Assembly (NCBI GenBank): GCA_002783405.1
Contig: PFGG01000035.1
Span: forward strand, 194,940-258,939
Length of the DNA: 64,000 bases
Direction of reading: 5' to 3'
Source: a bacterium (Candidatus Blackallbacteria) CG13_big_fil_rev_8_21_14_2_50_49_14
Lineage (GTDB): Bacteria; Cyanobacteriota; Sericytochromatia; UBA7694
Shown here: positions 1-64,000 of the stretch, piece by piece
How positions within the stretch are numbered: the first letter of the stretch is position 1
How the letters are laid out: each line of letters starts with the position of its first letter
Program-made: the position numbers and the translations under genes
The notes under the pieces: generated by a model
What the model was told of the DNA's origin: nothing
Databases searched by the model: none
What the model saw: only the letters and a program-made list of their open reading frames with translations

Positions 1-650
1 CAGATAAACCAAGCAAACCAAAGGGTGATCCCCCCCAGCACATAGGCCAGCCAAAACCAACTGTGGCTAAAATACAAACTCAAACTGACAACAGGCGTAA
101 ACAGCGTCATCAAAACCAAAGAAGACAACCTAGAAACCATCAACATGCTAATAAAAATGCCAATTAAAATCAGGGAAGTGCCCAGATCCGGTTCTTTATA
201 TATCAAAAGAAAAGGCAAGCCGATATGTGCAAGCAAAAGCAGAAGTTGCTTGAAATCAAAGCGTTGAATCAGACTGAGATGGTGGGAGAGGGAAATGATC
301 AAAACCAATTTTGCCAGTTCAGAAGGCTGAAAAGACAGGGGACCCAAATAAAGCCAACGCTGAGAGCCAGCGATCACCGGGCCAATCACCAGCACCAAAG
401 CAAGAAAAATAATCACAATTGCATAAAGTGGGATCACCAAAGAGCGCAGAACATGGTAGCCCACAAAGGCAACGCCAAAGAAAACCAAATAGCCCAAACC
501 CAAAGAAATCAGATGCCGGATAAAAATCCCCATATTGCCTTCGGCGTGCACTTGAACACTCCAAACACATAAACTGCTCAAGCTGAAAAACACAGCCACC
601 AGCAAAAGTACGGGTAAGCTCTGAAACCAAACAGGCCGTGCACGCCTCAT
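1..650 (-). CDS. rodA: Rod shape-determining protein RodA (FtsW/RodA/SpoVE family). The start codon lies inside the window; the C-terminal part runs off the window start.
   Basis: Minus-strand translation from the ATG at 650..648 (ATGA overlap with the mrdA stop) gives MRRARPVWFQSLPVLLLVAVFF...GSQRWLYLGPLSFQPSELAKL..., which is the RodA/FtsW signature. There is no stop before position 1, so the gene is missing from the ORF track. The supplied ORFs 225..572(+) and 319..669(-) are shadow frames. Confidence 0.8.
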   Translation of the reverse strand, partial: MRRARPVWFQSLPVLLLVAVFFSLSSLCVWSVQVHAEGNMGIFIRHLISLGLGYLVFFGVAFVGYHVLRSLVIPLYAIVIIFLALVLVIGPVIAGSQRWLYLGPLSFQPSELAKLVLIISLSHHLSLIQRFDFKQLLLLLAHIGLPFLLIYKEPDLGTSLILIGIFISMLMVSRLSSLVLMTLFTPVVSLSLYFSHSWFWLAYVLGGITLWFAWFI

Positions 651-2473
651 GGTTGCTTCTCCTTTTCAACCTTGGCCAAGGGTCGCTCCAAAAGATAATT
701 CAAGATCTGCTTGGCCAAAGGAGCGGCCTTGCCGCCTCCGCTACCCCCATGCTCCAAAAAGACAGTCATCGCATAGCGGGGATGATCCGTGGGGGCATAA
801 GCGACAATCCAGGCGTGGGTGGGCTTACCAGGAATCGTCTCAGCTGTTCCTGTTTTTCCTGCCACCCCAAAATGCTTCAATTTCATGGCCTTTGCCGTTC
901 CATATGAAACGGCCCCTTCCATGCCTCTGCGCACCACCTCCCAATGACGGGGTTCAATCCCCGAAATCCAACGCTGGTGTTTTTCTGGTTCGGCAGTATA
1001 GATAGACTTACCCGTATTGTCCAAAATTTCCTGCAAAAGATAAGGGCGAGGCATTTTTCCCCCATTGGCAATCGTGGCCACCATCCGTGTCGCCTGTAAA
1101 GGAGTCATTTGAACAAAACCCTGTCCAATAGAAGCATTGACAGAGTCTCCGGGTAACCAATCACTGTGATAAACCTTTTTTTTCCATGCCTTGTCAGGGA
1201 TCAAGCCTGGATGCTCGCCTTGTAATTCAATGCCTGTGGGTTGATCCAATTCAAAAAGACGGGCATGGTCCCGGATCGGCTCAATCCCCATTTTCAGAGC
1301 CAATTCATAAAATACAGTATCGATCGAATGCGCCAATGCTTTGTAAATATTGACAATACCAAAGCCTGTCCGATTCCAGTCATAGAAAATATGGCCCCCC
1401 ACATTCAAAGAACCCCGACTGTAAAAGGTCTGCTCAGGGGTAAGATAACCTTCCTGCAAAGCAGCCAAAGTCGTAATCATCTTAAAAATTGAACCCGGAG
1501 GATAGGGATTCAGCGTGCGATCTAAAAACGGAAAATAACGGGTATTCTGTAAGGTCTTCCACTCTTCCTGGGTTAAGCCTTCTGTAAATAAATTCAAATT
1601 ATAAGAAGGATTGCTGACCATCGCCAAAACAGCCCCGGTATCAGGCTCCATCACCACAATTGCGCCGGGTGCCTTACGGGCCTGCAGTAATTGCATACAA
1701 TATTGCTGTAAAGACTTATCCAAAGTCAGTTTCAGGCTATGCCCAGCTTGCGGAGGAATCGTTTCAGTCTGTTTGTTTTGATTTTTATTGATGTTTAAGG
1801 AATACAGCGATTGGCCATCTTTGCCCTTTAAATAGCGCTCATAGAGACGCTCAAAGCCACTTTTCCCCACCAAAGCACCCGGTCGATAATCTTTATAACG
1901 GGGCAATTTTAATTCCTCAGCCGTAATCTGTCCCATATACCCCAGAATATGAGAGGCCAATTCATTTTCAGGATAAAACCGTTCAAGCTCTGTCACCACC
2001 TCAACCCCAGGCAGACGGCTTTGATTCTCAGAAATCATCGCCAAAGCTTTACTGTTCAGATTATGCGCAAGGTAAATCTGCTCTTCGCTGTCAAAACGCA
2101 CTCTGGCAAGCAATTCCGAATAGGGCAATTCCAAATAATGGGAAAGTCGCTGCAAGGTTTGGTAAGCCTGCTGGGTGGATAAGCGCCCAGGATGAAACAA
2201 GAGCGAGTGTGAAAGTTTATTGGTTGCTAAAATCTTACTTTGCCGATCATAGACCATGCCCCGAGGTGCAAGTAAGGGCATGGAACGCATTCTGTTTTTT
2301 TCGGCTCGCGCACTGAGTTCTTCGTGTTGAACAATTTGCAAGGAAAACAGACGAAATAAAAGCAAAAAACCAATCAGAATAACAGCTGCAAAAATCCAGA
2401 GAATGCGCCGGTGCGTGCGGGCTTTATAATAATCAAAATCGTAGAGAGAAGCGCCTGAGTCGAAATTGCTCAT
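647..2473 (-). CDS. mrdA: Penicillin-binding protein 2 (peptidoglycan D,D-transpeptidase)
   Basis: 608 aa with an N-terminal TM helix. Active-site SxxK is present (GSIFKMITT), as are SxN and the KTG triad (GKTGTA). The gene lies immediately upstream of rodA and is translationally coupled to it, as in mrdAB operons. Confidence 0.9.
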   Translation of the reverse strand: MSNFDSGASLYDFDYYKARTHRRILWIFAAVILIGFLLLFRLFSLQIVQHEELSARAEKNRMRSMPLLAPRGMVYDRQSKILATNKLSHSLLFHPGRLSTQQAYQTLQRLSHYLELPYSELLARVRFDSEEQIYLAHNLNSKALAMISENQSRLPGVEVVTELERFYPENELASHILGYMGQITAEELKLPRYKDYRPGALVGKSGFERLYERYLKGKDGQSLYSLNINKNQNKQTETIPPQAGHSLKLTLDKSLQQYCMQLLQARKAPGAIVVMEPDTGAVLAMVSNPSYNLNLFTEGLTQEEWKTLQNTRYFPFLDRTLNPYPPGSIFKMITTLAALQEGYLTPEQTFYSRGSLNVGGHIFYDWNRTGFGIVNIYKALAHSIDTVFYELALKMGIEPIRDHARLFELDQPTGIELQGEHPGLIPDKAWKKKVYHSDWLPGDSVNASIGQGFVQMTPLQATRMVATIANGGKMPRPYLLQEILDNTGKSIYTAEPEKHQRWISGIEPRHWEVVRRGMEGAVSYGTAKAMKLKHFGVAGKTGTAETIPGKPTHAWIVAYAPTDHPRYAMTVFLEHGGSGGGKAAPLAKQILNYLLERPLAKVEKEKQP

Positions 2474-2498
2474 GCCCCGGTCATCTCCGACCGGAAAC

Positions 2499-3227
2499 TC
2501 AAAATGATTGAAGCAGACGGGGCAGGTCTGTCTTCAGCAGACGTTCGAGTTCATCAGAACGGGTACTGTCATAATAACCCCTGATCTGCAATTGAGAATC
2601 TACCAGCACAAACTTCTGGCTGTGCAAAAAGGGTTGTGCCTCGTCTTGCTTGGTTTGAGCACTGGCAGACTCATGATGTGCATGCGCGGCAGGAACAGGC
2701 TCGAGCGCCTGAACAGGCAAATGAAACTCTTTTTGCGCCAGTCGATAAAGGGCTTCACGGGGCCCTGTCAAAAACTTCCAGATTTTAGCATCAGCCTGAA
2801 ACCGGGCAGCATATTCTGTCAGTTTTTGAGGGGTATCTCTTTCAGGGTCTACACTAAAAGAAACCAAATGCACATGCTCTTTACCCGAGAGCGCCTGTTG
2901 AAGGCGGGCCATTTCAGCGGTCATGAGCGGACACTCTGTCGTACAACTGGTATAAATAAAATCGGCAATCCAAACCCGACCTTTTAAGGCCTCAGATCCC
3001 CAAGCTTGTCCATTGCGTTCCATAAATGAAAAGGAGTTCAGACTGCCATAGACAGGCAATTGTCCCGAAACACGCTGAGCCTCAACTCGAACAGCAGGCG
3101 GTTCTGCACTTTCAGCCAAATTTTGGGAGGGCTGACGAATCGCATAACAAGCAGAAGATACCAGAAAAGCAAGCAGAGCAAGCGCTATAAACTGAGAAAA
3201 AAAGGGGACTTCTTGATCCTTCTCCAT
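2499..3227 (-). CDS. SCO1/SenC family copper chaperone (thioredoxin-like), paralogue 1
   Basis: N-terminal membrane anchor and the CxxxC motif YTSCTTECPLM typical of Sco proteins. A His-rich insert (AHAHHESASAQ) precedes FLHSQKFVLVD. The gene sits next to ctaB and the oxidase genes. Confidence 0.8.
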   Translation of the reverse strand: MEKDQEVPFFSQFIALALLAFLVSSACYAIRQPSQNLAESAEPPAVRVEAQRVSGQLPVYGSLNSFSFMERNGQAWGSEALKGRVWIADFIYTSCTTECPLMTAEMARLQQALSGKEHVHLVSFSVDPERDTPQKLTEYAARFQADAKIWKFLTGPREALYRLAQKEFHLPVQALEPVPAAHAHHESASAQTKQDEAQPFLHSQKFVLVDSQLQIRGYYDSTRSDELERLLKTDLPRLLQSF

Positions 3228-3242
3228 GATAGGTTATCCTTT

Positions 3243-4175
3243 TTAGGCTGGCAAACAATTCACAAACATCATAACAAAGAGCAGGCACAGGTAGAAAATT
3301 GAAAAGAAGAAAAGTTGGTAAGCCCGTTTGGAAGTGACGGGTTGAAAAATAAATTTGATTGTCAAACCCAAATAGGTAATTCCCAACAAAGCCGCAACCC
3401 CCATATAAATAGGCCCGGTCACGCCCAACCAAAACAGTGAAAGACTGGCAGGCAAAAGCAAAACCGTATAGATCAGCATTTGTCGTTTGGTTACGGCTTC
3501 ACCTTTGACCACAGGCAACATGGGAATATTCACACGGCGGTATTCTTCACTGCGAATCAGGGCAATCGCCCAAAAATGAGGCGGTTGCCAAAGATACATA
3601 ATAATAAACAAAGCAAGGGCTGTGGTATCAATGCGACCCGTTACGGCGGTTACCCCTAAAACCGTAGGCAGCGCCCCTGAAATCCCTCCAATAGAGGTAC
3701 AAAGCGGGCTCCAACGCTTAAGCCAAATGGTATAAATCACGACATAAAAGAAATTGGTAAACAAGGCCAATGCGGCCGTCAACATATTCACAGTCAGACT
3801 TAAAAAGACAAATGAACTGAGCCCCAAAAAAGTCCCCAACCAGAGAGCCACCTGAGGAGACAGCCGTCCTGTGGGCAAAGGTCGGTTGCGCGTACGCTGC
3901 ATATGTTGATCAATTTCACGGTCAATAAAATTATTAAAAGCACTGCTGGAGCCCGATGCCATCCCAACCCCCAAAAGGGTTGAAATGACCAGTAAAAGTG
4001 GAGGAACACCTCTGACTGCCAGCCACATTCCAGTAAAAGTAGTAATCAAAACTAAAAAAGTAATCCGTGGTTTGGTTAAATCATAGGCATCGCGCAGCCA
4101 TTGACGGATTTGAGTTTGCGGTGGAGCCAAAGATGCTGGCTCTGACGATAAGGTCATATTTCCCTGTTCAAGCAT
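3243..4175 (-). CDS. ctaB: Protoheme IX farnesyltransferase (heme O synthase)
   Basis: 310-aa polytopic UbiA-family protein. It lies between Sco and the cytochrome oxidase operon, the position typical for CtaB/CyoE. Confidence 0.8.
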   Translation of the reverse strand: MLEQGNMTLSSEPASLAPPQTQIRQWLRDAYDLTKPRITFLVLITTFTGMWLAVRGVPPLLLVISTLLGVGMASGSSSAFNNFIDREIDQHMQRTRNRPLPTGRLSPQVALWLGTFLGLSSFVFLSLTVNMLTAALALFTNFFYVVIYTIWLKRWSPLCTSIGGISGALPTVLGVTAVTGRIDTTALALFIIMYLWQPPHFWAIALIRSEEYRRVNIPMLPVVKGEAVTKRQMLIYTVLLLPASLSLFWLGVTGPIYMGVAALLGITYLGLTIKFIFQPVTSKRAYQLFFFSIFYLCLLFVMMFVNCLPA

Positions 4176-4547
4176 TTCACTTATGATTCCCGGTTCATGA
4201 TACTGAGTTGGGCAGTCAGAGCAAAGACTTCTCTTTGAGCAAGATATTTCAAATTATATCTTCAGTTTGCACTTTCTAATGAAATATTTAAATTTAATCA
4301 ATAAAAAGCATCAATGTGCACTGCCAATCCCAAGAGAATTCTGTCTGGAAAGTCCATACTGCTTCTAAAAGTCAGTTTACCACGGACCTAGCTTGATTTT
4401 GTCTGAATCCCCCTGCTTTTTAATCACAAACCAGGGAAGGAATTCAGAGACTCCAAAACAGCCAGTTCAGTCTTCTCGAGCATTCGCTTCTTGATTTGTC
4501 AATATGAAATGGGGGAGCCAAAATGCTGATACATATCAAAATAATTT

Positions 4548-4606
4548 TTGACCTGTATCAAAGGGTGTTTTTCAAGCTTATTTATACAATAAAGGGTGTT
4601 TATATT
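4548..4606 (+). promoter_or_regulatory. Candidate promoter/operator upstream of oxidase operon 1, with a direct repeat AAAGGGTGTTT at 4560..4570 and 4591..4601
   Basis: TTGACC at 4548..4553. The two 11-nt direct repeats are 31 bp apart and the second overlaps the TATATT at 4601..4606. The region lies in a 565-bp intergenic leader before coxB1. An AAGGA Shine-Dalgarno sits 10 nt before the ATG at 4742. Confidence 0.3.
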
Positions 4607-4741
4607 TTAAGGGAATTCTTAGTATCCAAAGGCGTACAGACATAATTCCCTCCGCCCAGGAATAATTACCTCATTTTTAATGGGCGAATCGATCTTTCCA
4701 AATCTTGTTTTCTAAATGTTTTTGAAAAGGAACTGACAGGG

Positions 4742-5821
4742 ATGAATTTCTTACCTTTGCCAGAAAATATCTCCACATTTGGAGTGGAGTTAGACTCGCT
4801 TGCCCACCTGATCACGATTATTACGATGACAGCTTTTGTAATAGCAGAAGGTATTTTGTTCTATTTCATTCTGCGTTTCCGTAAGAAAGCCAATCAGAAA
4901 GCCAGCTATATTCCAGGAAATAACTGGAAACAATTGCGTTGGATCTTTATCCCCTTGCTCGTTGTCGTAGGTTTCGATTTTCTTATTGATGAAAAGAATA
5001 CCCATGCCTGGACCATGATTAAACAGGAAATCCCTGAAAAAAAACACTATGAACTGGTTGAAATTACAGGTCAACAGTTTTCATGGCTTTTCCGTTATCC
5101 CGGCAAAGACGGTTTACTGGGTACCGTTGATGATTTCACCAGTACCAATGAATTGCATATCCCGGTCAATGAGACGATTGTCTTCTATCTAAAAGCCAAA
5201 GATGTTTTACACAGCTTCTACGTTCCCAATATGCGTTTTAAACAGGATGCTGTTCCAGGCCGAACCATCAAGGGTTGGTTTGATTCAACAAAAACAGGCA
5301 CCTTTGATATTGCCTGCGCTGAAATCTGCGGCGGAGGTCATAGCATCATGAAAGCCAGCCTGATCGTTCAAAACAAACAAGACTATCAAAATTGGATCGA
5401 ACAAGAATCGGCAAAAATCAAATTACCTGCCCCTGGAGATCTGAAAGCCCCCGTTGCTTCGCCGAGCCCGACAGCGGCCGAACATGGAACAGCCAGCTCC
5501 CATTCCACGGAAGCGGCCCAACCAGCAGCAAAAACGATCAGTGGAGAACAACTGCTCAAGGATAAAGGCTGCCTCGGCTGCCACACCTTAGACGGCTCTA
5601 AACTGGTAGGCCCAACCTATAAAGGTTTAGTCGGTCGAAAAGAAACAATCCTGACACAGGATAAGGAACATGAAATTACCGTCGATGAAGCCTATCTTCG
5701 CCGTTCTATTCAAGAACCCAATGCTGATATCGTCAAAGGCTATTCAGCTCTGATGCCTCAAACCCCACTGAGTGAAGAAGAGCTGAATACGATTATAAAC
5801 TACCTGAAAGAATTAAAATAA
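4742..5821 (+). CDS. coxB: Cytochrome c oxidase subunit II with a C-terminal cytochrome c domain (caa3-type)
   Basis: Two N-terminal TM helices. CuA centre motif H..CAEICGGGHSIM. C-terminal CxxCH (GCLGCHTL) with a downstream Met ligand region. Confidence 0.9.
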   Translation: MNFLPLPENISTFGVELDSLAHLITIITMTAFVIAEGILFYFILRFRKKANQKASYIPGNNWKQLRWIFIPLLVVVGFDFLIDEKNTHAWTMIKQEIPEKKHYELVEITGQQFSWLFRYPGKDGLLGTVDDFTSTNELHIPVNETIVFYLKAKDVLHSFYVPNMRFKQDAVPGRTIKGWFDSTKTGTFDIACAEICGGGHSIMKASLIVQNKQDYQNWIEQESAKIKLPAPGDLKAPVASPSPTAAEHGTASSHSTEAAQPAAKTISGEQLLKDKGCLGCHTLDGSKLVGPTYKGLVGRKETILTQDKEHEITVDEAYLRRSIQEPNADIVKGYSALMPQTPLSEEELNTIINYLKELK

Positions 5822-5838
5822 GGAGCAGCTGGTGAACT

Positions 5839-7554
5839 ATGGCCACTGAAGTAATCCAACACTCAGTATCTCCACATGAACATCATGAACTGAGTTTCTG
5901 GCGCAAATATATTTTTTCAACTGATCATAAAGTCATCGGCATGCAATACCTGCTCACAGGACTGCTGATGGTATTCTTGGGCGGATTTTTCGCCTATGTC
6001 TTTCGCATGCAATTGGCCTTTCCTGGTCAAGCCATTCCTGGCTTTGGAAAGTTAGACGCCAATACCTACAATATGCTGATTACCATGCACGGCACCATTA
6101 TGATCTTTTGGGTTGCCATGCCTGTTCTTGTTGCAGCTTTCGGAAACCTGCTGATTCCAACGATGATCGGCGCAGATGATATGGCGTTTCCAACCCTCAA
6201 CATGATTTCCTACTGGGTTTTCTTCATCAGTACAGTCGTGCTGATTCTATCGATGGTTTTACCTGGTCCCATGGCCACGGGGTGGACAGCCTATCCACCG
6301 CTTTCAGCCAATGCCTACCCCGCCAAAGTAGATTTTTGGGGAGGCATTGGTGGCAGTCTCTGGATTTTGGCTGTTGCGCTTGAGTTCATTGCCTTCCTGA
6401 TTGGGGGGATTAATTTCCTGGTAACAACCTTCAATATGCGGGCTCCAGGCATGAAACTAATGGATATGCCCATTACCGTCTGGATGATGGATATTGCAGT
6501 TCTGGTCTTCATGTTTTCAGTGGGCCCTCTGGTAGCGGGTGCTGTCATGTTGCTCTTTGACCGTGCTTTTGGAACAGGCTTCTATAACCCAGCGGCAGGG
6601 GGAGATCCGATTCTCTTCCAACACTTTTTCTGGTTCTTTGGGCATCCAGAAGTCTATGTCATTCTCTTACCAGGTTTGGGAATGGTGGCTGAGATACTGG
6701 CAACCATGTCGCGTAAACCTCTATTCGGCTATAAAGCCATTATCTATGCCTCAATCATTTCTGGCTTCCTTTCATTTATTGTTTGGGCTCACCACCAGTT
6801 CATTGCTGGTATCGATCCCCGCATGGCTGTCTTTTTCAGTATTACCACTATCATGATCTCAGTTCCCTTCGCTGTTTGGATGTTTGCCGCTATTGCAACC
6901 CTTTGGAAAGGATCGATCACCTTAAATACTCCCATGCTTTTCGCTTTGGGTTTTATTGGTGAGTTTTTGTTGGGCGGTGTAACAGGTATTTATCTGGGAG
7001 CCAGCGCCTTTGACATCTATGCACATGATAACTATTTTGTAGTTGCACATTTCCACTATGCCTTGATTCCCGATGTTTTCTTTGGTGGACTGGCTGCAAT
7101 TTATTTCTGGTATCCCAAATTCATCGGACGCATGTATAACGAAACGCTCGGTAAGATTCACTTTTGGCTTACAACGATTGGTTTCAATATGATCTTTCTG
7201 CCCTTATTTTACAATGGTTTCAAAGGTCAACACCGGCGTATTTTCGACTATTCAGCCTGGCCCAACCTCATGGCTCCAGACTTGGTTCAAAACCGTGTCA
7301 TTGCAACCATTGGGGTCATTATTTTAATTGCTGCTCAAATTCCATTTCTCATCAATATGATTCATAGTTTTCGTAAAGGCCCCAAAGCTGAACGAAATCC
7401 ATGGAAAGCCAACTCATTGGAATGGGCGACAGCATCCCCCCCTCCTCACGGTAATTTTGACACCTACCCCAATGTTTACCGTGGACCTTATGAATACAGC
7501 GTGCCTGGCCGTGAAGAAGATTTTTGGCCTCAGCACATTGCGAACGAAACATAG
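5839..7554 (+). CDS. ctaD: Cytochrome c oxidase subunit I
   Basis: 571 aa and 12 or more TM helices. Contains WFFGHPEVYVILLPGLGMV, HHQF and FVVAHFHY, the canonical heme-copper oxidase histidine ligands. Confidence 0.95.
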   Translation: MATEVIQHSVSPHEHHELSFWRKYIFSTDHKVIGMQYLLTGLLMVFLGGFFAYVFRMQLAFPGQAIPGFGKLDANTYNMLITMHGTIMIFWVAMPVLVAAFGNLLIPTMIGADDMAFPTLNMISYWVFFISTVVLILSMVLPGPMATGWTAYPPLSANAYPAKVDFWGGIGGSLWILAVALEFIAFLIGGINFLVTTFNMRAPGMKLMDMPITVWMMDIAVLVFMFSVGPLVAGAVMLLFDRAFGTGFYNPAAGGDPILFQHFFWFFGHPEVYVILLPGLGMVAEILATMSRKPLFGYKAIIYASIISGFLSFIVWAHHQFIAGIDPRMAVFFSITTIMISVPFAVWMFAAIATLWKGSITLNTPMLFALGFIGEFLLGGVTGIYLGASAFDIYAHDNYFVVAHFHYALIPDVFFGGLAAIYFWYPKFIGRMYNETLGKIHFWLTTIGFNMIFLPLFYNGFKGQHRRIFDYSAWPNLMAPDLVQNRVIATIGVIILIAAQIPFLINMIHSFRKGPKAERNPWKANSLEWATASPPPHGNFDTYPNVYRGPYEYSVPGREEDFWPQHIANET

Positions 7555-7568
7555 AGGAGATCAACTAT

Positions 7569-8183
7569 ATGTCAAGCACAGCTATTGCTCAGGAAGAGCA
7601 CGCTCAAGACACTTCTCCCCAAGCCAGAAGACGTGTTTTGATGGCAGATATGCCCAAAGGGCGATTGGCCATGTGGTGGCTCATCGCCTCTGAAGTCGTT
7701 ATCTTTGGAGGCTTAATTGCCACCTATATCATGTTCCGTTTACGCCATCCCGAATGGGGACACGCAGCCGCCCATACTTCCACACCCATGGGAGCATTGA
7801 ATACATTTTTTCTCCTGACCAGTAGTTTGACCATTGTATTGGCCCATGATGCCGCCAATCGCAAAGACCTCAAAGGAGCCGTGCGTAATATGCTGATTAC
7901 GCTTGGTTTTGGTTTGGGATTTTTGGTGGTCAAGTCTATTGAATACAGTACCGAAATCAGTCATGGCTTTACTCTCACGGCAGAACTTTTTTGGAGCTTT
8001 TATTTCCTAATGACAGGTTTACACGCACTCCACGTGATAGCAGGCATGACCACCATCTTCATTGTTATGCTGGGTGTGCGCAAAGGAAAAAACCTACAGA
8101 GAGTCGAGTTTGCTGGGCTCTATTGGCACTTGGTTGACTTGGTCTGGATTTTGCTTTTCCCTTTACTCTATATCGCGCATTAA
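7569..8183 (+). CDS. Cytochrome c oxidase subunit III
   Basis: GAGGAG Shine-Dalgarno 9 nt upstream of the ATG at 7569; the ORF-track start at 7524 overlaps ctaD. 5-TM protein ending ...GLYWHLVDLVWILLFPLLY, which is the subunit III signature. Confidence 0.85.
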   Translation: MSSTAIAQEEHAQDTSPQARRRVLMADMPKGRLAMWWLIASEVVIFGGLIATYIMFRLRHPEWGHAAAHTSTPMGALNTFFLLTSSLTIVLAHDAANRKDLKGAVRNMLITLGFGLGFLVVKSIEYSTEISHGFTLTAELFWSFYFLMTGLHALHVIAGMTTIFIVMLGVRKGKNLQRVEFAGLYWHLVDLVWILLFPLLYIAH

Positions 8184-8195
8184 GGAGGCTTCAAA

Positions 8196-8519
8196 ATGGC
8201 AATACACAACCCAACGGCCCATCATCCAGAAGAGGATTATCACGGCCATCCCAATTATTTTAAAACCTACTTTATCTTATTGACTATTTTTGGCCTCAGT
8301 TTGGCAGCAGGCTTTCTAGACAATATGCTCATGGCCATTCTGCTTATTTTTGGCATGGCCATAATAAAAATGATGTATGTTGCCAATAATTTCATGCATC
8401 TGCGTTTTGAGCCTGTTTCCGTTTGGTTTGCTGTTATTTTTGGTCTTGTTTGCTGTTTTATTTTCTATTTTGGTATTTACCCCGATATTATGATGGTACC
8501 TTTGGAAGTTGCTCGCTAA
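8196..8519 (+). CDS. Cytochrome c oxidase subunit IV (small caa3-type CoxD/CtaF-like membrane subunit)
   Basis: 107 aa with three hydrophobic helices. GGAGG Shine-Dalgarno upstream. The position directly after subunit III matches ctaF/coxD of caa3 operons. Confidence 0.6.
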   Translation: MAIHNPTAHHPEEDYHGHPNYFKTYFILLTIFGLSLAAGFLDNMLMAILLIFGMAIIKMMYVANNFMHLRFEPVSVWFAVIFGLVCCFIFYFGIYPDIMMVPLEVAR

Positions 8520-9137
8520 ATGCTCATCAATGAAAACATCCCCACTGCCCGAGCAATGCCGCGTCGTCCTTTGATCGCCAATAGCATTTTGGGTATGATC
8601 TTTTTTCTAGCCACAGAATTGATGTTGTTTGCTGCTTTTATCAGTGCCTATCTGGTGAATCGAACCAATGCCGGTTTTGCTTGGCCTCCTCCCGGTCAGC
8701 CCAGACTGCCCATCGAAGCCACCGCTTTGAACACTGCTTTTTTAATCGTAAGTGGAGTAAGCTTGCTCTGGGCTTGGTTCAGTTTAAGACAAAAAAAATC
8801 AGTCCAAAAATGGCTCTGGACAACCCTTTTAACAGGAAGTATTTTTGTCCTGCTTCAAGGCTTTGAATGGTTGCAATTGCTTCGTTTCGGACTCACAGTA
8901 TCTTCCAGTCTCTACGGTGCTTTTTTCTATCTGATCATTGGAGCACATGCACTCCATGCGATTGCAGGCTTGCTCTTTCTGTGGGCCAGTCTCAAGCAAT
9001 TTCAAAAAAAACCAGAATTGGTTAATCTGCCAAGACCCTTGCAATCTGCTCAATCACTTTTTCCTTCCGCAGCGCTTTTCTGGGGTTTTGTTGTTACTAT
9101 CTGGCCCGTAATTTATGGGTTTGTCTACCTGCTATGA
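8520..9137 (+). CDS. Extra subunit-III-like (NorE/CoxC-like) 4-5-TM membrane protein
   Basis: Its start overlaps the preceding stop. Contains ...GAFFYLIIGAHALHAIAGLLFLW..., which resembles the subunit III / NorE helix pair. It is shorter than a canonical subunit III. Confidence 0.5.
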   Translation: MLINENIPTARAMPRRPLIANSILGMIFFLATELMLFAAFISAYLVNRTNAGFAWPPPGQPRLPIEATALNTAFLIVSGVSLLWAWFSLRQKKSVQKWLWTTLLTGSIFVLLQGFEWLQLLRFGLTVSSSLYGAFFYLIIGAHALHAIAGLLFLWASLKQFQKKPELVNLPRPLQSAQSLFPSAALFWGFVVTIWPVIYGFVYLL

Positions 9138-9364
9138 ACACAAAAACTGCATTCTTCTGGATTTGCGCGATGCAATGGATTTTTCCCTGCTTTAGTTGGG
9201 GCTGTAATTGTATCTCTGACGGAGGAAGCAGTAAAAGTGCAGCCATGTATCAAGGCATTACCCTTTTACTGGCTGGGCTCCCGCTTTTATTTTGTTTGAG
9301 TTTATTCGGCCTTTATTACTGGCTCAAACGACAGGAACAATCCCCCGCATTGGAAACCCTGTGA
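9134..9364 (+). CDS. Small Cys-rich membrane protein (76 aa) of unknown function
   Basis: ATGA overlap with the upstream gene and GTGA overlap with the downstream Sco gene, implying translational coupling. N-terminal CAMQWIFPCFSWGCNC (four Cys) followed by one TM helix. Confidence 0.35.
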   Translation: MNTKTAFFWICAMQWIFPCFSWGCNCISDGGSSKSAAMYQGITLLLAGLPLLFCLSLFGLYYWLKRQEQSPALETL

Positions 9365-10047
9365 AACAGCCTCGTTCATTCATTCCATGGTTGCTGGGAT
9401 TCAGTCTCTTTCTCATTGGATTTCTTTTGACTTTTCTTTTCCAAAAACAATCCCCACAACTGGCCAGTCTACCTGTTTTAGGTCAGGTACATGATTTTCA
9501 TTTGCTGAACGAACAAGGGAAACCAATGACAGAGCAGGACCTCAAAGGTAAGGTTTGGGTTGCAGATTTCATTTTTTCAAGTTGCACTGAAGAATGCCCC
9601 CTCATGAATATCGAGATGTCTAAACTTCAAGAGGCTTTTAAGCAAAATGAGCAGGTCAAGCTACTCTCCTTCAGCGTTGATCCTGAAACAGATTCCCCAC
9701 AACGCCTGTTTGAATATGCCCAAAAATTTAAAGCAATACCCCAAAAATGGTCTTTCCTCACCGGAGATCGCGAGAGCTTAAGCCATTTGGCCCTTGAGGA
9801 TTTTCATATTTTGGGAGAGGCCTCAGTCAGCCATGCTCATTCTGAACATTCCCACAATAGGGAAGAACAATCCAATTCCCAAAACACCCATTCAGCATTG
9901 AGAAATCCAAGTATTTCCCAACCCTTTCTGCACAGCCAGCAATTTGTTCTTGTCGATCAAAAACTCCAGATTCGCGGGTATTACGACAGCAGAATGCCCA
10001 ATGATATCAACCGTCTGATTCAGACAGATCTGCCCTCCTTATTCTAA
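9361..10047 (+). CDS. SCO1/SenC family copper chaperone, paralogue 2
   Basis: The GTG at 9361 is overlapped by the stop of the small upstream ORF; the in-frame ATG at 9292 is the ORF-track alternative. N-terminal TM anchor and CxxxC (FSSCTEECPLM). A His-rich insert SHAHSEHSHNREE precedes FLHSQQFVLVD. Confidence 0.8.
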   Translation: MKQPRSFIPWLLGFSLFLIGFLLTFLFQKQSPQLASLPVLGQVHDFHLLNEQGKPMTEQDLKGKVWVADFIFSSCTEECPLMNIEMSKLQEAFKQNEQVKLLSFSVDPETDSPQRLFEYAQKFKAIPQKWSFLTGDRESLSHLALEDFHILGEASVSHAHSEHSHNREEQSNSQNTHSALRNPSISQPFLHSQQFVLVDQKLQIRGYYDSRMPNDINRLIQTDLPSLF

Positions 10048-10073
10048 GCCTCCCCTCCTCAGCCAAATCTGTA

Positions 10074-10108
10074 AAAGCCTGATTCGTTTTCAGGCTTCAA
10101 TTTTTGTT
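10074..10108 (+). terminator. Rho-independent terminator after oxidase operon 1
   Basis: Perfect 8-bp stem AAGCCTGA / TCAGGCTT with loop TTCGTT, followed by CAATTTTTGTT. Confidence 0.5.
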
Positions 10109-10385
10109 AAAAATCGCAACACTGCATCCCATATTCCCTGGAATAGCTTCAAGTACAAATACAGTGCCATTTTAGTGCCAAAATTATTGATCTTTATCAA
10201 AACTAGTTTTGACTTCTGTCATTGTGAATAAACCACTTAATATTCTTACGAACAGGGTTATTATGTTAGAGTGATATAAAAATTTCGTCTGAGTGCTGGT
10301 TCTGTTCATAGGGTTTCAGTCAGGGGTATTTCCTGCAAAATGAACAAACACTAAGCACCAACTTTTAAAAGACCGAGGATAAACC

Positions 10386-11423
10386 GTGAAAGCACAATCG
10401 ACAAGCATTTTACGCCTCATCTTGATGATGGGGAGTTTCTTGCTGATGTATCCTTTGAATGCACTGGCGCTGATGGATGCCCAGTCAACTTTTGATGTCA
10501 AAGGAACCATTGGCCAGGAGCAACTGACTGTTTTCTGGTTCACGGTAGGAGTGTCTGCCTTCCTGCTGCTGACCGTAGGTGGCGTCTTTTTCTACGCCCT
10601 TTTCCGTTTTCGTGCCAAACCGGGCCAGGACTTTGCTGTCCCTGAACAAACCCATGGAAGCGCAAAAGTAGAAATTGCACTGATTATTGCCTCCTGTTTA
10701 TTACTGCTGGTAATTGCAGTGCCCAACGCCAAAGCGTTGTTTGTGATGGACAAGCCCCCCGAAGATAAACCGGCCATGAAGGTCATCGCGATCGGGCACC
10801 AATGGTGGTGGGAATTCCAATACCCTGACCTGGGGATTACAACAGCCAACGAATTGCATATTCCAACCAATACAGCTGTTAAAGTTGATATTAAAGCCGT
10901 AGATGTTATTCACAGCTTTTGGGTTCCACGTCTGGCGGGCAAAATGGATGCCGTTCCGGGTCAAATCAACCAGATGTGGTTAGATGCCAAAGAGCCCGGA
11001 AAATACAACGGACAATGTACTGAGTTTTGTGGAGACTCCCACGCTCAAATGCGTTTTTTGGTATTTGCACATGACAAGGCCGATTTTGACAAGTGGACAA
11101 AATCAGAAAAAGCCGATGCAGCAAAGCCTGATACCGTTGCACAGGTCAATGGCGAAAAAGTCTTTATGCAAGGCTGTAATTCCTGCCATGCCATTAAGGG
11201 AACCAACGCCATGGGCATTATCGGCCCCAACCTGACCCATTTTGGCAGTCGTACAAGCCTGGGTGCTGTTATGTATGAGAACAATACAGATAACCTGAAA
11301 AATTGGATCAAATTCCCTCAGCAAATGAAGCCTGGTAACCTAATGAAACTGGAACAGGCCAATATTGTACTGAGTGACAGAGATCTTGCAGATCTTGTAG
11401 CCTATCTGCAAAATCTGAAATAG
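10386..11423 (+). CDS. coxB: Cytochrome c oxidase subunit II with a C-terminal cytochrome c domain, second copy
   Basis: Signal/TM N-terminus. CuA motif H..CTEFCGDSHAQM. C-terminal CxxCH (CNSCHAIKG). It is a paralogue of the 4742..5821 gene. Confidence 0.9.
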   Translation: MKAQSTSILRLILMMGSFLLMYPLNALALMDAQSTFDVKGTIGQEQLTVFWFTVGVSAFLLLTVGGVFFYALFRFRAKPGQDFAVPEQTHGSAKVEIALIIASCLLLLVIAVPNAKALFVMDKPPEDKPAMKVIAIGHQWWWEFQYPDLGITTANELHIPTNTAVKVDIKAVDVIHSFWVPRLAGKMDAVPGQINQMWLDAKEPGKYNGQCTEFCGDSHAQMRFLVFAHDKADFDKWTKSEKADAAKPDTVAQVNGEKVFMQGCNSCHAIKGTNAMGIIGPNLTHFGSRTSLGAVMYENNTDNLKNWIKFPQQMKPGNLMKLEQANIVLSDRDLADLVAYLQNLK

Positions 11424-11458
11424 CCCATCGTGATTGAATATAGACAAGAGAGGAAAAT

Positions 11459-13378
11459 ATGGCAACAAGTACGGAAGTAATCAGTACAGGAGGTCATGCG
11501 CATACCCATTCCGATGCTCCGGAGATGGGCATGTTGGGGCCTCGCCCTTCTGCAAAGACGGGCGTCTGGAGCTGGTTAACGACGACCGACCATAAACGCA
11601 TTGGCGTCATGTATGGCATCAGCGCCCTGTTGTTTTTGGTTCTGGGTGGTCTTGAAGCTCTGATGGTCCGCATTCAGTTGGCCGTCCCCAATAATGACAT
11701 GTTGGTTGGCGATATGTTCAACCAAATGTTCACCATGCATGGCACAACCATGATCTTTTTGGCGGTCATGCCTTTGATCGCCGCCTTTTTTAATTTCGTA
11801 GTCCCCCTTCAAATTGGCGCACGTGACGTAGCCTTTCCCCGACTGAATGCTTTCAGTCTCTGGGTTTTTGTGGCTGGGGCGGTTTTAATCAATGTCAGTT
11901 GGTTTGCCGGTGGCGCTCCCAATGGTGCTTGGGTAGGTTATCCTCCCATTACAGGCCCTCAATACAATCCTGGCCATAACTCAGATTTCTGGGTCATGGG
12001 CTTGATGCTTTTAGGGGTAGCCTCTGTAGCCGCATCGCTTAACTTTTTCACCACGATTATCAATATGCGGGCTCCAGGCCTGACGCTGATGCGCATGCCT
12101 GTTTTTGTCTGGATGACCTTGGTGACCAATGTTTTGATCCTGCTGGCATTCCCTCCCATTACCATTGCCTTGGCGCAGTTGATGATGGATCGTATGTTTG
12201 GCGCCAATTTCTTCAATGTCGCCAAAGGTGGCATGCCCATTATGTGGCAACACTGGTTCTGGGTCTTTGGACACCCTGAAGTCTATATTCTGATTCTGCC
12301 TGGTATGGGAATTGTGTCTGAAATTCTTCCGACCTTTTCGCGCAAACCTTTGTTTGGTTATCCCCTGATTGTTTTCTCTGGTGCCTTTATCGGCTTTATG
12401 GGATTTACAGTCTGGAGCCACCATATGTTTACCTCTGGTATGGGCGTGATTGCCGTTTTGGCCTTCTCTGTCACTACCTCTATTATCGCGGTGCCAACCG
12501 GTGTCAAAATCTTTAACTGGATTGGTACCATGTGGGGCGGAAATCTACGCATGACCACCCCCATGCTCTATGCGCTTTCATTTATTGCCATGTTCACCGT
12601 GGGCGGCTTCAGCGGCATTATGCACTCCGCCGCCGCCGCAGATATGCAACAACACGATACCTATTTCATCGTTGCACATTTCCACTATGTCTTAATCGGT
12701 GGCGCCATTTCAGCTTTGTTTGGCGGTATCGCTTACTGGTTCCCCAAAATTACAGGCCGATTGATGGATGAGAAACTGGGTAAATTTGCCTTTTGGGTCT
12801 TCCTGATCGGTTTTAATATGACCTTTTTCCCAATGCATATCCTGGGCTTGAATGGAATGCCACGTCGTATTTACACCTACCATGCAGATATGGGCTGGAA
12901 TTTCTGGAACCTGTTCTGTACTGTGGGAGCCTTCGTACTGGCTTTCGGCATTCTCTTTTTCTTCATCAATATGGTTCACTCTTTCCGCAATGGAGAAATT
13001 GCAGGCGACGATCCCTGGGATGGCCGTACACTGGAATGGAGCATTCCGTCTCCCCCTCCCGTTTACAATTTTGCCGTAATTCCTGAAGTCACCCATTTGG
13101 ATGATTTTTGGCATAAAAAACAAACAGGCAAAGCCAATATTCCTTGGGATGGCAAGTTGATTCACATGCCCCTGTCTTCTTACTACCCTCTGATTGTGGG
13201 AGTTGGAATGTTCATCTTTGGCATGGGCATGATTTATATCAAAGACTCTGTCATGTTTGCTCTTCCCGTGGCATTAGGTGGTTTCGGTCTGATGACCTTT
13301 GCCATCTTCGGATGGGCACTTGAAGGACCCGGCGGTGAAATGCTGGACCCAACAAAAGAAAGTGGGGCACATAACTAA
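11459..13378 (+). CDS. ctaD: Cytochrome c oxidase subunit I, second copy, with a C-terminal extension carrying extra TM helices
   Basis: 639 aa. Contains WFWVFGHPEVYILILPGMGIV, HHMF and FIVAHFHY. About 70 extra C-terminal residues carry two hydrophobic segments. Confidence 0.95.
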   Translation: MATSTEVISTGGHAHTHSDAPEMGMLGPRPSAKTGVWSWLTTTDHKRIGVMYGISALLFLVLGGLEALMVRIQLAVPNNDMLVGDMFNQMFTMHGTTMIFLAVMPLIAAFFNFVVPLQIGARDVAFPRLNAFSLWVFVAGAVLINVSWFAGGAPNGAWVGYPPITGPQYNPGHNSDFWVMGLMLLGVASVAASLNFFTTIINMRAPGLTLMRMPVFVWMTLVTNVLILLAFPPITIALAQLMMDRMFGANFFNVAKGGMPIMWQHWFWVFGHPEVYILILPGMGIVSEILPTFSRKPLFGYPLIVFSGAFIGFMGFTVWSHHMFTSGMGVIAVLAFSVTTSIIAVPTGVKIFNWIGTMWGGNLRMTTPMLYALSFIAMFTVGGFSGIMHSAAAADMQQHDTYFIVAHFHYVLIGGAISALFGGIAYWFPKITGRLMDEKLGKFAFWVFLIGFNMTFFPMHILGLNGMPRRIYTYHADMGWNFWNLFCTVGAFVLAFGILFFFINMVHSFRNGEIAGDDPWDGRTLEWSIPSPPPVYNFAVIPEVTHLDDFWHKKQTGKANIPWDGKLIHMPLSSYYPLIVGVGMFIFGMGMIYIKDSVMFALPVALGGFGLMTFAIFGWALEGPGGEMLDPTKESGAHN

Positions 13379-14013
13379 TGAGCCACGCAGCAACTGTGGA
13401 TCAACAGCACCCCCATGCAGAACATCATCATGAGGAGCATTCCTATACGGGAATCCCCAATAAAAAAGTGATGATGTGGGCCTTTCTGGCCTCTGATTGC
13501 ATGTTTTTCGGTACGCTGATTTCTACCTATATCATTTACCATGGAAAGAGTCTCGCAGGTCCTTATCCTGCAGAGGTTCTGAATATCCCGGTGACGACAG
13601 CCAGTTCATTTGTGCTGCTGATGAGCAGTTTGCTCATGGCACTCAGTGTGGCAGCTATCAATCGCCAGGATATCACCAAATTCCGGCTGTGGATTTTCCT
13701 GACCGGTGTGTTTGGCGCGATCTTTCTTGGTTTCCAGTCCTATGAATTCACTGAATTCGTATCCAGAGGCGTCACACTACAGAACAATTTGTTTGGTTCA
13801 ACCTTCTATACCATGACTGGAACCCACGGTTTACACGTTGCCATTGGTGTTTTCTGGCTATTTAGCTGGTTCATCTACTCTTTCTTTGGCAATATGAAAG
13901 ACAAAGCCACCGATATTGAGGTTGCAGGCCTGTATTGGCACTTCGTTGATATTGTCTGGATTGTCATCTTTACCGTGATTTACCTTGTGGAATTTGTAGG
14001 AGTGACGAGCTAA
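13378..14013 (+). CDS. Cytochrome c oxidase subunit III, second copy
   Basis: ATGA overlap with ctaD2. 211 aa ending ...GLYWHFVDIVWIVIFTVIYL, the subunit III signature. Confidence 0.85.
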   Translation: MSHAATVDQQHPHAEHHHEEHSYTGIPNKKVMMWAFLASDCMFFGTLISTYIIYHGKSLAGPYPAEVLNIPVTTASSFVLLMSSLLMALSVAAINRQDITKFRLWIFLTGVFGAIFLGFQSYEFTEFVSRGVTLQNNLFGSTFYTMTGTHGLHVAIGVFWLFSWFIYSFFGNMKDKATDIEVAGLYWHFVDIVWIVIFTVIYLVEFVGVTS

Positions 14014-14657
14014 TGAGCAACGCACATGCAGAACACCCCGATCATGTCCCTGTCTATGTCAAACTGGCAGCCGCCTTGGGGATTGTAACCGCAGCAGAGG
14101 TTGGAATTCTCTACGTGGCTCTGCCTCACGCATTGATGTATGTGGGTCTTTATTTACTCGCTGCACTTAAATTCGGATTTGTTGTCGCAGTTTTTATGCA
14201 CCTCAAATACGATAATAAGTTGTTGACAGGTATTTTCTTCAGTGGATTCACTATCGCACTGGCAACCATGGTCGCGATGATTTCGCTGATCAACTACCAA
14301 CCCAGCAAAACTTCTATACATGTCAAAAATTCAAAAGAATTAGCGGCATTGAGTGCGTCTGGCAATGCAGAAAACGGGCCTGCTGTTTTTAAGGCAAAAG
14401 GCTGTACCGCTTGTCATTCCATCAGCAGTGTAGATGGTGCGATAGGTCAGGCCGGCCCCAAATTGGATGGCTTGGGCGAACGTGCAAAAACACGTGTCGC
14501 AGGTAAGGATGCAGTGGCTTATATTAAAGAATCCATTGAAAATCCCGCTGCCTTTGTTGTTGAAGGATTTCCGGCAGGTTTAATGCCAGCAAATCTGAAG
14601 CAAACAATGAGTGATCAGGAGTACAGCGATTTGGTCGCCTTCTTGGCCAAGTTATAA
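14013..14657 (+). CDS. Cytochrome c oxidase subunit IV (caa3 CoxD-like) fused to a C-terminal mono-heme cytochrome c domain
   Basis: ATGA overlap with subunit III. The N-terminal ~100 aa form 3 TM helices comparable to the 8196..8519 product. The C-terminal ~90 aa carry CTACH and are paralogous to the C-terminus of the 15623..16228 cytochrome c (shared ...FKAKGC..CH.IS....GA.G..GPKLDGLG....TRV.GKDAV.YIKESIENP..FVVEGFP...). Confidence 0.7.
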   Translation: MSNAHAEHPDHVPVYVKLAAALGIVTAAEVGILYVALPHALMYVGLYLLAALKFGFVVAVFMHLKYDNKLLTGIFFSGFTIALATMVAMISLINYQPSKTSIHVKNSKELAALSASGNAENGPAVFKAKGCTACHSISSVDGAIGQAGPKLDGLGERAKTRVAGKDAVAYIKESIENPAAFVVEGFPAGLMPANLKQTMSDQEYSDLVAFLAKL

Positions 14658-14660
14658 ACA

Positions 14661-15554
14661 ATGCTGAACTTTTTGTGTCCCCCGGCTCTGGCCCATGAAT
14701 TTGAAGCCATACCTTCTGTAGATATTCCTGCAAACGTATGGTGGACATGGCGACTGGAGTGGGGGGCACTTCTCATTTTGGCTTTGGCCGGTTGGGGCTA
14801 TTATCAGCTCTGGCAATACGCCAAAAACCAGTTAAAACTGGAAACGGCCCAAAAACTCGATAAGAAAAAAGCTGCTTATTTTTTCTCAGGTCTGGCCTTG
14901 ATCTATATAGCCATCGCCTCTCCAATCGACAGTGTCGGCGAGCAATATTTATTCAGTGTACATATGTTTCAACACAATCTCTTTATGTACCCTGTGGCCA
15001 CACTGCTTTTGATAGGCATTCCCGAGTGGATGCTTCAAATTGTGTTTAGATATTGGCCTTGGTCAGAAACAGTCCTTAAAAAATTAGCTCACCCCATACC
15101 CGCTTGTCTGCTTTTCAACCTGATTTTCGGGGTCTGGCATGTCCCCTATCTGTATGATTGGGCACTCAAAGACCGTATGGTGCATAACCTGGAGCATCTG
15201 ACTTTTGTTCTCAGTGCGCTCCTGATGTGGATGCCTGTGCGCAGTCCCCTTCTAAACTTGCGGCTAAGTCATGGGTTTCAAATGCTTTATATCGGTGCGC
15301 TTACTATCGCTCAAATTCCTGTTTTTGCCTTTGTCACTTTCTCACGAACCGTTCTTTACCAAACCTATGAGCTCGCCCCCCGCTTAACCACATTGACGGC
15401 ACGTGGAGACCAACAATTAGGGGGCGTACTCATGAAACTGACAGGAATGTTGGTTTTCAGCATTGCATTTATTCTGATCTTTATGGCCTGGTACCGCGCC
15501 GATAAAGATCAGGAAAACAATCCACAACTCAAGACCCGACCGCATTTCAATTGA
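14661..15554 (+). CDS. Cytochrome oxidase assembly factor, Bacillus CtaG-like (Caa3_CtaG family) polytopic membrane protein
   Basis: 297 aa with about 7 TM helices. Contains SVHMFQHNLFMYP, a His pair in a helix as in CtaG-type assembly factors. It lies inside the oxidase operon. The assignment was made by eye and was not verified by search. Confidence 0.55.
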   Translation: MLNFLCPPALAHEFEAIPSVDIPANVWWTWRLEWGALLILALAGWGYYQLWQYAKNQLKLETAQKLDKKKAAYFFSGLALIYIAIASPIDSVGEQYLFSVHMFQHNLFMYPVATLLLIGIPEWMLQIVFRYWPWSETVLKKLAHPIPACLLFNLIFGVWHVPYLYDWALKDRMVHNLEHLTFVLSALLMWMPVRSPLLNLRLSHGFQMLYIGALTIAQIPVFAFVTFSRTVLYQTYELAPRLTTLTARGDQQLGGVLMKLTGMLVFSIAFILIFMAWYRADKDQENNPQLKTRPHFN

Positions 15555-15622
15555 TTCAGGTACAATGAAAGCAAACAAATGATAAAACAAGATTTATCAA
15601 AATACGAGAAAGGTAACTCACT

Positions 15623-16228
15623 ATGAAACCCGCAGATCAAATGAAAGTTGTCGCTCTTTCATTTTTTTCATTGGCCATTTTGATCGCCATGATTACCACT
15701 GTTTCCATCATTACAAACCAGGCTGTTTCCGGCCACGGTGGAGAACATGGTACAGAAGCTCATCAAAGCAGCAACAATGAAAGCACAGCCGAACAAGCCG
15801 CCCCCAAAACTGAAGAACATGCAGCGCCTAAAACTGAAGAACATGCAACAGCCACAAAGGAACAAGCTGCCCCAAAGACTGAAGAGCACGCAGCGCCTAA
15901 AACTGAAGAACACAAAGAAACAAAACTTGCTGTTGCAGGAGATGCAAAAGCAGGGGCTGAAGTTTTCAAAGCTAAAACCTGCTCAACTTGCCACACGATC
16001 AGCTCATTGGCTGGTGCCACGGGAGCTGTAGGGCCTAAACTGGATGGTTTGGGCAAAACAGCTGCCACCCGTGTCACAGGCAAAGATGCTGTAACCTATA
16101 TTAAAGAATCCATTGAAAACCCAACTACTTTTGTCGTAGAAGGATTCCCTCCTGCCATGCCGGCTTTGAAAGCAACCATGAATGAGAAAGAATTTGAAGA
16201 TCTGGTTGCTTACCTCGTAAGCCTTTAA
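15623..16228 (+). CDS. Membrane-anchored mono-heme cytochrome c (class I) with a repetitive Ala/Pro/Lys/Glu linker
   Basis: N-terminal TM anchor, a low-complexity linker containing EQAAPKTEEHAAPKTEEH twice, and a C-terminal CSTCH haem-binding domain. Confidence 0.8.
   Translation: MKPADQMKVVALSFFSLAILIAMITTVSIITNQAVSGHGGEHGTEAHQSSNNESTAEQAAPKTEEHAAPKTEEHATATKEQAAPKTEEHAAPKTEEHKETKLAVAGDAKAGAEVFKAKTCSTCHTISSLAGATGAVGPKLDGLGKTAATRVTGKDAVTYIKESIENPTTFVVEGFPPAMPALKATMNEKEFEDLVAYLVSL
15791..15928 (+). repeat. In-frame tandem duplication (2 x 69 nt, with nested 24-nt sub-repeats) inside the cytochrome c linker
   Basis: The unit gaacaagc[c/t]gcccc...gaagaacatgca recurs at 15791 and 15860, encoding EQAAPKTEEHAAPKTEEH twice. 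It is not a CRISPR: there are no spacers and it is coding. Confidence 0.7.
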
Positions 16229-16707
16229 TGCGGTAAAAATTCACGCAATTTTTGTTGCGCCACACATTGATGAGCCACAACTTGAAGTTGTGGCTTATTT
16301 GTTTTGCCTTCAAAGTCAGCGATACATTTAAGCAGCGCAACAGACCAGGGAGAAAATTCCTTGGGGCTCCGAATCCGCTCAAGAAAAACACCCTGTTGGC
16401 GCATAGTGACCAAATACTCTTGGGTCACACTCTGACGCAACTGATAAGGGCTCTGTTGCCATCCCAACCAATCCATGTTTGCAAAGGAAACAGGCGCCTT
16501 GCTTACTTCAGGTACAGAAGGCTCCTCTGAGCGCCGCTCAGACACCTGAAGCGGAAAGATCCACTGGATCGAAACAGCCTGAAACCCCAAAACCAAGGAA
16601 AAGAAAAGGCCCTGAAGTCGTTTTTCAAAGGATTGGATTTGAAAGATACTCCACAAAAAAAGAAAAACTGCCAAACCACTTAAAAGGGCCGGCAGAAATT
16701 CAGACAT
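16225..16707 (-). CDS. Hypothetical membrane protein (160 aa)
   Basis: Two N-terminal hydrophobic helices and no recognisable motif. It lies downstream of the flagellar hook/rod-like gene on the same strand. Confidence 0.4.
   Translation of the reverse strand: MSEFLPALLSGLAVFLFLWSIFQIQSFEKRLQGLFFSLVLGFQAVSIQWIFPLQVSERRSEEPSVPEVSKAPVSFANMDWLGWQQSPYQLRQSVTQEYLVTMRQQGVFLERIRSPKEFSPWSVALLKCIADFEGKTNKPQLQVVAHQCVAQQKLREFLPH
16273..16305. terminator. Palindromic hairpin at the convergent junction of the cytochrome c gene and the minus-strand 16225..16707 gene
   Basis: AGCCACAACT tgaa AGTTGTGGCT is a perfect 10-bp stem, followed by TATTTGTTTT on the plus strand. It overlaps the 3' coding end of the minus-strand ORF, where it encodes PQLQVV. 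Confidence 0.4.
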
Positions 16708-16712
16708 GCTTT

Positions 16713-17711
16713 TTATCTAAAAACGCTGTTTAAATCATCCCAGGCAGACAAAAATGCTTTCATGGCTGCTGTTGTGGAGGTAAAGGTACGCTGTAACATC
16801 CCCAAAAGCCCCATGCTGCTGGGTAACTCAGTATTGGATTGCTCCAATGTTTGGCTTTCAATCGACCCCAAGCCCAACTGCTTATCACCAGGTGCACCCA
16901 CACCAGGAATACCACCAGGTGCAGCAGCGTCTGTTGCTTTATAAACAATGCCACCAAAACGAGAATTGGATAAGCCCTGAAGATTGGGAAATATTGCCAG
17001 AGCCAATTGATTGCCTTTACGCAAACCACGGGTTTCATTGATCAAAAACCCATCACGATCAAAATCTATCTGATCCCCATTGATTCCCAAATTATGTTGA
17101 AAAAACGTATTTCCACCCTGGGTATACTCTGTCGTATAATCGGAAACACGCAGAGAAGCCAATTCAGCAGTCACATTTGCCAAAGGTTCAGACAAAGCAG
17201 TAGAAATTTGGGCAGCTGTTTGGGCCCCTCCAGATTTTAATTGATCCAGGATTTTTTGCCCCAAAGCTGAAACCACAGGATTGATTTCAACTGTCGTTTT
17301 TTCCAAGGCTCCTGTTTGTGGATCAAAACTGGCAACACTTAAACCATCACTGTTGACCAGTGTTCCTGTATTATCAAAGTGAAACTCACCATTGCGGGTA
17401 TAATAAAACTCACCCTTCGCGTCAAAAAGGATAAAAAAACCACGACCATTGATCGCGAGATCAGTCGTAAAACCTGTTCTTTGAAGTGCACCCTGACCAA
17501 AATCAGATGTTGTGGCCCCCAAAGCAGTTCCTGCTCCTGAAGCCTGCCTTCCATTGCCAAAATCAATCACATCCAGTCCAGTTAAAGTACCACGAACTTC
17601 TTTCGCGCCGGGAATCTGGCTACGGGTCAAATTAGACGCTTCAATATTCATTAGCTGATTTGTGGCCCGTAAGGCTTCACGAATCCCTGTCATCCCACCA
17701 CTACTCGTCAT
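16713..17711 (-). CDS. Flagellar hook / basal-body rod family protein (FlgE/FlgF/FlgG family)
   Basis: Conserved N-terminal helix region (MTGIREALRATNQLMNIEASNLTRSQIPGAKE), the central GFFILFDAKGEFYYTRNGEFHFDNTGTLVNSDG motif, and the C-terminal LEQSNTELPSSMGLLGMLQRTF helix typical of this family. GGAGG Shine-Dalgarno 9 nt upstream. Confidence 0.8.
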   Translation of the reverse strand: MTSSGGMTGIREALRATNQLMNIEASNLTRSQIPGAKEVRGTLTGLDVIDFGNGRQASGAGTALGATTSDFGQGALQRTGFTTDLAINGRGFFILFDAKGEFYYTRNGEFHFDNTGTLVNSDGLSVASFDPQTGALEKTTVEINPVVSALGQKILDQLKSGGAQTAAQISTALSEPLANVTAELASLRVSDYTTEYTQGGNTFFQHNLGINGDQIDFDRDGFLINETRGLRKGNQLALAIFPNLQGLSNSRFGGIVYKATDAAAPGGIPGVGAPGDKQLGLGSIESQTLEQSNTELPSSMGLLGMLQRTFTSTTAAMKAFLSAWDDLNSVFR

Positions 17712-17753
17712 AACTGGACCTCCAGATTTTGGTACACGCTACCGTATGTTTCC

Positions 17754-17761
17754 TTATCGGC
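17754..17761 (-). promoter_or_regulatory. Sigma-28 (FliA)-like -10 element GCCGATAA upstream of the hook/rod gene
   Basis: The minus strand reads ...ttgatcttcaaaGCCGATAAggaaac..., an 8/8 match to the enterobacterial FliA -10 consensus. It lies about 43 nt upstream of the ATG. The -35 match is poor. Confidence 0.35.
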
Positions 17762-17860
17762 TTTGAAGATCAAAATCCACTCAAAAAAAACAGGATCTTT
17801 ATGGTTATTTAATACAAAAATACAGTTTTAAAATCTTAATTGAGAAAGTATTTAATACCT

Positions 17861-17890
17861 ATTAAAAAATCCCTCCGCCAGGGGAGGGAT
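17861..17890 (-). terminator. Rho-independent terminator after the 17911..18225 gene
   Basis: Perfect 8-bp G/C-rich stem ATCCCTCC / GGAGGGAT with loop GCCAGG. On the minus strand it is followed by TTTTTTAAT. Confidence 0.5.
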
Positions 17891-17910
17891 ACTTCAAGAA
17901 TGGAAACCTT

Positions 17911-18225
17911 TTATTTTGAGAAAAGCCAATCCCAAAAATTTTGTTTCTTTTGCTTTTCTTTTTCTTTTTTCTTTTTCTTTTTTTCTTTTTTAAGCTGTTG
18001 TCGAGACTTTTCAAGTTCTGCATTTGGCAGAATGGTCGTCAAGGCATTGTATTGATCTTTCGCTGACAAGAGCATGCCATCTTTGCCATAAGGGGTTTGG
18101 TGAATAACCTGTTCCAGCGCTGGGGTCACTTTCAGATTGGTACTGTCTTTGGATACGGTCTGCCCCAGTTGCTTGGCAACTTCTGATTTCATGGGCCCAG
18201 AATCTGAAATTGGGATGATTGACAT
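17911..18225 (-). CDS. Hypothetical protein (104 aa) with a Lys-rich C-terminus
   Basis: No recognisable domain. The C-terminal KKEKKKKKKEKEKQKKQ is encoded by the (CTTTT)n-like tract. Followed by a terminator hairpin. Confidence 0.4.
   Translation of the reverse strand: MSIIPISDSGPMKSEVAKQLGQTVSKDSTNLKVTPALEQVIHQTPYGKDGMLLSAKDQYNALTTILPNAELEKSRQQLKKEKKKKKKEKEKQKKQNFWDWLFSK
17944..17991. repeat. Pyrimidine simple-sequence tract (CTTTT/CTTTTT-like repeats) inside the 3' end of the 104-aa gene
   Basis: The plus strand reads tttcttttgcttttctttttcttttttctttttctttttttctttttt. Confidence 0.7.
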
Positions 18226-18269
18226 GTCTAAGTTTACCCCTCGCTACAGGTTAGATAATACCGGCTTGA

Positions 18270-18680
18270 TTACCGACTGTGCGTCTGAATCGCATCAAGC
18301 AATTTAATAATATTCGTAGACCAATAAGGATCTCGTTTCAGATCCTGCATCACATGATTGACCAGACGCTGATTTGAGGCTATTTTCTCAGGAAGTTCTT
18401 TGCGGAGAATTTCCTTAACCACAACAGGGAAAACGACATCTCTTTCAGAATTGTCATAACCATCCCTGGTAAAATTATAATTGAATTCGCGATCTTTTTC
18501 ACCCGATTTTCTCAAAATAAAAGAGAGAGAAATATCTCCCTCTTTTAGATATACTGAATATCTCTTTAAAATTTCGGTGACTTGCTGTACAACAGCAGAT
18601 TTGCCTGCGTCAAGGTCAATAACGATTGGATTCTCTTTTGCACTCACCCCAGGCAACCCTCTAGGCGGCAAACATTTCAT
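18270..18680 (-). CDS. Hypothetical protein (136 aa; start uncertain)
   Basis: Overlaps the upstream gene by 20 nt in another frame; an alternative GTG lies 11 codons in. No motif recognised. Confidence 0.4.
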   Translation of the reverse strand: MKCLPPRGLPGVSAKENPIVIDLDAGKSAVVQQVTEILKRYSVYLKEGDISLSFILRKSGEKDREFNYNFTRDGYDNSERDVVFPVVVKEILRKELPEKIASNQRLVNHVMQDLKRDPYWSTNIIKLLDAIQTHSR

Positions 18681-19026
18681 CGACCAACTGACGGGCCATT
18701 TCAGACAGCGTCATCGCATCACGCTGTTCTTTTGTCATTTGAGCGGCGGCTCCTTTAAGTGCACTGACGGCAACAGTGGCAGGCAATGAGGCGCTTCCAC
18801 CCAAACTAACTTGTGTAGCTGCACCACCGGCAGCGCCTACGACAGAACTGATACTGAGGGAATCTTCATTTTTAGCTGTTGAAGGCTTGGCTGATGCCCC
18901 TTGAACACCACTGCTGGGAGCAGCGCTGGCACCGGCACTGGCTTTCTGGGTACGGCCAGACTTAACGGAAAAATCGAATCCGCTATTGCCATTTAATCTA
19001 TTGATGCTGCTCATATTTTCCTCCAC
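18661..19026 (-). CDS. Hypothetical protein (121 aa) with a Ser/Ala/Gly-rich disordered N-terminus and a short C-terminal helix
   Basis: Strong GGAGGAAAAT-ATG ribosome-binding site. Ends ...MTKEQRDAMTLSEMARQLVDEMFAA. Confidence 0.45.
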   Translation of the reverse strand: MEENMSSINRLNGNSGFDFSVKSGRTQKASAGASAAPSSGVQGASAKPSTAKNEDSLSISSVVGAAGGAATQVSLGGSASLPATVAVSALKGAAAQMTKEQRDAMTLSEMARQLVDEMFAA

Positions 19027-19280
19027 ACGATATGTCTAAACTTGTATTTATCTAACTTAGCTTTTGAAATTTTATGTAGTTAATTTCAGGTTAAGATTGT
19101 TAATCTTTACATAATATCTATAGCCTGCCCGCCAAAAAACTTGCTGAGCAAAACGATCTTTTAATCTTGTTTTTGAAGAAATCCTTTATTTTAATCTACA
19201 TATAATATTTTTAACAATAGCTCAAAGTGAGTCGAGACAAGCGATTGAGCACGATTCAGGAAGACTTCAGCTCTCAAAAG

Positions 19281-19286
19281 TATAAT
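19281..19286 (+). promoter_or_regulatory. TATAAT -10 box upstream of the 19360 gene
   Basis: TATAAT lies about 75 nt upstream of the ATG. AAAGGA Shine-Dalgarno sits 9 nt before the ATG. The -35 is weak. Confidence 0.3.
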
Positions 19287-19359
19287 TTTCAAATTCTTGC
19301 ATAAAGATCCCCAATTTTGGGTACAAGATCACAAACAGGATCATAAAGGATCAAGAGCC

Positions 19360-20031
19360 ATGAAAATTGAGTCATCTGTACAAAAATCACATTATTCAGG
19401 CCAGCCTCTTTCAAGTTCTGTTGGCAGCTCCTCCCCCGATCTTTCAAATACAAAAACCCAAGCGGAAACCTCCTCAAACACCCCCTCCGATGCCGCAGAA
19501 ACACTGGGCAACGACAGTACGGAAATCAACCATCAAACGGCAGCCCACCAAAGCCCTCCCAATCAGGTCTCTTTTGATACACAGCCCTCAGATCCCCCTG
19601 CACCGCAGGAGCCCCATGAGACACAAAACCAAGGAGCTGACTGGGAATCTACTATCTCTGGAAATACCCAGGACATTGAAAAAATTCAAGAGTTCATTCA
19701 CGAAATAGAAAATAAGAATATCCAAAGCCTCTTAGACGGTCTTCAGGAATCTCTGGATCGTGCCAGAAAGCAGATGGAAGACAGTATGCGTCACTATTAT
19801 GAGAAAGAAAGACCGCGCTTGGACAGCATGAAAGAAAAACTCAACGAGGCCAAGGCTACCGAAGCAGCAAACAAAACCAGTGATACGCTTAAGAATATTT
19901 CTCAAGTAGCAGGTATGATTGCAGATATGCAACGTGATCTTTCAAGCTCAGGCCTTCCACCTGAGCAACGGAATGCGATTCAGGCCAGTTTAGTTCAGGC
20001 CCAAAAACTTACTGAAATGCGCGCTCACTAA
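19360..20031 (+). CDS. Hypothetical protein with a Ser/Thr/Gln/Pro-rich disordered N-terminal half and a predicted coiled-coil C-terminal half
   Basis: ATG at 19360 with a good Shine-Dalgarno; the ORF-track start at 19297 is a TTG. No enzymatic motif. Confidence 0.45.
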   Translation: MKIESSVQKSHYSGQPLSSSVGSSSPDLSNTKTQAETSSNTPSDAAETLGNDSTEINHQTAAHQSPPNQVSFDTQPSDPPAPQEPHETQNQGADWESTISGNTQDIEKIQEFIHEIENKNIQSLLDGLQESLDRARKQMEDSMRHYYEKERPRLDSMKEKLNEAKATEAANKTSDTLKNISQVAGMIADMQRDLSSSGLPPEQRNAIQASLVQAQKLTEMRAH

Positions 20032-20953
20032 AACGAATCCACGCCAAGCCATCTACATTCTGGCCATTTAAATAAAAACCCCAATGTAAATGTGGACCTG
20101 TTGATCGCCCTGTACTGCCAATATAGCCAATGGTCTGTCCCTTGCTGACCCTATCCCCCTCTTTGACGGCCAGTTTGCTGAAGTGAATATAAACAGAAGT
20201 AATCCCCTGTCCATGATCTAAAAAGACAAGATTGCCATTGGAATTGTATTTTGAAAAATAGCGGGCCAAAGCCACACGCGCTCCCCCCGGAGCTTTGACG
20301 GGATAGCCCATGGGTGAGGCAAAATCAACACCTGAATGATAGCCATTGTATTTACCGTTTAAATAACGACGGGTACCAAAGGCAGCACTGACACGGTGGG
20401 GCACAGGCAAAACAAAAGGCCCATTCCAAAAAGCCTGCTCTGTTCGCAAATCCTTAACAGCATCCACCCATTTGTCTTCTTCAGCCACTTGTTTTTGTTG
20501 CTCAGGTTTCAGCGGAGGGCTTACAAAGCGAATATATTGCGAATAAAAACTACCAGGCTTGACTTCAAGATGCTCTTTCAACGCCCTATGACCTTCTTCA
20601 TCTTTGACAGACAAAGTGTATCCCCCAGGTTTCAAATCTGCTTTTACAGACAAAAATGTCCGAAAACGATGATGGGACTTATTCGGAATGGGTCCTTGAT
20701 CATAAAAAGGAATTTTTTGCCCCAGACCTTCAAGCGTATACTGCACGCCTTCGCGCCAAGGGGCTTCAAGCTCAAGCGCGCACAGTTGTCCTTGAACAAC
20801 TTGATCCGAGCTCAGTTTCAAAACGGGTGCATCAAAAACTTCCTCTAAAGGCTTATCTGTAGGGCTGGCTGAAACAGGTGCGTTGCTCTGCGCAAAACCA
20901 GCGCTCTGAAACCAGAAAGCCAAGCCGAGAAAAATGAAGATAGAGCGCATCAT
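20009..20953 (-). CDS. M23 family metallopeptidase (LytM-type), secreted
   Basis: Signal peptide. HSGVDFASPMGYPVKAP...HLHWG carries the HxxxD and HxH zinc ligands of the M23 fold. Confidence 0.8.
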   Translation of the reverse strand: MMRSIFIFLGLAFWFQSAGFAQSNAPVSASPTDKPLEEVFDAPVLKLSSDQVVQGQLCALELEAPWREGVQYTLEGLGQKIPFYDQGPIPNKSHHRFRTFLSVKADLKPGGYTLSVKDEEGHRALKEHLEVKPGSFYSQYIRFVSPPLKPEQQKQVAEEDKWVDAVKDLRTEQAFWNGPFVLPVPHRVSAAFGTRRYLNGKYNGYHSGVDFASPMGYPVKAPGGARVALARYFSKYNSNGNLVFLDHGQGITSVYIHFSKLAVKEGDRVSKGQTIGYIGSTGRSTGPHLHWGFYLNGQNVDGLAWIRFSERAFQ

Positions 20954-20955
20954 AC

Positions 20956-22563
20956 TTACATCCTGAAGACGCTGAAATGAGTTTCCTGGGGCGGCGCGTT
21001 CAGTGAAGCGGCGATCGCCAGCCCCAAAACAGTACGGGTATCGGCAGGATCGATAATGCCATCATCCCATAAACGTGCAGAACCATAGACAGCATCACTT
21101 TCCCGAGCATATTTCTCAAGAATAGGCGCTTTAAAATCGGCTTGTTCCTGCTCTGTCAAATCTTTTCCTTTGGCCTGTAACTGATCTCGTTTTACTGTCA
21201 AAAGTACATTGGCGGCTTGTTCACCTCCCATAACAGAGATGCGGGCACGGGGCCACATCCAGAGAAAACGTGGGCTATAGGCACGGCCACACATGCCATA
21301 ATTCCCTGCGCCATAAGAGCCACCAATAATCACTGTAAATTTCGGCACAGAAGTGGTAGCAACAGCTTGAACGAGCTTAGCTCCATCCTTGGCGATTCCG
21401 CCCCGCTCATAGTCTTTGCCCACCATAAAGCCAACGATATTCTGCAAAAATACCAAAGGAATGCCACGTTGGCTACAGAGTTCAATAAAGTGAGCCCCTT
21501 TTAAAGCACTTTCAGAAAACAAAATGCCGTTATTGGCAATGATACCTACGGGATAGCCCATGATCCTACCAAAACCACAGACCAGTGTGGTGCCATAGAG
21601 CGCTTTAAATTCATGAAACTCACTGCCATCCAATAAACGCGCCAAAACCTCATGCACATCATAGGTCTGACGATCATCATGGGGAATCACACGATACAGT
21701 TCATCAGGAGAATACAAAGGTTCACGCGGAGGATGTACATCCAAACTGACACGTTTCACTCGGTTCAGATTCGCAACAATATGACGCGCAATCTCAAGCG
21801 CCTCTTCATCATCGTGCGCCAGATGATCTGCAACGCCCGACAAGCGGCAATGAACATCAGCGCCACCCAGTTCTTCTGCGGTAACCACCTCACCGGTCGC
21901 CGCTTTGACAAGGGGGGGGCCGCCCAGAAAAATGGTTCCCTGATTGCGCACAATAATCGTTTCATCCGACATAGCAGGAACATAAGCGCCCCCAGCTGTA
22001 CAGGAGCCCATCACAACTGCAATCTGAGGAATATTTCGGGCTGACATCTGGGCCTGCATATAAAAAATACGCCCAAAATGCTCTTTATCAGGAAAAACCT
22101 CTGATTGCATCGGCAGAAAAGCGCCACCCGAATCCACAAGGTAAATACAGGGCAAGTGATTTTCAAGGGCTATTTCCTGAGCGCGCAAATGCTTTTTTAC
22201 CGTCAGTGGAAAATAGGTTCCCCCTTTCACAGTCGCGTCATTGGCAACAATCATGACTTCCTGGCCTTCAACAAGGCCAATGCCCGTTACAATCCCTGCG
22301 GCTGGAACCTCCGTATCATAAACCCCCTCAGCAGCCAGCGGGCTGAGTTCAAGAAAAGGAGAACCTGGATCACACAGGCGTGAAATTCGATCGCGAACCA
22401 ACAGTTTGCCGCGTTCTTCGTGCTTACTTCGGGCTTCGGCAGAACCTCCCAAACGCACTTTCTGTAAATGCTGTTTTAGGTCTGCCAGTGCATTCTGATA
22501 AACTTCAGCATTGTGCTGAGCTTCTGCCGTGTTTAAATTAAGTTTTGATTCAATTGGATACAT
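20956..22563 (-). CDS. Methylcrotonyl-CoA carboxylase beta subunit (biotin-dependent acyl-CoA carboxyltransferase)
   Basis: 535 aa. The N-terminus (...[40 protein letters not shown]...) and overall length match MCCase beta / carboxyltransferase. Confidence 0.8.
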
Positions 22564-22768
22564 GGATACAAGTATAACAAAACTGATCCTGAATAAAAGA
22601 GCCTTGAACAGGCGGGAGACTTTCCCCTGAAAAAGGGGGCTCCATGTTAAAATAGACCCAAATACAGGCTGAATTTAGGCCAAAGATCCAAGCTGCAAGA
22701 TCCCTTCCTCAAGACATTTTTTCATTTTTTATGTCAGGGAGCTGAATCATAAGGAGAACATAAAGAGA

Positions 22769-23851
22769 ATGCGCATTGCTGTAGGTATGAGTGGTGGAGT
22801 AGACAGTTCCGTTGCTGCTGCATTGCTGAAAAAAGCAGGACATGAAGTGATCGGTGTAACCATGTTGATTTGGGACGGGAGTAAGTGCTGTTCTGGTGAC
22901 GCAATTGAAGACGCCGAGTGGGTCACCAAACAATTGGGAATTGAACACCATGTATATAACTTAATCCCCGAATTCACCCAAGAAGTGGTCACACCTTTCG
23001 TCAATGAATATTTGAATGGTCGCACCCCAAACCCTTGTCCCACCTGTAATTTTCGCATGAAGTTTCACCATCTCTGGCAAGCAGTACAAAAAAATCTTGA
23101 AGTGGATAAAATGGCCACTGGTCACTACGTACGTTTAGAGCAAGATCCAGACAATTTACGTTATCAACTCTACCGAGGGCTCGATCATCACAAAGATCAA
23201 ACCTATATGTTTTATCGTTTAAGCCAGGAACAACTCTCCCGACTGCATTTTCCACTGGGACACTTCAGCAAAGCCGAAACCAGAAAAATGGCTGGAGAAC
23301 TGGGATTAGAACCGATTATGAACAAGCCAGACAGCCAAGATCTTTGCTTCGTTGGAGACAGTCTCAATGATTTTTGGAAAAACCATTACCAAAAATCAAT
23401 TCGACACGGAAATATTGTCGATTTAAACGGAAACATCCTGGGTTCACATGAGGGAATTGTGCATTATACAATTGGCCAACGCAAAGGTTTGGGTATCGCC
23501 CATGAAGAACCACTTTACGTCCTCAAAATCAATGCGGGAAAAAATGAAGTGGTTGTCGGCCCTCGAGATCAAACCTTTTCAGACGGGCTTGAAGCCTCAG
23601 GACTGAATTGGTCTGCGATAGATCCCCCCACAAAACCATTGAAAGCCCATATTCGTATTCGCTACCGATCAGAGTTGGTACCCGCTACCATTGAAGTCAC
23701 AGCACCAGATACTGTACGCGTTAGATTTGATGACCCCCAAAGCGCCATTTCGCCAGGTCAAATCACGGTTTTTTATGATTCAAACGATATGTTGCTGGGC
23801 GGGGGCGTGATTGAAAAAGCCTTGGTTCTTACAGAACCCGTATCGGTTTAA
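22769..23851 (+). CDS. mnmA: tRNA-specific 2-thiouridylase
   Basis: N-terminal PP-loop (AVGMSGGVDSSVAA), conserved Cys residues and a length of 360 aa. Confidence 0.9.
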   Translation: MRIAVGMSGGVDSSVAAALLKKAGHEVIGVTMLIWDGSKCCSGDAIEDAEWVTKQLGIEHHVYNLIPEFTQEVVTPFVNEYLNGRTPNPCPTCNFRMKFHHLWQAVQKNLEVDKMATGHYVRLEQDPDNLRYQLYRGLDHHKDQTYMFYRLSQEQLSRLHFPLGHFSKAETRKMAGELGLEPIMNKPDSQDLCFVGDSLNDFWKNHYQKSIRHGNIVDLNGNILGSHEGIVHYTIGQRKGLGIAHEEPLYVLKINAGKNEVVVGPRDQTFSDGLEASGLNWSAIDPPTKPLKAHIRIRYRSELVPATIEVTAPDTVRVRFDDPQSAISPGQITVFYDSNDMLLGGGVIEKALVLTEPVSV

Positions 23852-23856
23852 GCGCA

Positions 23857-24957
23857 ATGGCCGAAGATACAGCACAACTTTTAGCAAAGGGTCTGCAAGC
23901 TTTGGCTCAACGCGATCATCTTAACGCTTTTCATTATCTACAAGCCGCTGATTGGCAACGGTTTGGAAAACCATGGAATGCCTGTAACTCAGAAGAACGG
24001 GTTGCTTTTTTTGAAAGTCCACAATTTCCTCCCGAGGCAGTACCCCTGCACAAACTTCAACATGATCTTGAGCAAATCAAATATCTGCGCAAGAATCAAA
24101 AACTACCCGATGAATTTCAATCCGTCGAAAACGCCTTGGAGCAGGTATACGCCTCTCTCCTGCAGCGCTTTCAAAATGTCTCTGAAACAGAACTTTTATG
24201 GTTAAGCCCTCAAGAGCAGGAATTACTCGCCCCTTTCTGGAACAGAAATCTCTATACAGAACCCTTGCCTGAATCTCCTGAGCCACTCATCAACCCAGCA
24301 CTCGATACCGACAGAGTTTGCTGGAACTATCACCACAATCAACCCGGTTTGGCTTACTGTGATCAGATTTTGGCTGCTCCAGCGCTCACTCAAATCCGGG
24401 AATTTGTCTTGGCATCCACGCTCTGGCGGGATTACCAGCGAGGAGGTTATGTCGGGTCTTATCTTCCCAATGGCTTCTGTGCCCCCTTACTCCTACAACT
24501 GGCAGATCAGGTTCGCGCCGCTTTCTCACCGATTCTTCAAGACTTGCCCCTCAGTTTAATGTGGTCCTATAAATACAGTCAAAACTCGCCAGGTGTAGGC
24601 ATTCACGCTGATTCCGGCGGGCGCGTCAATGTCAATTTCTGGCTGACCCCTGACCATGCCAATTTGGAACCCGAAAAAGGGGGCTTGATTGTCTATGATG
24701 TGATGGCACCTTCAGACTGGGATCCGCGCAGATATCAGTTAGAAACCTTACTCAAGGGAAAACCCTGCAAAGCTTATCCTATTCCCTACCGTTTCAATCG
24801 TGCGCTTTTTTTTCACTCGGGCCTTTTTCATGCTTCGGATCAATTGCAATTCAAACCAGGTTACGAAAACCGTCGCATTAACCTGACTTTGCTTTTTGGC
24901 ATTCGCGATGCAGATTTAGAATCTCAATCCCAGTACAGTTGGAGACCCCTGATTTAA
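23857..24957 (+). CDS. Hypothetical protein, possibly a 2OG-Fe(II) oxygenase-superfamily (cupin-like) enzyme
   Basis: A possible HxD...H triad is seen in GIHADSGG...FHSGLFHAS. The N-terminal half is helical. The functional call is weak. Confidence 0.45.
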   Translation: MAEDTAQLLAKGLQALAQRDHLNAFHYLQAADWQRFGKPWNACNSEERVAFFESPQFPPEAVPLHKLQHDLEQIKYLRKNQKLPDEFQSVENALEQVYASLLQRFQNVSETELLWLSPQEQELLAPFWNRNLYTEPLPESPEPLINPALDTDRVCWNYHHNQPGLAYCDQILAAPALTQIREFVLASTLWRDYQRGGYVGSYLPNGFCAPLLLQLADQVRAAFSPILQDLPLSLMWSYKYSQNSPGVGIHADSGGRVNVNFWLTPDHANLEPEKGGLIVYDVMAPSDWDPRRYQLETLLKGKPCKAYPIPYRFNRALFFHSGLFHASDQLQFKPGYENRRINLTLLFGIRDADLESQSQYSWRPLI

Positions 24958-24969
24958 TTCAGCAAGCGA

Positions 24970-26124
24970 TTAATCAGGCAAATAAAAGCGTTTCAAATCT
25001 TCTTCAGACTTTATCCACTGCGTTTCGCCTGCTCGCATCAACATCAGACGTTCGCTGATCGTGAGTATCTGACGATAATCATGATCGGTGAGAATAATTC
25101 CTGAATATTCTGAGGCGGATTGAATCAATTCCTGAGCTCTCTTTTTGTATAAGGGTTCCAGTTCACTGAAGGGTTCATCCAAAAGTACAAAGGGCCTTTG
25201 CAAAGCCAGAATCAAGCACAACTCAAAAAAACGACGTTCTCCGCCTGAAAGCTCTGAAACACGCTGTGCCAAGAGCTTCAATAAACGTGGTTCCTGCTCA
25301 ATAAAAGCCCGCTGTGAATCCTCAAGAAAAAGCTGTACCACACGTTTAAGTTTCATCTGACGGGGCAAAAAACTAGATTGGGGGAGATAGGCAATACAAT
25401 CTTTTTTGAGATACAAAGATTTCAAAAAGTGCTCATTGACCAAAATGACACCGGAATCCGGTTTGCAAACCCCCAAAATAATCTTCAAAAGCGTACTTTT
25501 ACCACACCCATTCCTGCCCAAAAGGCCCAGTATTTCGCCCGTCTGAACCTTCAACCAAGCGCCTTTGAGTACCGTTCTACGGCCAAAATGATGATAAACA
25601 CTGTCCACTTGGAGTTTTAAAGATTGCTTTTCGTTCGCTTCCTCAGGCTTTTCAAGCGGAGCAGACAGGACCGAAATACCCATCAGAACACACACCACCA
25701 ACCCCAGGAAGCCTAGGCTCCAGAACAGAAGAGGCTGGGCCACAAGTGATACGGTTTGAAGAAACAGATAGTGCAGCCACGACTGAATATAATCGAGCTG
25801 ATGGGGATATATCAAAAAAAGGGCACAGACCGCCAGGCTGAGATTCAACAGACTTGAAGCGCCGCATAAAAAAAGCTTGGAATAGCCACGGTTTGCATAA
25901 AAAAACAATTCTTCTGGATGCATAAAATAATAAAGTGCGAGCGCTCCCCAACAGCCCAAAGTTCCCAAGAGACAAAAATAAAGTGGAAGCAATCCTGAAG
26001 TTGGAAAAACCCTTCCTGAGAGCATTTGATAAGAAAGCACGGAAAAAAATAAGAGTACCAATGAAATCAAAAAATCGTAAATAAAGACCAGTCGACAGAA
26101 ACAAAAAAACAAGCTAACCAACAC
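24970..26124 (-). CDS. ABC transporter ATP-binding protein with an unusual N-terminal ~170-aa polytopic membrane segment
   Basis: Walker A GRNGCGKST, signature LSGGERR, Walker B LLDEPF and an H-loop are present. Four to five Leu/Phe-rich TM helices precede the NBD, and no separate permease gene is adjacent. Confidence 0.7.
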   Translation of the reverse strand: MLVSLFFCFCRLVFIYDFLISLVLLFFSVLSYQMLSGRVFPTSGLLPLYFCLLGTLGCWGALALYYFMHPEELFFYANRGYSKLFLCGASSLLNLSLAVCALFLIYPHQLDYIQSWLHYLFLQTVSLVAQPLLFWSLGFLGLVVCVLMGISVLSAPLEKPEEANEKQSLKLQVDSVYHHFGRRTVLKGAWLKVQTGEILGLLGRNGCGKSTLLKIILGVCKPDSGVILVNEHFLKSLYLKKDCIAYLPQSSFLPRQMKLKRVVQLFLEDSQRAFIEQEPRLLKLLAQRVSELSGGERRFFELCLILALQRPFVLLDEPFSELEPLYKKRAQELIQSASEYSGIILTDHDYRQILTISERLMLMRAGETQWIKSEEDLKRFYLPD

Positions 26125-26169
26125 CAGACAAATGAATTTTATCTAGGGGACAAAAACAGAAAAACATGA

Positions 26170-26961
26170 TTAAGGCTTTGTTTTAAGCGTTTCGCTTCCA
26201 CCAGACAATTGAACACCTTGCTCAGTGGTCACTAATTTTGCAATCGGTAAATTCATCGGAACTTTCATTTTGCCGAAGTCCAACATGATTTGATTGGGCC
26301 CCACCCGTTTCATGGCATCAGCAAAAGAAAAAGCATCCAAAGGCGAAAGGGGAGGAGGTCCTGCAGGAGAGGTATTCCCATGATCCTCAATAAAAAGACC
26401 CAAAAGCGTATCCCGTAATTTTGAAGGCACGCTAAAACCTGTTTTAAAATCATCAATGGTCATCAAAATCTGGTTGAGAGGTGTAACGGTCAGGCTCACT
26501 TCAGCAGTAAAAGGCAGCGGAATACCCAAGAGCGGATACTTGCCAGAAAGCGAAACCTTACCATTGGGATGAAAATCCACTTTGGCATCTTGAATACCTT
26601 TTTCCTGCAAAGACCAGTTCAGATAATTTGAAAGTTCTGTTTCATCTGCATTCACTTGCAGATCAGAAACATTGTATTGATAATAATTCCAAATCATCAT
26701 ATCGGGTTTGACACCATCAAAGCCTGTGCGACTGGTGATATTCAGTTTGAGTTGATCAATATTGAAGGCATTGTATTTGAAATCACTCATGGTAATTTCA
26801 GTGGGTTTGCTTTGTTTCTGCAGTTTAGGCGCAGGGGGATATTGTGGACGAACCGTAGCCTGTATCGGGTTTTGAGGATTTTGAGGCAGAGGAGGTGCCG
26901 TATAGGCAGGATCAGGTCGGGTAAAAAATTGAGTGGTGACCTCTTTTAAATTCGGCATCAT
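26170..26961 (-). CDS. Hypothetical protein (263 aa) with a Pro-rich N-terminus and a beta-rich C-terminal domain
   Basis: Lies upstream of, and co-directional with, the TM-ABC ATPase gene. No motif recognised. Confidence 0.5.
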   Translation of the reverse strand: MMPNLKEVTTQFFTRPDPAYTAPPLPQNPQNPIQATVRPQYPPAPKLQKQSKPTEITMSDFKYNAFNIDQLKLNITSRTGFDGVKPDMMIWNYYQYNVSDLQVNADETELSNYLNWSLQEKGIQDAKVDFHPNGKVSLSGKYPLLGIPLPFTAEVSLTVTPLNQILMTIDDFKTGFSVPSKLRDTLLGLFIEDHGNTSPAGPPPLSPLDAFSFADAMKRVGPNQIMLDFGKMKVPMNLPIAKLVTTEQGVQLSGGSETLKTKP

Positions 26962-27041
26962 CAGTCTCTCCTCACACGCTTCGATACGCTAAGTATCGTG
27001 CCGAGCAAAGAGAGACTGACCTTAACAAGGTTAAACCCTGT

Positions 27042-28328
<1,287 letters not shown>

Positions 28329-28434
28329 TCACTCCTTAAAATTTAGACATTTCACTTTTTATTCCAGGACTTTGAATCTCCGCGAGGTATTATACCGCTC
28401 TCAGAAGCACTTACCCTCATCGCAGCACAAGGTT

Positions 28435-28926
28435 TTAAGACTGAAAGGGTAATAAAGCACCGGGTTGAGCCCAACCCTCCAACTCATGCCGATAGATCAC
28501 GCTACGATCCAACATAATCTCTCCTTGAGGCCCCCAAAACAAGCGGTGTCTTTCAAGAGCACGCAAGGCAGGTCCTCTTTGTCGCAATCCACGCAAATCA
28601 AAAACACTGTGATGACAGGGGCAGTGAAACTCTTGAGCCTGAGGTTTCCAATCCGGCAAACAGCCCATATGCGTGCAAATAGAACGCAAAGCATAAAAAC
28701 CCTCAGGTGAGCGCACCAGCCAAATCTGATAGGCCGGAAAAGCTTGAACCGTATTCAATTCCATCGCAGCAGGGAAAAGCAAAGAAACAGGTTTTATTTC
28801 TGAATGCCGTGAAGGTATCTGCAAATACCGCAAAACAGAAAGCAAAGAAGCCCATAAACCAGCCCAAAACAATCCTTGCCAGAGAAAATCACGTCGCGTC
28901 AGCGTTTTTTTTTCTGGCTCAGGCAC
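28435..28926 (-). CDS. Rieske [2Fe-2S] domain protein with a Tat-type signal (standalone)
   Basis: RRDFLWQ twin-arginine motif. Box I CTHMGC and box II CPCHHS are present. No cytochrome b or oxygenase partner is adjacent. Confidence 0.8.
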   Translation of the reverse strand: MPEPEKKTLTRRDFLWQGLFWAGLWASLLSVLRYLQIPSRHSEIKPVSLLFPAAMELNTVQAFPAYQIWLVRSPEGFYALRSICTHMGCLPDWKPQAQEFHCPCHHSVFDLRGLRQRGPALRALERHRLFWGPQGEIMLDRSVIYRHELEGWAQPGALLPFQS

Positions 28927-31859
28927 TAACGCAACCCTCCTCCCAAACTGTTGACCTGCTGATTAAGCGAGCCCAAGTTGCCTGTGATATCGCTGGTACT
29001 GAATGGAAAGGCCAAGAGCGAAAGGTTCAGATTGAACTGTTGATAAAAGGAATCCCAGGAGGCTGTCAAAATAAAATCATGTAAATCTTTGCGCAAAACC
29101 ACTCGAAAAGGAACCACCAAAGCAAAAAGCTCTTCCAAATTCCCTGGAATCGTAGTGGGCTGCACAGAAAAAACCAAGTCCAGCTCAGTATGCCAAAGCC
29201 AGCTGTCGCCAAAAGAAAAGCGCATCGATCCATTTAAGCCATTGATCCGTCCCAAATGAAAATCATAGGCAATATCGCCTCCCAATTCGACTCCCTGGGG
29301 GATTCCACTTTCCAGACCAAAAGTACTGAGAGCACCCGTTGCAAAAATTTCTTGACTGCTTCGCCAACGCATACCCAAGGTTGTATTGTCCCAACGTCCA
29401 CCAAAAAGAGAAAAGCTGCCCACATCTTCCTGGTGAATGGGAATCATCGCACCATTGACAGGATCTCCATGTCGATAGACATAACCATCTGAATCCTTAA
29501 GAAAGCCCCCCACTTCAGAATCTTTGATCGCAACGGGGGTATAGGCCGTATGGGCTCTTAAAATAAACTGGTTCCCAATCTGAGAAGTAATATTGCTCTG
29601 AATTTGCTGGTATTGACGGTTGATATAATCGTAACCGCCATTAAAAGTCCAGGTAAACTCTGGCAAATTCACCAATGAGAGGGTGGCATTTAAATTGTTG
29701 ATCGTACGTAATTGCAAGGGCTCAAAATTAGCAAAAGGCGAATTATTCTTGACCTGATCCTGTACGGCCCTTTCATAGGTCAGGCTGGGTATAAAGTAAG
29801 GAGAAAGTTCATTTCTGAGATTGGCACGGGCTGTGAAAATATATTCTGCGTCCTGGGTTTGATAAAGCCTTTGCTCAAAATTGGTTCCACCAAAATTCGC
29901 TTTCATGCCCATGCCCAGATCAAAATCCTTTGAAACCAAAGACAAGCGCAAAAGCGTTCGGCCAATTTCTGTCAAATTATACTGAGTTAAAGCCTGAACT
30001 GGAATTGAGGGATCAAAATAACGCCCCATTCGGGTTTCCAATTGAATTGGAAAGGTATCCTGAAAAAAGGGATTTAGCTGCAAATTTAACTCGGGCAATT
30101 TTTTTATTTGACCCGATGACTGATTTTTGGCTGCTTGTAAATCTGAAGAAAGTGTAAAGAAATCTTCATAATTCAGGCTGAAGGTTCCCCAGTCCAGACT
30201 TTGGGTTAAATTCACCCTGGGTTGCAAGGTTTGTATCAAGGTTCCCACAGAGGTTGAACTGATCCCCGAAGTATTGCTGTTATAAATCAGATTGGTGCTG
30301 AGCTTTGCCTTATCATTGAAAGGCAAGTTCAAATCGAGGGTCGTATTCCAAAGTTCATTTCCTTGTGAAGGCGCAGAAGCAGATTGGTCAGTCTTCAATT
30401 CATTATTTTCAAAGATTTGGGTTCGGCTGGAGTTATTATTTTCACTCCAATTGGTTCGCAAATTTAAATTGCTGTTTCCCAAGACCGCACTCACACTGGC
30501 GGTCCGGTTTTGTGTTCCTGAAATACCTTTTGTTACAGTACGTGTAATATTTTGGCCATTCACCTGATAACGAATATCCAAGGGACCATTGACTGATTGA
30601 TTGAGACTTAAATTGCTGTTGACCTTCAGTTCACTGCTCGGATCCAGTAAAAACAGCTGATTATCCGTCAGGCGAAACTCAAAGCTTTGACTTGGATTTC
30701 TGGTAGCCTGATAAGCTGAAGTATTGTAAAAATCCTTATCTTTAAAACTCAGTTCAAGTTCGGTATAGGGCAATAATTTCTGCTTGTGGCGAAACTCCAG
30801 ATCATGGTCCTGAAATTTATTTCTACCCCAATTGGCGACTTGATCCAACCAAGTAACACTGCTCGTCTGTTGGGTTGTCAATTGAGTACTGGCCTGGTCA
30901 TTGACCTCAGCATTGGGCCCAGAAATCAGAGCACCCGCCACATCTTGAATATTGGCGGTAACTGGCAGGCCATAAAAATAGAAGCGTGTGATTGAATTGG
31001 GAAAAGCAACCCAATCATGTTGAAAGCCCAGCCCCACCCCTTTATTTTGCATCAGGGTGGCATACCAATAACCATCATGAAAATCATTCCAATGGTAATA
31101 GCCCTTAAACTTTGTAAAAATACCCTCTACCGCATTTTGTCCGACATCAATATCCGGCTTTTTGATACCCTCAGGGCTTTGGAGGGGAATCAACCAAAAA
31201 GGAAACCAAAACGTCTGTTTTTCAAAAGCCAGGATCTGAGCATTCCATGCCAAAACACGATCGCCTTCCAAATAATCCAAAACATCGGCTTCAATTGCAT
31301 AGTGGGTCCATTGGCGTCGCATATTCTGAAGGGAATGAATGTCTTCTACCTGTTGGCTACTTGACTGATGTTCCTTGTCATAATGGTTGCAAGTGGTATA
31401 GAAGCCTTTTAAAAAGACGACCCGCTTGCCATCCTCATAGGCGACCATGCTTTCCCCCTGGACATAAACTTCTTGTCCAGGAGACTGAGCAGGAATAATA
31501 AGATAGACATTTTTGGCTTCTGCTCTTTTTAAGCGGATATCATAGAGCAATTCTGTCCCCTTGATTGTCCGCTTCTTACCCTCAGATGTCGTCTGAACAA
31601 TTTCAAAGGGAACCTGACTGGCCAGGGTTTTGTTTTCCGTATCGTAATCCAGTTTTTCACTGGTAATCACCAGATCTCGAACCTGCATTTCAACATGTCC
31701 TAAAAGCCGAAAGACTTTCTCGGCTTTGATATATTCAATCCGATCAGCCTTATACTTGACCTTTAATTCTTCAGCTTGAACAGGCAGCAAAAAAACGCAG
31801 CCCCCCAAAAAGCCTGCGAGAAGAATAAAAAATACATGCGGTTTAAAGATTGAGTTCAC
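28926..31859 (-). CDS. lptD: LPS-assembly outer-membrane protein LptD (OstA/Imp family)
   Basis: Signal peptide, an N-terminal OstA-like domain, and a ~800-aa beta-rich barrel region ending in aromatic residues. Co-directional with lptG. Confidence 0.7.
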   Translation of the reverse strand: MNSIFKPHVFFILLAGFLGGCVFLLPVQAEELKVKYKADRIEYIKAEKVFRLLGHVEMQVRDLVITSEKLDYDTENKTLASQVPFEIVQTTSEGKKRTIKGTELLYDIRLKRAEAKNVYLIIPAQSPGQEVYVQGESMVAYEDGKRVVFLKGFYTTCNHYDKEHQSSSQQVEDIHSLQNMRRQWTHYAIEADVLDYLEGDRVLAWNAQILAFEKQTFWFPFWLIPLQSPEGIKKPDIDVGQNAVEGIFTKFKGYYHWNDFHDGYWYATLMQNKGVGLGFQHDWVAFPNSITRFYFYGLPVTANIQDVAGALISGPNAEVNDQASTQLTTQQTSSVTWLDQVANWGRNKFQDHDLEFRHKQKLLPYTELELSFKDKDFYNTSAYQATRNPSQSFEFRLTDNQLFLLDPSSELKVNSNLSLNQSVNGPLDIRYQVNGQNITRTVTKGISGTQNRTASVSAVLGNSNLNLRTNWSENNNSSRTQIFENNELKTDQSASAPSQGNELWNTTLDLNLPFNDKAKLSTNLIYNSNTSGISSTSVGTLIQTLQPRVNLTQSLDWGTFSLNYEDFFTLSSDLQAAKNQSSGQIKKLPELNLQLNPFFQDTFPIQLETRMGRYFDPSIPVQALTQYNLTEIGRTLLRLSLVSKDFDLGMGMKANFGGTNFEQRLYQTQDAEYIFTARANLRNELSPYFIPSLTYERAVQDQVKNNSPFANFEPLQLRTINNLNATLSLVNLPEFTWTFNGGYDYINRQYQQIQSNITSQIGNQFILRAHTAYTPVAIKDSEVGGFLKDSDGYVYRHGDPVNGAMIPIHQEDVGSFSLFGGRWDNTTLGMRWRSSQEIFATGALSTFGLESGIPQGVELGGDIAYDFHLGRINGLNGSMRFSFGDSWLWHTELDLVFSVQPTTIPGNLEELFALVVPFRVVLRKDLHDFILTASWDSFYQQFNLNLSLLAFPFSTSDITGNLGSLNQQVNSLGGGLR

Positions 31860-31866
31860 AACACTA

Positions 31867-32949
31867 TCAGTCTACTTGTATCAGAAAGATTAAGCCAACT
31901 ACCCCAAAAATAATATTGGGTAGCCAGGCGGCAAGCGTAACAGGAATAACACCTAAATTCCCAAAACCTGTGCCCATGGTTTCTGCCACGAAATAGAAAA
32001 AGGTCAAAATGATACTGATAGCAAAACCAATATATCCTCCTCTGGCAAATTTCAGCCCAATTGGAGCAGCAATAATGGCAGCAAAAAAAGTGGCAAAGGG
32101 ACGTGCAAATTTTGCCTGGTACTCAATTTCATAAGCACGCGTTTCCTGCCCCCCTTCACGGGTCGCCAGGATCAGCTCTTGTAAAGATTGAGAACTCATC
32201 TGTTTGGGTTCAATTTCACCTGCAAGGTAATTCTCTACCTTGATTTTGGTTTCGACTTCCAATTCAGAGAAGGTGTATTCCTTTTCAACGAAGGCATTGC
32301 TTTGCCCCGAAGCATAGGTTTGGATCACTCCATTCTGTAGGAGCCAACGCGTACCATTCCAATGTGCTGTACGTGCAGAAATCAAACGGTGTTGATTTTC
32401 AATATTACTGTCAAAAATTAAAACGCCTTCCATTTTCTTTTCAGCTTTGTTTAAGTTTTGAATGGTATAAAATCGAGAGTCCACACCTTTAAACTGAATA
32501 TTGCCCGTTTGTTGAGACTTATCGCCCTTGATAGAAATTTCAGCTTGTTCGCGGGTCGCACTGCTTCTTAAATTCGCCTCAGGCACCAGTTTCTCATTCA
32601 TATAAAACGCAATTACACTGACCAGCATGGAAATAAAAAGCACGGGACGCATAATGCGGCGGCTTCCTGTGCCTGTCGCCCGAATAGCAATCAGCTCAAA
32701 ATCCTTTGACATACGGGCCAAACCGAGGAGTGTTGCAATCATAAACGCAATCGGCAAGCTCAGAACAATAAATTCTGGCATCTTGTAAAGAATCATCTTA
32801 AGCACAAGTTGCCAAGGCACTTTTTTCACAATAATCAGTTGCATATCTTCATTCAGACGCACAGACAACATAATCACAATCACGCCAATAACAACCATCA
32901 GGAAAGGGCGTATGACTTCTGAACTCAGATAACGGTCAATAATTTTCAA
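31867..32949 (-). CDS. LPS export ABC permease, LptF/LptG (YjgP/YjgQ) family
   Basis: 360 aa. Three N-terminal TM helices, a periplasmic beta-jellyroll insert, then three C-terminal TM helices. Confidence 0.8.
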   Translation of the reverse strand: MKIIDRYLSSEVIRPFLMVVIGVIVIMLSVRLNEDMQLIIVKKVPWQLVLKMILYKMPEFIVLSLPIAFMIATLLGLARMSKDFELIAIRATGTGSRRIMRPVLFISMLVSVIAFYMNEKLVPEANLRSSATREQAEISIKGDKSQQTGNIQFKGVDSRFYTIQNLNKAEKKMEGVLIFDSNIENQHRLISARTAHWNGTRWLLQNGVIQTYASGQSNAFVEKEYTFSELEVETKIKVENYLAGEIEPKQMSSQSLQELILATREGGQETRAYEIEYQAKFARPFATFFAAIIAAPIGLKFARGGYIGFAISIILTFFYFVAETMGTGFGNLGVIPVTLAAWLPNIIFGVVGLIFLIQVD

Positions 32950-33115
32950 TGATTTATCCTACTTGTAACCGCTTTAAATAAAAGTTCAGGTTACTAAACC
33001 TCAATTGTAATGAAGAATTTATCCCAGAGGCAACTTAACGGTAAAAGAATACACTTCCAAGTGTGAGAACAAGCCAATGATATACTGAGTCTAGCAATCT
33101 TCAGAGGTATTCTGC

Positions 33116-34264
33116 ATGCAACAGAGACAGGTTCCCTTTCATAAATACAGTTTTAACCATCTCGAAGAATCAGCCATGATCGAGACTCTCCGTTCAGGAT
33201 GGATCACCCGTGGCCCCAAAGTTGCAGAGTTTGAAACCGCTTTTGCTGATTACACTTCAGCGAAACACGCTCTGGCCTTAAACTCCTGTACTGCAGGCCT
33301 GCATTTGGCCTTGATTGCACTCAATCTTCAACCTGGCGACGAAGTCATCACCACCCCCTTGACCTTTGTTGCAACGGTCAATATGATTGTGCGCAGTGGA
33401 GCCACTCCCGTTCTGGCTGATATTGATCCCGCCACACTGAATATCTCTGTAAAAGAAATTGAAAAGAAAATATCAGCAAAGACAAAAGCAATTATTCCAG
33501 TCCATTTGGCAGGTCAACCCTGTGATATGCAACCCATCCTGGAATTAGCACGCAGCAAAGAGATCATCGTCATTGAAGATGCCGCTCATGCCACAGGCAC
33601 AGAATACCACGGTCAACGTATCGGTGCGATCTCTGACATGAGCGTCTTTAGCTTCTATGCCAACAAAAATATCACAACAGGCGAAGGAGGCATGCTCACA
33701 ACCAATCATCCTGAATGGGACGAACGTTTGCGCCCACTTTCTCTGCACGGTCTGAGCAAAGATGCCTGGAAGCGTTTTTCTGAAGGCGGGTTTAAAACCT
33801 ATTTGGTGGAAGAACCTGGTTTCAAATACAATATGACGGATATTCAAGCAGCCTTGGGTTTGGTCCAATTGGGAAAAAGTGAAGACTTTTTAGAGAAAAG
33901 AGCACAGTGTGCCCACTTCTATCGCAAGGAACTTCAAGAACTTCCTGTCCATATTCCTACAGAGATTCCAAATATCCGTCACTCTCACCATCTGTTTATG
34001 CTGCAATTAAATGAACAAAAACTTTCAATCTCACGCGATCAACTGATAGACCAGCTGCATCAACGGGGTATTGGCTCTGCGGTCCACTATTTCCCGATTC
34101 ATTTTCACCCCTTTTATCAGCGTCTCATGCCCCAAGCAATGCAAGAACTACCCTATGCCACCCGAGCAGGGCAGAATTTAATCTCACTTCCCATTTACCC
34201 TGATTTAAGCCAAGAAGATCAGAACTATGTTATTCAGTGTGTAAAAGAAATACTCAACAAATAA
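33116..34264 (+). CDS. DegT/DnrJ/EryC1 family PLP-dependent sugar aminotransferase, ArnB-like (UDP-4-amino-sugar synthase)
   Basis: Strong similarity to the ArnB pattern: SGWITRGPKV..., AIIPVHLAGQPCDM, the PLP-lysine region SFYANKNITTGEGG, and HLFMLQL...ISRDQLIDQLHQRGIGSAVHY. Confidence 0.85.
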   Translation: MQQRQVPFHKYSFNHLEESAMIETLRSGWITRGPKVAEFETAFADYTSAKHALALNSCTAGLHLALIALNLQPGDEVITTPLTFVATVNMIVRSGATPVLADIDPATLNISVKEIEKKISAKTKAIIPVHLAGQPCDMQPILELARSKEIIVIEDAAHATGTEYHGQRIGAISDMSVFSFYANKNITTGEGGMLTTNHPEWDERLRPLSLHGLSKDAWKRFSEGGFKTYLVEEPGFKYNMTDIQAALGLVQLGKSEDFLEKRAQCAHFYRKELQELPVHIPTEIPNIRHSHHLFMLQLNEQKLSISRDQLIDQLHQRGIGSAVHYFPIHFHPFYQRLMPQAMQELPYATRAGQNLISLPIYPDLSQEDQNYVIQCVKEILNK

Positions 34265-34270
34265 AGTTTA

Positions 34271-36142
34271 ATGTTCAAATATACTCTATTATTTTTTGTT
34301 TTATTCTCATTTAACCCTTCTTTCGCACAAATAAATATCGCAACCAAAAACGCAGGAGAAAAAACAGGCGCTTTTCTCGGCCAGCAGGCTTCTCTTTTAA
34401 AATCGCCAAAGCGACAGCTCTTCCCGCTTCGTATCGGCATTTTGCCCTGGTATTTTGAAACACCCGTTCCGCTTTCGCAAGCACTTGAAAGCACATGGGC
34501 CCAGCGGCTCTCTGAAACTCAAAGTGCGCGGTTTCAGTTCAAAAGATTAAGCCCTGAAATTTTAAAAGCAGCAAGTCCTGAACCCCTCTCTTACCCCTAT
34601 CCGCGCAATCTTTGGTCAGAACTTTGCCATAGACATAAAATTGATCTATTTTTACAAACTCATATCGAGAAAACATCCCAGGGATTTTGGTTTAATATTC
34701 AGTTTATTGATGGCATCAGTGGAAAAATTATTAAATCAAATCAAAAATTATTAAAATCAATCGAAATCAATGAGCTTACTGAATTCATTCAAAAGACTTT
34801 TAACGCCCTTCCAGCTTCAGCCAGTGAAAATATCGCCGATTTTGCTGCCCTATCAGATCTCGGTGAGCTGCATATAGAAACTACTCCTGAAGGCATGGCG
34901 GTTTATATTGACGGCCAGATCATGGGGGTTTCTCCCTTGCTTATCAGACATCTTCCTACTGGCGACCACCAAATCAGCGTACGCGAATCAAAAACCTTTG
35001 AATATCAGATTCTTCGTCTGACCAGCAATCCGTCTGGGGTCACTGTATTTATTAACCAACAGAATGAAGGTCAAACCCCTCTCTCATTGCCTTTTGAGCT
35101 ACTCAAAACGCCAGGAAGCTATCTGATTGAATTTCAAAGCAATACAAATTTTAAAGCTGATCTTGAAATTTTAACCCAACCCGATGGGGTACCATTTCAA
35201 CTGGACCAAAACACTCTTCGCCGCAGTCCTGTGACCTTTCAACAATTAAGTAATAAAACCTATAGGCTTCAGGTTCTGGGAAACCATCCTGTTGAAGTGA
35301 ATTCCTCAGTGACGATAGAAAAAGACAAACAAGAAGCCCAGCAACTCAAAATCACCCCATATAAATTTGCAAAGGTGGTCATCGATGCATCTGAGGAAAG
35401 TACTGAAATCATCTTGAACCAGGAAAGCAAAGGTGAAAGTCCGCTCTCTCTCAATCTCAGTGAAGGTTTTCATGATCTGCTCTTAAACAAACCCCGTTTT
35501 AAACGAATTTCTCAAAAATTGCAGCTAGAAGCCGGAAAAACCTATGACTACCATTTTCAATTAGAGACCAAGAGTATTGATACTTCGATCTTTTTAACCC
35601 CAACAGGTGAAATCAGTCCACATTTCAATATCTCAAGCAAATTATTCGGTTTAGCAAACTACAAAGCCAACGCCACCAGCAATGCGATGGGAGCTGGTCT
35701 TGCGAGTCTTGAGGTAGACTATGGCTGGCCTGCCCTGGGAAAATTTTACAATTTTCTGGATCTGGGCCTGAGTTTAGGCGGCTATGCTGCCGTTTTACAA
35801 AAGGGTGATCAGTTCAGTACCCTGCAAGGGTTTGGTGGAAAACTTCAACTCTTTAAAGAAAACAATGCCGTTCCTGTCTCTGTTGCTGTAGGGGGCTATT
35901 TAAATCTCGACACGCAATCGATTAAACCTGTTGGTTTTATCAGTCTATCGCGTAATTTTTTTGATTTTGCCTTGCACTTAGGCCTGCAAACCCATGGAAT
36001 GAATTTGAATATCGGATACAACGGATTTGATAATTTAAAATTGGGGTTCGTGGTTTTTGCCAATTCTCTATTTGGCCTGCTGACAGAGTCTGGAGAGGAA
36101 ATCTCAACCTTGTACGGGATTCAAGCGGGCTATCGCTTCTAA
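34271..36142 (+). CDS. Secreted PEGA-domain repeat protein with a C-terminal beta-rich (possibly barrel/anchor) region
   Basis: Signal peptide. At least three PEGA-type repeats (TTPEGMAVYIDGQIMGVSPL; SNPSGVTVFINQQNEGQTPLSL; AKVVIDASEESTEIILNQESKGESPLSL). The C-terminus is Gly/aromatic-rich. Confidence 0.6.
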   Translation: MFKYTLLFFVLFSFNPSFAQINIATKNAGEKTGAFLGQQASLLKSPKRQLFPLRIGILPWYFETPVPLSQALESTWAQRLSETQSARFQFKRLSPEILKAASPEPLSYPYPRNLWSELCHRHKIDLFLQTHIEKTSQGFWFNIQFIDGISGKIIKSNQKLLKSIEINELTEFIQKTFNALPASASENIADFAALSDLGELHIETTPEGMAVYIDGQIMGVSPLLIRHLPTGDHQISVRESKTFEYQILRLTSNPSGVTVFINQQNEGQTPLSLPFELLKTPGSYLIEFQSNTNFKADLEILTQPDGVPFQLDQNTLRRSPVTFQQLSNKTYRLQVLGNHPVEVNSSVTIEKDKQEAQQLKITPYKFAKVVIDASEESTEIILNQESKGESPLSLNLSEGFHDLLLNKPRFKRISQKLQLEAGKTYDYHFQLETKSIDTSIFLTPTGEISPHFNISSKLFGLANYKANATSNAMGAGLASLEVDYGWPALGKFYNFLDLGLSLGGYAAVLQKGDQFSTLQGFGGKLQLFKENNAVPVSVAVGGYLNLDTQSIKPVGFISLSRNFFDFALHLGLQTHGMNLNIGYNGFDNLKLGFVVFANSLFGLLTESGEEISTLYGIQAGYRF

Positions 36143-36147
36143 ACAAG

Positions 36148-36876
36148 CTATTTAAAAAGTGCACCCAGACGTTGCCAGAAATTCTTATTTTTTTCCTGTT
36201 CCAAGGCATTTTCCAAACTTGATTTGACTTCTTTTTCCTGTTTCAATTCTTGCTCTAAAAGATTGACCCGTGTTTGGTAAGAAATCTCTTTTTGCACCAG
36301 ATCTTCGCGTAAAGTACCCATTTCTTTTTGGGTATTTGTCCACTGTTCAGGCATGGGCAAGAGCTGTAATTTCTGTTCGTGACGGTGATTGACTTCTTCA
36401 AGTTGACGATTGCGTTCTTCCAATTGTCCTATTTTATAGGTTGCACGCGCATACTTTTCTGCCAACTCATTTTGTTCACGAATGATCTTTTCAAGTTCAG
36501 TCTGATGTTTTTGCAACATTAAGCTGAGATTTTCAAGATTTTTTCCGGGAGTGTCTACTTGTCCACCGGTGATCAATCCTGCCACTTTTTCAACATCTAT
36601 CAGTCCACTTATGTCGACTCCCCTGGAAACAGGAGCAGCCGAAGCGGTTGTGACTTCTGAGGAAGCAGAAACCAAAAGCCTTTTTTGAATAAAATCATGG
36701 CGACTGATAGATGCATCTAAGCGAAGAGGAATATCTATCTCGTTGATTAAGTAGCCTGTACCATGGCGAACAGCAGGCAATTTGCCGGATTTGATCCAGC
36801 GAGAAATTGTCTTTTCACTTTTGCCTGTAATTTTGGCTACGTCTGCCAGGGAATATTGAACATCTACCATTGTCAC
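36148..36876 (-). CDS. HTH_17 (excisionase/MerR-superfamily) DNA-binding protein with a long C-terminal coiled coil (RacA-like architecture)
   Basis: The N-terminus YSLADVAKITGKSEKTISRWIKSGKLPAVRHGTGYLINE matches the excisionase-family HTH. The C-terminal ~120 aa are heptad-rich (ELEKIIREQNELAEKYARATYKIGQLEERNRQLEE...). Confidence 0.6.
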   Translation of the reverse strand: MTMVDVQYSLADVAKITGKSEKTISRWIKSGKLPAVRHGTGYLINEIDIPLRLDASISRHDFIQKRLLVSASSEVTTASAAPVSRGVDISGLIDVEKVAGLITGGQVDTPGKNLENLSLMLQKHQTELEKIIREQNELAEKYARATYKIGQLEERNRQLEEVNHRHEQKLQLLPMPEQWTNTQKEMGTLREDLVQKEISYQTRVNLLEQELKQEKEVKSSLENALEQEKNKNFWQRLGALFK

Positions 36877-36986
36877 ATCGTCCTTGTGTTAGTCAATCAT
36901 ACCCTAGCAAAGGAAAAAAGTCTAGTAGACGTTCTGAATAAAAGGGAAAAAGGCGGAACAAAATGTCCAGAGTAAAAAATAAAAAG

Positions 36987-37058
36987 CTCCGGCAGTAGGA
37001 CTCGAACCTACAACCGATCGGTTAACAGCCGATTGCTCTACCATTGAGCTATGCCGGA
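36987..37058 (-). tRNA. tRNA-Asn (anticodon GTT)
   Basis: The reverse complement folds as a 72-nt cloverleaf: acceptor TCCGGCA/TGCCGGA+G, D-stem GCTC/GAGC, anticodon loop CTGTTAA, T-loop TTCGAGT. No encoded CCA. Confidence 0.85.
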
Positions 37059-37170
37059 ATGAACAAACTGTATATTAAGGGATCCCAGAGACAACGTCAA
37101 GATATTAGCGAAAGGTTCTCACTAAGATTGCTACAAATTCCTAATGAAAAAATAAACAAAGATTAAACCC

Positions 37171-37359
37171 TTAAGGAAAGAAGGACTTGTCTGGTAATTT
37201 TGAGGGGGTATCAAAGCCGCGCATGGTATCCCCCATACTGGCCGCCAAAAGCTGCTGCATGAGCAAACTGGCAGAGACAAAGGCCAAAACAACAGCAACG
37301 GCAATCACAGCGTATTCAACTAACGCTTGACCCCGTTGCCGTTTGAGCGAAAAGGGCAT
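37171..37359 (-). CDS. Flp/Fap-like (class III signal peptide) prepilin-like small protein
   Basis: 62 aa. The charged leader MPFSLKRQRG is followed by QALVEYAVIAVAVVLAFV, resembling the G/xxxVEY processing motif and hydrophobic stem of Flp pilins and TadE-like proteins. No tad/cpa genes are nearby. Confidence 0.4.
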   Translation of the reverse strand: MPFSLKRQRGQALVEYAVIAVAVVLAFVSASLLMQQLLAASMGDTMRGFDTPSKLPDKSFFP

Positions 37360-37363
37360 TCAA

Positions 37364-37900
37364 TTAACGGGCCAAAGCACTCGACAAGAAGTTAATCGGC
37401 ACATAGACATCCAGGCTGGCAGGCCAACCGGCATCATCGGTACCCTCAAGCGTCACCTTGGCCGAAATCTGACTGTTGATACGCCCTTGAGACAGGGGAT
37501 TTCCCAATTCAACCACATGTGAGCTGATAATAGGCAATTCAACCTCACCTTTGGCAGGAATCGGTTTCCCATCTTTGTCAAACTGATGAGAAGAACCTAC
37601 TCTTACGGATCCGGTGATACGAACCACCCGAGGATTCAGAGTTAAAGATTGAGGCAAATATTCAATATTGATCGTATCGTAGGTTACCCCAATACTGCCA
37701 GGCTCACCTTCGAGAACCAAAGTGGGATTTTTAACTTCAGCGGAAATACGACTTTGATCAACCGTATAAGTCACGGAAGCACGCAATCCTCCATTTGTTC
37801 CAGGAGAAATTTTAACTTGTGCAGGAATATTCGTGTAAAGGCCGCAACCAGCAACCACCGAAGCGAGAAGTAATCCAGCCAATTTTTCTTTGAGTTTCAT
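37364..37900 (-). CDS. Hypothetical lipoprotein (178 aa)
   Basis: Lipobox LLLASVVAGC. Beta-rich, with no motif recognised. Lies in an apparent operon with the flanking lipoprotein and Flp-like genes. Confidence 0.5.
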   Translation of the reverse strand: MKLKEKLAGLLLASVVAGCGLYTNIPAQVKISPGTNGGLRASVTYTVDQSRISAEVKNPTLVLEGEPGSIGVTYDTINIEYLPQSLTLNPRVVRITGSVRVGSSHQFDKDGKPIPAKGEVELPIISSHVVELGNPLSQGRINSQISAKVTLEGTDDAGWPASLDVYVPINFLSSALAR

Positions 37901-37967
37901 GACTTATACGCCGTTTCCATTCAATATGCTCTAGACCGCATTATAGCATAAGGTAAGAAATTGTTTT

Positions 37968-38990
37968 TCAGGGCTTGGGAGAGGGTGTCACAACGACAAT
38001 ATTGCTTTGATTGAGAAAATCAGCAGCGCGTAACCCACGTGAGTCTTGAACCAGTTGATTCTTTAGGGTGCCACTTTCAATTTGTAAGGAACGATAATGA
38101 TCTCCATCTTCACGTACGACCATCACCACCCGATTGGGATTTGACTGGTTGGGAGTGACTTCCTCTTTGCGATAGGCAACCTGCTCTTCGCCATAGGCGC
38201 GAATCGCAAGATTTGAAAACTGTGTTAAAAGCGCAGGGTTGACAATACTCTTTGCGACCATTTGATACGCATTTTTGATCGTTTGCGTATCTTGGGTTTT
38301 AGCTGAGAAGTTAAAGATACCATTCATGACAACGGTTTGCTGATTACGCAGTCCATCAAGAGCCTGTTTAGGCTGCTGTTGCGTAAAGAGCGTATCAAAG
38401 GCAGCCAACTCGGTTAAATAACGCTCTGTCGCCTCTGTAATCTGAAAAATACTCGACAAGCTCTTCAAGGCATCTTCAGCTGAAACCAATGTTGCCCCTG
38501 AACTTAAAGATTGCGGTGTTTCATACTGATTCTGATAGATCTGAAGATTGAGATTGATTCCATTTAGCATTTGGTTCAAGGCATCGGAATAGAGCTGCTG
38601 AAACTCTTCTTTTAAAGCTGCCATATCCGTTGTATTATCGGTAGTGCTGGCGGTAGCGGTGGTTAAGGTATTGGCGGCCCCCACCATCGCAGGTAAAACT
38701 TTATCCACCGCATTTTGATAGGCTTCGAGATCTGGAGAAACAAATTGCAAACGACCTGAAATTTGCAAAAAAGCATTGCGGGCCTGGTTCAGAGCATTAC
38801 GCACGGAAAGGGCGGTGGAACCTGCTGAAACATCAATTTGATCTTGAAAAGCTGCTGAAGCTGAAGGCGTGGCAACTGACTCAGCAGGAATATCTCCACA
38901 GGCGACCAAAAGAGAGCAAAGCATAAAACTCCCCAGCAACCGATGGATGGAACGATTCAAAATCAGTTCATTTACAGTTTCGTTCTTCAT
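37968..38990 (-). CDS. Hypothetical lipoprotein (340 aa), mostly helical
   Basis: Lipobox SLLVACG after an N-terminal hydrophobic segment. No motif recognised. Confidence 0.5.
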   Translation of the reverse strand: MKNETVNELILNRSIHRLLGSFMLCSLLVACGDIPAESVATPSASAAFQDQIDVSAGSTALSVRNALNQARNAFLQISGRLQFVSPDLEAYQNAVDKVLPAMVGAANTLTTATASTTDNTTDMAALKEEFQQLYSDALNQMLNGINLNLQIYQNQYETPQSLSSGATLVSAEDALKSLSSIFQITEATERYLTELAAFDTLFTQQQPKQALDGLRNQQTVVMNGIFNFSAKTQDTQTIKNAYQMVAKSIVNPALLTQFSNLAIRAYGEEQVAYRKEEVTPNQSNPNRVVMVVREDGDHYRSLQIESGTLKNQLVQDSRGLRAADFLNQSNIVVVTPSPKP

Positions 38991-39031
38991 TTTATTTCTG
39001 CTCCCTGCTTTTGAAACTTATTATAAGCTGC

Positions 39032-40567
39032 TTAGCGTATCCCATTCCATCCTTTAGCGTAATAATTCAAAAGAACGGGATGCATCAGCGTATTGATCTG
39101 CAATTGTTCCAAAGGAAAATAAAGATCTTCAGGAAAAGTAAACAATACGTGCAAAGTATTTGAATTCAAGTATTTTAGATCCTTCAATTGAATCTTCAAT
39201 GTATCGGGAAGTACAGGGTAATGTGTTGCCAATTGAAAGCCCCAATTTCCAAATGAAGGAACTTCGACTTGGTAAGGTAAAACAAATAAACCGGTATCTT
39301 TCAAAGTCTTGTGAATACACCAAAAAGCTTCCCGGGCAAAAAACGGAGAAGTACTTTGCGTTACCAAGGCCCCATTCGCACTCAATCTTCTCCCCAGCAA
39401 ATGATAAAACTCACGGGAATACAATTTAGCCAGGGCCGTATGGCTGGGATCTGGTAGGTCAACCAGAATAACGTCATAAAACGCTTCACTTTGCTCAATA
39501 AACTTATAGGCATCTTGATTGACAATTTTCACTTTGGGATTTGTAAGACTCTTCTGATTCAAAGCAAGTAAAATGGGTTCGGTTTTAAATATCCGCGTCA
39601 TTTCGGGATCTAAATCAACCAGTGTCACATTTTTTACCTGGGCATATTTCAAAATTTCTCTCAGGGCCAGGCCATCTCCCCCTCCCAAAACCAAAAGATT
39701 TTTGGCCTGAGGAACCACCGCAAAGGGAAGATGAACCAAAGACTCATGGTAGCGATATTCATCAAGAGAGCTAAACTGTAAGCCCCCATTAATGAACAAA
39801 CGAATATCCTTGTGCCAGCGCGTAAGTGTAATTTGCTGATAGGGTGTCTGGCGAGAAAAAATAACTTGATCCCGATACAGTCGCTGTTCTAACAATTCTT
39901 CCTGGGTTTGGCTTGTGAAAAGAAAATACCCCAATCCCATGCTCACAGACAGAGAGAAGAGAAAGAGCGGCAAACCAAAACGCAATAAAAAACGGTGCCT
40001 CACAAAATTAGACAAGGCAACCAAAACATTTAAAACACCCAAAACCAGTGCTGTTTTAATTAAACCCAAAACAGGCAAAAAAAACAGCGGAAACAAAAGC
40101 GCCCCAAATAACCCGCCAATATAGTCATAGGTTAAAACATGTGCTAAATTTCTGCGCAGGTTTTCCTGCTGCTCCATAATGCGAATCAAAAGGGGAATTT
40201 CGATACCCACCAGGGCGCCTATCAGCAGCGTAACGGCCACCATTGAGACCTCATACCAGTCGCCAACGGTATGCGTCCAGAAGAGAAACAATGCAGAACA
40301 CCCGCCCACCCCACCGATCAGAATCTCGGAGAAAACAAAAACATCAAAAAGTGATTTTTTGATGAACTTCGAAACAAAGGCTCCCAAGCCCATGGCACTC
40401 ATATAGAGACCAATCGTCACTGAAAAATAAAACACGGAATCCCCCCATAAATAGGAAGAGACCGCGCCAATAATCAATTCATAGACAATGCCACAAACGG
40501 CAATGATCAAAATACTTAAATAGAGCAGAGACGTGGACAGGGGGCTTAAACCCACGAAGGGAACCAA
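39032..40567 (-). CDS. Membrane-anchored spermidine synthase-like aminopropyltransferase (N-terminal ~7-TM domain fused to a SpeE-type methyltransferase-fold domain)
   Basis: The C-terminal LVLGGGDGLALREILKY...VTLVDLDPEMT...ILVDLPDP matches the spermidine synthase fold. The N-terminal ~200 aa are polytopic. Confidence 0.7.
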   Translation of the reverse strand: MVPFVGLSPLSTSLLYLSILIIAVCGIVYELIIGAVSSYLWGDSVFYFSVTIGLYMSAMGLGAFVSKFIKKSLFDVFVFSEILIGGVGGCSALFLFWTHTVGDWYEVSMVAVTLLIGALVGIEIPLLIRIMEQQENLRRNLAHVLTYDYIGGLFGALLFPLFFLPVLGLIKTALVLGVLNVLVALSNFVRHRFLLRFGLPLFLFSLSVSMGLGYFLFTSQTQEELLEQRLYRDQVIFSRQTPYQQITLTRWHKDIRLFINGGLQFSSLDEYRYHESLVHLPFAVVPQAKNLLVLGGGDGLALREILKYAQVKNVTLVDLDPEMTRIFKTEPILLALNQKSLTNPKVKIVNQDAYKFIEQSEAFYDVILVDLPDPSHTALAKLYSREFYHLLGRRLSANGALVTQSTSPFFAREAFWCIHKTLKDTGLFVLPYQVEVPSFGNWGFQLATHYPVLPDTLKIQLKDLKYLNSNTLHVLFTFPEDLYFPLEQLQINTLMHPVLLNYYAKGWNGIR

Positions 40568-43320
40568 CGCAGCAGATTATAGTACCACCAGGGAATGGGG
40601 AAGGCTGAGTAAATCGGATAAAAGAACAGAAAAAGACCACAGGCCAAAGCCATATAGCCAGCAGCCATCCATTGACCCGCTTTATTCCAGCGTTCTACGA
40701 CAAACCCTAAAACAGCCACAATACATAAGCATGCATAGGGAACGGCTTCAAAGAAGTAATGGGCAAAATTCAAGGTTCTGGGAGAAAGCCCCCAAGGCAG
40801 GTACATCAGCATACAAGCAAACGAAAGATACCAAAGATTGATATTTTTACGCAGCAAGCCCTGCCAAGTCACAATAACAACAGACAGCATCGATAACCAC
40901 CAAATCGCAGGGTTCCCCAAAGCAAGAATTCCACCAATGGTATTGTTGCCATTGTTGTGAAAATAATACCAAGTCGGGCGGATCAACCAAGGCCAGGTAT
41001 ACCAAGCAGAATAATAGGGATGGGGATCCGTTAACTGCGAGTGGTAACGCCAAATCCCTTTCTGCATTTCAATCACTTCATGAATATTATGTCCCAGACT
41101 CATATACTGGGAATAGGAGAGAAGATATAGCAAAGCGGGAATCAAAACCACCATGAATGGAATCAATAAAATGGGTGAAAAAACAAAGACACTGGTCTGA
41201 AGCGAAGTTTTTGTCTGCCTAAAATAGCGGTAAAAAAACAAAGAGGGAATAATCACCCCAATCGTTAAAACACCCAACATAAAACCATAGGACCACAGGG
41301 AGGTCCAACGTGTTGAAAGCGCCAAGCCGATGAAAATAACTGCGCCAGCAAAATAAAGATAGCTTGAAAAATAGCTGCGCAGCGTATTGATACGGTGCCA
41401 ATAAATTTGAAAAAAGCGCCAGGTAAAGGTCAGAGCGGTGACCTGAAACAAAGTGGCAAAGATATTGGTCATCGCCGTTCGCGACTGTACAAAATAAACG
41501 CCATCACAGGCCAAGAGTAAGGCGGCACACACTGCTTGCCAACGATGCGGCAAAGTATATCTGGCTAAAATATAAATCGAAACCAGAAGTAAAGAACCCG
41601 CAATAACGGGCATAATACGCCAGCCAACAGAATTGAGGTCATAAAAAGCCACACCCATTGCAATCAACAACTTGGCCAAGGGGGGATGCACCCATTCAAA
41701 AGGATGCAATCCAATCACATATTCTCCCCCTGCTCTGGCGTGATAGACCTCATCAAAAACCATTTCAGGTGGGAAACCCAAACGCCAAAGCTTAAAAAGT
41801 GCAGAGAAAAAAACAAAACCAAAGATATTTCGAATATCAATCCAATCAAGCGGCTGTGGAGCAGGTATCAAATCTTGAAGATCGAAAGCGATAATTCGCT
41901 GCCACTGATTTAGCATATATTTTTTAAGATTCAAGGAAATATCCACCAAGGGTCCTTTGAATAAAACAAAACAAATCCAAGCAAAAAGGAGCAGATTGAG
42001 AATAGCAAGCACCTTATAATGGCCATCACTTGCTAAAAAGTTATTCAGCTTATACAAGGGCTCAGGAAAATGTAGGTCTTGTTTTTGACCTGGCAATTCA
42101 TACAGCAAATTCAGCATAAAGATAACAGACATGCTCGCAAACGAAACCCAAAGCCGTTTATTCAGTATCACTGAACCCAGAAGAAAAAATAAACCACTGA
42201 ATAAATAACGTTCGTGCATGCGTGTGGGCAGAAGGAAAAAAGCAATCATAATTAAAGTAGAAGCATGCCAGATGGCAATTCCATCATCTTCATTCTCAGT
42301 TGTTTTTCGACTGTTCTTCCAGAAAAAGAAAAGAAAAGCGGCATAGGCAATTGAAAAAAGAATCAAACCCCAGGTTTTATGTTGTAAAAATACACTCGGA
42401 TTTCCTGAACCCAGGTCAAAAATCCCACGGGAAACATCACTTTTCCACATATCTGTCAACGACCACAGGTTAAAAGCCTGAATCGAACTATAAGGGTAGA
42501 GATTGGCCTGGCTGACATATTGGTTGATAAACCAAGGAACCATTTGATTGACAGGAACAAATAAAAGCGTCAGAAAAAATGTCACCAGGGCAGAAGAAAA
42601 AATCCCTCCCAAACCTTGCAACCAACGGCGACGCCAAAGTGTAATAAAGAGTACCAAAGGCATGAGTATCAAGCCCTGCGGTTTGACCAAGATATTCAGG
42701 GTTGTGACGAGAATCGCCCCACCTTCTTGTTTTTTCAATAAAAGCCACAAAGCTAAAAATTGTAAAAACAGCGTGATGGAGTCAACCTGCCCCCACATGG
42801 CTGACTCATAAATGACTGCAGGATGCAAAGCAAAAACAAGGGCTCCTGCCAAAGCCAGAGCAACAGGAACATAGCGCCTCAAAACCTGTACAAACAAAAC
42901 CATACAACCTAGGTCAGCAATAATCGACGGCAGTTTAACCAATAAGGTAAAGAAACTTTTATTCCAATGCATAAAGCTGGGATCAAAAATCGCATAAAAC
43001 TTGGCGACAAACCACAAAACCAAAATATACAGTGGGGGATAATCACACCAAACGCCATTGACAGGATCAACGCTTTTATAAAAGGATCTGAAATCATGCT
43101 TGGCAACATGCATGGCCCAGGCCTTAAAATTATTGATATCTGTGGGATGTCCATGCATGGTATTCGATAGAAATAATCGCACAACAAATGCAATTAATAA
43201 AATGGCGACAAATGCCCAGAATACCTGTTTAGACCAGGGCCATTTTTCTTCTTTAACGGTGAGCTCTTGTTCGTTGTTTACTGTATCTGTCATTCTTCTA
43301 TTGTTCCGTATCCATTGCAA
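40546..43320 (-). CDS. Large integral-membrane GT-C-fold glycosyltransferase, with an N-terminal GT87/DUF2029-like half and a C-terminal PMT/ArnT-like (GT39/83) half
   Basis: 924 aa and more than 20 predicted TM helices. The PMT-type motif MVFDEVYHARAGGEYV lies in the second half, and a DYPPLY-type loop lies in the first half. Confidence 0.6.
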   Translation of the reverse strand: MQWIRNNRRMTDTVNNEQELTVKEEKWPWSKQVFWAFVAILLIAFVVRLFLSNTMHGHPTDINNFKAWAMHVAKHDFRSFYKSVDPVNGVWCDYPPLYILVLWFVAKFYAIFDPSFMHWNKSFFTLLVKLPSIIADLGCMVLFVQVLRRYVPVALALAGALVFALHPAVIYESAMWGQVDSITLFLQFLALWLLLKKQEGGAILVTTLNILVKPQGLILMPLVLFITLWRRRWLQGLGGIFSSALVTFFLTLLFVPVNQMVPWFINQYVSQANLYPYSSIQAFNLWSLTDMWKSDVSRGIFDLGSGNPSVFLQHKTWGLILFSIAYAAFLFFFWKNSRKTTENEDDGIAIWHASTLIMIAFFLLPTRMHERYLFSGLFFLLGSVILNKRLWVSFASMSVIFMLNLLYELPGQKQDLHFPEPLYKLNNFLASDGHYKVLAILNLLLFAWICFVLFKGPLVDISLNLKKYMLNQWQRIIAFDLQDLIPAPQPLDWIDIRNIFGFVFFSALFKLWRLGFPPEMVFDEVYHARAGGEYVIGLHPFEWVHPPLAKLLIAMGVAFYDLNSVGWRIMPVIAGSLLLVSIYILARYTLPHRWQAVCAALLLACDGVYFVQSRTAMTNIFATLFQVTALTFTWRFFQIYWHRINTLRSYFSSYLYFAGAVIFIGLALSTRWTSLWSYGFMLGVLTIGVIIPSLFFYRYFRQTKTSLQTSVFVFSPILLIPFMVVLIPALLYLLSYSQYMSLGHNIHEVIEMQKGIWRYHSQLTDPHPYYSAWYTWPWLIRPTWYYFHNNGNNTIGGILALGNPAIWWLSMLSVVIVTWQGLLRKNINLWYLSFACMLMYLPWGLSPRTLNFAHYFFEAVPYACLCIVAVLGFVVERWNKAGQWMAAGYMALACGLFLFFYPIYSAFPIPWWYYNLLRWFPSWV

Positions 43321-44230
43321 GTAAAGCCGCCCCTATAACACCAGCGGATGGGCCCAAATGAGCAAGAGTCACCATATCTGGAAAACGAAAAGGCATACTC
43401 ATTATAGCGCCAATCTGCTGACGGACAGGAAATAAAAGATTCTTTTCACCTTGAGCAGAAATACCGCCTCCCAAAACCAGGTATTCAGGTGCGAGCGTAT
43501 TTAGAATATTGGCAATACCAATCGCCAAATAATAAATAAATTCTGTATAAGTCTCATAGGCCACAGCATCCCCCTCCAATGCACGACGAAAGATTTCAGG
43601 GCCACGCACAGACAGATCGCCTCCGCGCAAGCGATACCCTTTCAGCATGCCGTTGCCAGAAACATAGGCTTCCAAACAGCCTCTTTGTCCGCAATTGCAC
43701 ATACGCCCTGCGGGCTCGACAATCATGTGCCCAAATCCAATTCCCAAACCATGGTGTCCACGCATCATTTCCCCATGCATCACCACACCACTGCCAAGTC
43801 CAGTTCCCAAGGTAAGTAAAACCATATTCCGGTGCGGATCTCTTTGCCCCAAACGGAATTCTCCCCAGGTCGCCACGTTGGCATCATTATCCACAACAAC
43901 AGCAAGACCCAATCTTTCTTCCAATGTATACTTGAGCGAGCGCTTCTCCCATTCGGGCAAATTAGGTGTGCAGCCCAAAATCACGCCATCAGGAAAAGAA
44001 ACCAAGCCTGGTGTCCCCACCCCCACAGGCATGACACCAAATTTATCAACGATGTCTTGAATTTCAGTTGATAAGGCCTTTAAAATCGCGTCTCCGCCAC
44101 TGTCCACAGGGGTAGGAATTTTTTTTTCGTATTGAATCTGGCCATTTTCCGCCACAACTGCAAAATGAAGCTTTGTTCCACCTAAATCAACGCCAATTGC
44201 TTCTCTCAAGGCAATACCCTTTCCTCTCAT
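43298..44230 (-). CDS. ROK family sugar kinase (glucokinase-like)
   Basis: N-terminal GVDLGGTK ATP-binding motif and the zinc motif CNCGQRGCLEAYVSG. Confidence 0.8.
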   Translation of the reverse strand: MRGKGIALREAIGVDLGGTKLHFAVVAENGQIQYEKKIPTPVDSGGDAILKALSTEIQDIVDKFGVMPVGVGTPGLVSFPDGVILGCTPNLPEWEKRSLKYTLEERLGLAVVVDNDANVATWGEFRLGQRDPHRNMVLLTLGTGLGSGVVMHGEMMRGHHGLGIGFGHMIVEPAGRMCNCGQRGCLEAYVSGNGMLKGYRLRGGDLSVRGPEIFRRALEGDAVAYETYTEFIYYLAIGIANILNTLAPEYLVLGGGISAQGEKNLLFPVRQQIGAIMSMPFRFPDMVTLAHLGPSAGVIGAALLAMDTEQ

Positions 44231-45609
44231 GCTTCAGCCAAAGCAGAGACAACGCCATATTTTCCTGCTTTATATACAATAGGTTTATTTACATTTTTCT
44301 CAACATAATATTCAAATTCACCCATAAATAATTCTGTTCCGGAATGAATTCTTTTCAATGACTTGATCTCAGAGAGGGCCTGTTCTGTTTGGAATTTTTT
44401 TAAGGTTTCAAGCCGAGCTTGCAAACTGAGCAATTGAAACTCAAACCTTGGAATTCTGCCTCTTAAATGTCTGAGCATAATATCATCGGGGCCCTTTTTT
44501 TCTTTTAAAACCAATTCAGAAATTTGATTGCGTATTTCGGCTAAATGTTGATCTATTGCTTTGATTTGACGCAAAATTAAATTTATTTTGTCTTCCAGAT
44601 AGGGATTCAAACCCACTGCCAATTGAGTGTTTAAACCTGCAGACCCAATCCACGACGCCTGGACAACACCTGTCGCCCTTGTGATCCCACCAATAATATT
44701 TTCGGCATGAACAGCATCCAATGCAACAGAATAGGATTGAATTAAATCATGCGCATAAATCGAATAATCAGCCTCTAAGGTACAATGCTCAGCAAAACCA
44801 GTTCTAATACTTTTAGAAGCTTTTAATATAGCAGTGTCTTTTCCTTTTATTCCTTGTCCAATCAATATATGTCCGCCGGAAATGAGAACAGCAGCATCCA
44901 CCGTGCCTTTGACAATAATATCCCCTTCAGCCCCTAAACGAATCAAATCCTTTACCGACCCATTCACAGCCACAATTCCCTGATAATAATGGGATTCCGT
45001 GATATCCCGCTCTAAAACAAAAATTGGCTGCATCACAATCGAATGTGGCAAATTGAAAACAGGATAGCCTTCCACGGTAGAAACCAATAGGTTTTTGTCT
45101 TCTTCAGAGACTTTTACATTTTTTAATTTGGGAAAAGATTTATCATACCCGCTCAAACCAGAAACCAGCTCCCCCCGAATGCTCATACCTGGTGAACCCA
45201 AGGTGGGTGGATATTTTCTTAAAAGAGGGGTATTTGCGGAAATGAGAATCTTTTTAAATTCGGGCCAAAACCAAGTTTCTTTATGCCCATCATAGACTTC
45301 AAGTAGTTTTTCAAAATTATTTTCTGATGCATCAAGCAGTTTTTCAAAATAGACATCCTGCCCTCTCTCTGGGTAAACCCCCAAAGCGATCAACTCCTGC
45401 TTGGCCGTTTTTTCTTGAATAATTTTTGCTATCGTTTTCTCCTGAATTCCATAGACAATTCCGTTTTGCTTTAAAAAACTGATAATCGATTTATGACTCA
45501 GTTCATATCCTTCTTCTCCAAAGCCCTGTAAAGGCTGAATCGAAAAAAAAGCTTCCATCAAATAACGCCCAGAACTTCGGGGAAAGGTGAGATGAAACTG
45601 ATACTTCAT
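44227..45609 (-). CDS. DUF342 (FapA-like) protein
   Basis: ATGA overlap with the nth stop at the ATG 45609; the ORF-track GTG at 45657 would overlap nth by 52 nt. A Gly/Val/Ile-rich beta-helix-like repeat region (VNGSVKD...IVKGTVDAAVLISGGHILIGQGIKG) is followed by a coiled coil, as in DUF342 proteins. Confidence 0.5.
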   Translation of the reverse strand: MKYQFHLTFPRSSGRYLMEAFFSIQPLQGFGEEGYELSHKSIISFLKQNGIVYGIQEKTIAKIIQEKTAKQELIALGVYPERGQDVYFEKLLDASENNFEKLLEVYDGHKETWFWPEFKKILISANTPLLRKYPPTLGSPGMSIRGELVSGLSGYDKSFPKLKNVKVSEEDKNLLVSTVEGYPVFNLPHSIVMQPIFVLERDITESHYYQGIVAVNGSVKDLIRLGAEGDIIVKGTVDAAVLISGGHILIGQGIKGKDTAILKASKSIRTGFAEHCTLEADYSIYAHDLIQSYSVALDAVHAENIIGGITRATGVVQASWIGSAGLNTQLAVGLNPYLEDKINLILRQIKAIDQHLAEIRNQISELVLKEKKGPDDIMLRHLRGRIPRFEFQLLSLQARLETLKKFQTEQALSEIKSLKRIHSGTELFMGEFEYYVEKNVNKPIVYKAGKYGVVSALAEA

Positions 45610-46232
45610 GAAGCTTGTTCTGAAGGGCAATACTGCCTGAGACAGCACTGTTTGCACAGCGGCTTTCTCGCCTTACAAACGGCACGGCCATGGGAAATCA
45701 TTAAGTGGGGAAAAAGAACCCAGTCCTGCTCAGGAACCTGTGCCATTAAATCTTTTTCAATTTTTTCTGGCTGTGTCTGCTGAGTAAGTCCTAAACGTTG
45801 AGATAACCGCGAAACATGGGTATCCACAACCACGCCCTCAGCATATCCAAAGGCATTTCCCATTATTACATTGGCTGTTTTTCGACCCACTCCACTCAAA
45901 GCAGTCAAAGCTTTCATCTGGTTAGGCACAAGACCTTGATGCAGTTCAAGCAACTGCTGTGCTGAGTGCTTAATCGAAGCTGCTTTGTTACGAAAAAAGC
46001 CTGTAGAGCGCACATCCTGTTCCAACTCGGCCAGATCTGCATCTGCAAAGGCTTGAGGTGATCTGTACTTTTTAAATAAGCTCTGGGTCACTTGATTGAC
46101 CCGTTCATCCGTACATTGAGCCGACAGAATCGTAGCCACCATCAATTCATGGGGACTTGAAAAAAACAAAGCACAATGGGCATCCGGATAAGCCTGTTTT
46201 AATTGCTCAAGAATAAGCTCAATCGGCTGCAT
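45606..46232 (-). CDS. nth: Endonuclease III (DNA glycosylase/AP lyase)
   Basis: HhH-GPD fold with LVPNQMKALTALSGVGRKTANVI, and the C-terminal [4Fe-4S] cluster CKARKPLCKQCCLRQYC. Confidence 0.85.
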   Translation of the reverse strand: MQPIELILEQLKQAYPDAHCALFFSSPHELMVATILSAQCTDERVNQVTQSLFKKYRSPQAFADADLAELEQDVRSTGFFRNKAASIKHSAQQLLELHQGLVPNQMKALTALSGVGRKTANVIMGNAFGYAEGVVVDTHVSRLSQRLGLTQQTQPEKIEKDLMAQVPEQDWVLFPHLMISHGRAVCKARKPLCKQCCLRQYCPSEQAS

Positions 46233-46302
46233 CAGTAATAATTCCTCAAAGCAAAACAGGTGGGATCTTGAATAAAGACCTCACCTGTTTAACAAAATTT
46301 AT

Positions 46303-47112
46303 TTACTTCTTCTGAGTCGCATTCCCAGCATAAGGATTCAGCATTTTTTCTACTTCTTCCTCTTTCACCTGGCGGGTGCGCTCAAGCAGTTCAAGTTGTG
46401 TAAGGGCCTTTGTATCGGCTTTCTTACTGCGTGTTTCAGCATTCACCAAAATAATATTGATACGTCGATTGCGTGCTCTGTTTTCATCATTGATATTCGG
46501 CATCAAAGGACGTGTATCGCCGTAAGCTGAAGCCGAAATTTTAGTTGGATTAAAACCGACTTCGCTCAAGAAAAACCGAACAACTTCGGTGGCGCGCAAA
46601 GCAGAGAGTTCCCAATTTGAGGGAATTTCAGGCGTATGAATTTGCTGATCATCGGTATGACCTTCAACGATCACCTGGGCGTCGGTATCCTTACAAAACT
46701 GTGCAACTTCTTTTAAAAGTCTGACGACACGCGGTTTAATCACCGTTTCACCAGGATCAAAGAATACACTGTCGACAATTGAAATAATCGTGCCACGCTC
46801 ATCTGTAGAAAAACTGACTGATTTATCAATTCCGAAGGCTTTTGCTGCTTCTTCAATGGCTTCACTGGCTGCAGTAATCACTGAACGCGTAGGTGAAGAA
46901 AGAATTGAAATACCCACAGCACTGGCCTGAACAGATTCTTTATTCAATGCACGGCGCAAGGATTCTGAAATTGCTAAGAGTTTATCTTTAGAAACTTCAG
47001 AGGAAGCAAACATTACCACGAAGAAAATCATCAAAAGAGAGATCAAATCGGCGTAAGTCGTCAACCATCGTTCTGTATTGACAGGGGCTTCTTCTTTTTT
47101 TCTACGAGCCAT
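46303..47112 (-). CDS. motB: Flagellar motor stator protein MotB (OmpA-like C-terminal domain)
   Basis: N-terminal WLTTYADLISLLMIFFVVMFA plug/TM region. C-terminal OmpA-type peptidoglycan-binding motif (...SNWELSALRATEVVRFF). Confidence 0.8.
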   Translation of the reverse strand: MARRKKEEAPVNTERWLTTYADLISLLMIFFVVMFASSEVSKDKLLAISESLRRALNKESVQASAVGISILSSPTRSVITAASEAIEEAAKAFGIDKSVSFSTDERGTIISIVDSVFFDPGETVIKPRVVRLLKEVAQFCKDTDAQVIVEGHTDDQQIHTPEIPSNWELSALRATEVVRFFLSEVGFNPTKISASAYGDTRPLMPNINDENRARNRRINIILVNAETRSKKADTKALTQLELLERTRQVKEEEVEKMLNPYAGNATQKK

Positions 47113-47129
47113 GCTTCTTTACCTGCCTG

Positions 47130-48209
47130 TTAATCATCAGCGATCCGACGTTTTTTACCGCCAGCGCCGCCTTTTTTACGCTTCTTGCCCTTCATCTTGG
47201 AGCCCTTGGGCAATTTTTTGACAGGTTTGTATTTCATGTATTCATTGGCGAAGTCTTTGGTCAATGTCTTATCATCAGCTTCATTGATCAACTCAGCCAA
47301 CATCAACTTCACATCTTCAATCCCAATTTCTTTGGCTTCAGTATGTTTTTTCACTTCTGCCATCAAGGCCAAAGCACGTTCCTGATCTTGGGGATTCATA
47401 TAAGTGGTGTACTCAATATGCTTATCGGTCTTCTTCTTACCGATTTTTCCACCCTCAATTTTGGCACGCATTTTCTCATCGACATAGGATTTCATAACTT
47501 TGTCGATCGTATCGGCAGTGCTGCCTGCCTGAATGGCTAACATACCATCGATATACATACCCTTGACCAGAGCTTCAACGGTATTTTTGGATTTCAATTT
47601 ACCACTGACGGGCAAAACAAACACGTTCGCAAAGAATACACCATAAAGTGTAGTCAACAGAGCAAGCGCCAAGGCATTGCCCAGCGCGGCCATATCATCC
47701 AAATTGCCCATGGCCTGTACAATCCCCAAAACGGTTCCTAACATCCCGAAGGTAGGAAAATATCCTGCCAAGGCATCCAGAAAGCCAACATTGTTTCCAT
47801 GCCGGGTTTCTGCGCTGGTCAATTCAGCTTCCATAATGGTTCTTACAATTTCTGAATCGGTACCAGCCACCAGCAATTTAATACCACGACGGACGAACTC
47901 ATTAGGAGCAGTAGGGATTTCAGAGGTTAACGCAGGCAAACCGCCACTTCTCGCTTTATCGGCCATACGTTTCATGTCAACAACAACCAGTTCCTGACGG
48001 GTCGGATAAGGCATAATTGCTTGCCAATAAAGCACAGGCAATTTAAACAGCATGCCAAAACCAGAACCTACGGCAGCAGAGCCGAGAGAGCCACCCAATA
48101 CGACGATCAACGAGGCAGGATCATAATAATCTGTCAGACGTTGATTGTTCATCATCATCGTAATATAAATGGCTGCAAGAACCAAAGGTATACCTAAAAC
48201 AACCCCCAT
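47130..48209 (-). CDS. motA: Flagellar motor stator protein MotA with a Lys/Gly-rich C-terminal extension
   Basis: MotA/TolQ/ExbB 4-TM topology with a large cytoplasmic loop. About 60 extra C-terminal residues ending KGSKMKGKKRKKGGAGGKKRRIADD. Confidence 0.8.
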   Translation of the reverse strand: MGVVLGIPLVLAAIYITMMMNNQRLTDYYDPASLIVVLGGSLGSAAVGSGFGMLFKLPVLYWQAIMPYPTRQELVVVDMKRMADKARSGGLPALTSEIPTAPNEFVRRGIKLLVAGTDSEIVRTIMEAELTSAETRHGNNVGFLDALAGYFPTFGMLGTVLGIVQAMGNLDDMAALGNALALALLTTLYGVFFANVFVLPVSGKLKSKNTVEALVKGMYIDGMLAIQAGSTADTIDKVMKSYVDEKMRAKIEGGKIGKKKTDKHIEYTTYMNPQDQERALALMAEVKKHTEAKEIGIEDVKLMLAELINEADDKTLTKDFANEYMKYKPVKKLPKGSKMKGKKRKKGGAGGKKRRIADD

Positions 48210-48229
48210 GGTGTTATCCCCTTAAAAAT

Positions 48230-48565
48230 TCAGACTTCATCATGTATTTCCTCATTCAGGTGCGGATACTCAGAAACTGCTTCCGGATCGGCTTCATCCA
48301 CAGGCAAAAGGCCATCAGCTTCAATCCAGTGGTAAGAGCGTTCTGAGTCTGGTATACGCACATGCTTCTTTACAGGCCAGTCACTGAATACAATTCGCTT
48401 GTAATCGATCACCTTACGCCAGACTTCATCAACACTTTCCCGGACAACCATTCGTTTTTTGTCAATGGTAAGAGTTACAACCGTTTCGGGTGTTGCCTCA
48501 AACATTTCTATCAATTCGGCATTGACAATAAACTTACGACCGTCCAAACGGGTTAATTTTATCAT
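48230..48565 (-). CDS. flbD: Flagellar protein FlbD
   Basis: The internal ATG at 48565 begins MIKLTRLDGRKFIVNAELIEMFEATPETVVTLTIDKKRMVVRESVDEVWRKVIDYKRI, matching the FlbD family. The ORF-track start at 48790 would overlap the divergent gene. The gene order flbD-motA-motB is as in Firmicutes, Spirochaetes and Thermotogae. Confidence 0.7.
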   Translation of the reverse strand: MIKLTRLDGRKFIVNAELIEMFEATPETVVTLTIDKKRMVVRESVDEVWRKVIDYKRIVFSDWPVKKHVRIPDSERSYHWIEADGLLPVDEADPEAVSEYPHLNEEIHDEV

Positions 48566-48584
48566 ATAATTAACCAGATTTCCG

Positions 48585-48603
48585 CTCCGATGTAAAATAC
48601 ATC
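48585..48603. promoter_or_regulatory. Perfect palindrome CCGATGTA-aaa-TACATCGG in the flbD / 48669 divergent intergenic region
   Basis: 8-bp arms with a 3-nt spacer, centred between the two divergent start codons. This is a candidate operator. Confidence 0.3.
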
Positions 48604-48668
48604 GGTCACAGTTTTTGGATTTGCCTATATCATTCAGTTCAATTTTTTTTTCATTGTACAATAAAAGT

Positions 48669-49730
48669 ATGAATGATCCAAACGCGCCAGAAGACCAACA
48701 ACCAAATCGTAGATTGTCCTCAAGGGCAACTAATTTTTTAATGAGTTCAATGGGCTCCTCTGTAGGCCAAGTCAGCCAAACAGGTCCCATTCATGAGGAG
48801 CAACCGCCTTCTGTCGAAACATCGGAAGCTCAAGGTCAAGCCCCTCTTGCTCATGACAATACCGAAAGCAAACGAAAAACGGGCGTGATCAGTTCAACCA
48901 TTTACCCGGCACAACGTCAAGGTAACCAAGAACAGGCCCCGGAAAATCAGACGGCTAGTAAAACCAATCAATTAAACCAGACTAAAACAGCTGGGCCGAA
49001 ACAAAGTAAAAAACTGACACCGCTAGACAAAGCGAAACGTCAAGAAGAAAAAATTGACAATCTGGCGGAGCGCATTACCAATGTTCTCAAACAAATTTCC
49101 GAATTTAAAACAGGCATGTTAGATTCAAATTTAGCACCCAGCCAAAGATTACAATGGGTTACTGAAAAATACCCGGGTTTTTCAAAAATATTTGGCGTAT
49201 TATTAACACAATTAGAACCTGTTATTTTACTCATGCAGCGCATCAATCAAAAACTCCTTGAAAAAAACCTGATCCAAGGAAAGAGAAGACTCAGCCATAA
49301 CGCGCACGATCGGGTCGAACAGGATTCTGCAGATCATCCTCCTCCTCCCCCTCCCAAGGTCTCGTTCCTCGAACTTGCAGAGAAAAACATTGTTTTTTGT
49401 GATAACCGCAAGCGTCCACTCTATTCTATTGAAACCATGCGGGGAAAACATGGCTATACAGCCAGCGAGGAAGTACTCGTACCTATGATTATGGAAAATA
49501 TTATCCAGGCCTTTCAGGAAGTTGCGCCTAAGGCCAAAGCAATACCTACCCCACAAAGCGGCTTTTATGCGGGAAAGGCAATGGATCAAGTTATGTACAA
49601 TATTTCAGAAGAAGAAATTATGTTGTTTTTAAATTACGTACAAAAATTCCCGCGTGGTTATGTGGGTAAAAATTTTCGAATCACTGAGTCTTTTGCAGGC
49701 TGGGTGGTAAGTGGCACGCCGGATGATTAA
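48669..49730 (+). CDS. Hypothetical protein (354 aa) with a disordered Gln/Ser/Thr-rich N-terminal third, a poly-Pro tract and a structured C-terminal domain
   Basis: ATG at 48669, only 6 nt after a TACAAT -10-like hexamer (possibly leaderless). Its stop overlaps the start of the CheY-like gene (TAAATG). No motif recognised. Confidence 0.5.
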   Translation: MNDPNAPEDQQPNRRLSSRATNFLMSSMGSSVGQVSQTGPIHEEQPPSVETSEAQGQAPLAHDNTESKRKTGVISSTIYPAQRQGNQEQAPENQTASKTNQLNQTKTAGPKQSKKLTPLDKAKRQEEKIDNLAERITNVLKQISEFKTGMLDSNLAPSQRLQWVTEKYPGFSKIFGVLLTQLEPVILLMQRINQKLLEKNLIQGKRRLSHNAHDRVEQDSADHPPPPPPKVSFLELAEKNIVFCDNRKRPLYSIETMRGKHGYTASEEVLVPMIMENIIQAFQEVAPKAKAIPTPQSGFYAGKAMDQVMYNISEEEIMLFLNYVQKFPRGYVGKNFRITESFAGWVVSGTPDD

Positions 49731-50096
49731 ATGAAACGCATACTTGTGATTGAAGACTCTGCTTTTATTAGATATCTGCTTCAAGAAAATCTGCTCGAGC
49801 TTCAAATGGAAATTATCGGCGAAAGCAGTACCTCTGAAGAGGGTTTTGAACTTTTTCAAAAATACAAACCCGATGTCACCTTAATAGACTACAGTCTTTC
49901 CACTGGTTCGGGTCTGGAATTAGCTGAGAAAATTTTAAAAGAAAATATGTATGCCCGCCTTATTTTAATGCTTCCATACCGCATGTTTTATCAGGCACAA
50001 GAATTAATTGCCATGGGGATTCGGGCGGTTGTCAGCAAACCTTTTTATCCTGAAAAACTCCAAAGCACTTTAATCGAAGCCATAGAAGACTTTTGA
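49731..50096 (+). CDS. Single-domain response regulator (CheY-like receiver)
   Basis: 121 aa. Acidic pocket (IEDS...), the phospho-acceptor Asp in VTLIDYSL, a conserved T/S (TGSG) and K (VSKPF). Confidence 0.75.
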   Translation: MKRILVIEDSAFIRYLLQENLLELQMEIIGESSTSEEGFELFQKYKPDVTLIDYSLSTGSGLELAEKILKENMYARLILMLPYRMFYQAQELIAMGIRAVVSKPFYPEKLQSTLIEAIEDF

Positions 50097-50104
50097 GCAA
50101 AAAA

Positions 50105-50137
50105 AAGCTGTCGATAAAGTTTATCAACAGCTTTTTA
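50105..50137. terminator. Bidirectional rho-independent terminator between the response regulator gene and tRNA-Ala
   Basis: AAAAAGCTGTCGATAAA g TTTATCAACAGCTTTTT is a near-perfect 16-bp palindrome (one G-U position) flanked by A- and T-runs. Confidence 0.5.
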
Positions 50138-50142
50138 ACGGA

Positions 50143-50215
50143 TGGAGGTAAGCGGATTCGAACCGCTGACCCCTTGCATGCCATGCAAGTGCTCTACCAG
50201 CTGAGCTATACCCCC
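50143..50215 (-). tRNA. tRNA-Ala (anticodon GGC)
   Basis: The reverse complement folds as a 73-nt cloverleaf. The acceptor GGGGGTA/TACCTCC carries the G3:U70 Ala identity pair. Anticodon loop ATGGCAT, T-loop TTCGAAT. Confidence 0.85.
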
Positions 50216-50289
50216 GCAACGAAATTTAATGTACCATGAATCACTTAGAAGTGTCGATTCGATTGGGCAAAAAATTTTTGAATTATACG

Positions 50290-50766
50290 ATGTTGAAATT
50301 TGTTTTAAAACCCACCATGAGATTTACAGTGTGCTTGACAGGACTCTTATCATGCCTTTGTTTAATCAGTTGTATCTTTTCCGAGGCGCAGTTCAATACG
50401 GTTTCAGAAACAGCCCCCCCCCGGAGTTTACATGATTTAAAAAACACAGAATCTAAGTATATCCTGGTGCCACAAGAAGAAATTCATTCTGTCGATCAAT
50501 ATGGAAACAGACGATTACAGATTCATTTTGAACTGCAGACACCTGAAAGCACAGTCAAAGATCTAAAATTTGCTTTGGTGCGAAGCCTCAAAACTTACCA
50601 ACAACAATACCAAATCATTTGGGTCAGTGTCTCAAGCAAAACGCATCAACCCTTGCTTCAGGCAGAATGGTTTTCGGCTCAAATGCCCAAATTTCAAAAA
50701 CGCTCTCAACTTAAACCAGAGGAAGAATTTAGATCGATTTTTATCGACTATCTCAAAACGCCATGA
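50290..50766 (+). CDS. Hypothetical lipoprotein
   Basis: ATG at 50290 gives MLKFVLKPTMRFTVCLTGLLSCLCLISC, a signal peptide with a lipobox. Contains a C9 homopolymer (50414..50422) encoding APPR. No motif recognised. Confidence 0.5.
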   Translation: MLKFVLKPTMRFTVCLTGLLSCLCLISCIFSEAQFNTVSETAPPRSLHDLKNTESKYILVPQEEIHSVDQYGNRRLQIHFELQTPESTVKDLKFALVRSLKTYQQQYQIIWVSVSSKTHQPLLQAEWFSAQMPKFQKRSQLKPEEEFRSIFIDYLKTP

Positions 50767-51248
50767 GGAATACGGGATATTTGTTCTTTTGGCTATTGTT
50801 TTTTTTTATCAGTTGTCAACAACAAGAGCATAAACAGCAAACGACTCAAGACAATTCAAGCATTGAAGATTTTCAAATCTCTGAAACCATAAATGGACAA
50901 ACAAAATGGGTGGCGAGTGCCCAGAAAGCCCAAAAAACCCCCCACAAAGAGCGGACATTTCATGTTTTTCGGCTAAATGTCGAGTGGAAGGAACCCTTGA
51001 TGACCCTTGAGGCGGATCAGGCAGAATTAAAACCAGGTCAGATTCTTTTTCAAGAAGGAAAGGGTTATTTTCAAGATATAAAATTTGAGATGAAGAACTT
51101 TGAGCTTAAAACAAAAGAGAATATGTTTTATTCCGATACCTTATCATTAAAAAGCAAAAATTTTTCACAAACTGGTATTGATTTAATTGCTGATTTAAAC
51201 CTGAAGAAACTCAAGTACAAAAAAGCCAAGGGTCTTTATCTATACTAA
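50763..51248 (+). CDS. Hypothetical lipoprotein (161 aa)
   Basis: ATGA overlap with the upstream gene. Signal peptide with lipobox LFFFISC. Beta-rich. A distant LptC-like possibility was not verified. Confidence 0.5.
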   Translation: MRNTGYLFFWLLFFFISCQQQEHKQQTTQDNSSIEDFQISETINGQTKWVASAQKAQKTPHKERTFHVFRLNVEWKEPLMTLEADQAELKPGQILFQEGKGYFQDIKFEMKNFELKTKENMFYSDTLSLKSKNFSQTGIDLIADLNLKKLKYKKAKGLYLY

Positions 51249-51306
51249 GTAACTGATTCGATTTATTATGACTCAAAACAAAATCGAAGCCGAATAAACG
51301 TCTCAT

Positions 51307-51978
51307 CTAACGGTTTTGAATAAACTTACCAATTCCCTCATTGCTGCCAATGATCACAAGCAAATCATTCTTCTGAATCACATGATCAGGACCGGGAATC
51401 ACGGCAAGCTCTGCACCCATATGCTTAATCGCAACGACTGAGATGGAGTATTTAACTCTTAAATTGAGCTCTGCCAAATTTTTATTAATACAGGCAGAAG
51501 GCGCCATGATCTCCATGACACTGAAGCGTGGATCCAACTGAAAGCTCTCTAAAATGCTGGATTGCATCAGCATATGAGCCACACGGTTTCCCATATCGCG
51601 CTCAGGATACACAACCTTGGGAACATTCATTCTTTCAAGAATTTTTCCATGATTGGCATTGCTGGCTTTTGCAATTAAGCGCTTCACCCCCATTTCCATC
51701 AAATTCAAGGCCGTTAGAATGCTGGCTTGTAAGTCTTCACCAATCGCCAGAACAACACCATCAAAGCCTTGTAATCCTAGCTCTTCTAGGGCATGAATAT
51801 TGGTAGAATCAAGACAAACTGCCTGGGTAACCAGATTTTCGGTCTGCACTATTTGAACATTGTCCTCATCATTATCAATCGCAAGCACCTCATGACCTTG
51901 TGAGCGCAAAGTAGCGGCAACACTAACGCCAAACCGTCCCAATCCGATAACAGCAAATTGTTTCATCATTCTAATCAA
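51307..51978 (-). CDS. Potassium uptake system NAD-binding subunit (TrkA/KtrA, RCK domain)
   Basis: Rossmann motif AVIGLGRFGVSVA, and TrkA-N plus TrkA-C organisation. Overlaps the downstream TrkH/KtrB gene. Confidence 0.8.
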   Translation of the reverse strand: MIRMMKQFAVIGLGRFGVSVAATLRSQGHEVLAIDNDEDNVQIVQTENLVTQAVCLDSTNIHALEELGLQGFDGVVLAIGEDLQASILTALNLMEMGVKRLIAKASNANHGKILERMNVPKVVYPERDMGNRVAHMLMQSSILESFQLDPRFSVMEIMAPSACINKNLAELNLRVKYSISVVAIKHMGAELAVIPGPDHVIQKNDLLVIIGSNEGIGKFIQNR

Positions 51979-53369
51979 CTCACCAATAAGTTTTCTTCAG
52001 GATATTTTACCAAGGCATGCCGATGCTTCCACCAGATGGCTGTTCCGATGGTAATAACGCCCACCCGTCCAGCATACATCGTTGCAATAATCAAAATTTG
52101 ACCAAAGGGAGAAAGCAAAGGCGTTAAACTCGCAGAAAGCCCTACTGTCGCAAAAGCAGAGACCACTTCAAACAGCATTTTTAGCAGATCCTGTTTTTCA
52201 CTGATCGTCATCAAAATCGTCACACAATTTATCCAAAGTATAGAAAACAGAACTGTCGCCATGGCTTTTGAAAGTGTGGACTCACTGATACGTCTCTGAA
52301 AAAGAGTTACTTGTTGACGTCCCTTCAGTACATAAAAAGCCTGAAGCAAGATGACGACAATCGTCGTGGTTTTAACACCACCACCTGTACTTCCAGGATT
52401 CGCTCCCACCAACATCAAAGACATCATAAAGAACAAACTGGTCTGGGTTAAATGCGATGTATCCAATGCATTAAAACCAGCAGTTCGAGGCATGACAGAC
52501 TGAAAGAATGCATTTAATAATTTTTCGGCGGGTGAAAGATTTGCCAAGGTTTGCGGATTATGCAATTCAAGGTACAAAAAGGCATAGGTTCCCAGAACAA
52601 GTAAAACAGTTGTCGAAAGCAGACAAACCCGGGTATGCAAAGATAAATATTTCCAACGAAATGGCTCTTTGCGATTGGATAAACGATGCCAAAGCTCAGA
52701 CAAAACAGGATAGCCCATACTGCCCATAATCACCAGTAGTGCAATCGTCAAAAGTATCAAAGGCTGACTTTTAAACCCCATTAAACTGTCACTGAAAAGT
52801 GAAAAACCTGCGTTATTGAAAGCAGAAACACTGTGAAAAAGCGCAAAATACAATCCCTTAGAAATCCCCATTTGAGGTATCCACGTGAACGCCAAAATCA
52901 AAAATCCAAGACCTTCAAAAAAAAATGTGAAAAGTGCGATTCTGAAAATGAAACGAACCACACCCCCTGGCCCAGGCAAATCCAAGACCTGCTGCATGGC
53001 AATCCGATCACGCAACGACATTCGCTTGCCTACAGCCAATAGCATCAAACTATAAAGTGTCATATAGCCAAGCCCACCCAATTGAATCAAAACCAAAAGA
53101 ATGATTTGACCAGGAATTGTATAGTAAGTGCCTGGATCCACCACACTAAGACCTGTTACACAAACAGCAGAAGTGGAAGTAAATAAGGCAGTTAAAAATT
53201 GATCTGAGCGAAACTCTCGAACAGAGAAAGGCAGCCACAATAAAAGTGACCCAATTAAGATCAAGAAAGCAAAACCTAAAAGAGTAAGCTGTGATGGGGT
53301 AAATTGAAATTGTACTTTCGATGGCTTTTCAAAGGAGGAAAAAAGCTCTGGATTAAATTGGTTGCTCAA
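51975..53369 (-). CDS. Potassium transporter membrane subunit (TrkH/KtrB family)
   Basis: 464 aa. Four repeated M1-P-M2 units with Gly-containing selectivity-filter-like loops. Coupled to the TrkA gene. Confidence 0.8.
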   Translation of the reverse strand: MSNQFNPELFSSFEKPSKVQFQFTPSQLTLLGFAFLILIGSLLLWLPFSVREFRSDQFLTALFTSTSAVCVTGLSVVDPGTYYTIPGQIILLVLIQLGGLGYMTLYSLMLLAVGKRMSLRDRIAMQQVLDLPGPGGVVRFIFRIALFTFFFEGLGFLILAFTWIPQMGISKGLYFALFHSVSAFNNAGFSLFSDSLMGFKSQPLILLTIALLVIMGSMGYPVLSELWHRLSNRKEPFRWKYLSLHTRVCLLSTTVLLVLGTYAFLYLELHNPQTLANLSPAEKLLNAFFQSVMPRTAGFNALDTSHLTQTSLFFMMSLMLVGANPGSTGGGVKTTTIVVILLQAFYVLKGRQQVTLFQRRISESTLSKAMATVLFSILWINCVTILMTISEKQDLLKMLFEVVSAFATVGLSASLTPLLSPFGQILIIATMYAGRVGVITIGTAIWWKHRHALVKYPEENLLVS

Positions 53370-53503
53370 ACGACGAATAAACCTTTATTGACATCTCATC
53401 TGGTCTCGATTCCGTATCCACCCTCGGGAAAGTATGCTACCATGCACAGCATTAAGGAGGCAATTCAAAAAGATTAAGAAAAGAATCAATAGAGTCTAAA
53501 GAA

Positions 53504-54196
53504 ATGATTAAACTTAGTTTATTCCCAAAAGACAAAAAATTCTTCGTTTTATTCAACAATCTATCTCAATGTCTTGTTGAAATAACGACTGAATTCCAGA
53601 ATTTTTTGCAGGATTATGAAGATAAACCCATTGTAACAGGTCAACAGACCAGAGACTTAGTAGAAAGCTCTGTCTCGCTTAGAAAGATTATCGATCTGGA
53701 TTCCAAAGGTGATGGGTTGTCAGAAGATCTTTTAAAAACTCTCTTCTCAACTTTTGTTACCCCAATGGATCGTGAAGATATTCACGCCTTAACAAAGACA
53801 CTTACCAGCATCATTGAGCATATCAATGGTGCAGCCAGACGCTTTGATATGTACCAGATCAAAACAGTAGAACCAGCAGCCCTGGAACTGTCTCAAATTC
53901 TGATTGAAAGTACTTCTGAACTTAAATTTCTGATCGAGCGTCTCGACAATTTAAGCTCACTTGAAAGATTTACCCCACATATTGAAAAATTAAGCCAACT
54001 TGAAAAAGCTGGCGATAAAATCTATCGCACCACGATCAAAAAACTATTTTGTTCGGCAGGCGAGTCTCAATGCTCCACAGAAGATACACTCCATATTATT
54101 AAGTGGCAGGATATCTTTGAATGCCTTGAAAACGCAATTGATAAATGCAACAGTGCCGGCACGATTTTAATGGGGATTATCTTAAAATATGCTTGA
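53504..54196 (+). CDS. DUF47 / PhoU-like phosphate transport regulator (Pit accessory protein)
   Basis: 230-aa all-helical protein overlapping the downstream PiT gene. This is the conserved DUF47-PitA pairing. Confidence 0.7.
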   Translation: MIKLSLFPKDKKFFVLFNNLSQCLVEITTEFQNFLQDYEDKPIVTGQQTRDLVESSVSLRKIIDLDSKGDGLSEDLLKTLFSTFVTPMDREDIHALTKTLTSIIEHINGAARRFDMYQIKTVEPAALELSQILIESTSELKFLIERLDNLSSLERFTPHIEKLSQLEKAGDKIYRTTIKKLFCSAGESQCSTEDTLHIIKWQDIFECLENAIDKCNSAGTILMGIILKYA

Positions 54197-55202
54197 TCCC
54201 TTTATTCTTTTGGTCTGTGTCGTTATTGTTGCGCTTATTTTTGACTATATAAACGGCTTTCACGACACGGCCAATTCAATAGCAACCGTTGTCTCCACAC
54301 GTGTTTTAAGACCCTCTCAAGCAGTTATGATGGCCGCAGGTCTGAACCTATTGGGCGCATTTTTGGGCGTCGAGGTTGCAAAGACCATCGGAAAAGGTAT
54401 GGTTGCCGGTGAATCAGTTACCCAGATTACAGTTTTGGCTGCTCTAATTGGCGCAATCATCTGGAACTTGCTGACTTGGTATTTTGGCATCCCCTCAAGT
54501 TCCTCTCACGCCCTGATCGGCGCGCTCTGTGGTTCTGCTGCCGCCTTTAGTGGTTTGGGCTCTTTAAACACACATGGTCTGATCGAAAAAGTTTTTTTAC
54601 CCATGGTCATATCCCCCACCTTGGGTTTAATTTTTGGTTTTCTTGTCATGACTCTTTTGTATTGGATGCTTATCAAAGCAAAACCAGGTTTTGTAAACCG
54701 TTGGTTTTCAAAATTACAATTGGCTTCTGCAGGTTTTATGGCCCTGAGCCACGGCTCAAATGACGCTCAAAAAACCATGGGGATTATTACCATGGCTTTG
54801 CTGAGTTACTATGGTCCTCAAGCGGGTGGGGAGTTTCATGTTCCCTTTTGGGTGATCCTCTCATGCGCCATGGCCATGGGCATGGGCACTCTGGCAGGTG
54901 GTTGGAAAATTATCCACACCATGGGCAGCAAAATGATCAAACTGCAGCCCATTCATGGCTTCGCTGCAGAAACGTCAGCTGCCATTATGATACTGACAGC
55001 CTCACATATGGGCATGCCCGTAAGTACAACCCATGTCATTTCCAGTTCAATTATGGGAGTGGGGGCTTCTAAACGATTTTCCGCTGTTCGCTGGGGAATT
55101 GTGGGCAGTATTGTCTGGGCTTGGGTATTGACTTTTCCTCTTTCTTTTCTACTCGGAGGCAGTGCTTTTTATATCCTCAATTTCTTTTTCCATAAAGGCT
55201 AA
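54189..55202 (+). CDS. Inorganic phosphate transporter, PiT family
   Basis: Duplicated signature GFHDTANSIATVVSTRVL and GSNDAQKTMGII. About 10 TM helices. Confidence 0.85.
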   Translation: MLDPFILLVCVVIVALIFDYINGFHDTANSIATVVSTRVLRPSQAVMMAAGLNLLGAFLGVEVAKTIGKGMVAGESVTQITVLAALIGAIIWNLLTWYFGIPSSSSHALIGALCGSAAAFSGLGSLNTHGLIEKVFLPMVISPTLGLIFGFLVMTLLYWMLIKAKPGFVNRWFSKLQLASAGFMALSHGSNDAQKTMGIITMALLSYYGPQAGGEFHVPFWVILSCAMAMGMGTLAGGWKIIHTMGSKMIKLQPIHGFAAETSAAIMILTASHMGMPVSTTHVISSSIMGVGASKRFSAVRWGIVGSIVWAWVLTFPLSFLLGGSAFYILNFFFHKG

Positions 55203-55225
55203 TTTTTATCGGCAGGGAAACACTA

Positions 55226-56401
55226 TCAACCCCATTTATTGCGAAACCAAACCAGATAAACCGTGATTATGAGCAAGAGGCCATTTGCTCCCCAGGCACC
55301 TAAACAAGCCGAAATCTGACCTGAATCCCCCAGGGCAGTTCCTGCTGAAAAGAAAAGATAATAAACAAAGATAATCAGTAGACTTAAACCAAACCCCTGC
55401 ATTTTACTGCTGAGGGTTCTTGCGCCTAAAGCGGCACCAAGCAGTAAAAACAAAAGAGACGTCACTGGCAATGCGATTTTCTGATGCCACCTTACAGCCA
55501 AAGGCAGAGAGTTTTGTCCAGCAGTTTTCATATTCTGAATGGTTTCAGACAACTCATTCAGGTTCATCTCCATAGGCTGTCTGCTATGCTCCAAGACACT
55601 TTTTAATGAAGGTTGAAAGGTATAGGACATTTGTTTAAACTTTAAGCTGCGGTAAACACCTGAACTCGGCCATTCTTTCATTTCGCCCACTAAAAATGTC
55701 CAGTCTCCACTCTGGCTATTAAAAGAAGCCTCTTCGGCTTCAAGCAAAGCTTGGGCTTTATCCTTTTCAAAAATAAGCAATGCCACCCGAAACAAATGAT
55801 TTTTTTCAGCTTGTGCAGCATAGAGCAAATAGTGAAGTTGATGATCTTTTAATTCACGATAGACCAGATGGGCTTGTTGAGAAGAAATTTCTAAACGATG
55901 CGTTTGTGCAAAATTCAATAATTGCCGAGCCTGATAAATCGAGGAAGGCATAAAAGTTTCACCCATCAGCAGGGTGGCTATCGCCAAAACAAGTCCAGAC
56001 AAAGCCAAGGGAGAAAGAATTTGATAGAAACTCAATCCCAGCATTCTCAAAGAAAGCAGTTCGCCATCTCCCGATAGTCTCGAAAATGCCAGCATACTGC
56101 CCAATAATGAAGCCATTGGCAAAGTATAATAAAGCATTTCAGGAATACGATTTATGAATATTTTCAAAGCAAGTTCAAAAGGAATCTGGTACTGAACGCT
56201 TTGTTCCATCAGATTGAACAGAACAAAGCCTGTAATCATAATGGAGGACATCAAGAGCAATGAAAAGAAAAAGGGCGCTAAAAACTCAAGAATAAGATAC
56301 CGAGACAAAAGCCTGGTTCTTGAACCCATCAAAAATATCTGTTCTTTCAAGAATATAAAACGTGAGATCTTATACCGTCGGAGACTCGTAAAGATCCGCA
56401 T
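55226..56401 (-). CDS. LPS export ABC permease, LptF/LptG (YjgP/YjgQ) family, second copy
   Basis: 391 aa with the same 3TM-periplasmic-3TM layout. Immediately downstream of lptB, overlapping it by 32 nt. Confidence 0.75.
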
Positions 56402-57221
56402 CCAGATCGTCGAAATTCACTTGGCTGAGATCTGCAATACTTTCTTCTTTACGCTTTAAAATTTCCTCATCCGAAAAGGGAAGCTTAATTTTTGAACGGT
56501 AGCGCTGAAACTTAAACTCATTTCCCAAATAATATCTTCGGGCCAAAGGATTGAGGGCTACTTCGTCCGAAGGACCACTGACGATCACATTTCCACGCGT
56601 TAAAATATAAGACCAGTCCGTAATACCCAGTGTCTCCTGGACATTGTGATCGGTAATCAAAATGCCGATGGTGCGCTTTTGTAAATGCACAATCATCTCT
56701 TTAATGCCCGCTACAGCAATCGGATCAATGCCGCTGAAGGGTTCATCCAATAATAAAAAAGACGGATTGGTGGCAACAGCACGCGCAATTTCTACACGTC
56801 TGCGTTCTCCTCCCGACAATTGATGTCCTTTTGACTTACGAACATGTTGAAGATTAAACTCTTCTAATAATTCATCCAAACGGGGTTTCTGTTCTGCGGC
56901 AGGAACATGCAATAACTGCCAAACCGCTTTTATATTTTCTTCAACTGTTAGCTTACGAAAAACAGAAGCCTCTTGAGGAAGATAGCTGATTCCCAAACGG
57001 GCACGCTTATGCATCGGCAATTTAGAGATCCGTTTGCCATCAAAATAGACATGTCCTTTGTCAGGGGAAACCAAGCCAACCACCATATAAAATGTGGTGG
57101 TCTTACCCGCTCCATTGGGCCCCAAGAGGCCAACCACCTCGCCTCGCCCAACACGGACATTGACATTATTGACCACTCGACGTCCGCGGTAGGTCTTCAT
57201 CAACCCCCGAGTTTCAATCAT
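56370..57221 (-). CDS. lptB: LPS export ABC transporter ATP-binding protein LptB, with a ~45-aa acidic C-terminal extension
   Basis: Walker [12 protein letters not shown], signature [13 protein letters not shown], Walker [13 protein letters not shown]. Adjacent to an LptF/G permease. Confidence 0.8.
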
Positions 57222-58354
57222 ATAGGCTGTGCCGTGCTCATGATTCTTTTTTCTGTTTCAGGATCAAAAAGATGAATACGTCGAGTATCCAACCAAACAG
57301 GCAATTCACTGCCTGAGGAAAGATGCAGAACTTTAATCGTGTCTACTTCTGCTACCAGCTTATGTTTGTCACCTACAGAGAGATGAACAAAGGTGCGGGA
57401 ACCTGAGGGCTCAACCACATCAATCCAGGCCTGAACAGACTGCCATTCAGGATTGGATTCATCGATATCCGTGAGAGCCAAAAACTCAGGGCGAATGCCC
57501 ATAATGACTTCTTTTCCTTTGAAGCTCTCCAAATCACCCGCCACCACATCAGTCTTTTTGAGACTGAGTTGGATACCGGGTGCTTCAACCTTGACCGTTG
57601 TACTGTCCATATCAGTCAGGCGTACCTGAATAAAATTCATAGAGGGGCTGCCGATAAAACCAGCCACAAATAAATTAGACGGAAATTCATAGGCGACAGC
57701 AGGAGAGGCCAATTGTTGAATAATTCCTCCCTTCATGACGGCAATGCGATCCCCCATGGTCATGGCTTCAATCTGATCATGGGTCACATAAACGGTGGTA
57801 ATGCCGAGCTTTTGCTGCAGCCGTTTAATCTCAGTGCGTGTTTGCATACGCAATTTTGCGTCCAGATTTGAGAGGGGTTCATCCATTAAAAAGACTTGCG
57901 CATCTCTCACCAAGGCGCGCCCCAAGGCGACACGCTGCCGTTGTCCACCAGACAGTTCTTTGGGCTTGCGGTGCAGGTAAGGCTTGATATCTAACATATC
58001 CGCAGCTTCCTGTACCTTCTTATCAATTTCAGATTTTGAATATTTGCGTAATTTTAATCCGAAGGCGATATTGTCATAGACCGTCATATGGGGATAAAGC
58101 GCATAATTTTGAAAAACCATGGCAATATCGCGATCTTTCGGAGGCACATGTGTAACCTCACGATCTCCAATCACGATCGAACCTTCATTTGCAGTTTCTA
58201 AGCCTGCAATCAGGCGCAAAGTAGTTGATTTACCACAACCACTTCCCCCCACCAAAACAAGAAACTCTCCATCTTTAATATGTAAAGAAAGTGATTTAAT
58301 AATTTCAACCGATCCATAACGTTTTACAATATTCGTTAGTTTGACTTCACCCAC
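57218..58354 (-). CDS. ABC transporter ATP-binding protein, MalK/UgpC/MsmX-type (carbohydrate importer ATPase with a C-terminal regulatory domain)
   Basis: Walker [10 protein letters not shown], signature [14 protein letters not shown], Walker [12 protein letters not shown], and a ~130-aa TOBE-like C-terminal domain. No permease or binding-protein genes are adjacent. Confidence 0.8.
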
Positions 58355-58372
58355 AACCGCTCCCGCCCTTCG

Positions 58373-59392
58373 TTATAGTTTTCCGGAATAAATCCGGCGT
58401 ATTGCAGATAAGTGCTCTGGATAGCTTTTAGAAAAAGCATGAGAGCCATCTCCACGGGCAACAAAATACAAATATGGTGTTTTTTCAGGAAATAACACCG
58501 CTTTTATTGCCGCAAGTCCGGGATTCCCAATTGGACCCGGTGTTAGTCCCTTATAACGATAGGTATTATAAGGGGAGTCGACTTGAATGTCTTTAAGAGA
58601 AAGTCCTTTGGGCCCCTGATGCCAGCCCAGAGCATATTCTGTAGTTGGATCAGACTCCAACTTCATCCCAATTGAAAGTCGCTTTAAGAAAACCCCCGCA
58701 ATGATGGGCAATTCGCGATCCAAAAGCCCTTCAAGTTCAACAATAGAAGCGAGGGTTACCGTTTGGTACAAATTTAGCGTATGTCCAGCAGGACGCTTTT
58801 TCCAAAGCGGTAGAATGACCTCTTCAAAACGTTTGAGCTGCGCCTGTATCAACTGTTTTTCTTCGCCATCTAAATAATAGGTATCTGGAAAAAGAAAGCC
58901 CTCAAGACCATTCTTTAAAGTTTCTTGAGATAAAAAAGGAAAACGGCGAAGCAGCTCCTGCTCAGGTTTCTTGGCAATTTCAAGATAACGCTCTGGAGAA
59001 AGCAGGTATTCAGACAAACGTCGCGAAGCCTGCTCAGCACGGTAGCCTTCGGGAATCGTATAGGGAATTTTTTCGGTTTTCCCCAGTACCATGGTCTCCA
59101 AAATTTCAGACGAAGACTGGCGGGCTGAGAAACGGTAATAACCAGACTGTAAACGGTTTTGCCAGCCCTTGATCCGAGCATAGAGTTTAAAGGCCCGCAT
59201 ATCACGAATCAAGTGTTCTTGATTTAAAGTCTCGGTGACTTGATAAAGCGAAGCACCATTTTGAATACGTAAAAGTTTATCCTGGGAGGCTGGGTCAAGG
59301 GGACTTAAATAATGAAAGAAAACAGCAGCAGAAATAACTCCTGCAAGCACGATTGCTAAAATGAAAAAGACCAAGCCACGTAAAAAGGACAT
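58373..59392 (-). CDS. mltG: Endolytic murein transglycosylase MltG (YceG-like)
   Basis: N-terminal TM anchor and the YceG-like domain (...GFLFPDTYYL...). 339 aa. Confidence 0.75.
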   Translation of the reverse strand: MSFLRGLVFFILAIVLAGVISAAVFFHYLSPLDPASQDKLLRIQNGASLYQVTETLNQEHLIRDMRAFKLYARIKGWQNRLQSGYYRFSARQSSSEILETMVLGKTEKIPYTIPEGYRAEQASRRLSEYLLSPERYLEIAKKPEQELLRRFPFLSQETLKNGLEGFLFPDTYYLDGEEKQLIQAQLKRFEEVILPLWKKRPAGHTLNLYQTVTLASIVELEGLLDRELPIIAGVFLKRLSIGMKLESDPTTEYALGWHQGPKGLSLKDIQVDSPYNTYRYKGLTPGPIGNPGLAAIKAVLFPEKTPYLYFVARGDGSHAFSKSYPEHLSAIRRIYSGKL

Positions 59393-59395
59393 GCG

Positions 59396-59917
59396 CTAAT
59401 CCAAATAGAAAGCCGTAACTATTTTATGCTGCTCATGTGCGAATTGAATCGTCTGTTTCAGCGTCATACTGGTGTGATAGAGAAAAATAACCAATTGCTG
59501 GCACTTCCCTATAATCTCGGAATAACATAATTCACTGGCTTGGGCCAAAGTCATATTGTTACGTTCAGGATATTCAATGACGGTTTTCAACGTACTTAAT
59601 TGTTCACGGCTTTCATCGGGCTGTTGCTCAATGGTCTGAGGTAAAATCACGGTTAAATTATCCGGATTGGCTCTTTGCACCCCTTTAATCACAGCAAAAT
59701 TCGTACCTGGAGCTCCACTGGTGATAATGTGGTTATCATCAAGCGAAAGAGCATAGGCCAAGGTTTCTATCAATTGTTGGTGCGCAAAAGAAATATGCCG
59801 ACTGCCAATAAAAGCAATTTTTTTCGAACCTTTGGACTGAAGGAGTTGCAACTCCTCCAAAAATGTATCCAATTTGTTGTCTGTCAAGGTATCTGCGTTT
59901 CCGGATTGTTGTGCCAT
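59396..59917 (-). CDS. Rossmann-fold DprA/Smf-like (SLOG superfamily) protein
   Basis: KIAFIGSRHISFAHQQLIETLAYALSLDDNHIITSGAPGTNFAVIKG resembles the DprA/Smf nucleotide-binding core. It is too short for full DprA. Weak call. Confidence 0.35.
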   Translation of the reverse strand: MAQQSGNADTLTDNKLDTFLEELQLLQSKGSKKIAFIGSRHISFAHQQLIETLAYALSLDDNHIITSGAPGTNFAVIKGVQRANPDNLTVILPQTIEQQPDESREQLSTLKTVIEYPERNNMTLAQASELCYSEIIGKCQQLVIFLYHTSMTLKQTIQFAHEQHKIVTAFYLD

Positions 59918-60061
59918 AAATGGATCAGACTTTCACCCTTCCAAAGAATATGCTAGGCCGTGTCAGACACGGATGGACACAGCCATTGTAGCATAACCCA
60001 TGAATCCAAAGCGTTAAGCCCAGGTAAGCCAAACGCTGAGAAAAAACAGAATTGAAACCCT

Positions 60062-60070
60062 TGTTATAAT
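60062..60070 (+). promoter_or_regulatory. Extended -10 promoter TGtTATAAT upstream of ppc
   Basis: ttgaaacccTTGTTATAATgaag lies about 30 nt before the ATG at 60101. The same TGTTATAAT element occurs at 62892..62900. Confidence 0.4.
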
Positions 60071-60100
60071 GAAGAGCAAAATTGAAAGCAGAAAACGATC

Positions 60101-62863
60101 ATGCCAACAGAGCTAAATGCTGATACAATGGCACCTTTACGGGCTGATATTCGTAAATTGGGTGAAATATTGGGGGCTGTGATTCAAGAACAGGTCAGTC
60201 AAGAATTTTTTGAACTCGAAGAACAAATTCGTGAACTCTGCAAACAGGCCCGCGCAAAAAAAGAAGAAGACCTCAATCTTCAAATTGAAACCTTAATTTC
60301 AGCGCAAACACCTGAAACACTTGTTTACTTAGCCAAGACTTTCGGTCTTTATTTTCAGTTGGTCAACTTGGCCGAACAACGCCATCGCATTCGGCGAAAA
60401 AAAGAATATGAACGGCAAGGGAATCTGATCAAGTATTCTCTGGAATATGCAAGCTCCAAACTCAAGCATTTTAAAGCAGAGCCTGAGTTACTCAGAAAAC
60501 AACTCGCTCAGTTTCAAATTGTGCCTGTGATGACAGCGCATCCCACCCATATTATGCGAAAAACCACAGTGAACAAGCACCGACGCATCACTGAAATACT
60601 TTTTCAACGTGACCTGCCACAATCTCCCAAAGAAGCAGCCCAGTTAGACATGGAACTCAAACATGAAATTACATTGCTTTGGCAGAGCAATCCCTTTCAT
60701 ATCAAAAAAGTATCCGTGACAGACGAAGCTGAAAACCTGTTTTTATATTTTGAAAACGCACTTTGGGAAATACTGCCCAAACTCTATAACGATCTTGAGT
60801 ATTTCTTAAAGCAGGAAGATATCCAGATCCAACTACCCAGTATGCTCCGTTTCGGCTCCTGGATTGGCGGCGATCGGGATGGACACCCCTTTGTAACAGC
60901 CACAGTCACACAAACCGTATTACAAGAGCAAAAAAACTTTGTGCTAAGAAAATATGAAAAAACCCTGGCAATGCTTGAAGATCATCTCAGTTCTTCTCTC
61001 ATGAACCAAACCGTCAGCGCAAATTTTTTAGACAGTCTGCTTCAAGACAAAATCAAGCATCCAGAAATAGCGCAATTGTTGATCCAAAAATACCCTCAAG
61101 AGCTTTACCGTCAAAAATTGGGCTTCATCAAATACAAACTGGCCAATACTTCACATATGAACTATCATCCAGAACAAAACCAGCTCACAAATTACTACCA
61201 CGATGCACAAGCGTTAAAACAAGAGCTTGAACTGCTTTTGCAAAGTTTGGAGCAAAATAAAGCACAAAGTGCCGGACAGCCTTTAAAGGATTTTATTCGA
61301 CAAGTAGAAACCTTTGATTTTTGTCTGGCGACGCTTGATATACGCCAGCACGCCGCTGTACATGCACAAGCCATTCAGGAAATCTTTGAACAGACCCAAG
61401 TCTGCTCAGATTATCTTCAGCTCTCTGAGTCAGAAAAACAAAAACTTCTGCTTCAAGAGCTCAGAAATCCACGTCCGCTTCTCTCCCCCTTTCAAGTTTT
61501 ATCTGAACCCAGCCAAGAACTGTTAAACACATTGCATCAAATTCGCAAGTCTCGAGAAACGATCAGCAAAAAAGCAATCGAAAACTATATCATCAGCACC
61601 TGCGCCAAAGCTTCGGATATTTTGCACCTCTTACTCCTGTTTAAAGAAACAGGTTTGGCAAGTTTTCAAGCTGAAAACAGATTCTGTGAACTCAATTTGA
61701 TTCCTCTTTTTGAAACGGTTGCAGATCTCAAAGACGCTCCCCAAATTATGGAATCTTTGTATCAATTAGAGGAATACAGAGATCTCATTCGCCACAAAAA
61801 AAACACCCAGGAAATTATGTTGGGCTATTCTGACAGCGCCAAAGAAGCAGGAATATTAGCCGCCAGTTGGCACCTGTATCAAACTCAACAGAACCTGATG
61901 AAAGTAAGTCAAAAGTATCAGATCAATCTTCGCTTCTTTCATGGGCGTGGAGGCACCATCAGCCGAGGGGGGGGGCCCTCCCACCATGCTATTCTGGCGC
62001 AACCCCCAGAAACCGTCCAAGGCGATATTCGTATCACAGAACAAGGAGAGGTTTTATCCTGGAAATATATGTTCCCAGAAATGGCACATCGGAATTTATC
62101 TGTTTTGTTTTCTGCGCTTACAGAAGTCTGTCTCCTGGCCCAGAACACACCCAAAACCCATGAAGAGAAAAGCTGGGCCCTACTTGAATCTCTGGCTCAA
62201 AAGAGCTATCACAAGTACAGACAACTGGTAGAATCCCCTGATTTTATTGTGTTTTTTAAATCAGCCACGCCTTTGGAATCGATCAGCCACCTGAATATTG
62301 GCTCCAGACCTTCCAGCCGTAAAAAATCTGACAGGATCGAAGATTTGCGGGCGATTCCATGGGTTTTTTCCTGGATGCAATCACGATGTGTGATGCCTGC
62401 TTGGTATGGCGTAGGCAGTGCTTTTGAAGACAGCATGAACAATTCAGAACAAAAAAAGCTGATTCAGAAAATGTACCAGGAATGGCCTTTCTTTCAGGTT
62501 TTGATTGATAATTTGCAAATGACCCTGTCCAAAGCAGATATGAATATTGCCTCGGGCTATGCCAACCTGGCCCCCCTTTCAACTCAGAAAAGTATCTGGT
62601 TAGAGATTCGAGCTGAATACCTTAAAACCTGTCAGGTGGTTTTAGAAATCACTGGCCAAATCCAGATTTTGGAAAAAAGCCCCGTATTACAAAAATCAAT
62701 CGCCTTAAGAAATCCCTATGTAGATCCTCTCAATTATATCCAGTTGGATCTTTTGAAAAGACTGCGTGAAAAAACCCATGAAAACACAGAACAAACACAA
62801 CTTAAGCAAGCACTCAACCTGAGTATCATGGGCATTTCAGAAGGTTTGCGCAATACAGGCTAA
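60101..62863 (+). CDS. ppc: Phosphoenolpyruvate carboxylase
   Basis: 920 aa. Contains MLGYSDSAKEAG (active-site loop), FHGRGGTISRGGGP (Gly-rich loop), and the C-terminal ...GLRNTG end typical of PEPC. Confidence 0.9.
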   Translation: MPTELNADTMAPLRADIRKLGEILGAVIQEQVSQEFFELEEQIRELCKQARAKKEEDLNLQIETLISAQTPETLVYLAKTFGLYFQLVNLAEQRHRIRRKKEYERQGNLIKYSLEYASSKLKHFKAEPELLRKQLAQFQIVPVMTAHPTHIMRKTTVNKHRRITEILFQRDLPQSPKEAAQLDMELKHEITLLWQSNPFHIKKVSVTDEAENLFLYFENALWEILPKLYNDLEYFLKQEDIQIQLPSMLRFGSWIGGDRDGHPFVTATVTQTVLQEQKNFVLRKYEKTLAMLEDHLSSSLMNQTVSANFLDSLLQDKIKHPEIAQLLIQKYPQELYRQKLGFIKYKLANTSHMNYHPEQNQLTNYYHDAQALKQELELLLQSLEQNKAQSAGQPLKDFIRQVETFDFCLATLDIRQHAAVHAQAIQEIFEQTQVCSDYLQLSESEKQKLLLQELRNPRPLLSPFQVLSEPSQELLNTLHQIRKSRETISKKAIENYIISTCAKASDILHLLLLFKETGLASFQAENRFCELNLIPLFETVADLKDAPQIMESLYQLEEYRDLIRHKKNTQEIMLGYSDSAKEAGILAASWHLYQTQQNLMKVSQKYQINLRFFHGRGGTISRGGGPSHHAILAQPPETVQGDIRITEQGEVLSWKYMFPEMAHRNLSVLFSALTEVCLLAQNTPKTHEEKSWALLESLAQKSYHKYRQLVESPDFIVFFKSATPLESISHLNIGSRPSSRKKSDRIEDLRAIPWVFSWMQSRCVMPAWYGVGSAFEDSMNNSEQKKLIQKMYQEWPFFQVLIDNLQMTLSKADMNIASGYANLAPLSTQKSIWLEIRAEYLKTCQVVLEITGQIQILEKSPVLQKSIALRNPYVDPLNYIQLDLLKRLREKTHENTEQTQLKQALNLSIMGISEGLRNTG

Positions 62864-62891
62864 ATTTCATCAGAGAAGAATAAATTGAAGG

Positions 62892-62900
62892 TGTTATAAT
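62892..62900 (+). promoter_or_regulatory. Extended -10 promoter TGtTATAAT upstream of the last gene
   Basis: aaggTGTTATAATacag is followed by the AAAAGGAGA Shine-Dalgarno (62922..62930) and the ATG at 62939. Confidence 0.4.
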
Positions 62901-62938
62901 ACAGCACATTCAAAGCTAGGCAAAAGGAGACTTCCCTG

Positions 62939-64000
62939 ATGAAACGCAGTTCTTTATATACCATGTTGGCCCTTAGCTGCTCCTTACTATTTTCAGCTAC
63001 AGCCCAAGCAGAAACAGGCAAAACCGAAAAAAAACCAGTTCAAACTGAATCCACTTTTCGCTTTATTGATCCCAATCCCGCAGCTACGGCTAATTTTGGC
63101 TGGGGTCGTTTTCGTCTGCCCTCGGTACGCGTTGATATAGGCAGCAGTGTGCCTGTCGACAAATCGATTCAAGATTTCACCAGCTTGGGGAAATCGATCG
63201 CAACCCTCACCAACGGTCTACTCCAAGGTCAAACCATTGACAGCACCACCGCAACCAATACCAAAAACCAAATCAATACAGCACTGGCCCCCTTCCAATC
63301 AGGTGTGCGTATGGATTATGAGACCGAAATTGCCTTGTTCAGTTTCGCAGGTGCCCCCGTACAGGGTTTGCAGATCGCCAATCGCCCGATCACTCTGGGA
63401 TTCAATATTGGCGCAGAAACAAGAGGCTATGTGAACGCCAAGTTTTCACAAAGCTTCAGTGAGGGTCTGACAACACTGACAGATTCTATTCCCACCCTTT
63501 TATCCACCGGCTCAAGCCTCACCAGCATTGTAAGCGACGCTCAAAGCCTGACGGGCAAAGTCACACAACTCACCAGTGATATTACCCAACTGACAGCGCA
63601 GGGAACGCAATTGGTTTCCAACCCCCTCTCTGCAACTCCGCAGCAAATTGCAGATATACAAACCCTGACCAAACAGGTCTCCACCAACGTCGATCAACTG
63701 ATTACACCAGCGCGTCAGCTCACCAAAACAGTGACCGACGCGACCAGCACCACACGTGGTCTTCTGAACACCATTCAAGGAGCGGCATCAGGAGGCGTCA
63801 GTGTCGACAGTGCCAATGATCTGCACATGACGCTGGCCCTTTCCGGAGCTTACCCAGTCTATGAAACCGAAGACGTCAAAATCTCTGTAGGCACCAATCT
63901 GAAACTCTTTTTAATGCCCTTTAATGTTCCCTTTCGCAGCTTGGGCTTAAACAGCGATTCTTCGATCATGGGACAAATTAAAGTCACTGATTTCAGTGGT
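62939..64000 (+). CDS. Secreted hypothetical protein (N-terminal part; continues beyond the window end), Thr/Gln/Leu-rich with heptad-like QLT repeats
   Basis: Signal peptide MKRSSLYTMLALSCSLLFSATAQA. No stop appears to position 64000, so the gene is absent from the ORF track. Repeats such as QLTSDITQLTAQGTQLVS...IQTLTKQVSTNVDQLITPARQLTKTV. Confidence 0.6.
   Translation, partial: MKRSSLYTMLALSCSLLFSATAQAETGKTEKKPVQTESTFRFIDPNPAATANFGWGRFRLPSVRVDIGSSVPVDKSIQDFTSLGKSIATLTNGLLQGQTIDSTTATNTKNQINTALAPFQSGVRMDYETEIALFSFAGAPVQGLQIANRPITLGFNIGAETRGYVNAKFSQSFSEGLTTLTDSIPTLLSTGSSLTSIVSDAQSLTGKVTQLTSDITQLTAQGTQLVSNPLSATPQQIADIQTLTKQVSTNVDQLITPARQLTKTVTDATSTTRGLLNTIQGAASGGVSVDSANDLHMTLALSGAYPVYETEDVKISVGTNLKLFLMPFNVPFRSLGLNSDSSIMGQIKVTDFSG

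Follow-up and report, generated by a model that had tools for sequence, protein, structure and literature searches.

Why would a cytochrome c oxidase carry a cytochrome c domain on subunit IV and be encoded together with a second, closely related cytochrome c on a putative membrane tether? The operon that raises this question, oxidase 2 (10386..16228, + strand), lies in a 64,000-nucleotide stretch of DNA (the window) from Candidatus Blackallbacteria, an uncultured, non-photosynthetic relative of the cyanobacteria within the Sericytochromatia. The Sericytochromatia are central to the debate over the timing of the arrival of aerobic respiration in the cyanobacterial lineage, which makes the composition of their oxidases of real interest. 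We propose that oxidase 2 is a caa3 oxidase with built-in electron carriers, that is, with haems c on subunit II, on subunit IV, and on a tethered protein of the cytochrome c_y type. We would put the probability of this reading at roughly 0.6.

An operon for a caa3 oxidase

The genes of the operon overlap or nearly abut, and their order is CoxB-c, CoxA, CoxC, CoxD-c, CtaG, tethered c (all on the + strand). Subunit II (CoxB/CtaC, 10386..11423) matches the Pfam models COX2 and Cytochrom_C and the NCBIfam CoxB model TIGR02866 (213.9, cut-off 147.7). In its translation, CTEFCGDSHAQM forms the CuA site, and a cytochrome c domain with CNSCH is at the C-terminus. Subunit I (CoxA/CtaD, 11459..13378) matches Pfam COX1 (E = 1.9e-157) and TIGR02891 (699.6, cut-off 670.75), and its translation contains GHPEVY, within WVFGHPEVYI. 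The stop codon of subunit III (CoxC/CtaE, 13378..14013, Pfam COX3) overlaps the start of the subunit IV fusion gene (TAATG), and the start codon of a Caa3_CtaG-type oxidase assembly factor (14661..15554, Pfam PF09678, E = 6.9e-48) is 3 nucleotides past the stop of the fusion gene; both junctions were read directly. A consensus scan found a terminator-like hairpin at the end of the operon (16269..16299, + strand), with a 14-bp stem and then a T-rich tail.

GHPEVY, which includes the helix-VI glutamate, is typical of A1-type oxidases, and all caa3 enzymes have a c domain on subunit II beside CuA. With the CuA ligands and the fused c domain on subunit II, and with GHPEVY on subunit I, oxidase 2 is, judged by its sequence, an A1-type caa3 cytochrome c oxidase in a Bacillus-like ctaC-D-E-F-G cluster. 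The gene order is indeed that of the Bacillus caa3 operon (PMC4013037). The known caa3 enzymes (B. subtilis CtaCDEF with CtaG; Thermus thermophilus, 2YEV; Rhodothermus marinus) are likewise A-family oxidases with a c domain on subunit II, and oxidase 2 shares their long subunit I (639 amino acids), short 5-TM-type subunit III (211 amino acids), COX4_pro subunit IV, and Caa3_CtaG. However, subunit IV of oxidase 2 carries a second fused c domain, and the operon ends with a gene for a third. The operon thus encodes three separate CxxCH domains (CNSCH in subunit II, CTACH in subunit IV, and CSTCH in the tethered protein), which fits the suggestion of the first-pass annotation that oxidase 2 would carry up to three c-type haems.

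A cytochrome c domain on subunit IV

The fusion gene (14013..14657, + strand) is one uninterrupted open reading frame for a protein of 214 amino acids. Pfam and AlphaFold2 divide it into a transmembrane (TM) domain (residues 1-94, nucleotides 14013-14294) and a c domain (residues 107-214, nucleotides 14331-14654), joined by a short conserved linker (residues 95-106, nucleotides 14295-14330). Both Pfam matches are above the gathering cut-offs: COX4_pro (PF03626) scores 36.1 bits over residues 19-85 (cut-off 28.9), and Cytochrom_C scores 37 bits over residues 119-214 (cut-off 21.3). In the AlphaFold2 model (mean pLDDT 81.5), helices at residues 12-32, 39-65, and 69-94 (pLDDT about 73-92) are followed by a segment of low confidence (about 95-106) and by the c domain at a pLDDT of about 90. 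The hydropathy plot has three peaks, in agreement with the three predicted TM helices. As a single sequence, the first 103 residues had no match in the PDB, and a profile of the N-terminal domain was required: it matched subunit IV (CyoD) of the E. coli bo3 oxidase (6WTI_D, E = 6e-4) across all three helices (positions 2-90 versus 3-93). So, the fusion matches the family model and has the three TM helices and the place directly after subunit III that are found in the COX4_pro proteins (E. coli CyoD, and QoxD and CtaF of B. subtilis). It also keeps the conserved TM2 motif K-F-x-x-V-x-x-x-F-M-H-L, and a K/R-bearing loop (HLKYDNK) sits between TM2 and TM3. In contrast to those proteins, it is twice as long, because of the added C-terminal class I cytochrome c domain. 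The first-pass annotation had described a CoxD-like N-terminus with three TM helices joined to a c domain, a description that would fail if the N-terminus were not subunit-IV-like or if a frameshift separated the two parts; neither is the case.

In a direct comparison, subunit IV of oxidase 1, which is also encoded in the window, and E. coli CyoD (6WTI_D) both lack a c domain, and we know of no characterised caa3 enzyme whose subunit IV has one. We also considered whether the fusion is a recent copy of the oxidase 1 subunit IV, but the two are not detectably similar (BLASTP E = 5).

The c domain of the fusion has CTACH at residues 131-135 (nucleotides 14403-14417) and, by alignment, a candidate axial methionine, Met191 (nucleotides 14583-14585). 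C131, C134, H135, and M191 are invariant across 14 aligned fusions. The c domain of the tethered protein is 64% identical to it over 102 residues (E = 7e-43), so the paralogy that had been noticed between these two domains is clear; the c domain of subunit II is 33% identical to that of the fusion. Both paralogues have the features of class I c-type cytochromes (CxxCH, a distal methionine, the family model, and the fold), and the alignments suggest that the distal methionine is a haem ligand in each. The matches of the c domains to the NCBIfam models for SoxX, c550, and c6 are all below threshold, and we do not take them to indicate a role in sulfur oxidation.

CyoD has its N-terminus inside and its C-terminus outside. 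Given this topology and the three TM helices, the c domain of the fusion is predicted to be in the periplasm. As the linker is short, conserved among the fusions (YQPSKTSIxVKDSKELAAL), and partly helical in the AlphaFold2 model, the c domain is probably fixed on the outer face of the enzyme.

The fusion had been flagged as non-standard, and a comparison of gene neighbourhoods alters that view. All 11 of the Sericytochromatia genomes that we retrieved have the same six-gene order (one of these loci, L004, ends inside the tethered-cytochrome gene). The fusion lies directly after subunit III in these 11 loci and in seven loci from Dehalococcoidia, where it has no adjacent tethered cytochrome; six of the seven encode CoxB/A/C/D-c, and the other (L016) begins within CoxA. 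Full-length matches to the fusion form at least 32 clusters at 50% identity, and all 10 of the distant clusters that we tested were above both Pfam cut-offs. At 90% identity, about 47 clusters have the architecture in common, and it occurs in genomes of two phyla. Some members are more elaborate: P0111 and P0133 are dihaem variants, and P0173 has an inserted TIG domain. The layout of the fusion is real and conserved in related bacteria, and it is a variation on known designs. Also, subunit I is 56% identical to the Dehalococcoidia enzymes but only about 40% identical to a second, oxidase-1-like subunit I whose gene is immediately upstream in L005 and L007, two of the related loci. These identities, together with the shared fusion, fit a lateral acquisition of the module as a whole.

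Full-text literature searches found no published analysis of a fusion of subunit IV with cytochrome c. The protein itself has been listed: PIQ26724.1, which is exactly the product of 14013..14657, is in Table A3 of PMC8756737 among open reading frames in which a "C1" cytochrome domain occurs together with a "COX IV" domain. Sericytochromatia oxidases have been typed as A1, A2, or C with no mention of the fusion (Matheus Carnevali et al., 2019), and a description of COX1-COX4 and COX1-COX3 fusions does not include COX4 with cytochrome c (Degli Esposti, 2014).

A putative tethered cytochrome and its repeat linker

The last gene of the operon (15623..16228, + strand) encodes a cytochrome c_y-like protein of 201 amino acids, as indicated by Pfam, AlphaFold2, alignment, and its homologues. 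It has an N-terminal helix (residues 3-36, nucleotides 15629-15730; pLDDT 78-90), a His/Glu-rich linker that is predicted to be disordered (residues 39-100, nucleotides 15737-15922; pLDDT below 50), and a c domain (residues 101-201, nucleotides 15923-16225; pLDDT about 90) with CSTCH at residues 120-124 (nucleotides 15980-15994). The distal methionine, M179, is invariant in 21 homologues. The predicted layout of TM helix, linker, and c domain is that of the anchored cytochromes R. capsulatus c_y, P. denitrificans c552, and B. subtilis c550. The sizes are similar as well: the TM helix, linker, and c domain of c_y measure 30, 69, and 100 residues, respectively (PMC7876108), and in the tethered protein the linker measures about 62-72 residues and the c domain about 100. 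Unlike c_y, the tethered protein has a linker that is built from octapeptide repeats and is rich in histidine and acidic residues, its gene is inside the oxidase operon, and its c domain is only distantly related (E = 6e-5 to 6XKW_Y).

Across the family of tethered cytochromes, linkers vary from 37 to 115 residues and are always His- and acid-rich, with 4-15 histidines each. Most have a histidine roughly every eight residues, and in most homologues a motif of the HGG(G/E)HG type lies immediately outside the membrane. The repeat unit differs by lineage (AAPKTEEH, DAKPADH, SKPAEH, or KMAEHGTEG).

In the window, Tandem Repeats Finder (TRF) and a comparison of the units identify two in-frame blocks of 69 nucleotides (15791-15859 and 15860-15928, + strand), which contain four 24-nucleotide AAPKTEEH units in a 2+2 arrangement (starts at 15797, 15821, 15866, and 15890). 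The array reported by TRF covers 15791-15912, with a period of 24 and 5.2 copies. The first-pass annotation saw a perfect-looking duplication of the 69-nucleotide unit. The duplication is in frame and its 18-residue core, EQAAPKTEEHAAPKTEEH, is identical in both units, but the basic unit is 24 nucleotides and, at the DNA level, the 69-nucleotide units are identical at 53 of 69 positions (77%) and the 54-nucleotide cores at 48 of 54. Similarly, the near identity ascribed to the 24-nucleotide sub-repeats describes units 2 and 4 and not the other pairs: pairwise differences range from 1 to 6 of 24 (75-96% identity, mean 83%).

These differences are all synonymous and are confined to six variable sites, all at third-codon positions. 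Also, the units in the window are the most diverged among close relatives (mean identity 83%, versus 96-97% in L004 and L006-L008). Both observations point to an older array with purifying selection on the peptide, rather than to the recent expansion that had been suggested. The linker does vary in length between related genomes, from four units in the window to 5 to about 12 near-identical AAPKTEEH units in relatives. Most of these counts come from metagenome assemblies of short reads, in which such arrays can be collapsed or broken (in L005 the repeat contains a run of N, and the P0048 sequence is incomplete). The genomes that differ in copy number have fusion proteins and CoxB proteins that are about 83-86% identical to those of the window, so they represent different species. 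The variation between strains that had been raised as a possibility is not seen within the population: the 201-residue protein is identical on nine contigs and under three GenBank protein accessions (at least two differently tagged assemblies). For this genome, we therefore rejected a variable-number locus of the contingency type, for which 75-96% identity between units and a single form of the protein would be unexpected.

Electron entry into oxidase 2

If oxidase 2 has built-in carriers, then the first haem c would be on subunit II, next to CuA. The second would be on the periplasmic C-terminus of subunit IV, on a connector of about 12-25 residues and in 1:1 stoichiometry. The third, on the paralogue of the second, would follow the c_y design, with a conserved N-terminal membrane helix and a disordered tether. 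The likeliest flow of electrons would be from a quinol-oxidising complex to the mobile tethered cytochrome c, from there to the haem c of subunit IV and/or subunit II, and then via CuA and haem a to haem a3-CuB. No quinol:cytochrome c oxidoreductase that could act as the donor is encoded in the window. The haem of subunit IV may be too distant for direct transfer. A joint role of the three haems as a single electron-entry module is plausible. The linker length of c_y affects which partners can be served (PMC7876108), and slippage that shifts the number of AAPKTEEH units between lineages might likewise alter the reach of the carrier.

The principle of tying the carrier to a membrane subunit, so that free cytochrome c is not needed, is also that of CcoP (in cbb3 oxidases), of QcrC (in Actinobacteria), and of an engineered c1-CcoP-c_y fusion, which is active (PMC7876108). 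In contrast to CcoP and QcrC, the anchor here is from a different family, COX4_pro, and the oxidase is of the A family with a CuA site. The operon would thus be a natural counterpart of engineered carrier-oxidase fusions. It would also give subunit IV, an "accessory" subunit of poorly understood function, a concrete and testable role in anchoring an additional haem c. With the repeat-built tethers of 37-115 residues across the family, nature has in effect run its own test of how the length and composition of a linker tune a tethered carrier. This extends the caa3 and c_y themes and does not overturn current understanding.

A different role for the haem of subunit IV is that it relays nothing towards CuA and is the docking and entry point to a partner complex (of the bc/b6f type, or alternative complex III) with which the oxidase forms an obligate supercomplex, much like dihaem QcrC in the actinobacterial CIII2CIV2, while the tethered cytochrome serves other acceptors or donors. 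A fixed position for the c domain, perhaps at the edge of the enzyme where subunit IV sits, would suit this role, the dihaem and TIG-domain variants look like extended wires, and the Dehalococcoidia have the fusion without a neighbouring tethered cytochrome. However, the usual caa3 entry haem is already present on subunit II, and we found no genes for complex III, alternative complex III, or quinol:cytochrome c oxidoreductase beside the operon or in the rest of the 64-kb window, so we consider docking unlikely, though worth keeping in mind. The tethered protein raises a separate doubt, as it could be secreted and cleaved to give a periplasmic cytochrome c that is soluble and has a long N-terminal tail rich in His and Glu. 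Directly after the hydrophobic segment there is a small-x-small motif, AVS-G, that is a possible signal-peptidase site (it is AVA-S in many homologues and MVA-S or SVA-G in others). In our view, release is improbable: the hydrophobic stretch is about 22 residues long within one continuous predicted helix (residues 3-36), the predicted layout equals that of c_y, and there is little or no variation in MKPADQxKV or in TM residues S28 and T31 among the 21 homologues, which are only 47-74% identical overall. So constant an N-terminus is unusual for a cleaved signal peptide.

The remaining rival is an artefact of assembly or gene calling in the fusion or the repeat: a stop codon could have been lost, a frameshift could have joined ctaF to a cytochrome c gene, or the repeat could have been collapsed. 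The source is metagenome-assembled, there are apparent frameshifts in CoxB and the fusion gene of L014, and the run of N in L005 falls in the repeat. Nevertheless, we give this explanation almost no weight. The identical 214-residue fusion protein is present on 10 contigs and under three GenBank accessions, and this, along with the recurrence of the architecture in so many clusters and in genomes of two phyla, excludes a frameshift artefact. A collapsed repeat is unlikely because the four units in the window can be told apart by their synonymous differences.

Returning to the caa3 oxidase with built-in carriers, its tether might do more than set reach. His-Gly-rich peptides bind Cu(II), and the octapeptide is held constant in the genome of the window while its DNA has changed purely synonymously. 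We speculate, as a long shot, that the His/acid-rich tether binds Cu(II) or another metal, either to buffer copper or deliver it to CuA/CuB, or to make the reach of the carrier dependent on metal or pH. If so, the metal-binding tether and the haem of subunit IV would make for a self-contained, metal-responsive electron-entry module with three haems.

Finally, in a neighbour-joining tree of the c domains, those from the fusions and tethered proteins of Sericytochromatia form one clade that is nested among other fusions. This tree, of a short domain and without support values, hints that the c domain was duplicated within the class Sericytochromatia.

Operon context and domain structure of the fusion

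Two adjacent oxidase clusters of the A family lie in the window. Oxidase 2 (10386..16228) encodes, in order, CoxB (with a CuA motif and a c domain), CoxA (639 aa, with GHPEVY), CoxC (211 aa), a COX4_pro-cytochrome c fusion (14013..14657, 214 aa), Caa3_CtaG, and a cytochrome c (15623..16228, 201 aa) that we term the tethered cytochrome. This is the same gene order as in the ctaCDEFG operon of Bacillus (PMC4013037). The genes are closely packed: at the junction TAATG, the stop codon of CoxC overlaps the start codon of the fusion, and CtaG begins 3 nt past the fusion's stop codon. A terminator-like hairpin lies at 16269-16299. (A 160-aa minus-strand ORF at 16225-16707, which has no Pfam match and overlaps this hairpin, may not be a real gene.)

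The fusion is 100% identical to COW36_00790, a hypothetical protein from 'bacterium (Candidatus Blackallbacteria) CG17_big_fil_post_rev' (accessions of the identical protein: PIQ26724.1, PIW19407.1, and PIW48989.1). These bacteria belong to the Sericytochromatia, a non-photosynthetic class that is sister to the oxygenic cyanobacteria. A full-text literature search found no paper that discusses a subunit IV-cytochrome c fusion. The only trace we found is in Schwartz et al. (2022, PMC8756737), where an appendix table of ORFs combining a 'COX IV' domain with a domain homologous to the 'C1' cytochrome domain of Chloroflexi NirS lists, without comment, PIQ26724.1, which is exactly the window's protein.

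As the first-pass annotation had proposed, the product joins a subunit-IV-like N-terminus to a c domain, with no frameshift between them. Residues 19-85 match COX4_pro (36.1 bits; curated Pfam cut-off 28.9) and residues 119-214 match Cytochrom_C (37 bits; cut-off 21.3). A profile of the N-terminal domain, made from fused and unfused relatives, matched subunit IV of E. coli bo3 (CyoD; 6WTI chain D) across all three helices (E = 6e-4); as a single sequence, this domain had no match in the PDB. The AlphaFold2 model (alignment of 14 fusions, mean pLDDT 81.5) predicts membrane helices at 12-32, 39-65, and 69-94, followed by about 12 residues modelled with low confidence; the c domain (107-214) is predicted well. 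CyoD has an established N-in, C-out topology, and haem attachment takes place in the periplasm. Because the fusion shares this topology's three helices and has a basic loop (HLKYDNK) between helices 2 and 3, we infer that its c domain is periplasmic.

Distribution of the fusion

The fusion might have been an oddity of this genome, but comparison with related genomes indicates otherwise. A search of 5.8 billion proteins identified about 47 clusters (at 90% identity) with COX4_pro and cytochrome c, from Sericytochromatia or 'Melainabacteria' MAGs where the source is named. In a profile search of 1.84 billion representatives, at least 32 clusters (at 50% identity) matched profile positions ~3-214 in one stretch, and all 10 of the distant clusters tested passed both Pfam cut-offs. 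Among GTDB species representatives, full-length matches were found in 11 Sericytochromatia and 7 Dehalococcoidia (Chloroflexota) MAGs. When we compared the six oxidase 2 proteins of the window to these loci with tblastn, CoxB-CoxA-CoxC-fusion-CtaG-tethered cytochrome was present in 11/11 Sericytochromatia loci (L004 stops within the last gene) and CoxB-CoxA-CoxC-fusion in 6/7 Dehalococcoidia loci (the seventh, L016, begins inside CoxA). None of those six had a tethered cytochrome adjoining the fusion. Given the cluster searches, the GTDB matches, and the synteny, the fusion is a conserved architecture common to at least two phyla and no accident of this genome.

The subunit I of oxidase 2 is ~56% identical to that of the Dehalococcoidia (L015-L021), versus only ~40% to a second, oxidase-1-like subunit I that two related loci (L005 and L007) encode immediately upstream. 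The presence in Dehalococcoidia of aerobic-type caa3 operons with the same fusion, and with subunit I ~56% identical, hints that the module passed laterally between Chloroflexota and Sericytochromatia.

Some distantly related metagenomic fusions, among the 10 tested, vary the design: P0111 (384 aa) and P0133 (355 aa) are dihaem fusions with two cytochrome c domains after COX4_pro, and in P0173 (379 aa) an inserted pair of IPT/TIG domains separates the subunit IV domain from the c domain. L021 (Dehalococcoidia) has an additional small cytochrome c ORF in the CoxB-CoxA interval. L014 has apparent frameshifts in CoxB and the fusion gene (at about 4900 and about 8090); these, like the Ns in the L005 repeat, are likely assembly or sequencing errors, and repeat counts based on MAGs should be read with care.

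The putative tethered cytochrome and its linker

The c domains of the fusion and the tethered cytochrome had been described as paralogous, and they do share 64% identity (E = 7e-43); between the fusion and subunit II, c-domain identity is 33%. In a rough neighbor-joining tree without support values, the Sericytochromatia fusion and tethered c domains group together, nested among other fusions, a grouping that would fit a duplication inside this class. For the tethered cytochrome, AlphaFold2 (21 homologues) predicts a single long helix (3-36), a disordered region (39-100, pLDDT below 50), and a c domain modelled with confidence. This predicted layout is that of cytochrome c_y of R. capsulatus (30-residue helix, 69-residue linker, 100-residue domain), whose linker length decides which partners are served; an engineered c1-CcoP-c_y fusion is active (PMC7876108).

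Across 30 homologues, the linker varies from 37 to 115 residues, and His (4-15 each) and acidic residues are abundant in all of them. In most, an HGG(G/E)HG-type motif directly follows the membrane helix. The repeats are specific to lineages (AAPKTEEH, DAKPADH, SKPAEH, KMAEHGTEG), with His residues spaced roughly eight apart. Composition is kept while sequence changes, and it is conceivable, but unlikely, that the tether binds metal. The fusion's connector differs: in Sericytochromatia it is a short, partly helical segment with a conserved sequence (YQPSKTSIxVKDSKELAAL), and elsewhere a long one rich in Pro, Thr, and Ala.

The first-pass annotation had reported a 2 x 69-nt duplication in this linker, with 24-nt sub-repeats nearly identical in DNA sequence, and had read it as a recent expansion. 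The array (15791-15912; period 24, 5.2 copies by TRF) does contain two in-frame 69-nt blocks that encode identical 18-aa cores, but the DNA identity was overstated (53/69 for the blocks and 48/54 for the cores), and the actual unit is the octapeptide AAPKTEEH, in four copies (2+2). Any two of these copies differ at 1-6 of their 24 nt (mean identity 83%), and 6/6 variable sites are at third-codon positions. With uniform mutation, all six core-pair differences would be synonymous by chance with a probability of ~9e-5, and the peptide appears to be under purifying selection.

As had been suggested, repeat number varies between lineages. Close relatives (fusion protein and CoxB ~83-86% identical to the window's) have 5 units (L006 and P0054), 7 (L007 and P0049), 8 (L004, counting a leading TKTEEH unit; the contig stops inside the gene), 9 (L008 and P0050), or ~12 (P0053), although for the longer arrays counts taken from short-read assemblies may be wrong (there are Ns in the L005 repeat, at about 9810-9910, and P0048 is partial). 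The same population yields a single 201-aa form, on nine contigs and in three GenBank protein records that come from two or more assemblies with different tags. The relatives' units are 96-97% identical at the DNA level, versus 83% here with all differences at third-codon positions, which argues against a recent expansion in this genome; its array seems instead to be the oldest and most degenerate.

Proposed electron entry into oxidase 2, and neighboring genes

We propose (probability roughly 0.6) that oxidase 2 is a caa3-type A1 oxidase with its own carriers. In addition to the haem c that is standard for subunit II, subunit IV would hold another, and the c_y-like paralogue, on its repeat-built tether, would shuttle electrons from a quinol-oxidising complex. 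Caa3 oxidases and membrane-anchored cytochromes c are both well known; the system varies these two designs in a previously uncharacterised way and is conserved in Sericytochromatia and Dehalococcoidia.

It is also conceivable, but unlikely, that the haem on subunit IV forms a supercomplex interface instead of a relay. Less probable still is that the product of 15623..16228 is cleaved and soluble: cleavage after the helix is possible because a small-x-small motif is located there, in this protein and in homologues (AVS|G, AVA|S). However, the MKPADQxKV N-terminus and the transmembrane residues S28 and T31 vary little or not at all among homologues that are just 47-74% identical overall, which argues for a helix that is kept as an anchor. 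We consider an artefact, in either the fusion or the repeat, extremely improbable. Apart from the DNA identity of the repeat, the original observation is confirmed, and its interpretation is partly supported.

Oxidase 1 (4742..9137), directly upstream, is caa3-type and encodes CoxB with a c domain, CoxA, COX3, COX4_pro, and COX3. Its COX4_pro is unfused (8196-8519, 107 aa) and is flanked by the COX3 paralogues (7524-8183 and 8520-9137); a duplicate subunit III is unusual. A 76-aa ORF (9134-9364) has no Pfam match. On either side of the oxidase genes lies a homologue of the copper chaperone SCO1/SenC (2499-3227, minus strand, and 9292-10047, plus strand, after oxidase 1). Past the thioredoxin-like core, both have short His-rich inserts (AAHAHHESASAQ and SHAHSEHSHNREEQ) that resemble the His-rich N-termini of CoxC from oxidase 2 and the fusion, and the linker of the tethered cytochrome. 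A UbiA-family gene (haem O synthase-like) is at 3243-4175 on the minus strand. Flagellar or motility genes are at 16713-17711 and 44227-48790 (FlgE/F/G-like rod or hook protein, FapA, MotB, MotA, and FlbD). ORFs at 28926-31859 (minus, 977 aa), 23857-24957 (plus, 366 aa), and 37968-38990 (minus, 340 aa) had no Pfam match. Finally, a 104-aa minus-strand ORF (17911-18225) contains a Lys/Glu low-complexity run, KKEKKKKKKEKEKQKK, from a purine-rich tract.

Follow-up and report, generated by a model that had tools for sequence, protein, structure and literature searches.

A three-gene operon restricted to Sericytochromatia, with an invariant promoter-like motif resembling sigma-28 promoters and a possible link to motility

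Beside a gene of the flagellar hook family, the window (the whole stretch of 64,000 nucleotides from a genome of Candidatus Blackallbacteria, a member of the Sericytochromatia, that was analysed) carries three small genes, here called A, B and C, and a divergent fourth gene, D. The question raised by this locus is whether these genes belong to the flagellum, since the original prediction considered them to be reminiscent of FlgM and FlgN and possibly lineage-specific flagellar regulators or secretion substrates. Sericytochromatia are uncultured, non-photosynthetic relatives of the cyanobacteria. The literature searched held no statement on flagella in Sericytochromatia or Blackallbacteria and nothing on the motility of Sericytochromatia. 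The window itself contains flagellar genes that were recognised by family models, namely the hook-family gene, FlbD, MotA, MotB and FapA (flbD-motA-motB and FapA by Pfam), as well as a CheY-like ORF that was recognised by eye. No sigma-factor gene turned up in the window in a crude regular-expression search. The features of the locus are the following:

16225 to 16707, minus strand: predicted membrane protein of 160 aa, starting 5 nt after the hook-family gene
16713 to 17711, minus strand: hook/rod family gene, 332 aa (TIGR03506, PF22692)
17869 to 17890, minus strand: intrinsic terminator ending the A-B-C unit (8-bp GC-rich stem, then TTTTTT)
17911 to 18225, minus strand: gene C, 104 aa (family clusters, synteny with B, pN of 0.048)
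18270 to 18647, minus strand: gene B, 125 aa from a GTG start (homologue lengths and alignment start)
18661 to 19014, minus strand: gene A, 117 aa, low-complexity and probably disordered (deposited protein, composition, pN/pS)
19015 to 19118, minus strand: 5' leader of the A-B-C operon, about 100 nt (sequence)
19119 to 19144, minus strand: promoter-like motif GCAAGTTT-N11-GGCTATA(G), invariant across loci
19360 to 20031, plus strand: gene D, 223 aa, divergent (orthologues in the related loci L001-L005)

All four open reading frames lie where they had originally been placed, and all four are real genes under purifying selection. In comparison to the orthologues in locus L001, the synonymous differences are saturated (pS of 0.63-0.74), and pN is far lower (0.148 for A against a pS of 0.625, 0.063 for B, 0.048 for C and 0.439 for D). 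A, B and C rank among the most conserved genes of their neighbourhood, and B and C are more conserved than a nearby housekeeping enzyme. Scans against Pfam and NCBIfam gave no family for any of the four.

The gene boundaries differ in some respects from those assumed before. Gene A starts with the ATG at 19014, behind the ribosome binding site GGAGG, and its product has 117 aa instead of 121; it is identical to a deposited 117-aa protein (COW36_00755) from Candidatus Blackallbacteria CG17. Gene B almost certainly starts at the GTG at 18645-18647 and thus encodes 125 aa, not 136 aa, since all its homologues have a length of 122-131 aa and the alignment with them begins only at residue 11-12 of the long open reading frame. 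The supposed overlap of the three genes is therefore an artefact of calling the longest open reading frames: A and B are separated by 13 nt, B and C by 44 nt. The 104-aa gene C was described correctly as having a lysine-rich tail and being followed by a terminator. At the position of this terminator (17890-17869), hairpins of differing sequence followed by T-runs are also present in L001-L005. The three genes thus make up a single operon that has a promoter of its own, and the terminator stands between this operon and the hook-family gene.

This A-B-C cassette is present in every Sericytochromatia locus recovered, in about 12 different genomic contexts. A gene with the architecture of A (109-127 aa) precedes B in every locus that reaches far enough, and C is located just downstream of B in 20/20 loci that extend past B. 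The C family comprises 62 clusters, none with a Pfam domain, and every named match is from Sericytochromatia; the same holds true for the named relatives of the cassette proteins in general. An exhaustive search for B retrieved only a dozen full-length relatives of about 125 aa. Given this number and the restriction of the named relatives to Sericytochromatia, flagella in general do not need the cassette. The analysis defines three orphan protein families, which are always found as a set and have an invariant promoter motif in common.

Gene D is not part of this unit. It starts with the ATG at 19360, as do its orthologues, which we detected only in L001-L005 and with only 29-39% identity, and the cassette has no D upstream of it in L021, L022, L024, L026, L027 and L030. 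D is thus a fast-evolving, clade-restricted protein, separate from the A-B-C cassette. The description of its disordered N-terminal half as rich in Ser, Thr and Gln was accurate (65% S/T/Q/A/G/P/N). The C-terminal half is helical, but for the coiled coil that had been proposed there, we found no more than weak matches below the threshold, for the most part to long-helix or coiled-coil regions, and the matches of D in PADLOC and PHROGs were likewise weak and sub-threshold. Another S/Q-rich ORF in the window (48615-49730) was considered as a paralogue of D and rejected on comparison.

The gene next to the cassette does belong to the hook-rod family. Its product matches TIGR03506 (1.8e-30, 106.9 bits, cut-off 70.25) and PF22692 (1.1e-13, 51.5 bits, cut-off 27), which on sequence, with a D1 domain, assigns it to the FlgE/F/G family. 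It is probably FlgE, judging from its best matches among PDB sequences (FlgE with 4e-12, ahead of FlgG with 2e-7), but it stays below every FlgE equivalog cut-off (best score 87.7 bits, cut-off 400). A separate promoter region precedes the gene, in which GCCGATAA occupies 17754-17761. The adjoining 160-aa predicted membrane protein shares 33-35% identity with its counterparts in L001-L004 and has no family match in Pfam, NCBIfam, PADLOC or PHROGs.

The promoter-like motif of the cassette is located upstream of A. In 21/21 loci, GCAAGTTT-N11-nnCTATA is found 79-123 nt upstream of A, and when 12 divergent upstream regions are aligned, no long blocks other than AGCAAGTTTT and CTATA are invariant. 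The consensus for sigma-28 (FliA) promoters is TAAAGTTT-N11-GCCGATAA (PMC2859248), and the cassette motif, which takes the form GCAAGTTT-N11-(GC)CTATA(G/A/T) across loci, appears to resemble it: the 11-nt spacer is identical, 6/8 positions of the -35 element match and, in the clade of the window, also 5-6/8 positions of the -10 element. However, the cassette has a T in the -10 element where sigma-28 promoters have the G of CGA. At the orthologous -10-like site 5' of the hook-family gene, CGATA and CTATA replace each other among close relatives (the octamer is GCCGATAA in the window, AACGATAT in L003 and CGCTATAT or AACTATAT in L001, L004 and L002), and since this swap occurs at one and the same site, the CTATA of the cassette is plausibly the same element. 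A motif-like sequence, GCAAATCC-N10-ACCGATGT, is also present in the window 59 nt upstream of the start of flbD-motA-motB. The exact pattern GCAAGTTT-N12-14-CTATA, however, occurs once per locus, with 21 matches on both strands of 336 kb and none elsewhere, including the rest of the window. Within these 336 kb, the exact motif thus precedes no other gene that would make up a regulon, which counts against a flagellar reading.

A weaker copy of the motif was seen in L022 upstream of genes for Gly-rich membrane proteins and proved uninformative. The leader between motif and gene A is AT-rich and contains TTAAC three times at a spacing of 10-11 nt; it matches no Rfam family, and RNAalifold found no consensus structure for it.

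The proteins themselves show no detectable homology to flagellar families, neither by HMM nor by profile-profile comparison of A, B and C, nor by fold comparison of the model of B. HMM searches of all four proteins against FlgM, FlgN, FliS, FliT, FlaG and the rod-binding domain of FlgJ gave no match, so that the likeness to FlgM and FlgN suspected before finds no backing at this level. For A, there is no match to FlgM (PF04316) in Pfam or NCBIfam, neither for the protein of the window (E ≤ 1) nor for 14 family members (E ≤ 10), and hhalign of A with the FlgM profile returned a probability of 0.5%. FlgM is admittedly hard to detect; E. coli FlgM alone misses the FlgM of Aquifex among the PDB sequences. 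A local FlgM HMM was built as a six-sequence profile, with shuffled controls and a leave-one-out control. This profile is valid, since it finds 9wsf_B at 5e-8 and 1rp3_B at 4e-3, and left-out true FlgMs, including that of Aquifex, score 26-41 bits. In contrast, A-like proteins score -0.1 to 10.7 bits. Among the four proteins, only A has a positive score (8.5 bits for the protein of the window), the scores of D are negative, and 4/14 members of the A family lie above the 99th percentile of the shuffles. The alignment covers only the disordered part and the x-V-x-L-S motif, whereas the C-terminal helices with which FlgM binds sigma-28 (I-x-x-G-x-Y-x-V-D-x-x-x-I-A) are unaligned in A. Membership of A in the FlgM family was therefore rejected, the similarity being sub-threshold and limited to the disordered part, and only an architectural analogy was retained. 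The A variants of L014 and L021 contain Y-D-G-N-V-C-V/I, which by eye resembles the C-terminal motif of FlgM, although not significantly.

It could still be argued that A is a true, extremely divergent FlgM, that B and/or C are divergent FlgN-type chaperones and that the cassette is the flgM-flgN operon of this lineage. The poor detectability of FlgM speaks for this view, as do the position of A as the first gene behind a sigma-28-like promoter, its length of about 110-125 aa, its disorder and the M-x-x-I-N-R-type N-terminus and x-V-x-L-S motif that it shares with FlgM. Against this stand the gap between the scores of true FlgMs and A-like proteins, the hhalign result and the unaligned sigma-28-binding region, and in the case of FlgN the beta strands in the model of B together with its lack of a significant match to solved structures. 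We consider this explanation very unlikely.

Further searches gave similarly little. A has no match in Pfam, NCBIfam or the PDB, family profiles of A, B and C found nothing among all PDB sequences, the L021 variant of A alone found nothing there either, and a Pfam scan of the whole A, B and C families at E ≤ 10 returned only noise. What can be said about the proteins comes from their own features. In A, 75% of the residues are A/G/S/P/Q/E/K/R/T/N and 21% are hydrophobic or aromatic; it has a D/E-x-(V/L)-x-(I/L)-S motif in the middle and a short C-terminal amphipathic helix, so that its earlier characterization as a low-complexity protein ending in a short helix was right, apart from the length. 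By composition, A is probably a small, intrinsically disordered protein of 109-127 aa in all loci. Of the three cassette proteins, B alone is clearly globular, and its positions F-P, E-x-L and D-P-Y-W-S are invariant or nearly so; its predicted model contains beta strands and matches neither any solved structure significantly nor a solved chaperone fold. C contains, in this order, the conserved linear motifs P-Y-G-x-D-G-M and I-L-P-N-A-E, a polylysine helix and the aromatic tail N-F-W-x-W-L-F, and its AF2 model is confident only at the polylysine helix (residues 69-103). The tail has a low helical hydrophobic moment (about 0.2) and is therefore not a classical amphipathic helix.

The neighbourhoods of the cassette point in more than one direction. 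A motility gene directly adjoins it in 3 of about 12 contexts: the hook-family gene in the window and L001-L005, five tandem Maf flagellin-glycosylation genes in L021, and cheW, 24 nt downstream and probably co-transcribed with the cassette, in L022/L023, where cheB is also nearby. At least three adjacent motility genes would be expected by chance with a probability of about 0.01, as a rough estimate. In L018, the second gene from the cassette encodes a chemoreceptor. Most contexts, however, have no motility neighbour (L024, L026, L027/L031, L014, L015, L017, L006 and L030), and the recurring neighbours are instead glycosyltransferases, a HAD/GmhB-like phosphatase, an S8 protease and M23 peptidases. 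Regarding co-conservation with flgE, the linkage to the hook gene thus holds in one clade only, and the cassette, a transcription unit of its own, has mostly unrelated neighbours elsewhere.

Taken together, our best explanation, which we put forward tentatively, is that A-B-C constitute a lineage-specific late flagellar/chemotaxis operon behind a promoter of the sigma-28 type. The invariant motif with its likeness to sigma-28 promoters, the CGATA/CTATA swap at the hook gene, the flagellar genes in the window with the motif-like sequence 5' of flbD-motA-motB and the three motility-adjoining contexts all argue for it. So do the positive score of A on the FlgM profile together with its size and composition, which are those of a disordered export substrate, and the strong conservation of B and C relative to a housekeeping enzyme. 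The missing homology to flagellar families, the gap between A-like proteins and true FlgMs on the FlgM profile, the T for G in the -10 element, the lack of the exact motif before other genes in 336 kb, the many contexts without a motility neighbour and the restriction of the named relatives to one class argue against it. It is only slightly less likely that the cassette is a non-flagellar module of Sericytochromatia, for instance for envelope or glycan biogenesis, stress response or cell differentiation, with a dedicated alternative sigma factor or activator reading GCAAGTTT...CTATA and the motility neighbours being coincidental. The recurring glycosyltransferases, phosphatase and peptidases, the many neighbourhoods without motility genes, the confinement of the motif to the cassette within 336 kb and the missing homology of A, B and C to flagellar proteins would all fit such a module. 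However, the likeness of the motif to the sigma-28 consensus, which extends to its two elements and its spacer, a hook-family promoter that swaps CGATA and CTATA at one position, and motility genes adjoining in three contexts, including the probably co-transcribed cheW, argue against it.

The varying positions of the cassette in the genomes would also be explained if it were mobile or selfish, for example a toxin-antitoxin or defence system or a prophage remnant, but this is highly improbable. A, B and C have no match in PADLOC or PHROGs, and no integrase or transposase was called beside the cassette in the annotated loci. Each locus carries a single copy, the window contains no paralogue, purifying selection on B and C is very strong, and the named relatives all come from one bacterial class.

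The cassette is an autonomous operon, in which a promoter and a leader of about 100 nt are followed by the three genes and the terminator. Its structure, conservation, restriction to Sericytochromatia, invariant motif and changing neighbourhoods are observed, whereas the sigma-28 assignment, the place in the flagellar regulon and all protein roles are inferred. If the late flagellar reading is correct, a sigma-28 (FliA)-type promoter would place the operon in the late flagellar/chemotaxis regulon. A, with its FlgM-like architecture, might then act in regulation and/or be exported by the flagellar export apparatus, and B might be its folded cytoplasmic partner. The basic protein C could dock with its polylysine helix and aromatic tail on an anionic surface, which might be the inner leaflet of the membrane or equally a partner protein. 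One could even assume that Sericytochromatia alone possess a late-flagellar checkpoint or regulatory system of three proteins, in which a variant sigma-28 promoter and unrelated proteins (A as exportable disordered regulator, B as folded partner and C as membrane-docked basic protein) would replace the partner switch of FlgM and sigma-28, but this more far-reaching version is unlikely.

In any case, the cassette offers a handle for defining an alternative-sigma regulon in Sericytochromatia by scanning complete genomes for the motif and for asking whether late flagellar gene control in this class uses non-homologous parts. The three families can also help to annotate genes that now bear the label 'hypothetical' in every genome. 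Should the flagellar link fail, the cassette would still serve as a clean class-specific marker operon.

Among the known systems, the closest analogues in architecture are the late flgM-flgN operon and FlgM, the anti-sigma-28 factor, which is exported through the finished hook-basal body. Like FlgM, A is a small, disordered protein encoded first behind a sigma-28-like promoter, with an N-terminus like M-x-x-I-N-R, a mid-protein x-V-x-L-S and a C-terminal amphipathic helix. Unlike FlgM, it shows no significant HMM or profile-profile match, and the sigma-28-binding helices do not align. The cassette moreover has three genes, B and C match no known chaperone family or solved fold, and all named relatives stem from one class. 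Polybasic C-terminal tails are known to target peripheral membrane proteins to the membrane. The end of C is similar in that a lysine run is followed by the hydrophobic aromatic cluster N-F-W-x-W-L-F, but it differs in its low hydrophobic moment, which is not that of a classical amphipathic helix. The promoter-like motif, finally, shares with the class 3 flagellar promoters of sigma-28 (FliA/SigD/WhiG) the two-block form with an 11-nt spacer, AAGTTT in the -35 element and C-x-ATA in the -10 element, in the window clade also the preceding GC, whereas its -35 element begins with GC instead of TA and its -10 core reads CTATA instead of CGATA.

Together, A, B and C are a new trio of orphan protein families that is restricted to one class, always linked and preceded by an invariant promoter-like motif. 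The locus comprises the following features (window coordinates):

16713-17711, minus strand: hook-family gene of the FlgE/F/G family, 332 aa
17890-17869: terminator after C
17911-18225, minus strand: C
18270-18647, minus strand: B, 125 aa
18661-19014, minus strand: A, 117 aa
19144-19119, minus strand: cassette motif, exact pattern
19360-20031, plus strand: D, 223 aa

The original prediction of four open reading frames at these positions is largely correct, but the overlaps were misdescribed. Instead of the 121 aa proposed for A, the ATG at 19014 behind GGAGG gives 117 aa, the length of the deposited protein; COW36_00755 (hypothetical protein, Candidatus Blackallbacteria CG17) is identical to A. 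B, proposed to have 136 aa, almost certainly starts with the GTG at 18645-18647; its homologs have 122-131 aa and their alignment begins only at residue 11-12 of the long reading frame. With the corrected starts of A and B the three genes do not overlap, the gaps being 13 nt (A-B) and 44 nt (B-C). The start of D (ATG at 19360) matches the orthologue starts. The predicted terminator after C was confirmed, and L001-L005 (the numbered loci are those of relatives) have hairpins of differing sequence at the equivalent position. A-B-C is thus a transcription unit of its own, apart from the hook-family gene.

All four genes are under purifying selection, as measured against the L001 orthologues. Synonymous sites are saturated (pS 0.63-0.74), and non-synonymous differences amount to 0.148 for A, 0.063 for B, 0.048 for C and 0.439 for D, compared to 0.148 for the hook-family gene and 0.087 for methylcrotonyl-CoA carboxylase beta.

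Four routes supplied the relatives: tblastn against the fetched loci, a single exhaustive HMMER search for B, a single profile search for C, and a metagenome scan. In 20 of the 20 loci reaching past B, C follows it closely, and a low-complexity A-type gene of 109-127 aa precedes B wherever the contig reaches far enough; loci annotated later have the same three-gene layout. B has only 14 representatives in 1.84 billion clustered proteins. All organism-named matches belong to the Sericytochromatia, and the five nearest loci are metagenome-assembled genomes of Sericytochromatia or Blackallbacteria. D is confined to the window clade and L005; elsewhere the cassette lacks it as a neighbor.

When 12 divergent loci are aligned over the region preceding A, just two long blocks prove invariant, AGCAAGTTTT and CTATA, and the distance between them is fixed. 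A search of both strands of 336 kb for the exact pattern GCAAGTTT-N12-14-CTATA gave 21 occurrences, all of them upstream of A, once per locus and 79-123 nt ahead of the start codon. A weaker copy, GCAAGTAC-N12-TCCTATAA, is found in L022 (12780-14258). It precedes by 67 nt a pair of neighboring genes beside cheB, which encode Gly/Ala-rich predicted membrane proteins of 250 and 203 aa with no Pfam match. The operon leader (19040-19100, minus strand) contains TTAAC three times at a spacing of 10-11 nt (GATTAAC-N-CTTAACC-N-ATTAAC). This pattern, kept in the window clade, could be a protein-binding site, and distant loci have TTAA-rich periodic repeats. Searches of the leader for RNA structure and Rfam families found neither.

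The neighborhood of the cassette differs from clade to clade.

Genomic neighborhoods of the cassette
Window and L001-L005: hook-family gene downstream
L021 (5.18-Mb genome): five tandem Maf genes divergent upstream, HAD phosphatase downstream
L022/L023: cheW 24 nt downstream, cheB nearby
L018: aminotransferase, then chemoreceptor gene
L030: Lon protease upstream, HAD phosphatase overlapping C
L027/L031/L009/L020: S8 protease, glycosyltransferases
L024/L025, L026, L014, L015, L017, L006: unrelated housekeeping genes

Only one clade has the cassette next to the hook gene, and in another (L022/L023) cheW is probably co-transcribed with the cassette. The five Maf paralogs of L021 (1-8988; Maf_flag10_N plus MptE-like) are accompanied downstream of the cassette by a GmhB-like HAD phosphatase, a 2348-aa protein and glycosyltransferases. 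Maf proteins are flagellin glycosylation factors in other bacteria, and the region resembles an island for flagellin or surface glycosylation. On the opposite strand, upstream of the cassette and divergent from it, gene calling gave L022 and L026 a gene of 62-66 aa, beginning by eye with M-I-K-I-T-K-G-N-P; the conserved sequence is shared with L018.

The hook-family protein matches TIGR03506 (1.8e-30) and the D1 domain (1.1e-13), and among PDB sequences it matches FlgE hooks best (4e-12). Although it scores below every FlgE equivalog cut-off, it is probably the hook gene. Five nucleotides past it begins a 160-aa reading frame (16225-16707) with two hydrophobic N-terminal segments by eye, which diverges rapidly, with identities of 33-35% against 80% for the hook-family protein; a search for its family gave no match. 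Directly beside the hook-family gene, 3243-16228 contains by eye two apparent and separate sets of haem-copper oxidase genes, at about 4742-9137 and 10386-14657. With them, also by eye, are one gene resembling that of haem O synthase, one resembling CtaG, two resembling SCO, and two for cytochrome c fusion proteins. An M23 peptidase gene (20009-20953) converges on D, the 3' ends sharing 23 nt; its nearest NCBIfam model is the Helicobacter cell-shape peptidase Pgp3 (1.5e-41, under cut-off). L027 and L031 also have M23 peptidases a few kb from the cassette.

A second motility region (44227-50096) lies about 27 kb away from the A-B-C locus:

44227-45657: FapA, family model
46303-48565, minus strand: flbD-motA-motB, family models
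46303-47112: motB
47130-48209: motA, an unusually long 359-aa reading frame
about 48230-48565: flbD
48615-49730, plus strand: S/Q-rich reading frame of 371 aa with no assigned family
49731-50096, plus strand: CheY-like receiver, by eye, directly after the S/Q-rich frame

With these genes and the FlgE/F/G-family gene, the organism therefore encodes flagellar parts, scattered over the chromosome.

The best-supported reading, which we hold tentatively, is that A-B-C might be an operon particular to this lineage that belongs to the late flagellar/chemotaxis regulon. This reading is based on the sigma-28-like invariant promoter, the recurrent motility neighbors (chance probability about 0.01 by our own estimate), the probable co-transcription of cheW in one clade, and the likeness of A to FlgM in architecture. 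The motif and the motility neighbors keep the lineage-specific flagellar part of the original prediction alive in spirit; its leads to specific flagellar families found no support, as no member of the A, B or C families matched a flagellar family at E ≤ 10 and the FlgM tests were negative. The main alternative, only slightly less likely, is a module specific to the class and unconnected with flagella, which would have a sigma factor or activator of its own. It is favored by the many neighborhoods unrelated to motility, which are the majority, and by the lack of a second gene with the exact motif in the 336 kb. PADLOC and PHROGs gave zero matches for A, B and C, and the cassette is very unlikely to be a mobile or defence element.

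A to D have no match in Pfam or NCBIfam at E ≤ 1, nor do the A, B and C profiles match PDB sequences. The model of C is confident only at residues 69-103, a polylysine helix; a classical amphipathic helix in its tail was rejected. The invariant motifs P-Y-G-x-D-G-M and I-L-P-N-A-E and the tail N-F-W-x-W-L-F suggest that C might fold or dock on a partner or an anionic surface.

True FlgM or FlgN membership is unlikely. A consists to 75% of small or polar residues, with a D/E-x-V-x-(I/L)-S motif in the middle and a short amphipathic helix at the C-terminus. Our FlgM profile combined the annotated genes of E. coli and Ralstonia, two further sequences and two PDB chains recovered by the profile itself. 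Left-out true FlgMs reached 26-41 bits, whereas A-like proteins scored -0.1 to 10.7 bits; four of 14 exceeded the 99th percentile of shuffled controls, the alignment being confined to the disordered part and the short motif. Since hhalign also gave a probability of only 0.5%, A resembles FlgM in architecture without demonstrable membership.

The E. coli sigma-28 consensus is TAAAGTTT-n11-GCCGATAA (PMC2859248). Read as GCAAGTTT-N11-GGCTATAG, the cassette motif parallels it with an identical spacer and 6 of 8 matching positions in the -35 block; the -10 block has a T in place of the G in CGA. At one aligned position upstream of the hook-family gene, the window has GCCGATAA, L003 has AACGATAT, and L001, L004 and L002 have CGCTATAT or AACTATAT; this lineage therefore seems to use CGATA and CTATA interchangeably. 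The -10 octamer GCCGATAA is over-represented in the window (eight copies, at 11218, 12387, 15498, 17754, 47956, 49813, 55206 and 57650, where shuffles predict 1.5). Of these, just the one at 17754-17761 is clearly promoter-placed, 43 nt ahead of the start codon of the hook-family gene, and several others are intragenic. For flbD-motA-motB, GCAAATCC-N10-ACCGATGT lies 59 nt upstream of the flbD start (48600-48625, minus strand); it shares the GCAA start of the cassette -35-like block, has a CGAT -10-like core and may be another promoter of this class. Because of the hook-family upstream variants and the flbD-motA-motB site, the likeness of the cassette motif, a putative sigma-28 promoter, to the E. 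coli consensus seems more than cosmetic.

Follow-up and report, generated by a model that had tools for sequence, protein, structure and literature searches.

A conserved gene pair for a protein of no described family and a divergent receiver lies back-to-back with flbD-type stator operons in Sericytochromatia

Main finding

A two-gene unit, here called UNK-REC, lies divergent from the stator operon flbD-motA-motB in the genome of a Candidatus Blackallbacteria bacterium (Sericytochromatia). UNK encodes a protein whose C-terminal domain has no described family or solved structural relative, and REC encodes a stand-alone receiver. Among the loci examined, the pair is associated exclusively with stator operons of the flbD type, and an invariant promoter-like DNA element lies between the two gene groups. 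The model that we tentatively favor, with somewhat less than an even chance of being right as a whole, is that of a clade-specific UNK-REC operon encoding a receiver-controlled adaptor linked to the stator operon. The window referred to below is the whole stretch of DNA analyzed, 64,000 nt in length.

Gene organization of the locus

The features of the locus are listed in Table 1. The stator genes are on the minus strand and UNK-REC on the plus strand, in the divergent arrangement described in the first-pass annotation. The flbD, motA and motB genes run in one direction and a profile search found all four Pfam domains present. Some details of the earlier description were corrected. The UNK ORF was confirmed, with 353 and not 354 aa; the shared intergenic region is present, with 103 bp (48566-48668) and not 104 bp; and the UNK stop is adjacent to the REC start without overlapping it, TAA (49728-49730) abutting ATG (49731-49733) in the same frame. 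In relatives this junction has either 1-base overlaps (TAATG or TGATG) or gaps of 9-20 nt. The UNK start at 48669 is backed by homologues, in whose alignment it is kept as MN(D/E)PN. The NCBI gene call starts at Met25, which removes a conserved motif, and a TTG at 48654, picked by some gene callers, may be an alternative start. The hairpin after REC (-14.6 kcal/mol, z = -4.36; none of 200 shuffles folds as well) probably closes the UNK-REC operon as a bidirectional intrinsic terminator, and is faced by a tRNA-Ala gene.

Table 1. Coordinates of the genes, protein regions and DNA elements of the locus
Feature	Position	Strand	Size or residues	Evidence or remark
motB	46303..47112	-		MotB_plug PF13677, E = 2.5e-19; OmpA PF00691, E = 5.6e-17
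motA	47130..48209	-	359 aa	PF01618, E = 9.6e-28
flbD	48230..48565	-	111 aa	PF06289, E = 3.8e-23
Palindrome CCGATGTAaaaTACATCGG	48587..48605	.		Perfect in the window genome only
Partly conserved block GTAAAATRCANNGRTCACA	48592..48610	.		27-45 nt upstream of the flbD start
Invariant block TTCATTGTACAATAAA	48650..48665	.		Candidate leaderless and bidirectional promoter, or operator
UNK gene (stop included)	48669..49730	+	353 aa	ORF; 94 homologues
N-terminal short linear motif SSRATNFL	48717..48740	+	residues 17-24	Alignments A1, A2
Second conserved motif TGVISSTIYPAQR, within the disordered region	48879..48917	+	residues 71-83	Alignment A1
Helical region, three predicted helices	49020..49262	+	residues 118-198	AlphaFold model
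PPPPPP tract, linker	49338..49355	+	residues 224-229	Varies in homologues
Conserved C-terminal domain, ends ...KNFRITESFAGWVVSGTPDD	49359..49727	+	residues 231-353	No family annotated
REC gene, single-domain receiver	49731..50096	+	121 aa	Response_reg, E = 3e-15
Hairpin, A/T runs on both sides	50102..50136	.		Probable bidirectional intrinsic terminator
tRNA-Ala	50143-50215	-		Faces the hairpin after REC

The remaining genes of the window are housekeeping genes, and no che genes were found among the window genes scanned. The flbD product has a C-terminal extension of about 50 aa past the 59-position Pfam domain. The motA product carries a C-terminal extension of about 100 aa with a Lys-rich tail; this long form is found across Sericytochromatia, other MotA proteins having about 265 aa.

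Distribution of the gene pair and of the UNK family

The synteny with mot genes proposed for checking by the first-pass annotation holds in all flbD-type loci examined: UNK-REC lies beside flbD-motAB in 12 of 12, with REC-UNK back-to-back to flbD-motA-motB in the window, L001-L009, L037 and L044. The pair is a real conserved unit, REC following UNK wherever the contig continues (11 loci and the fragment L043). It is absent from the three Sericytochromatia stator operons without flbD (3/3). The loci available for this phyletic comparison were few, 12 positive and 3 negative; a metagenome scan added only 7 loci. The arrangement is kept in L044 despite identities of 64% for MotA and 43% for UNK and different outer flanks, and the right flank differs among L005-L009. 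The DNA-repair gene nth is also inside the conserved block in 10 loci, and conserved order in the clade alone is therefore no proof of shared function. Identity is 43-73% for UNK and 39-73% for REC, against 64-93% for MotA and 73-90% for MotB. UNK and REC thus evolve much faster than MotA and MotB, which fits the behavior of an accessory module. In one protein (P0353) FlbD and MotA are fused, a hint that FlbD may work on the stator.

UNK is not unique to the mot locus. It belongs to a multi-copy family (94 homologues, all from Sericytochromatia or metagenomes) that is expanded in Sericytochromatia. Each genome has at least 3-4 paralogues, which lie among housekeeping genes or in other unrelated surroundings, and this points to the C-terminal domain as a general-purpose module. 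The genes of the sister group are invariably divergent from one for a cNMP-binding histidine kinase. In L022 an independent family member lies immediately upstream of a canonical cheY-type gene. A rough NJ tree puts the L029/L030 member within the mot-linked branch, and both adjoining mot genes and a receiver are absent there. Nothing was found in the literature on the UNK family or on a receiver beside flbD-motAB.

Architecture of UNK

UNK lacks a recognizable domain, in agreement with the earlier description, and no Pfam, NCBIfam, PHROGs or PADLOC family was assigned to the 353-aa protein, including the PADLOC defense-system models. The proposed N-terminal disorder is consistent with an AlphaFold pLDDT of about 45-55 over the first 115 residues or so. 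Two motifs are conserved in this part. Phe23 and Leu24 of the first are retained in at least 90% of the family, in both long and short forms, and the second (TGVISSTIYPAQR) is shared by the mot-linked branch and the paralogues beside the kinase. The helical region that follows has pLDDT of about 78-91 (AlphaFold model m7d4bef07033e), and gave only chance-level matches against PDB profiles (E of at least 0.098, the best being BAG-type helices). The PPPPPP tract noted earlier is present, but as a variable linker in homologues and not as a conserved motif.

The C-terminal domain, of about 120 aa, is the best-conserved part of UNK, and its structure model is confident. It has no Pfam or NCBIfam match, and the model has no relative among solved structures. 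The domain recurs in TPR-CHAT and TPR-caspase proteins about 1,600 aa long, at their N-terminal end, and also at the C-terminus of an nSTAND1 NTPase. PilZ, YcgR and glycosyltransferase domains were not found in UNK with Pfam and NCBIfam. Two other features were considered and rejected. As a twin-arginine signal, the N-terminal motif has the wrong RR-to-FL spacing and no hydrophobic stretch after it. As a membrane helix, residues 169-190 reach a mean Kyte-Doolittle value of about 1.2 (over 19 residues, counted by hand), below the usual threshold of 1.6; this segment has Glu and Gln in its middle, and AlphaFold models it as a helix beside two others.

The REC receiver

The stand-alone receiver seen downstream of UNK was verified: the 121-aa product matches Response_reg PF00072 over residues 4-113 with 56.8 bits (cut-off 30.2). 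A word-indexed search with REC returned six close relatives only. The receiver alignment comprises the window and six orthologues together with E. coli CheY. Asp53 and Lys103 (CheY Asp57 and Lys109) are invariant in these seven receivers and CheY, and are also present in L044. Pro82 replaces CheY Thr87, the Thr/Ser switch at the end of strand 4, in the window, the six orthologues and L044. The acidic pair (CheY Asp12-Asp13) is Glu8-Asp9 in the window and Glu-Pro in L006, L007 and L009. The best NCBIfam CheY model, NF041367, gives 52.3 bits, below its cut-off of 200. REC is a divergent receiver which may not signal by phosphorylation, since the Thr/Ser switch is missing and a metal-binding Asp is gone in three orthologues.

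The intergenic region

The TACAAT hexamer reported exactly 6 nt before the UNK ATG is there (48657-48662), followed by AAAAGT and the ATG, with no Shine-Dalgarno sequence. It is part of block TTCATTGTACAATAAA, which is identical in the window and 10 relatives and has no synonymous changes across it. The 15-mer TCATTGTACAATAAA occurs once per locus in the window and the 10 closer mot-linked loci; the 33 other loci examined at that stage lack it. The distant locus L044 keeps only its core, retained as GTTGTACAAT-N6-ATG. Exact TTGTACAA copies number 20 in the 572 kb of sequence searched, 13 of them in mot-linked spacers. The TACAAT-N6-ATG geometry is kept in every orthologue examined and in the kinase-linked paralogue group, and UNK alone among the 54 window genes has it without an SD-like sequence. 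Leaderless genes are expected to have a -10 hexamer whose end lies about 7 nt ahead of the start-codon A, and to lack a Shine-Dalgarno sequence; UNK agrees with this picture. The leaderless mRNA suggested by the first-pass annotation thus gains comparative support from sequence, and the UNK-REC operon most likely yields such a transcript.

A 10-bp palindrome within the block, ATTGTACAAT (48653-48662), puts TACAAT on both strands and could therefore drive transcription either way, from predicted starts at 48669 (+) and 48646 (-). Bidirectional firing would tie expression of the pair to that of flbD-motA-motB. The predicted starts are 23 bp apart, inside the range of 7-25 bp between divergent starts by which bacterial bidirectional promoters are defined in PMC10268837.

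The perfect palindrome flagged earlier in this region, CCGATGTAaaaTACATCGG, exists as described in the window, but it is not conserved and is about what chance would give. Of perfect inverted repeats with arms of 8 bp and a loop of 0-10 nt, the window has 23, against about 17.6 in Markov simulations, a rate of about 0.03 per 103 bp. Six of the eight pairs are left in the nearest relatives, and the palindrome is gone in more distant ones. It folds well in the window genome (-16.1 kcal/mol, z = -3.1); as an operator or RNA hairpin it was rejected, being degraded and near chance, with no consensus structure across 8 orthologues (RNAalifold). Near chance and unconserved, CCGATGTAaaaTACATCGG is thus not a supported feature. 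The partly conserved block GTAAAATRCANNGRTCACA is probably part of the promoter or 5' leader of flbD; its exact pattern is found in the window and in six of the loci from relatives. Other candidates in the spacer were discarded: a sigma-28 type promoter (TAAA-N15-GCCGATAA) over CCGAT, because CCGAT is lost in L006-L009; a CRP-type site, in which TGTGA is conserved on the flbD strand and the second half-site is not; and another inverted repeat around the start of flbD, GGTTAATT-N9-AATTAACC, which is not conserved in register.

Proposed function and alternative explanations

Gene order points to a possible control of stator expression or motor function by the pair, as the first-pass annotation proposed. 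In the mechanism that we envisage, UNK would be a cytoplasmic adaptor-type protein, composed of a linear motif, a disordered spacer, helices, a Pro-rich linker and the C-terminal domain. REC, probably coupled to it translationally and keeping the phospho-acceptor Asp and the Lys with Pro in place of Thr87, would bind this adaptor. Its input may be an orphan kinase, or plain binding where the acidic pocket has degenerated. The pair may then act on the FlbD-type stator and so tune stator engagement or torque; FlbD itself, or the MotA tail that is specific to Sericytochromatia, would be possible points of contact. A more far-reaching version is that the undescribed C-terminal fold and the Pro-switch receiver form a new class of flagellar regulator for FlbD-type stators in Sericytochromatia, that a symmetric, leaderless, bidirectional promoter drives the pair together with the stator, and that in other phyla CHAT, caspase and STAND proteins have taken up the domain as an adaptor. 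In that full form we consider it unlikely.

The pair may instead be an output module of two-component signaling whose target has nothing to do with motility, and lie next to flbD-motAB only by inherited gene order in a narrow lineage. We regard this as doubtful, yet a serious possibility. Family members occur in many unrelated contexts, nth is locked into the same block, housekeeping genes fill the rest of the window, and the close member at L029/L030 has neither mot genes nor a receiver. However, L044 keeps the arrangement at 43-64% identity with both outer flanks changed, the right flank varies among L005-L009, the pair is missing beside the three flbD-less stator operons examined, and an invariant symmetric promoter-like element is common to the pair and the stator operon. 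Similar incidental placement is assumed if UNK belongs to a conflict or programmed-cell-death family, with a C-terminal domain that serves as an adaptor of CHAT, caspase and STAND proteins. The occurrence of the same domain on TPR-CHAT and TPR-caspase proteins (N-terminal end) and on the nSTAND1 NTPase (C-terminus) agrees with this, but no PADLOC model matched, no protease, NTPase or effector gene lies beside the Sericytochromatia members examined, and the two CHAT-type proteins that were read carry signal-peptide-like N-termini, which UNK does not have. We consider it improbable.

The position of UNK directly upstream of the receiver and coupled to it, and its helical region of about 80 residues, as in CheZ and HPt proteins, would also suit an enzyme-like receiver partner, that is, a CheZ, CheX or CheC phosphatase or an HPt-like protein diverged past recognition. 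We give this little credence. No HMM of a known CheY kinase or phosphatase family matched UNK, and no CheZ, CheX, CheC or Hpt model reached E <= 0.1 in Pfam and NCBIfam. No column of the helical region has His in at least 50% of the sequences, and thus no candidate phosphotransfer His is found there. PDB profile matches are at chance level (E of at least 0.098), and the best-conserved part of the protein, the C-terminal domain, is also found in proteins without a nearby receiver. Very improbable is a DNA-binding regulator acting on the spacer palindromes, with CCGATGTAaaaTACATCGG as its operator. The divergent operons have palindromic DNA between them and the L044 spacer has several TTGTACAA-type sites, but sequence and fold searches gave no helix-turn-helix or other DNA-binding domain in UNK, CCGATGTAaaaTACATCGG is unconserved and near chance frequency, and the paralogues lack the palindrome.

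Significance

Sericytochromatia are flagellated, non-photosynthetic relatives of cyanobacteria, and to our knowledge nothing is known about motor control in this group. The locus offers a concrete candidate for it, a receiver and an adaptor that would be tied to an flbD-type stator with a lineage-specific MotA tail. UNK defines a protein domain missing from current family and structure libraries. Large CHAT, caspase and STAND proteins contain this domain too, so that whatever it is found to do here would apply to hundreds of proteins now without annotation. The invariant ATTGTACAAT lends itself to a clean test of leaderless and bidirectional initiation beyond model organisms. Should the link to the motor prove wrong, what is left is a hypothetical family of the ordinary lineage-specific kind that has a receiver as partner.

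Comparison with known systems

The adaptor domains of TPR-CHAT, TPR-caspase and STAND NTPase proteins have reportedly been described by Aravind and colleagues. The C-terminal domain of UNK is likewise a recurrent terminal module of large proteins of these kinds, but it matches no Pfam model, and the Sericytochromatia proteins have neither an effector domain nor such neighbors. The candidate promoter resembles the symmetric bidirectional promoters of Warman et al. 2021, as summarized in PMC10268837, in having a -10 type hexamer on both strands of a short symmetric element between divergent genes; the commonest start spacing there is 18 bp. The predicted spacing here is 23 bp, and the two hexamers share two bases only.

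Several single-domain response regulators act through a partner, such as CheY with FliM or CheZ, DivK and CpdR. REC is similar in being a stand-alone protein of about 120 aa that keeps the Asp and Lys, is encoded beside motor genes and would have a non-enzymatic partner. It differs in its weak matches to receiver models, the Pro switch and the acidic pair, degenerate in some orthologues; moreover, the window has no che genes and the partner, UNK, is in no described family. Stator or rotor brakes and clutches, among them the PilZ proteins YcgR, MotI/DgrA and FlgZ, and EpsE, tune the motor after its assembly, and their genes are often near motility genes. By analogy, this is the kind of role that UNK-REC may have, although UNK has no PilZ, YcgR or glycosyltransferase domain and the proposed input is a receiver instead of c-di-GMP. 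The small protein FlbD/SwrD (PF06289), whose gene accompanies motAB in spirochaetes and Firmicutes, is reported to raise motor power in Bacillus subtilis. FlbD is here the neighbor and not the feature itself, and has the C-terminal extension of about 50 aa; the connection lies in the exclusive position of the pair beside flbD-initiated stator operons, in 12 of 12 loci, and in the existence of a FlbD-MotA fusion.

Organization of the locus

The window comes from a Candidatus Blackallbacteria genome (class Sericytochromatia). Its UNK-REC pair is a genuine module, conserved and so far unannotated, composed of the genes for a family-less protein (UNK) and a stand-alone CheY-like receiver (REC) and divergent from the stator operon flbD-motA-motB (table). 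The first-pass annotation had assigned 354 aa to UNK, 104 bp to the spacer and an overlap between the UNK stop and the REC start. The actual values are 353 aa and 103 bp, and the TAA and ATG abut in the same frame with no overlap; all the strings it named were found in the window by string check. UNK showed 100% identity to NCBI COW36_00620 in the homologue search. Homologues start with MN(D/E)PN, and the conserved SSRATNFL (residues 17-24) precedes Met25, the start in the NCBI record, so the UNK start at 48669 is right. The hairpin downstream (-14.6 kcal/mol, z = -4.4) looks like a bidirectional terminator and was not picked up by a simple terminator scan. Since it parts REC from the convergent tRNA-Ala, UNK-REC is a two-gene unit. 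The listed fapA ORF shares 52 nt with the putative nth, and thus the true fapA start is probably further downstream. Other scanned genes of the window have housekeeping functions (ROK kinase, glycosyltransferase, spermidine synthase, PhoU/PHO4, Lpt), and two more ORFs were read from translations alone as putative TrkA/TrkH.

MotA is extended at its C-terminus by about 100 aa (residues ~255-359), and a Lys/Arg-rich tail closes the extension. Extended MotA proteins (335-411 aa, 43-91% identity) were found across Sericytochromatia, while most other MotA matches have about 257-282 aa and cover ~two-thirds of the query. FlbD has 111 aa, with the Pfam FlbD domain in residues 1-59 only, and relatives also have the acidic extension that follows it. 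A FlbD+MotA fusion protein (P0353) occurs elsewhere.

Features of the UNK-REC locus, model regions of UNK and homologous loci (window positions unless residues or a locus are named)
Feature	Position	Strand	Remarks
putative nth (endonuclease III)	45606-46232	minus	between motB and fapA; read from ORF translation only
fapA	listed start GTG at 45657	minus	ORF list
motB	46303-47112	minus	MotB_plug + OmpA
motA	47130-48209	minus	PF01618
flbD	48230-48565	minus	PF06289, E = 3.8e-23
flbD-UNK spacer	48566-48668		103 bp
UNK	48669-49730	plus	353 aa
REC	49731-50096	plus	121 aa, Response_reg 56.8 bits
hairpin	50102-50136		15 pairs around one mismatch, A-run one side, T-run other
tRNA-Ala(GGC)	50143-50215		convergent with REC
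UNK region	residues 1-117		AlphaFold: low confidence, consistent with disorder
UNK region	residues 118-198		AlphaFold: three helices, pLDDT about 78-91
UNK region	residues 199-232		AlphaFold: linker, low confidence
UNK region	residues 233-350		AlphaFold: confident domain
large proteins carrying the UNK domain	L023:6626-11398; P0150-P0152, P0155, P0163, P0180, P0188		
kinase-linked paralogue (example)	L024:6661-9077		

Conservation beside the stator genes

The operon is conserved. Nine species-level genomes (L001-L009, UNK identity 49-73%) have the order fapA-nth-motB-motA-flbD followed by divergent UNK-REC, and a metagenome contig (L037) is a tenth relative with the same arrangement. Altogether 10 related loci retain motB-nth-fapA in this order, and L043 adds one more UNK-REC junction. 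The check proposed in the first-pass annotation, synteny of the pair with mot genes in relatives, found UNK-REC beside flbD-motA-motB in L001-L009, L037 and L044. The last of these is the decisive case for the conserved core: its MotA is 64% and its UNK (P0048) 43% identical, and its outer flanks are changed (a glycosyl hydrolase on one side, a second motB and a protease on the other), nonetheless it keeps REC-UNK divergent from flbD-motA-motB. Three more distant Sericytochromatia stator operons (MotA 56%, 50% and 44% identical) are without flbD and also without UNK-REC. Across the 15 stator loci compared, the association is exclusive to flbD-type operons. Sequence evolution is much faster in UNK and REC than in MotA, MotB and FlbD.

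Near the flbD-less operons there are other signalling genes: in one, motA is immediately preceded by the gene of a 387-aa STAS-domain protein (L046:4795-7101), and a CheX-type gene is present ~4 kb downstream of another (L047:11794-12255).

The UNK protein and its family

As the earlier reading of a protein without recognisable domain had it, UNK gave no match to Pfam, NCBIfam, PHROGs or PADLOC families. An AlphaFold model was built with 93 sequences (table), and residues 225-353 modelled separately reached pLDDT 90.2 and pTM 0.85. Foldseek of the C-terminal domain model against PDB gave a best E of 0.41, and a profile search of PDB sequences returned helical matches at chance level only. The domain has no described family and no solved structural relative. 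Judged from the alignments, it is the conserved core of UNK, with about 50 positions at least 90% conserved and the terminus ...KNFRITESFAGWVVSGTPDD. The PPPPPP tract noted earlier is present, but sits in the linker, which differs among homologues.

A word-indexed search detected 94 homologues, the named ones all from Sericytochromatia; when 1.8 billion representatives were searched with a full profile, 288 proteins scored at E <= 0.001. Of these, P0121 and P0096 carry two to five copies of the domain in tandem. It is also found near the N-terminus of Bacteroidota-type TPR-CHAT/TPR-caspase proteins of ~1,600 aa, with signal-peptide-like N-termini in the two sequences read (L023 and P0150), and an nSTAND1 NTPase carries it C-terminally. 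In all of these proteins it is covered by no Pfam model. P0112 has long Q/G/Y/D/N-rich repeats, which together with the tandem-domain proteins suggests multivalent scaffolds.

Several UNK paralogues can occur in one Sericytochromatia genome, such as three in GCA_051715345. Those of L010-L013, L019 and L024 are 43-45% identical to UNK, and all are divergent from a 427-aa cNMP_binding-HisKA-HATPase histidine kinase across a 56-nt spacer; this kinase could be an input to REC. A ~110-aa gene of no assigned family is convergent with the paralogue in five of these six loci. Short-form paralogues had no common neighbours in the loci compared, and in L022 a distant family member is immediately upstream of a canonical cheY-type gene.

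The receiver

REC was aligned with six orthologues and E. coli CheY, and L044 was compared as well. Asp53 (CheY Asp57) and Lys103 (Lys109) are invariant. Pro occupies the CheY Thr87 position in the window, the six aligned orthologues and L044, and replaces the second acidic residue in L006, L007 and L009. Against NCBIfam CheY, REC scored 52 bits (cut-off 200), below the CheY equivalog, and its close relatives in the word-indexed search were confined to the Sericytochromatia clade of the window. REC may have an atypical mode of signalling or serve chiefly as a binding partner. By eye, no in-frame ATG, GTG or TTG was present in L008 at the expected REC start after the UNK stop (L008:~8094-8110), where an unusual start may be used.

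The intergenic element

The spacer contains a conserved symmetric element. Little else in it is conserved save this one block, TTCATTGTACAATAAA (48650-48665), continuing into ATGAATGA.CCAAA. The window and ten relatives share this block unchanged, and its in-frame codons show zero synonymous changes; the L044 version is GTTGTACAAT-N6-ATG. The 64-kb window has a single TTGTACAA, and 13 of the 20 exact copies in the 572 kb examined lie inside twelve flbD-UNK spacers (1.9 kb in total). The L044 spacer (3323-3703, 381 nt) contains two copies that are exact and two with one mismatch, several ATTGTAC/GTACAAT heptamers and a 24-bp near-palindrome, ATTGTACTAGTTAACTAATACAAT (L044:~3478-3512), symmetric at 22/24, whose core resembles the idealised E. 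coli TrpR operator. A further exact TTGTACAA in the short motB-nth spacer of L008 (L008:4559) might be a second promoter of like type.

The palindrome CCGATGTAaaaTACATCGG, singled out in the first-pass annotation, is perfect in the window, but perfect inverted repeats with 8-bp arms are near their chance count there (23 observed, ~17.6 by chance). Its arms keep only 6/8 pairs in the nearest relatives, more distant ones retain just GTAAAATRCA..GRTCACA of the region, and RNAalifold detected no hairpin common to orthologues at this site. As the element of interest, ATTGTACAAT should take its place. Another perfect inverted repeat, GGTTAATT-N9-AATTAACC (48551-48575), spans the flbD start codon; in the nearest relatives it persists with a G-U wobble, and in distant ones it is out of register.

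In UNK, TACAAT ends 6 nt 5' of the ATG and an SD-like sequence is absent, a geometry found in UNK alone among the 54 window genes. The kinase-linked paralogues have GGTTACAAT-N6-ATG, with TACAAT again 6 nt before the ATG. These features support, as a prediction, the leaderless UNK transcript proposed earlier. ATTGTACAAT equals its reverse complement, so each strand carries a TACAAT, and these two positions place the predicted start sites at 48669 (+) and 48646 (-). With this spacing of 23 bp, the element may drive both operons, or may be an operator for a dimeric regulator; we infer leaderless and bidirectional transcription. Bacterial bidirectional promoters are defined by start spacings of 7-25 bp, usually 18 bp (PMC10268837); the UNK-flbD spacing falls within this range, although it differs from the usual value.

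Possible function

The reading that agrees best with the evidence is a receiver-controlled adaptor module with a genetic link to FlbD-type stators. Binding of REC to the adaptor UNK would couple the two products, and the motor would be their target. The main rival is that the gene order is inherited and the target unrelated to the motor. The numerous paralogues elsewhere speak for it, as do the presence of nth within the conserved block and the exception L029, which like L030 has a close family member with neither mot genes nor a receiver adjoining. There is little support for UNK as a phosphatase or HPt protein, as a DNA-binding regulator or as a conflict-system component. With its undescribed UNK domain, the proposed adaptor module presents the theme of a single-domain receiver plus partner at a motility locus.
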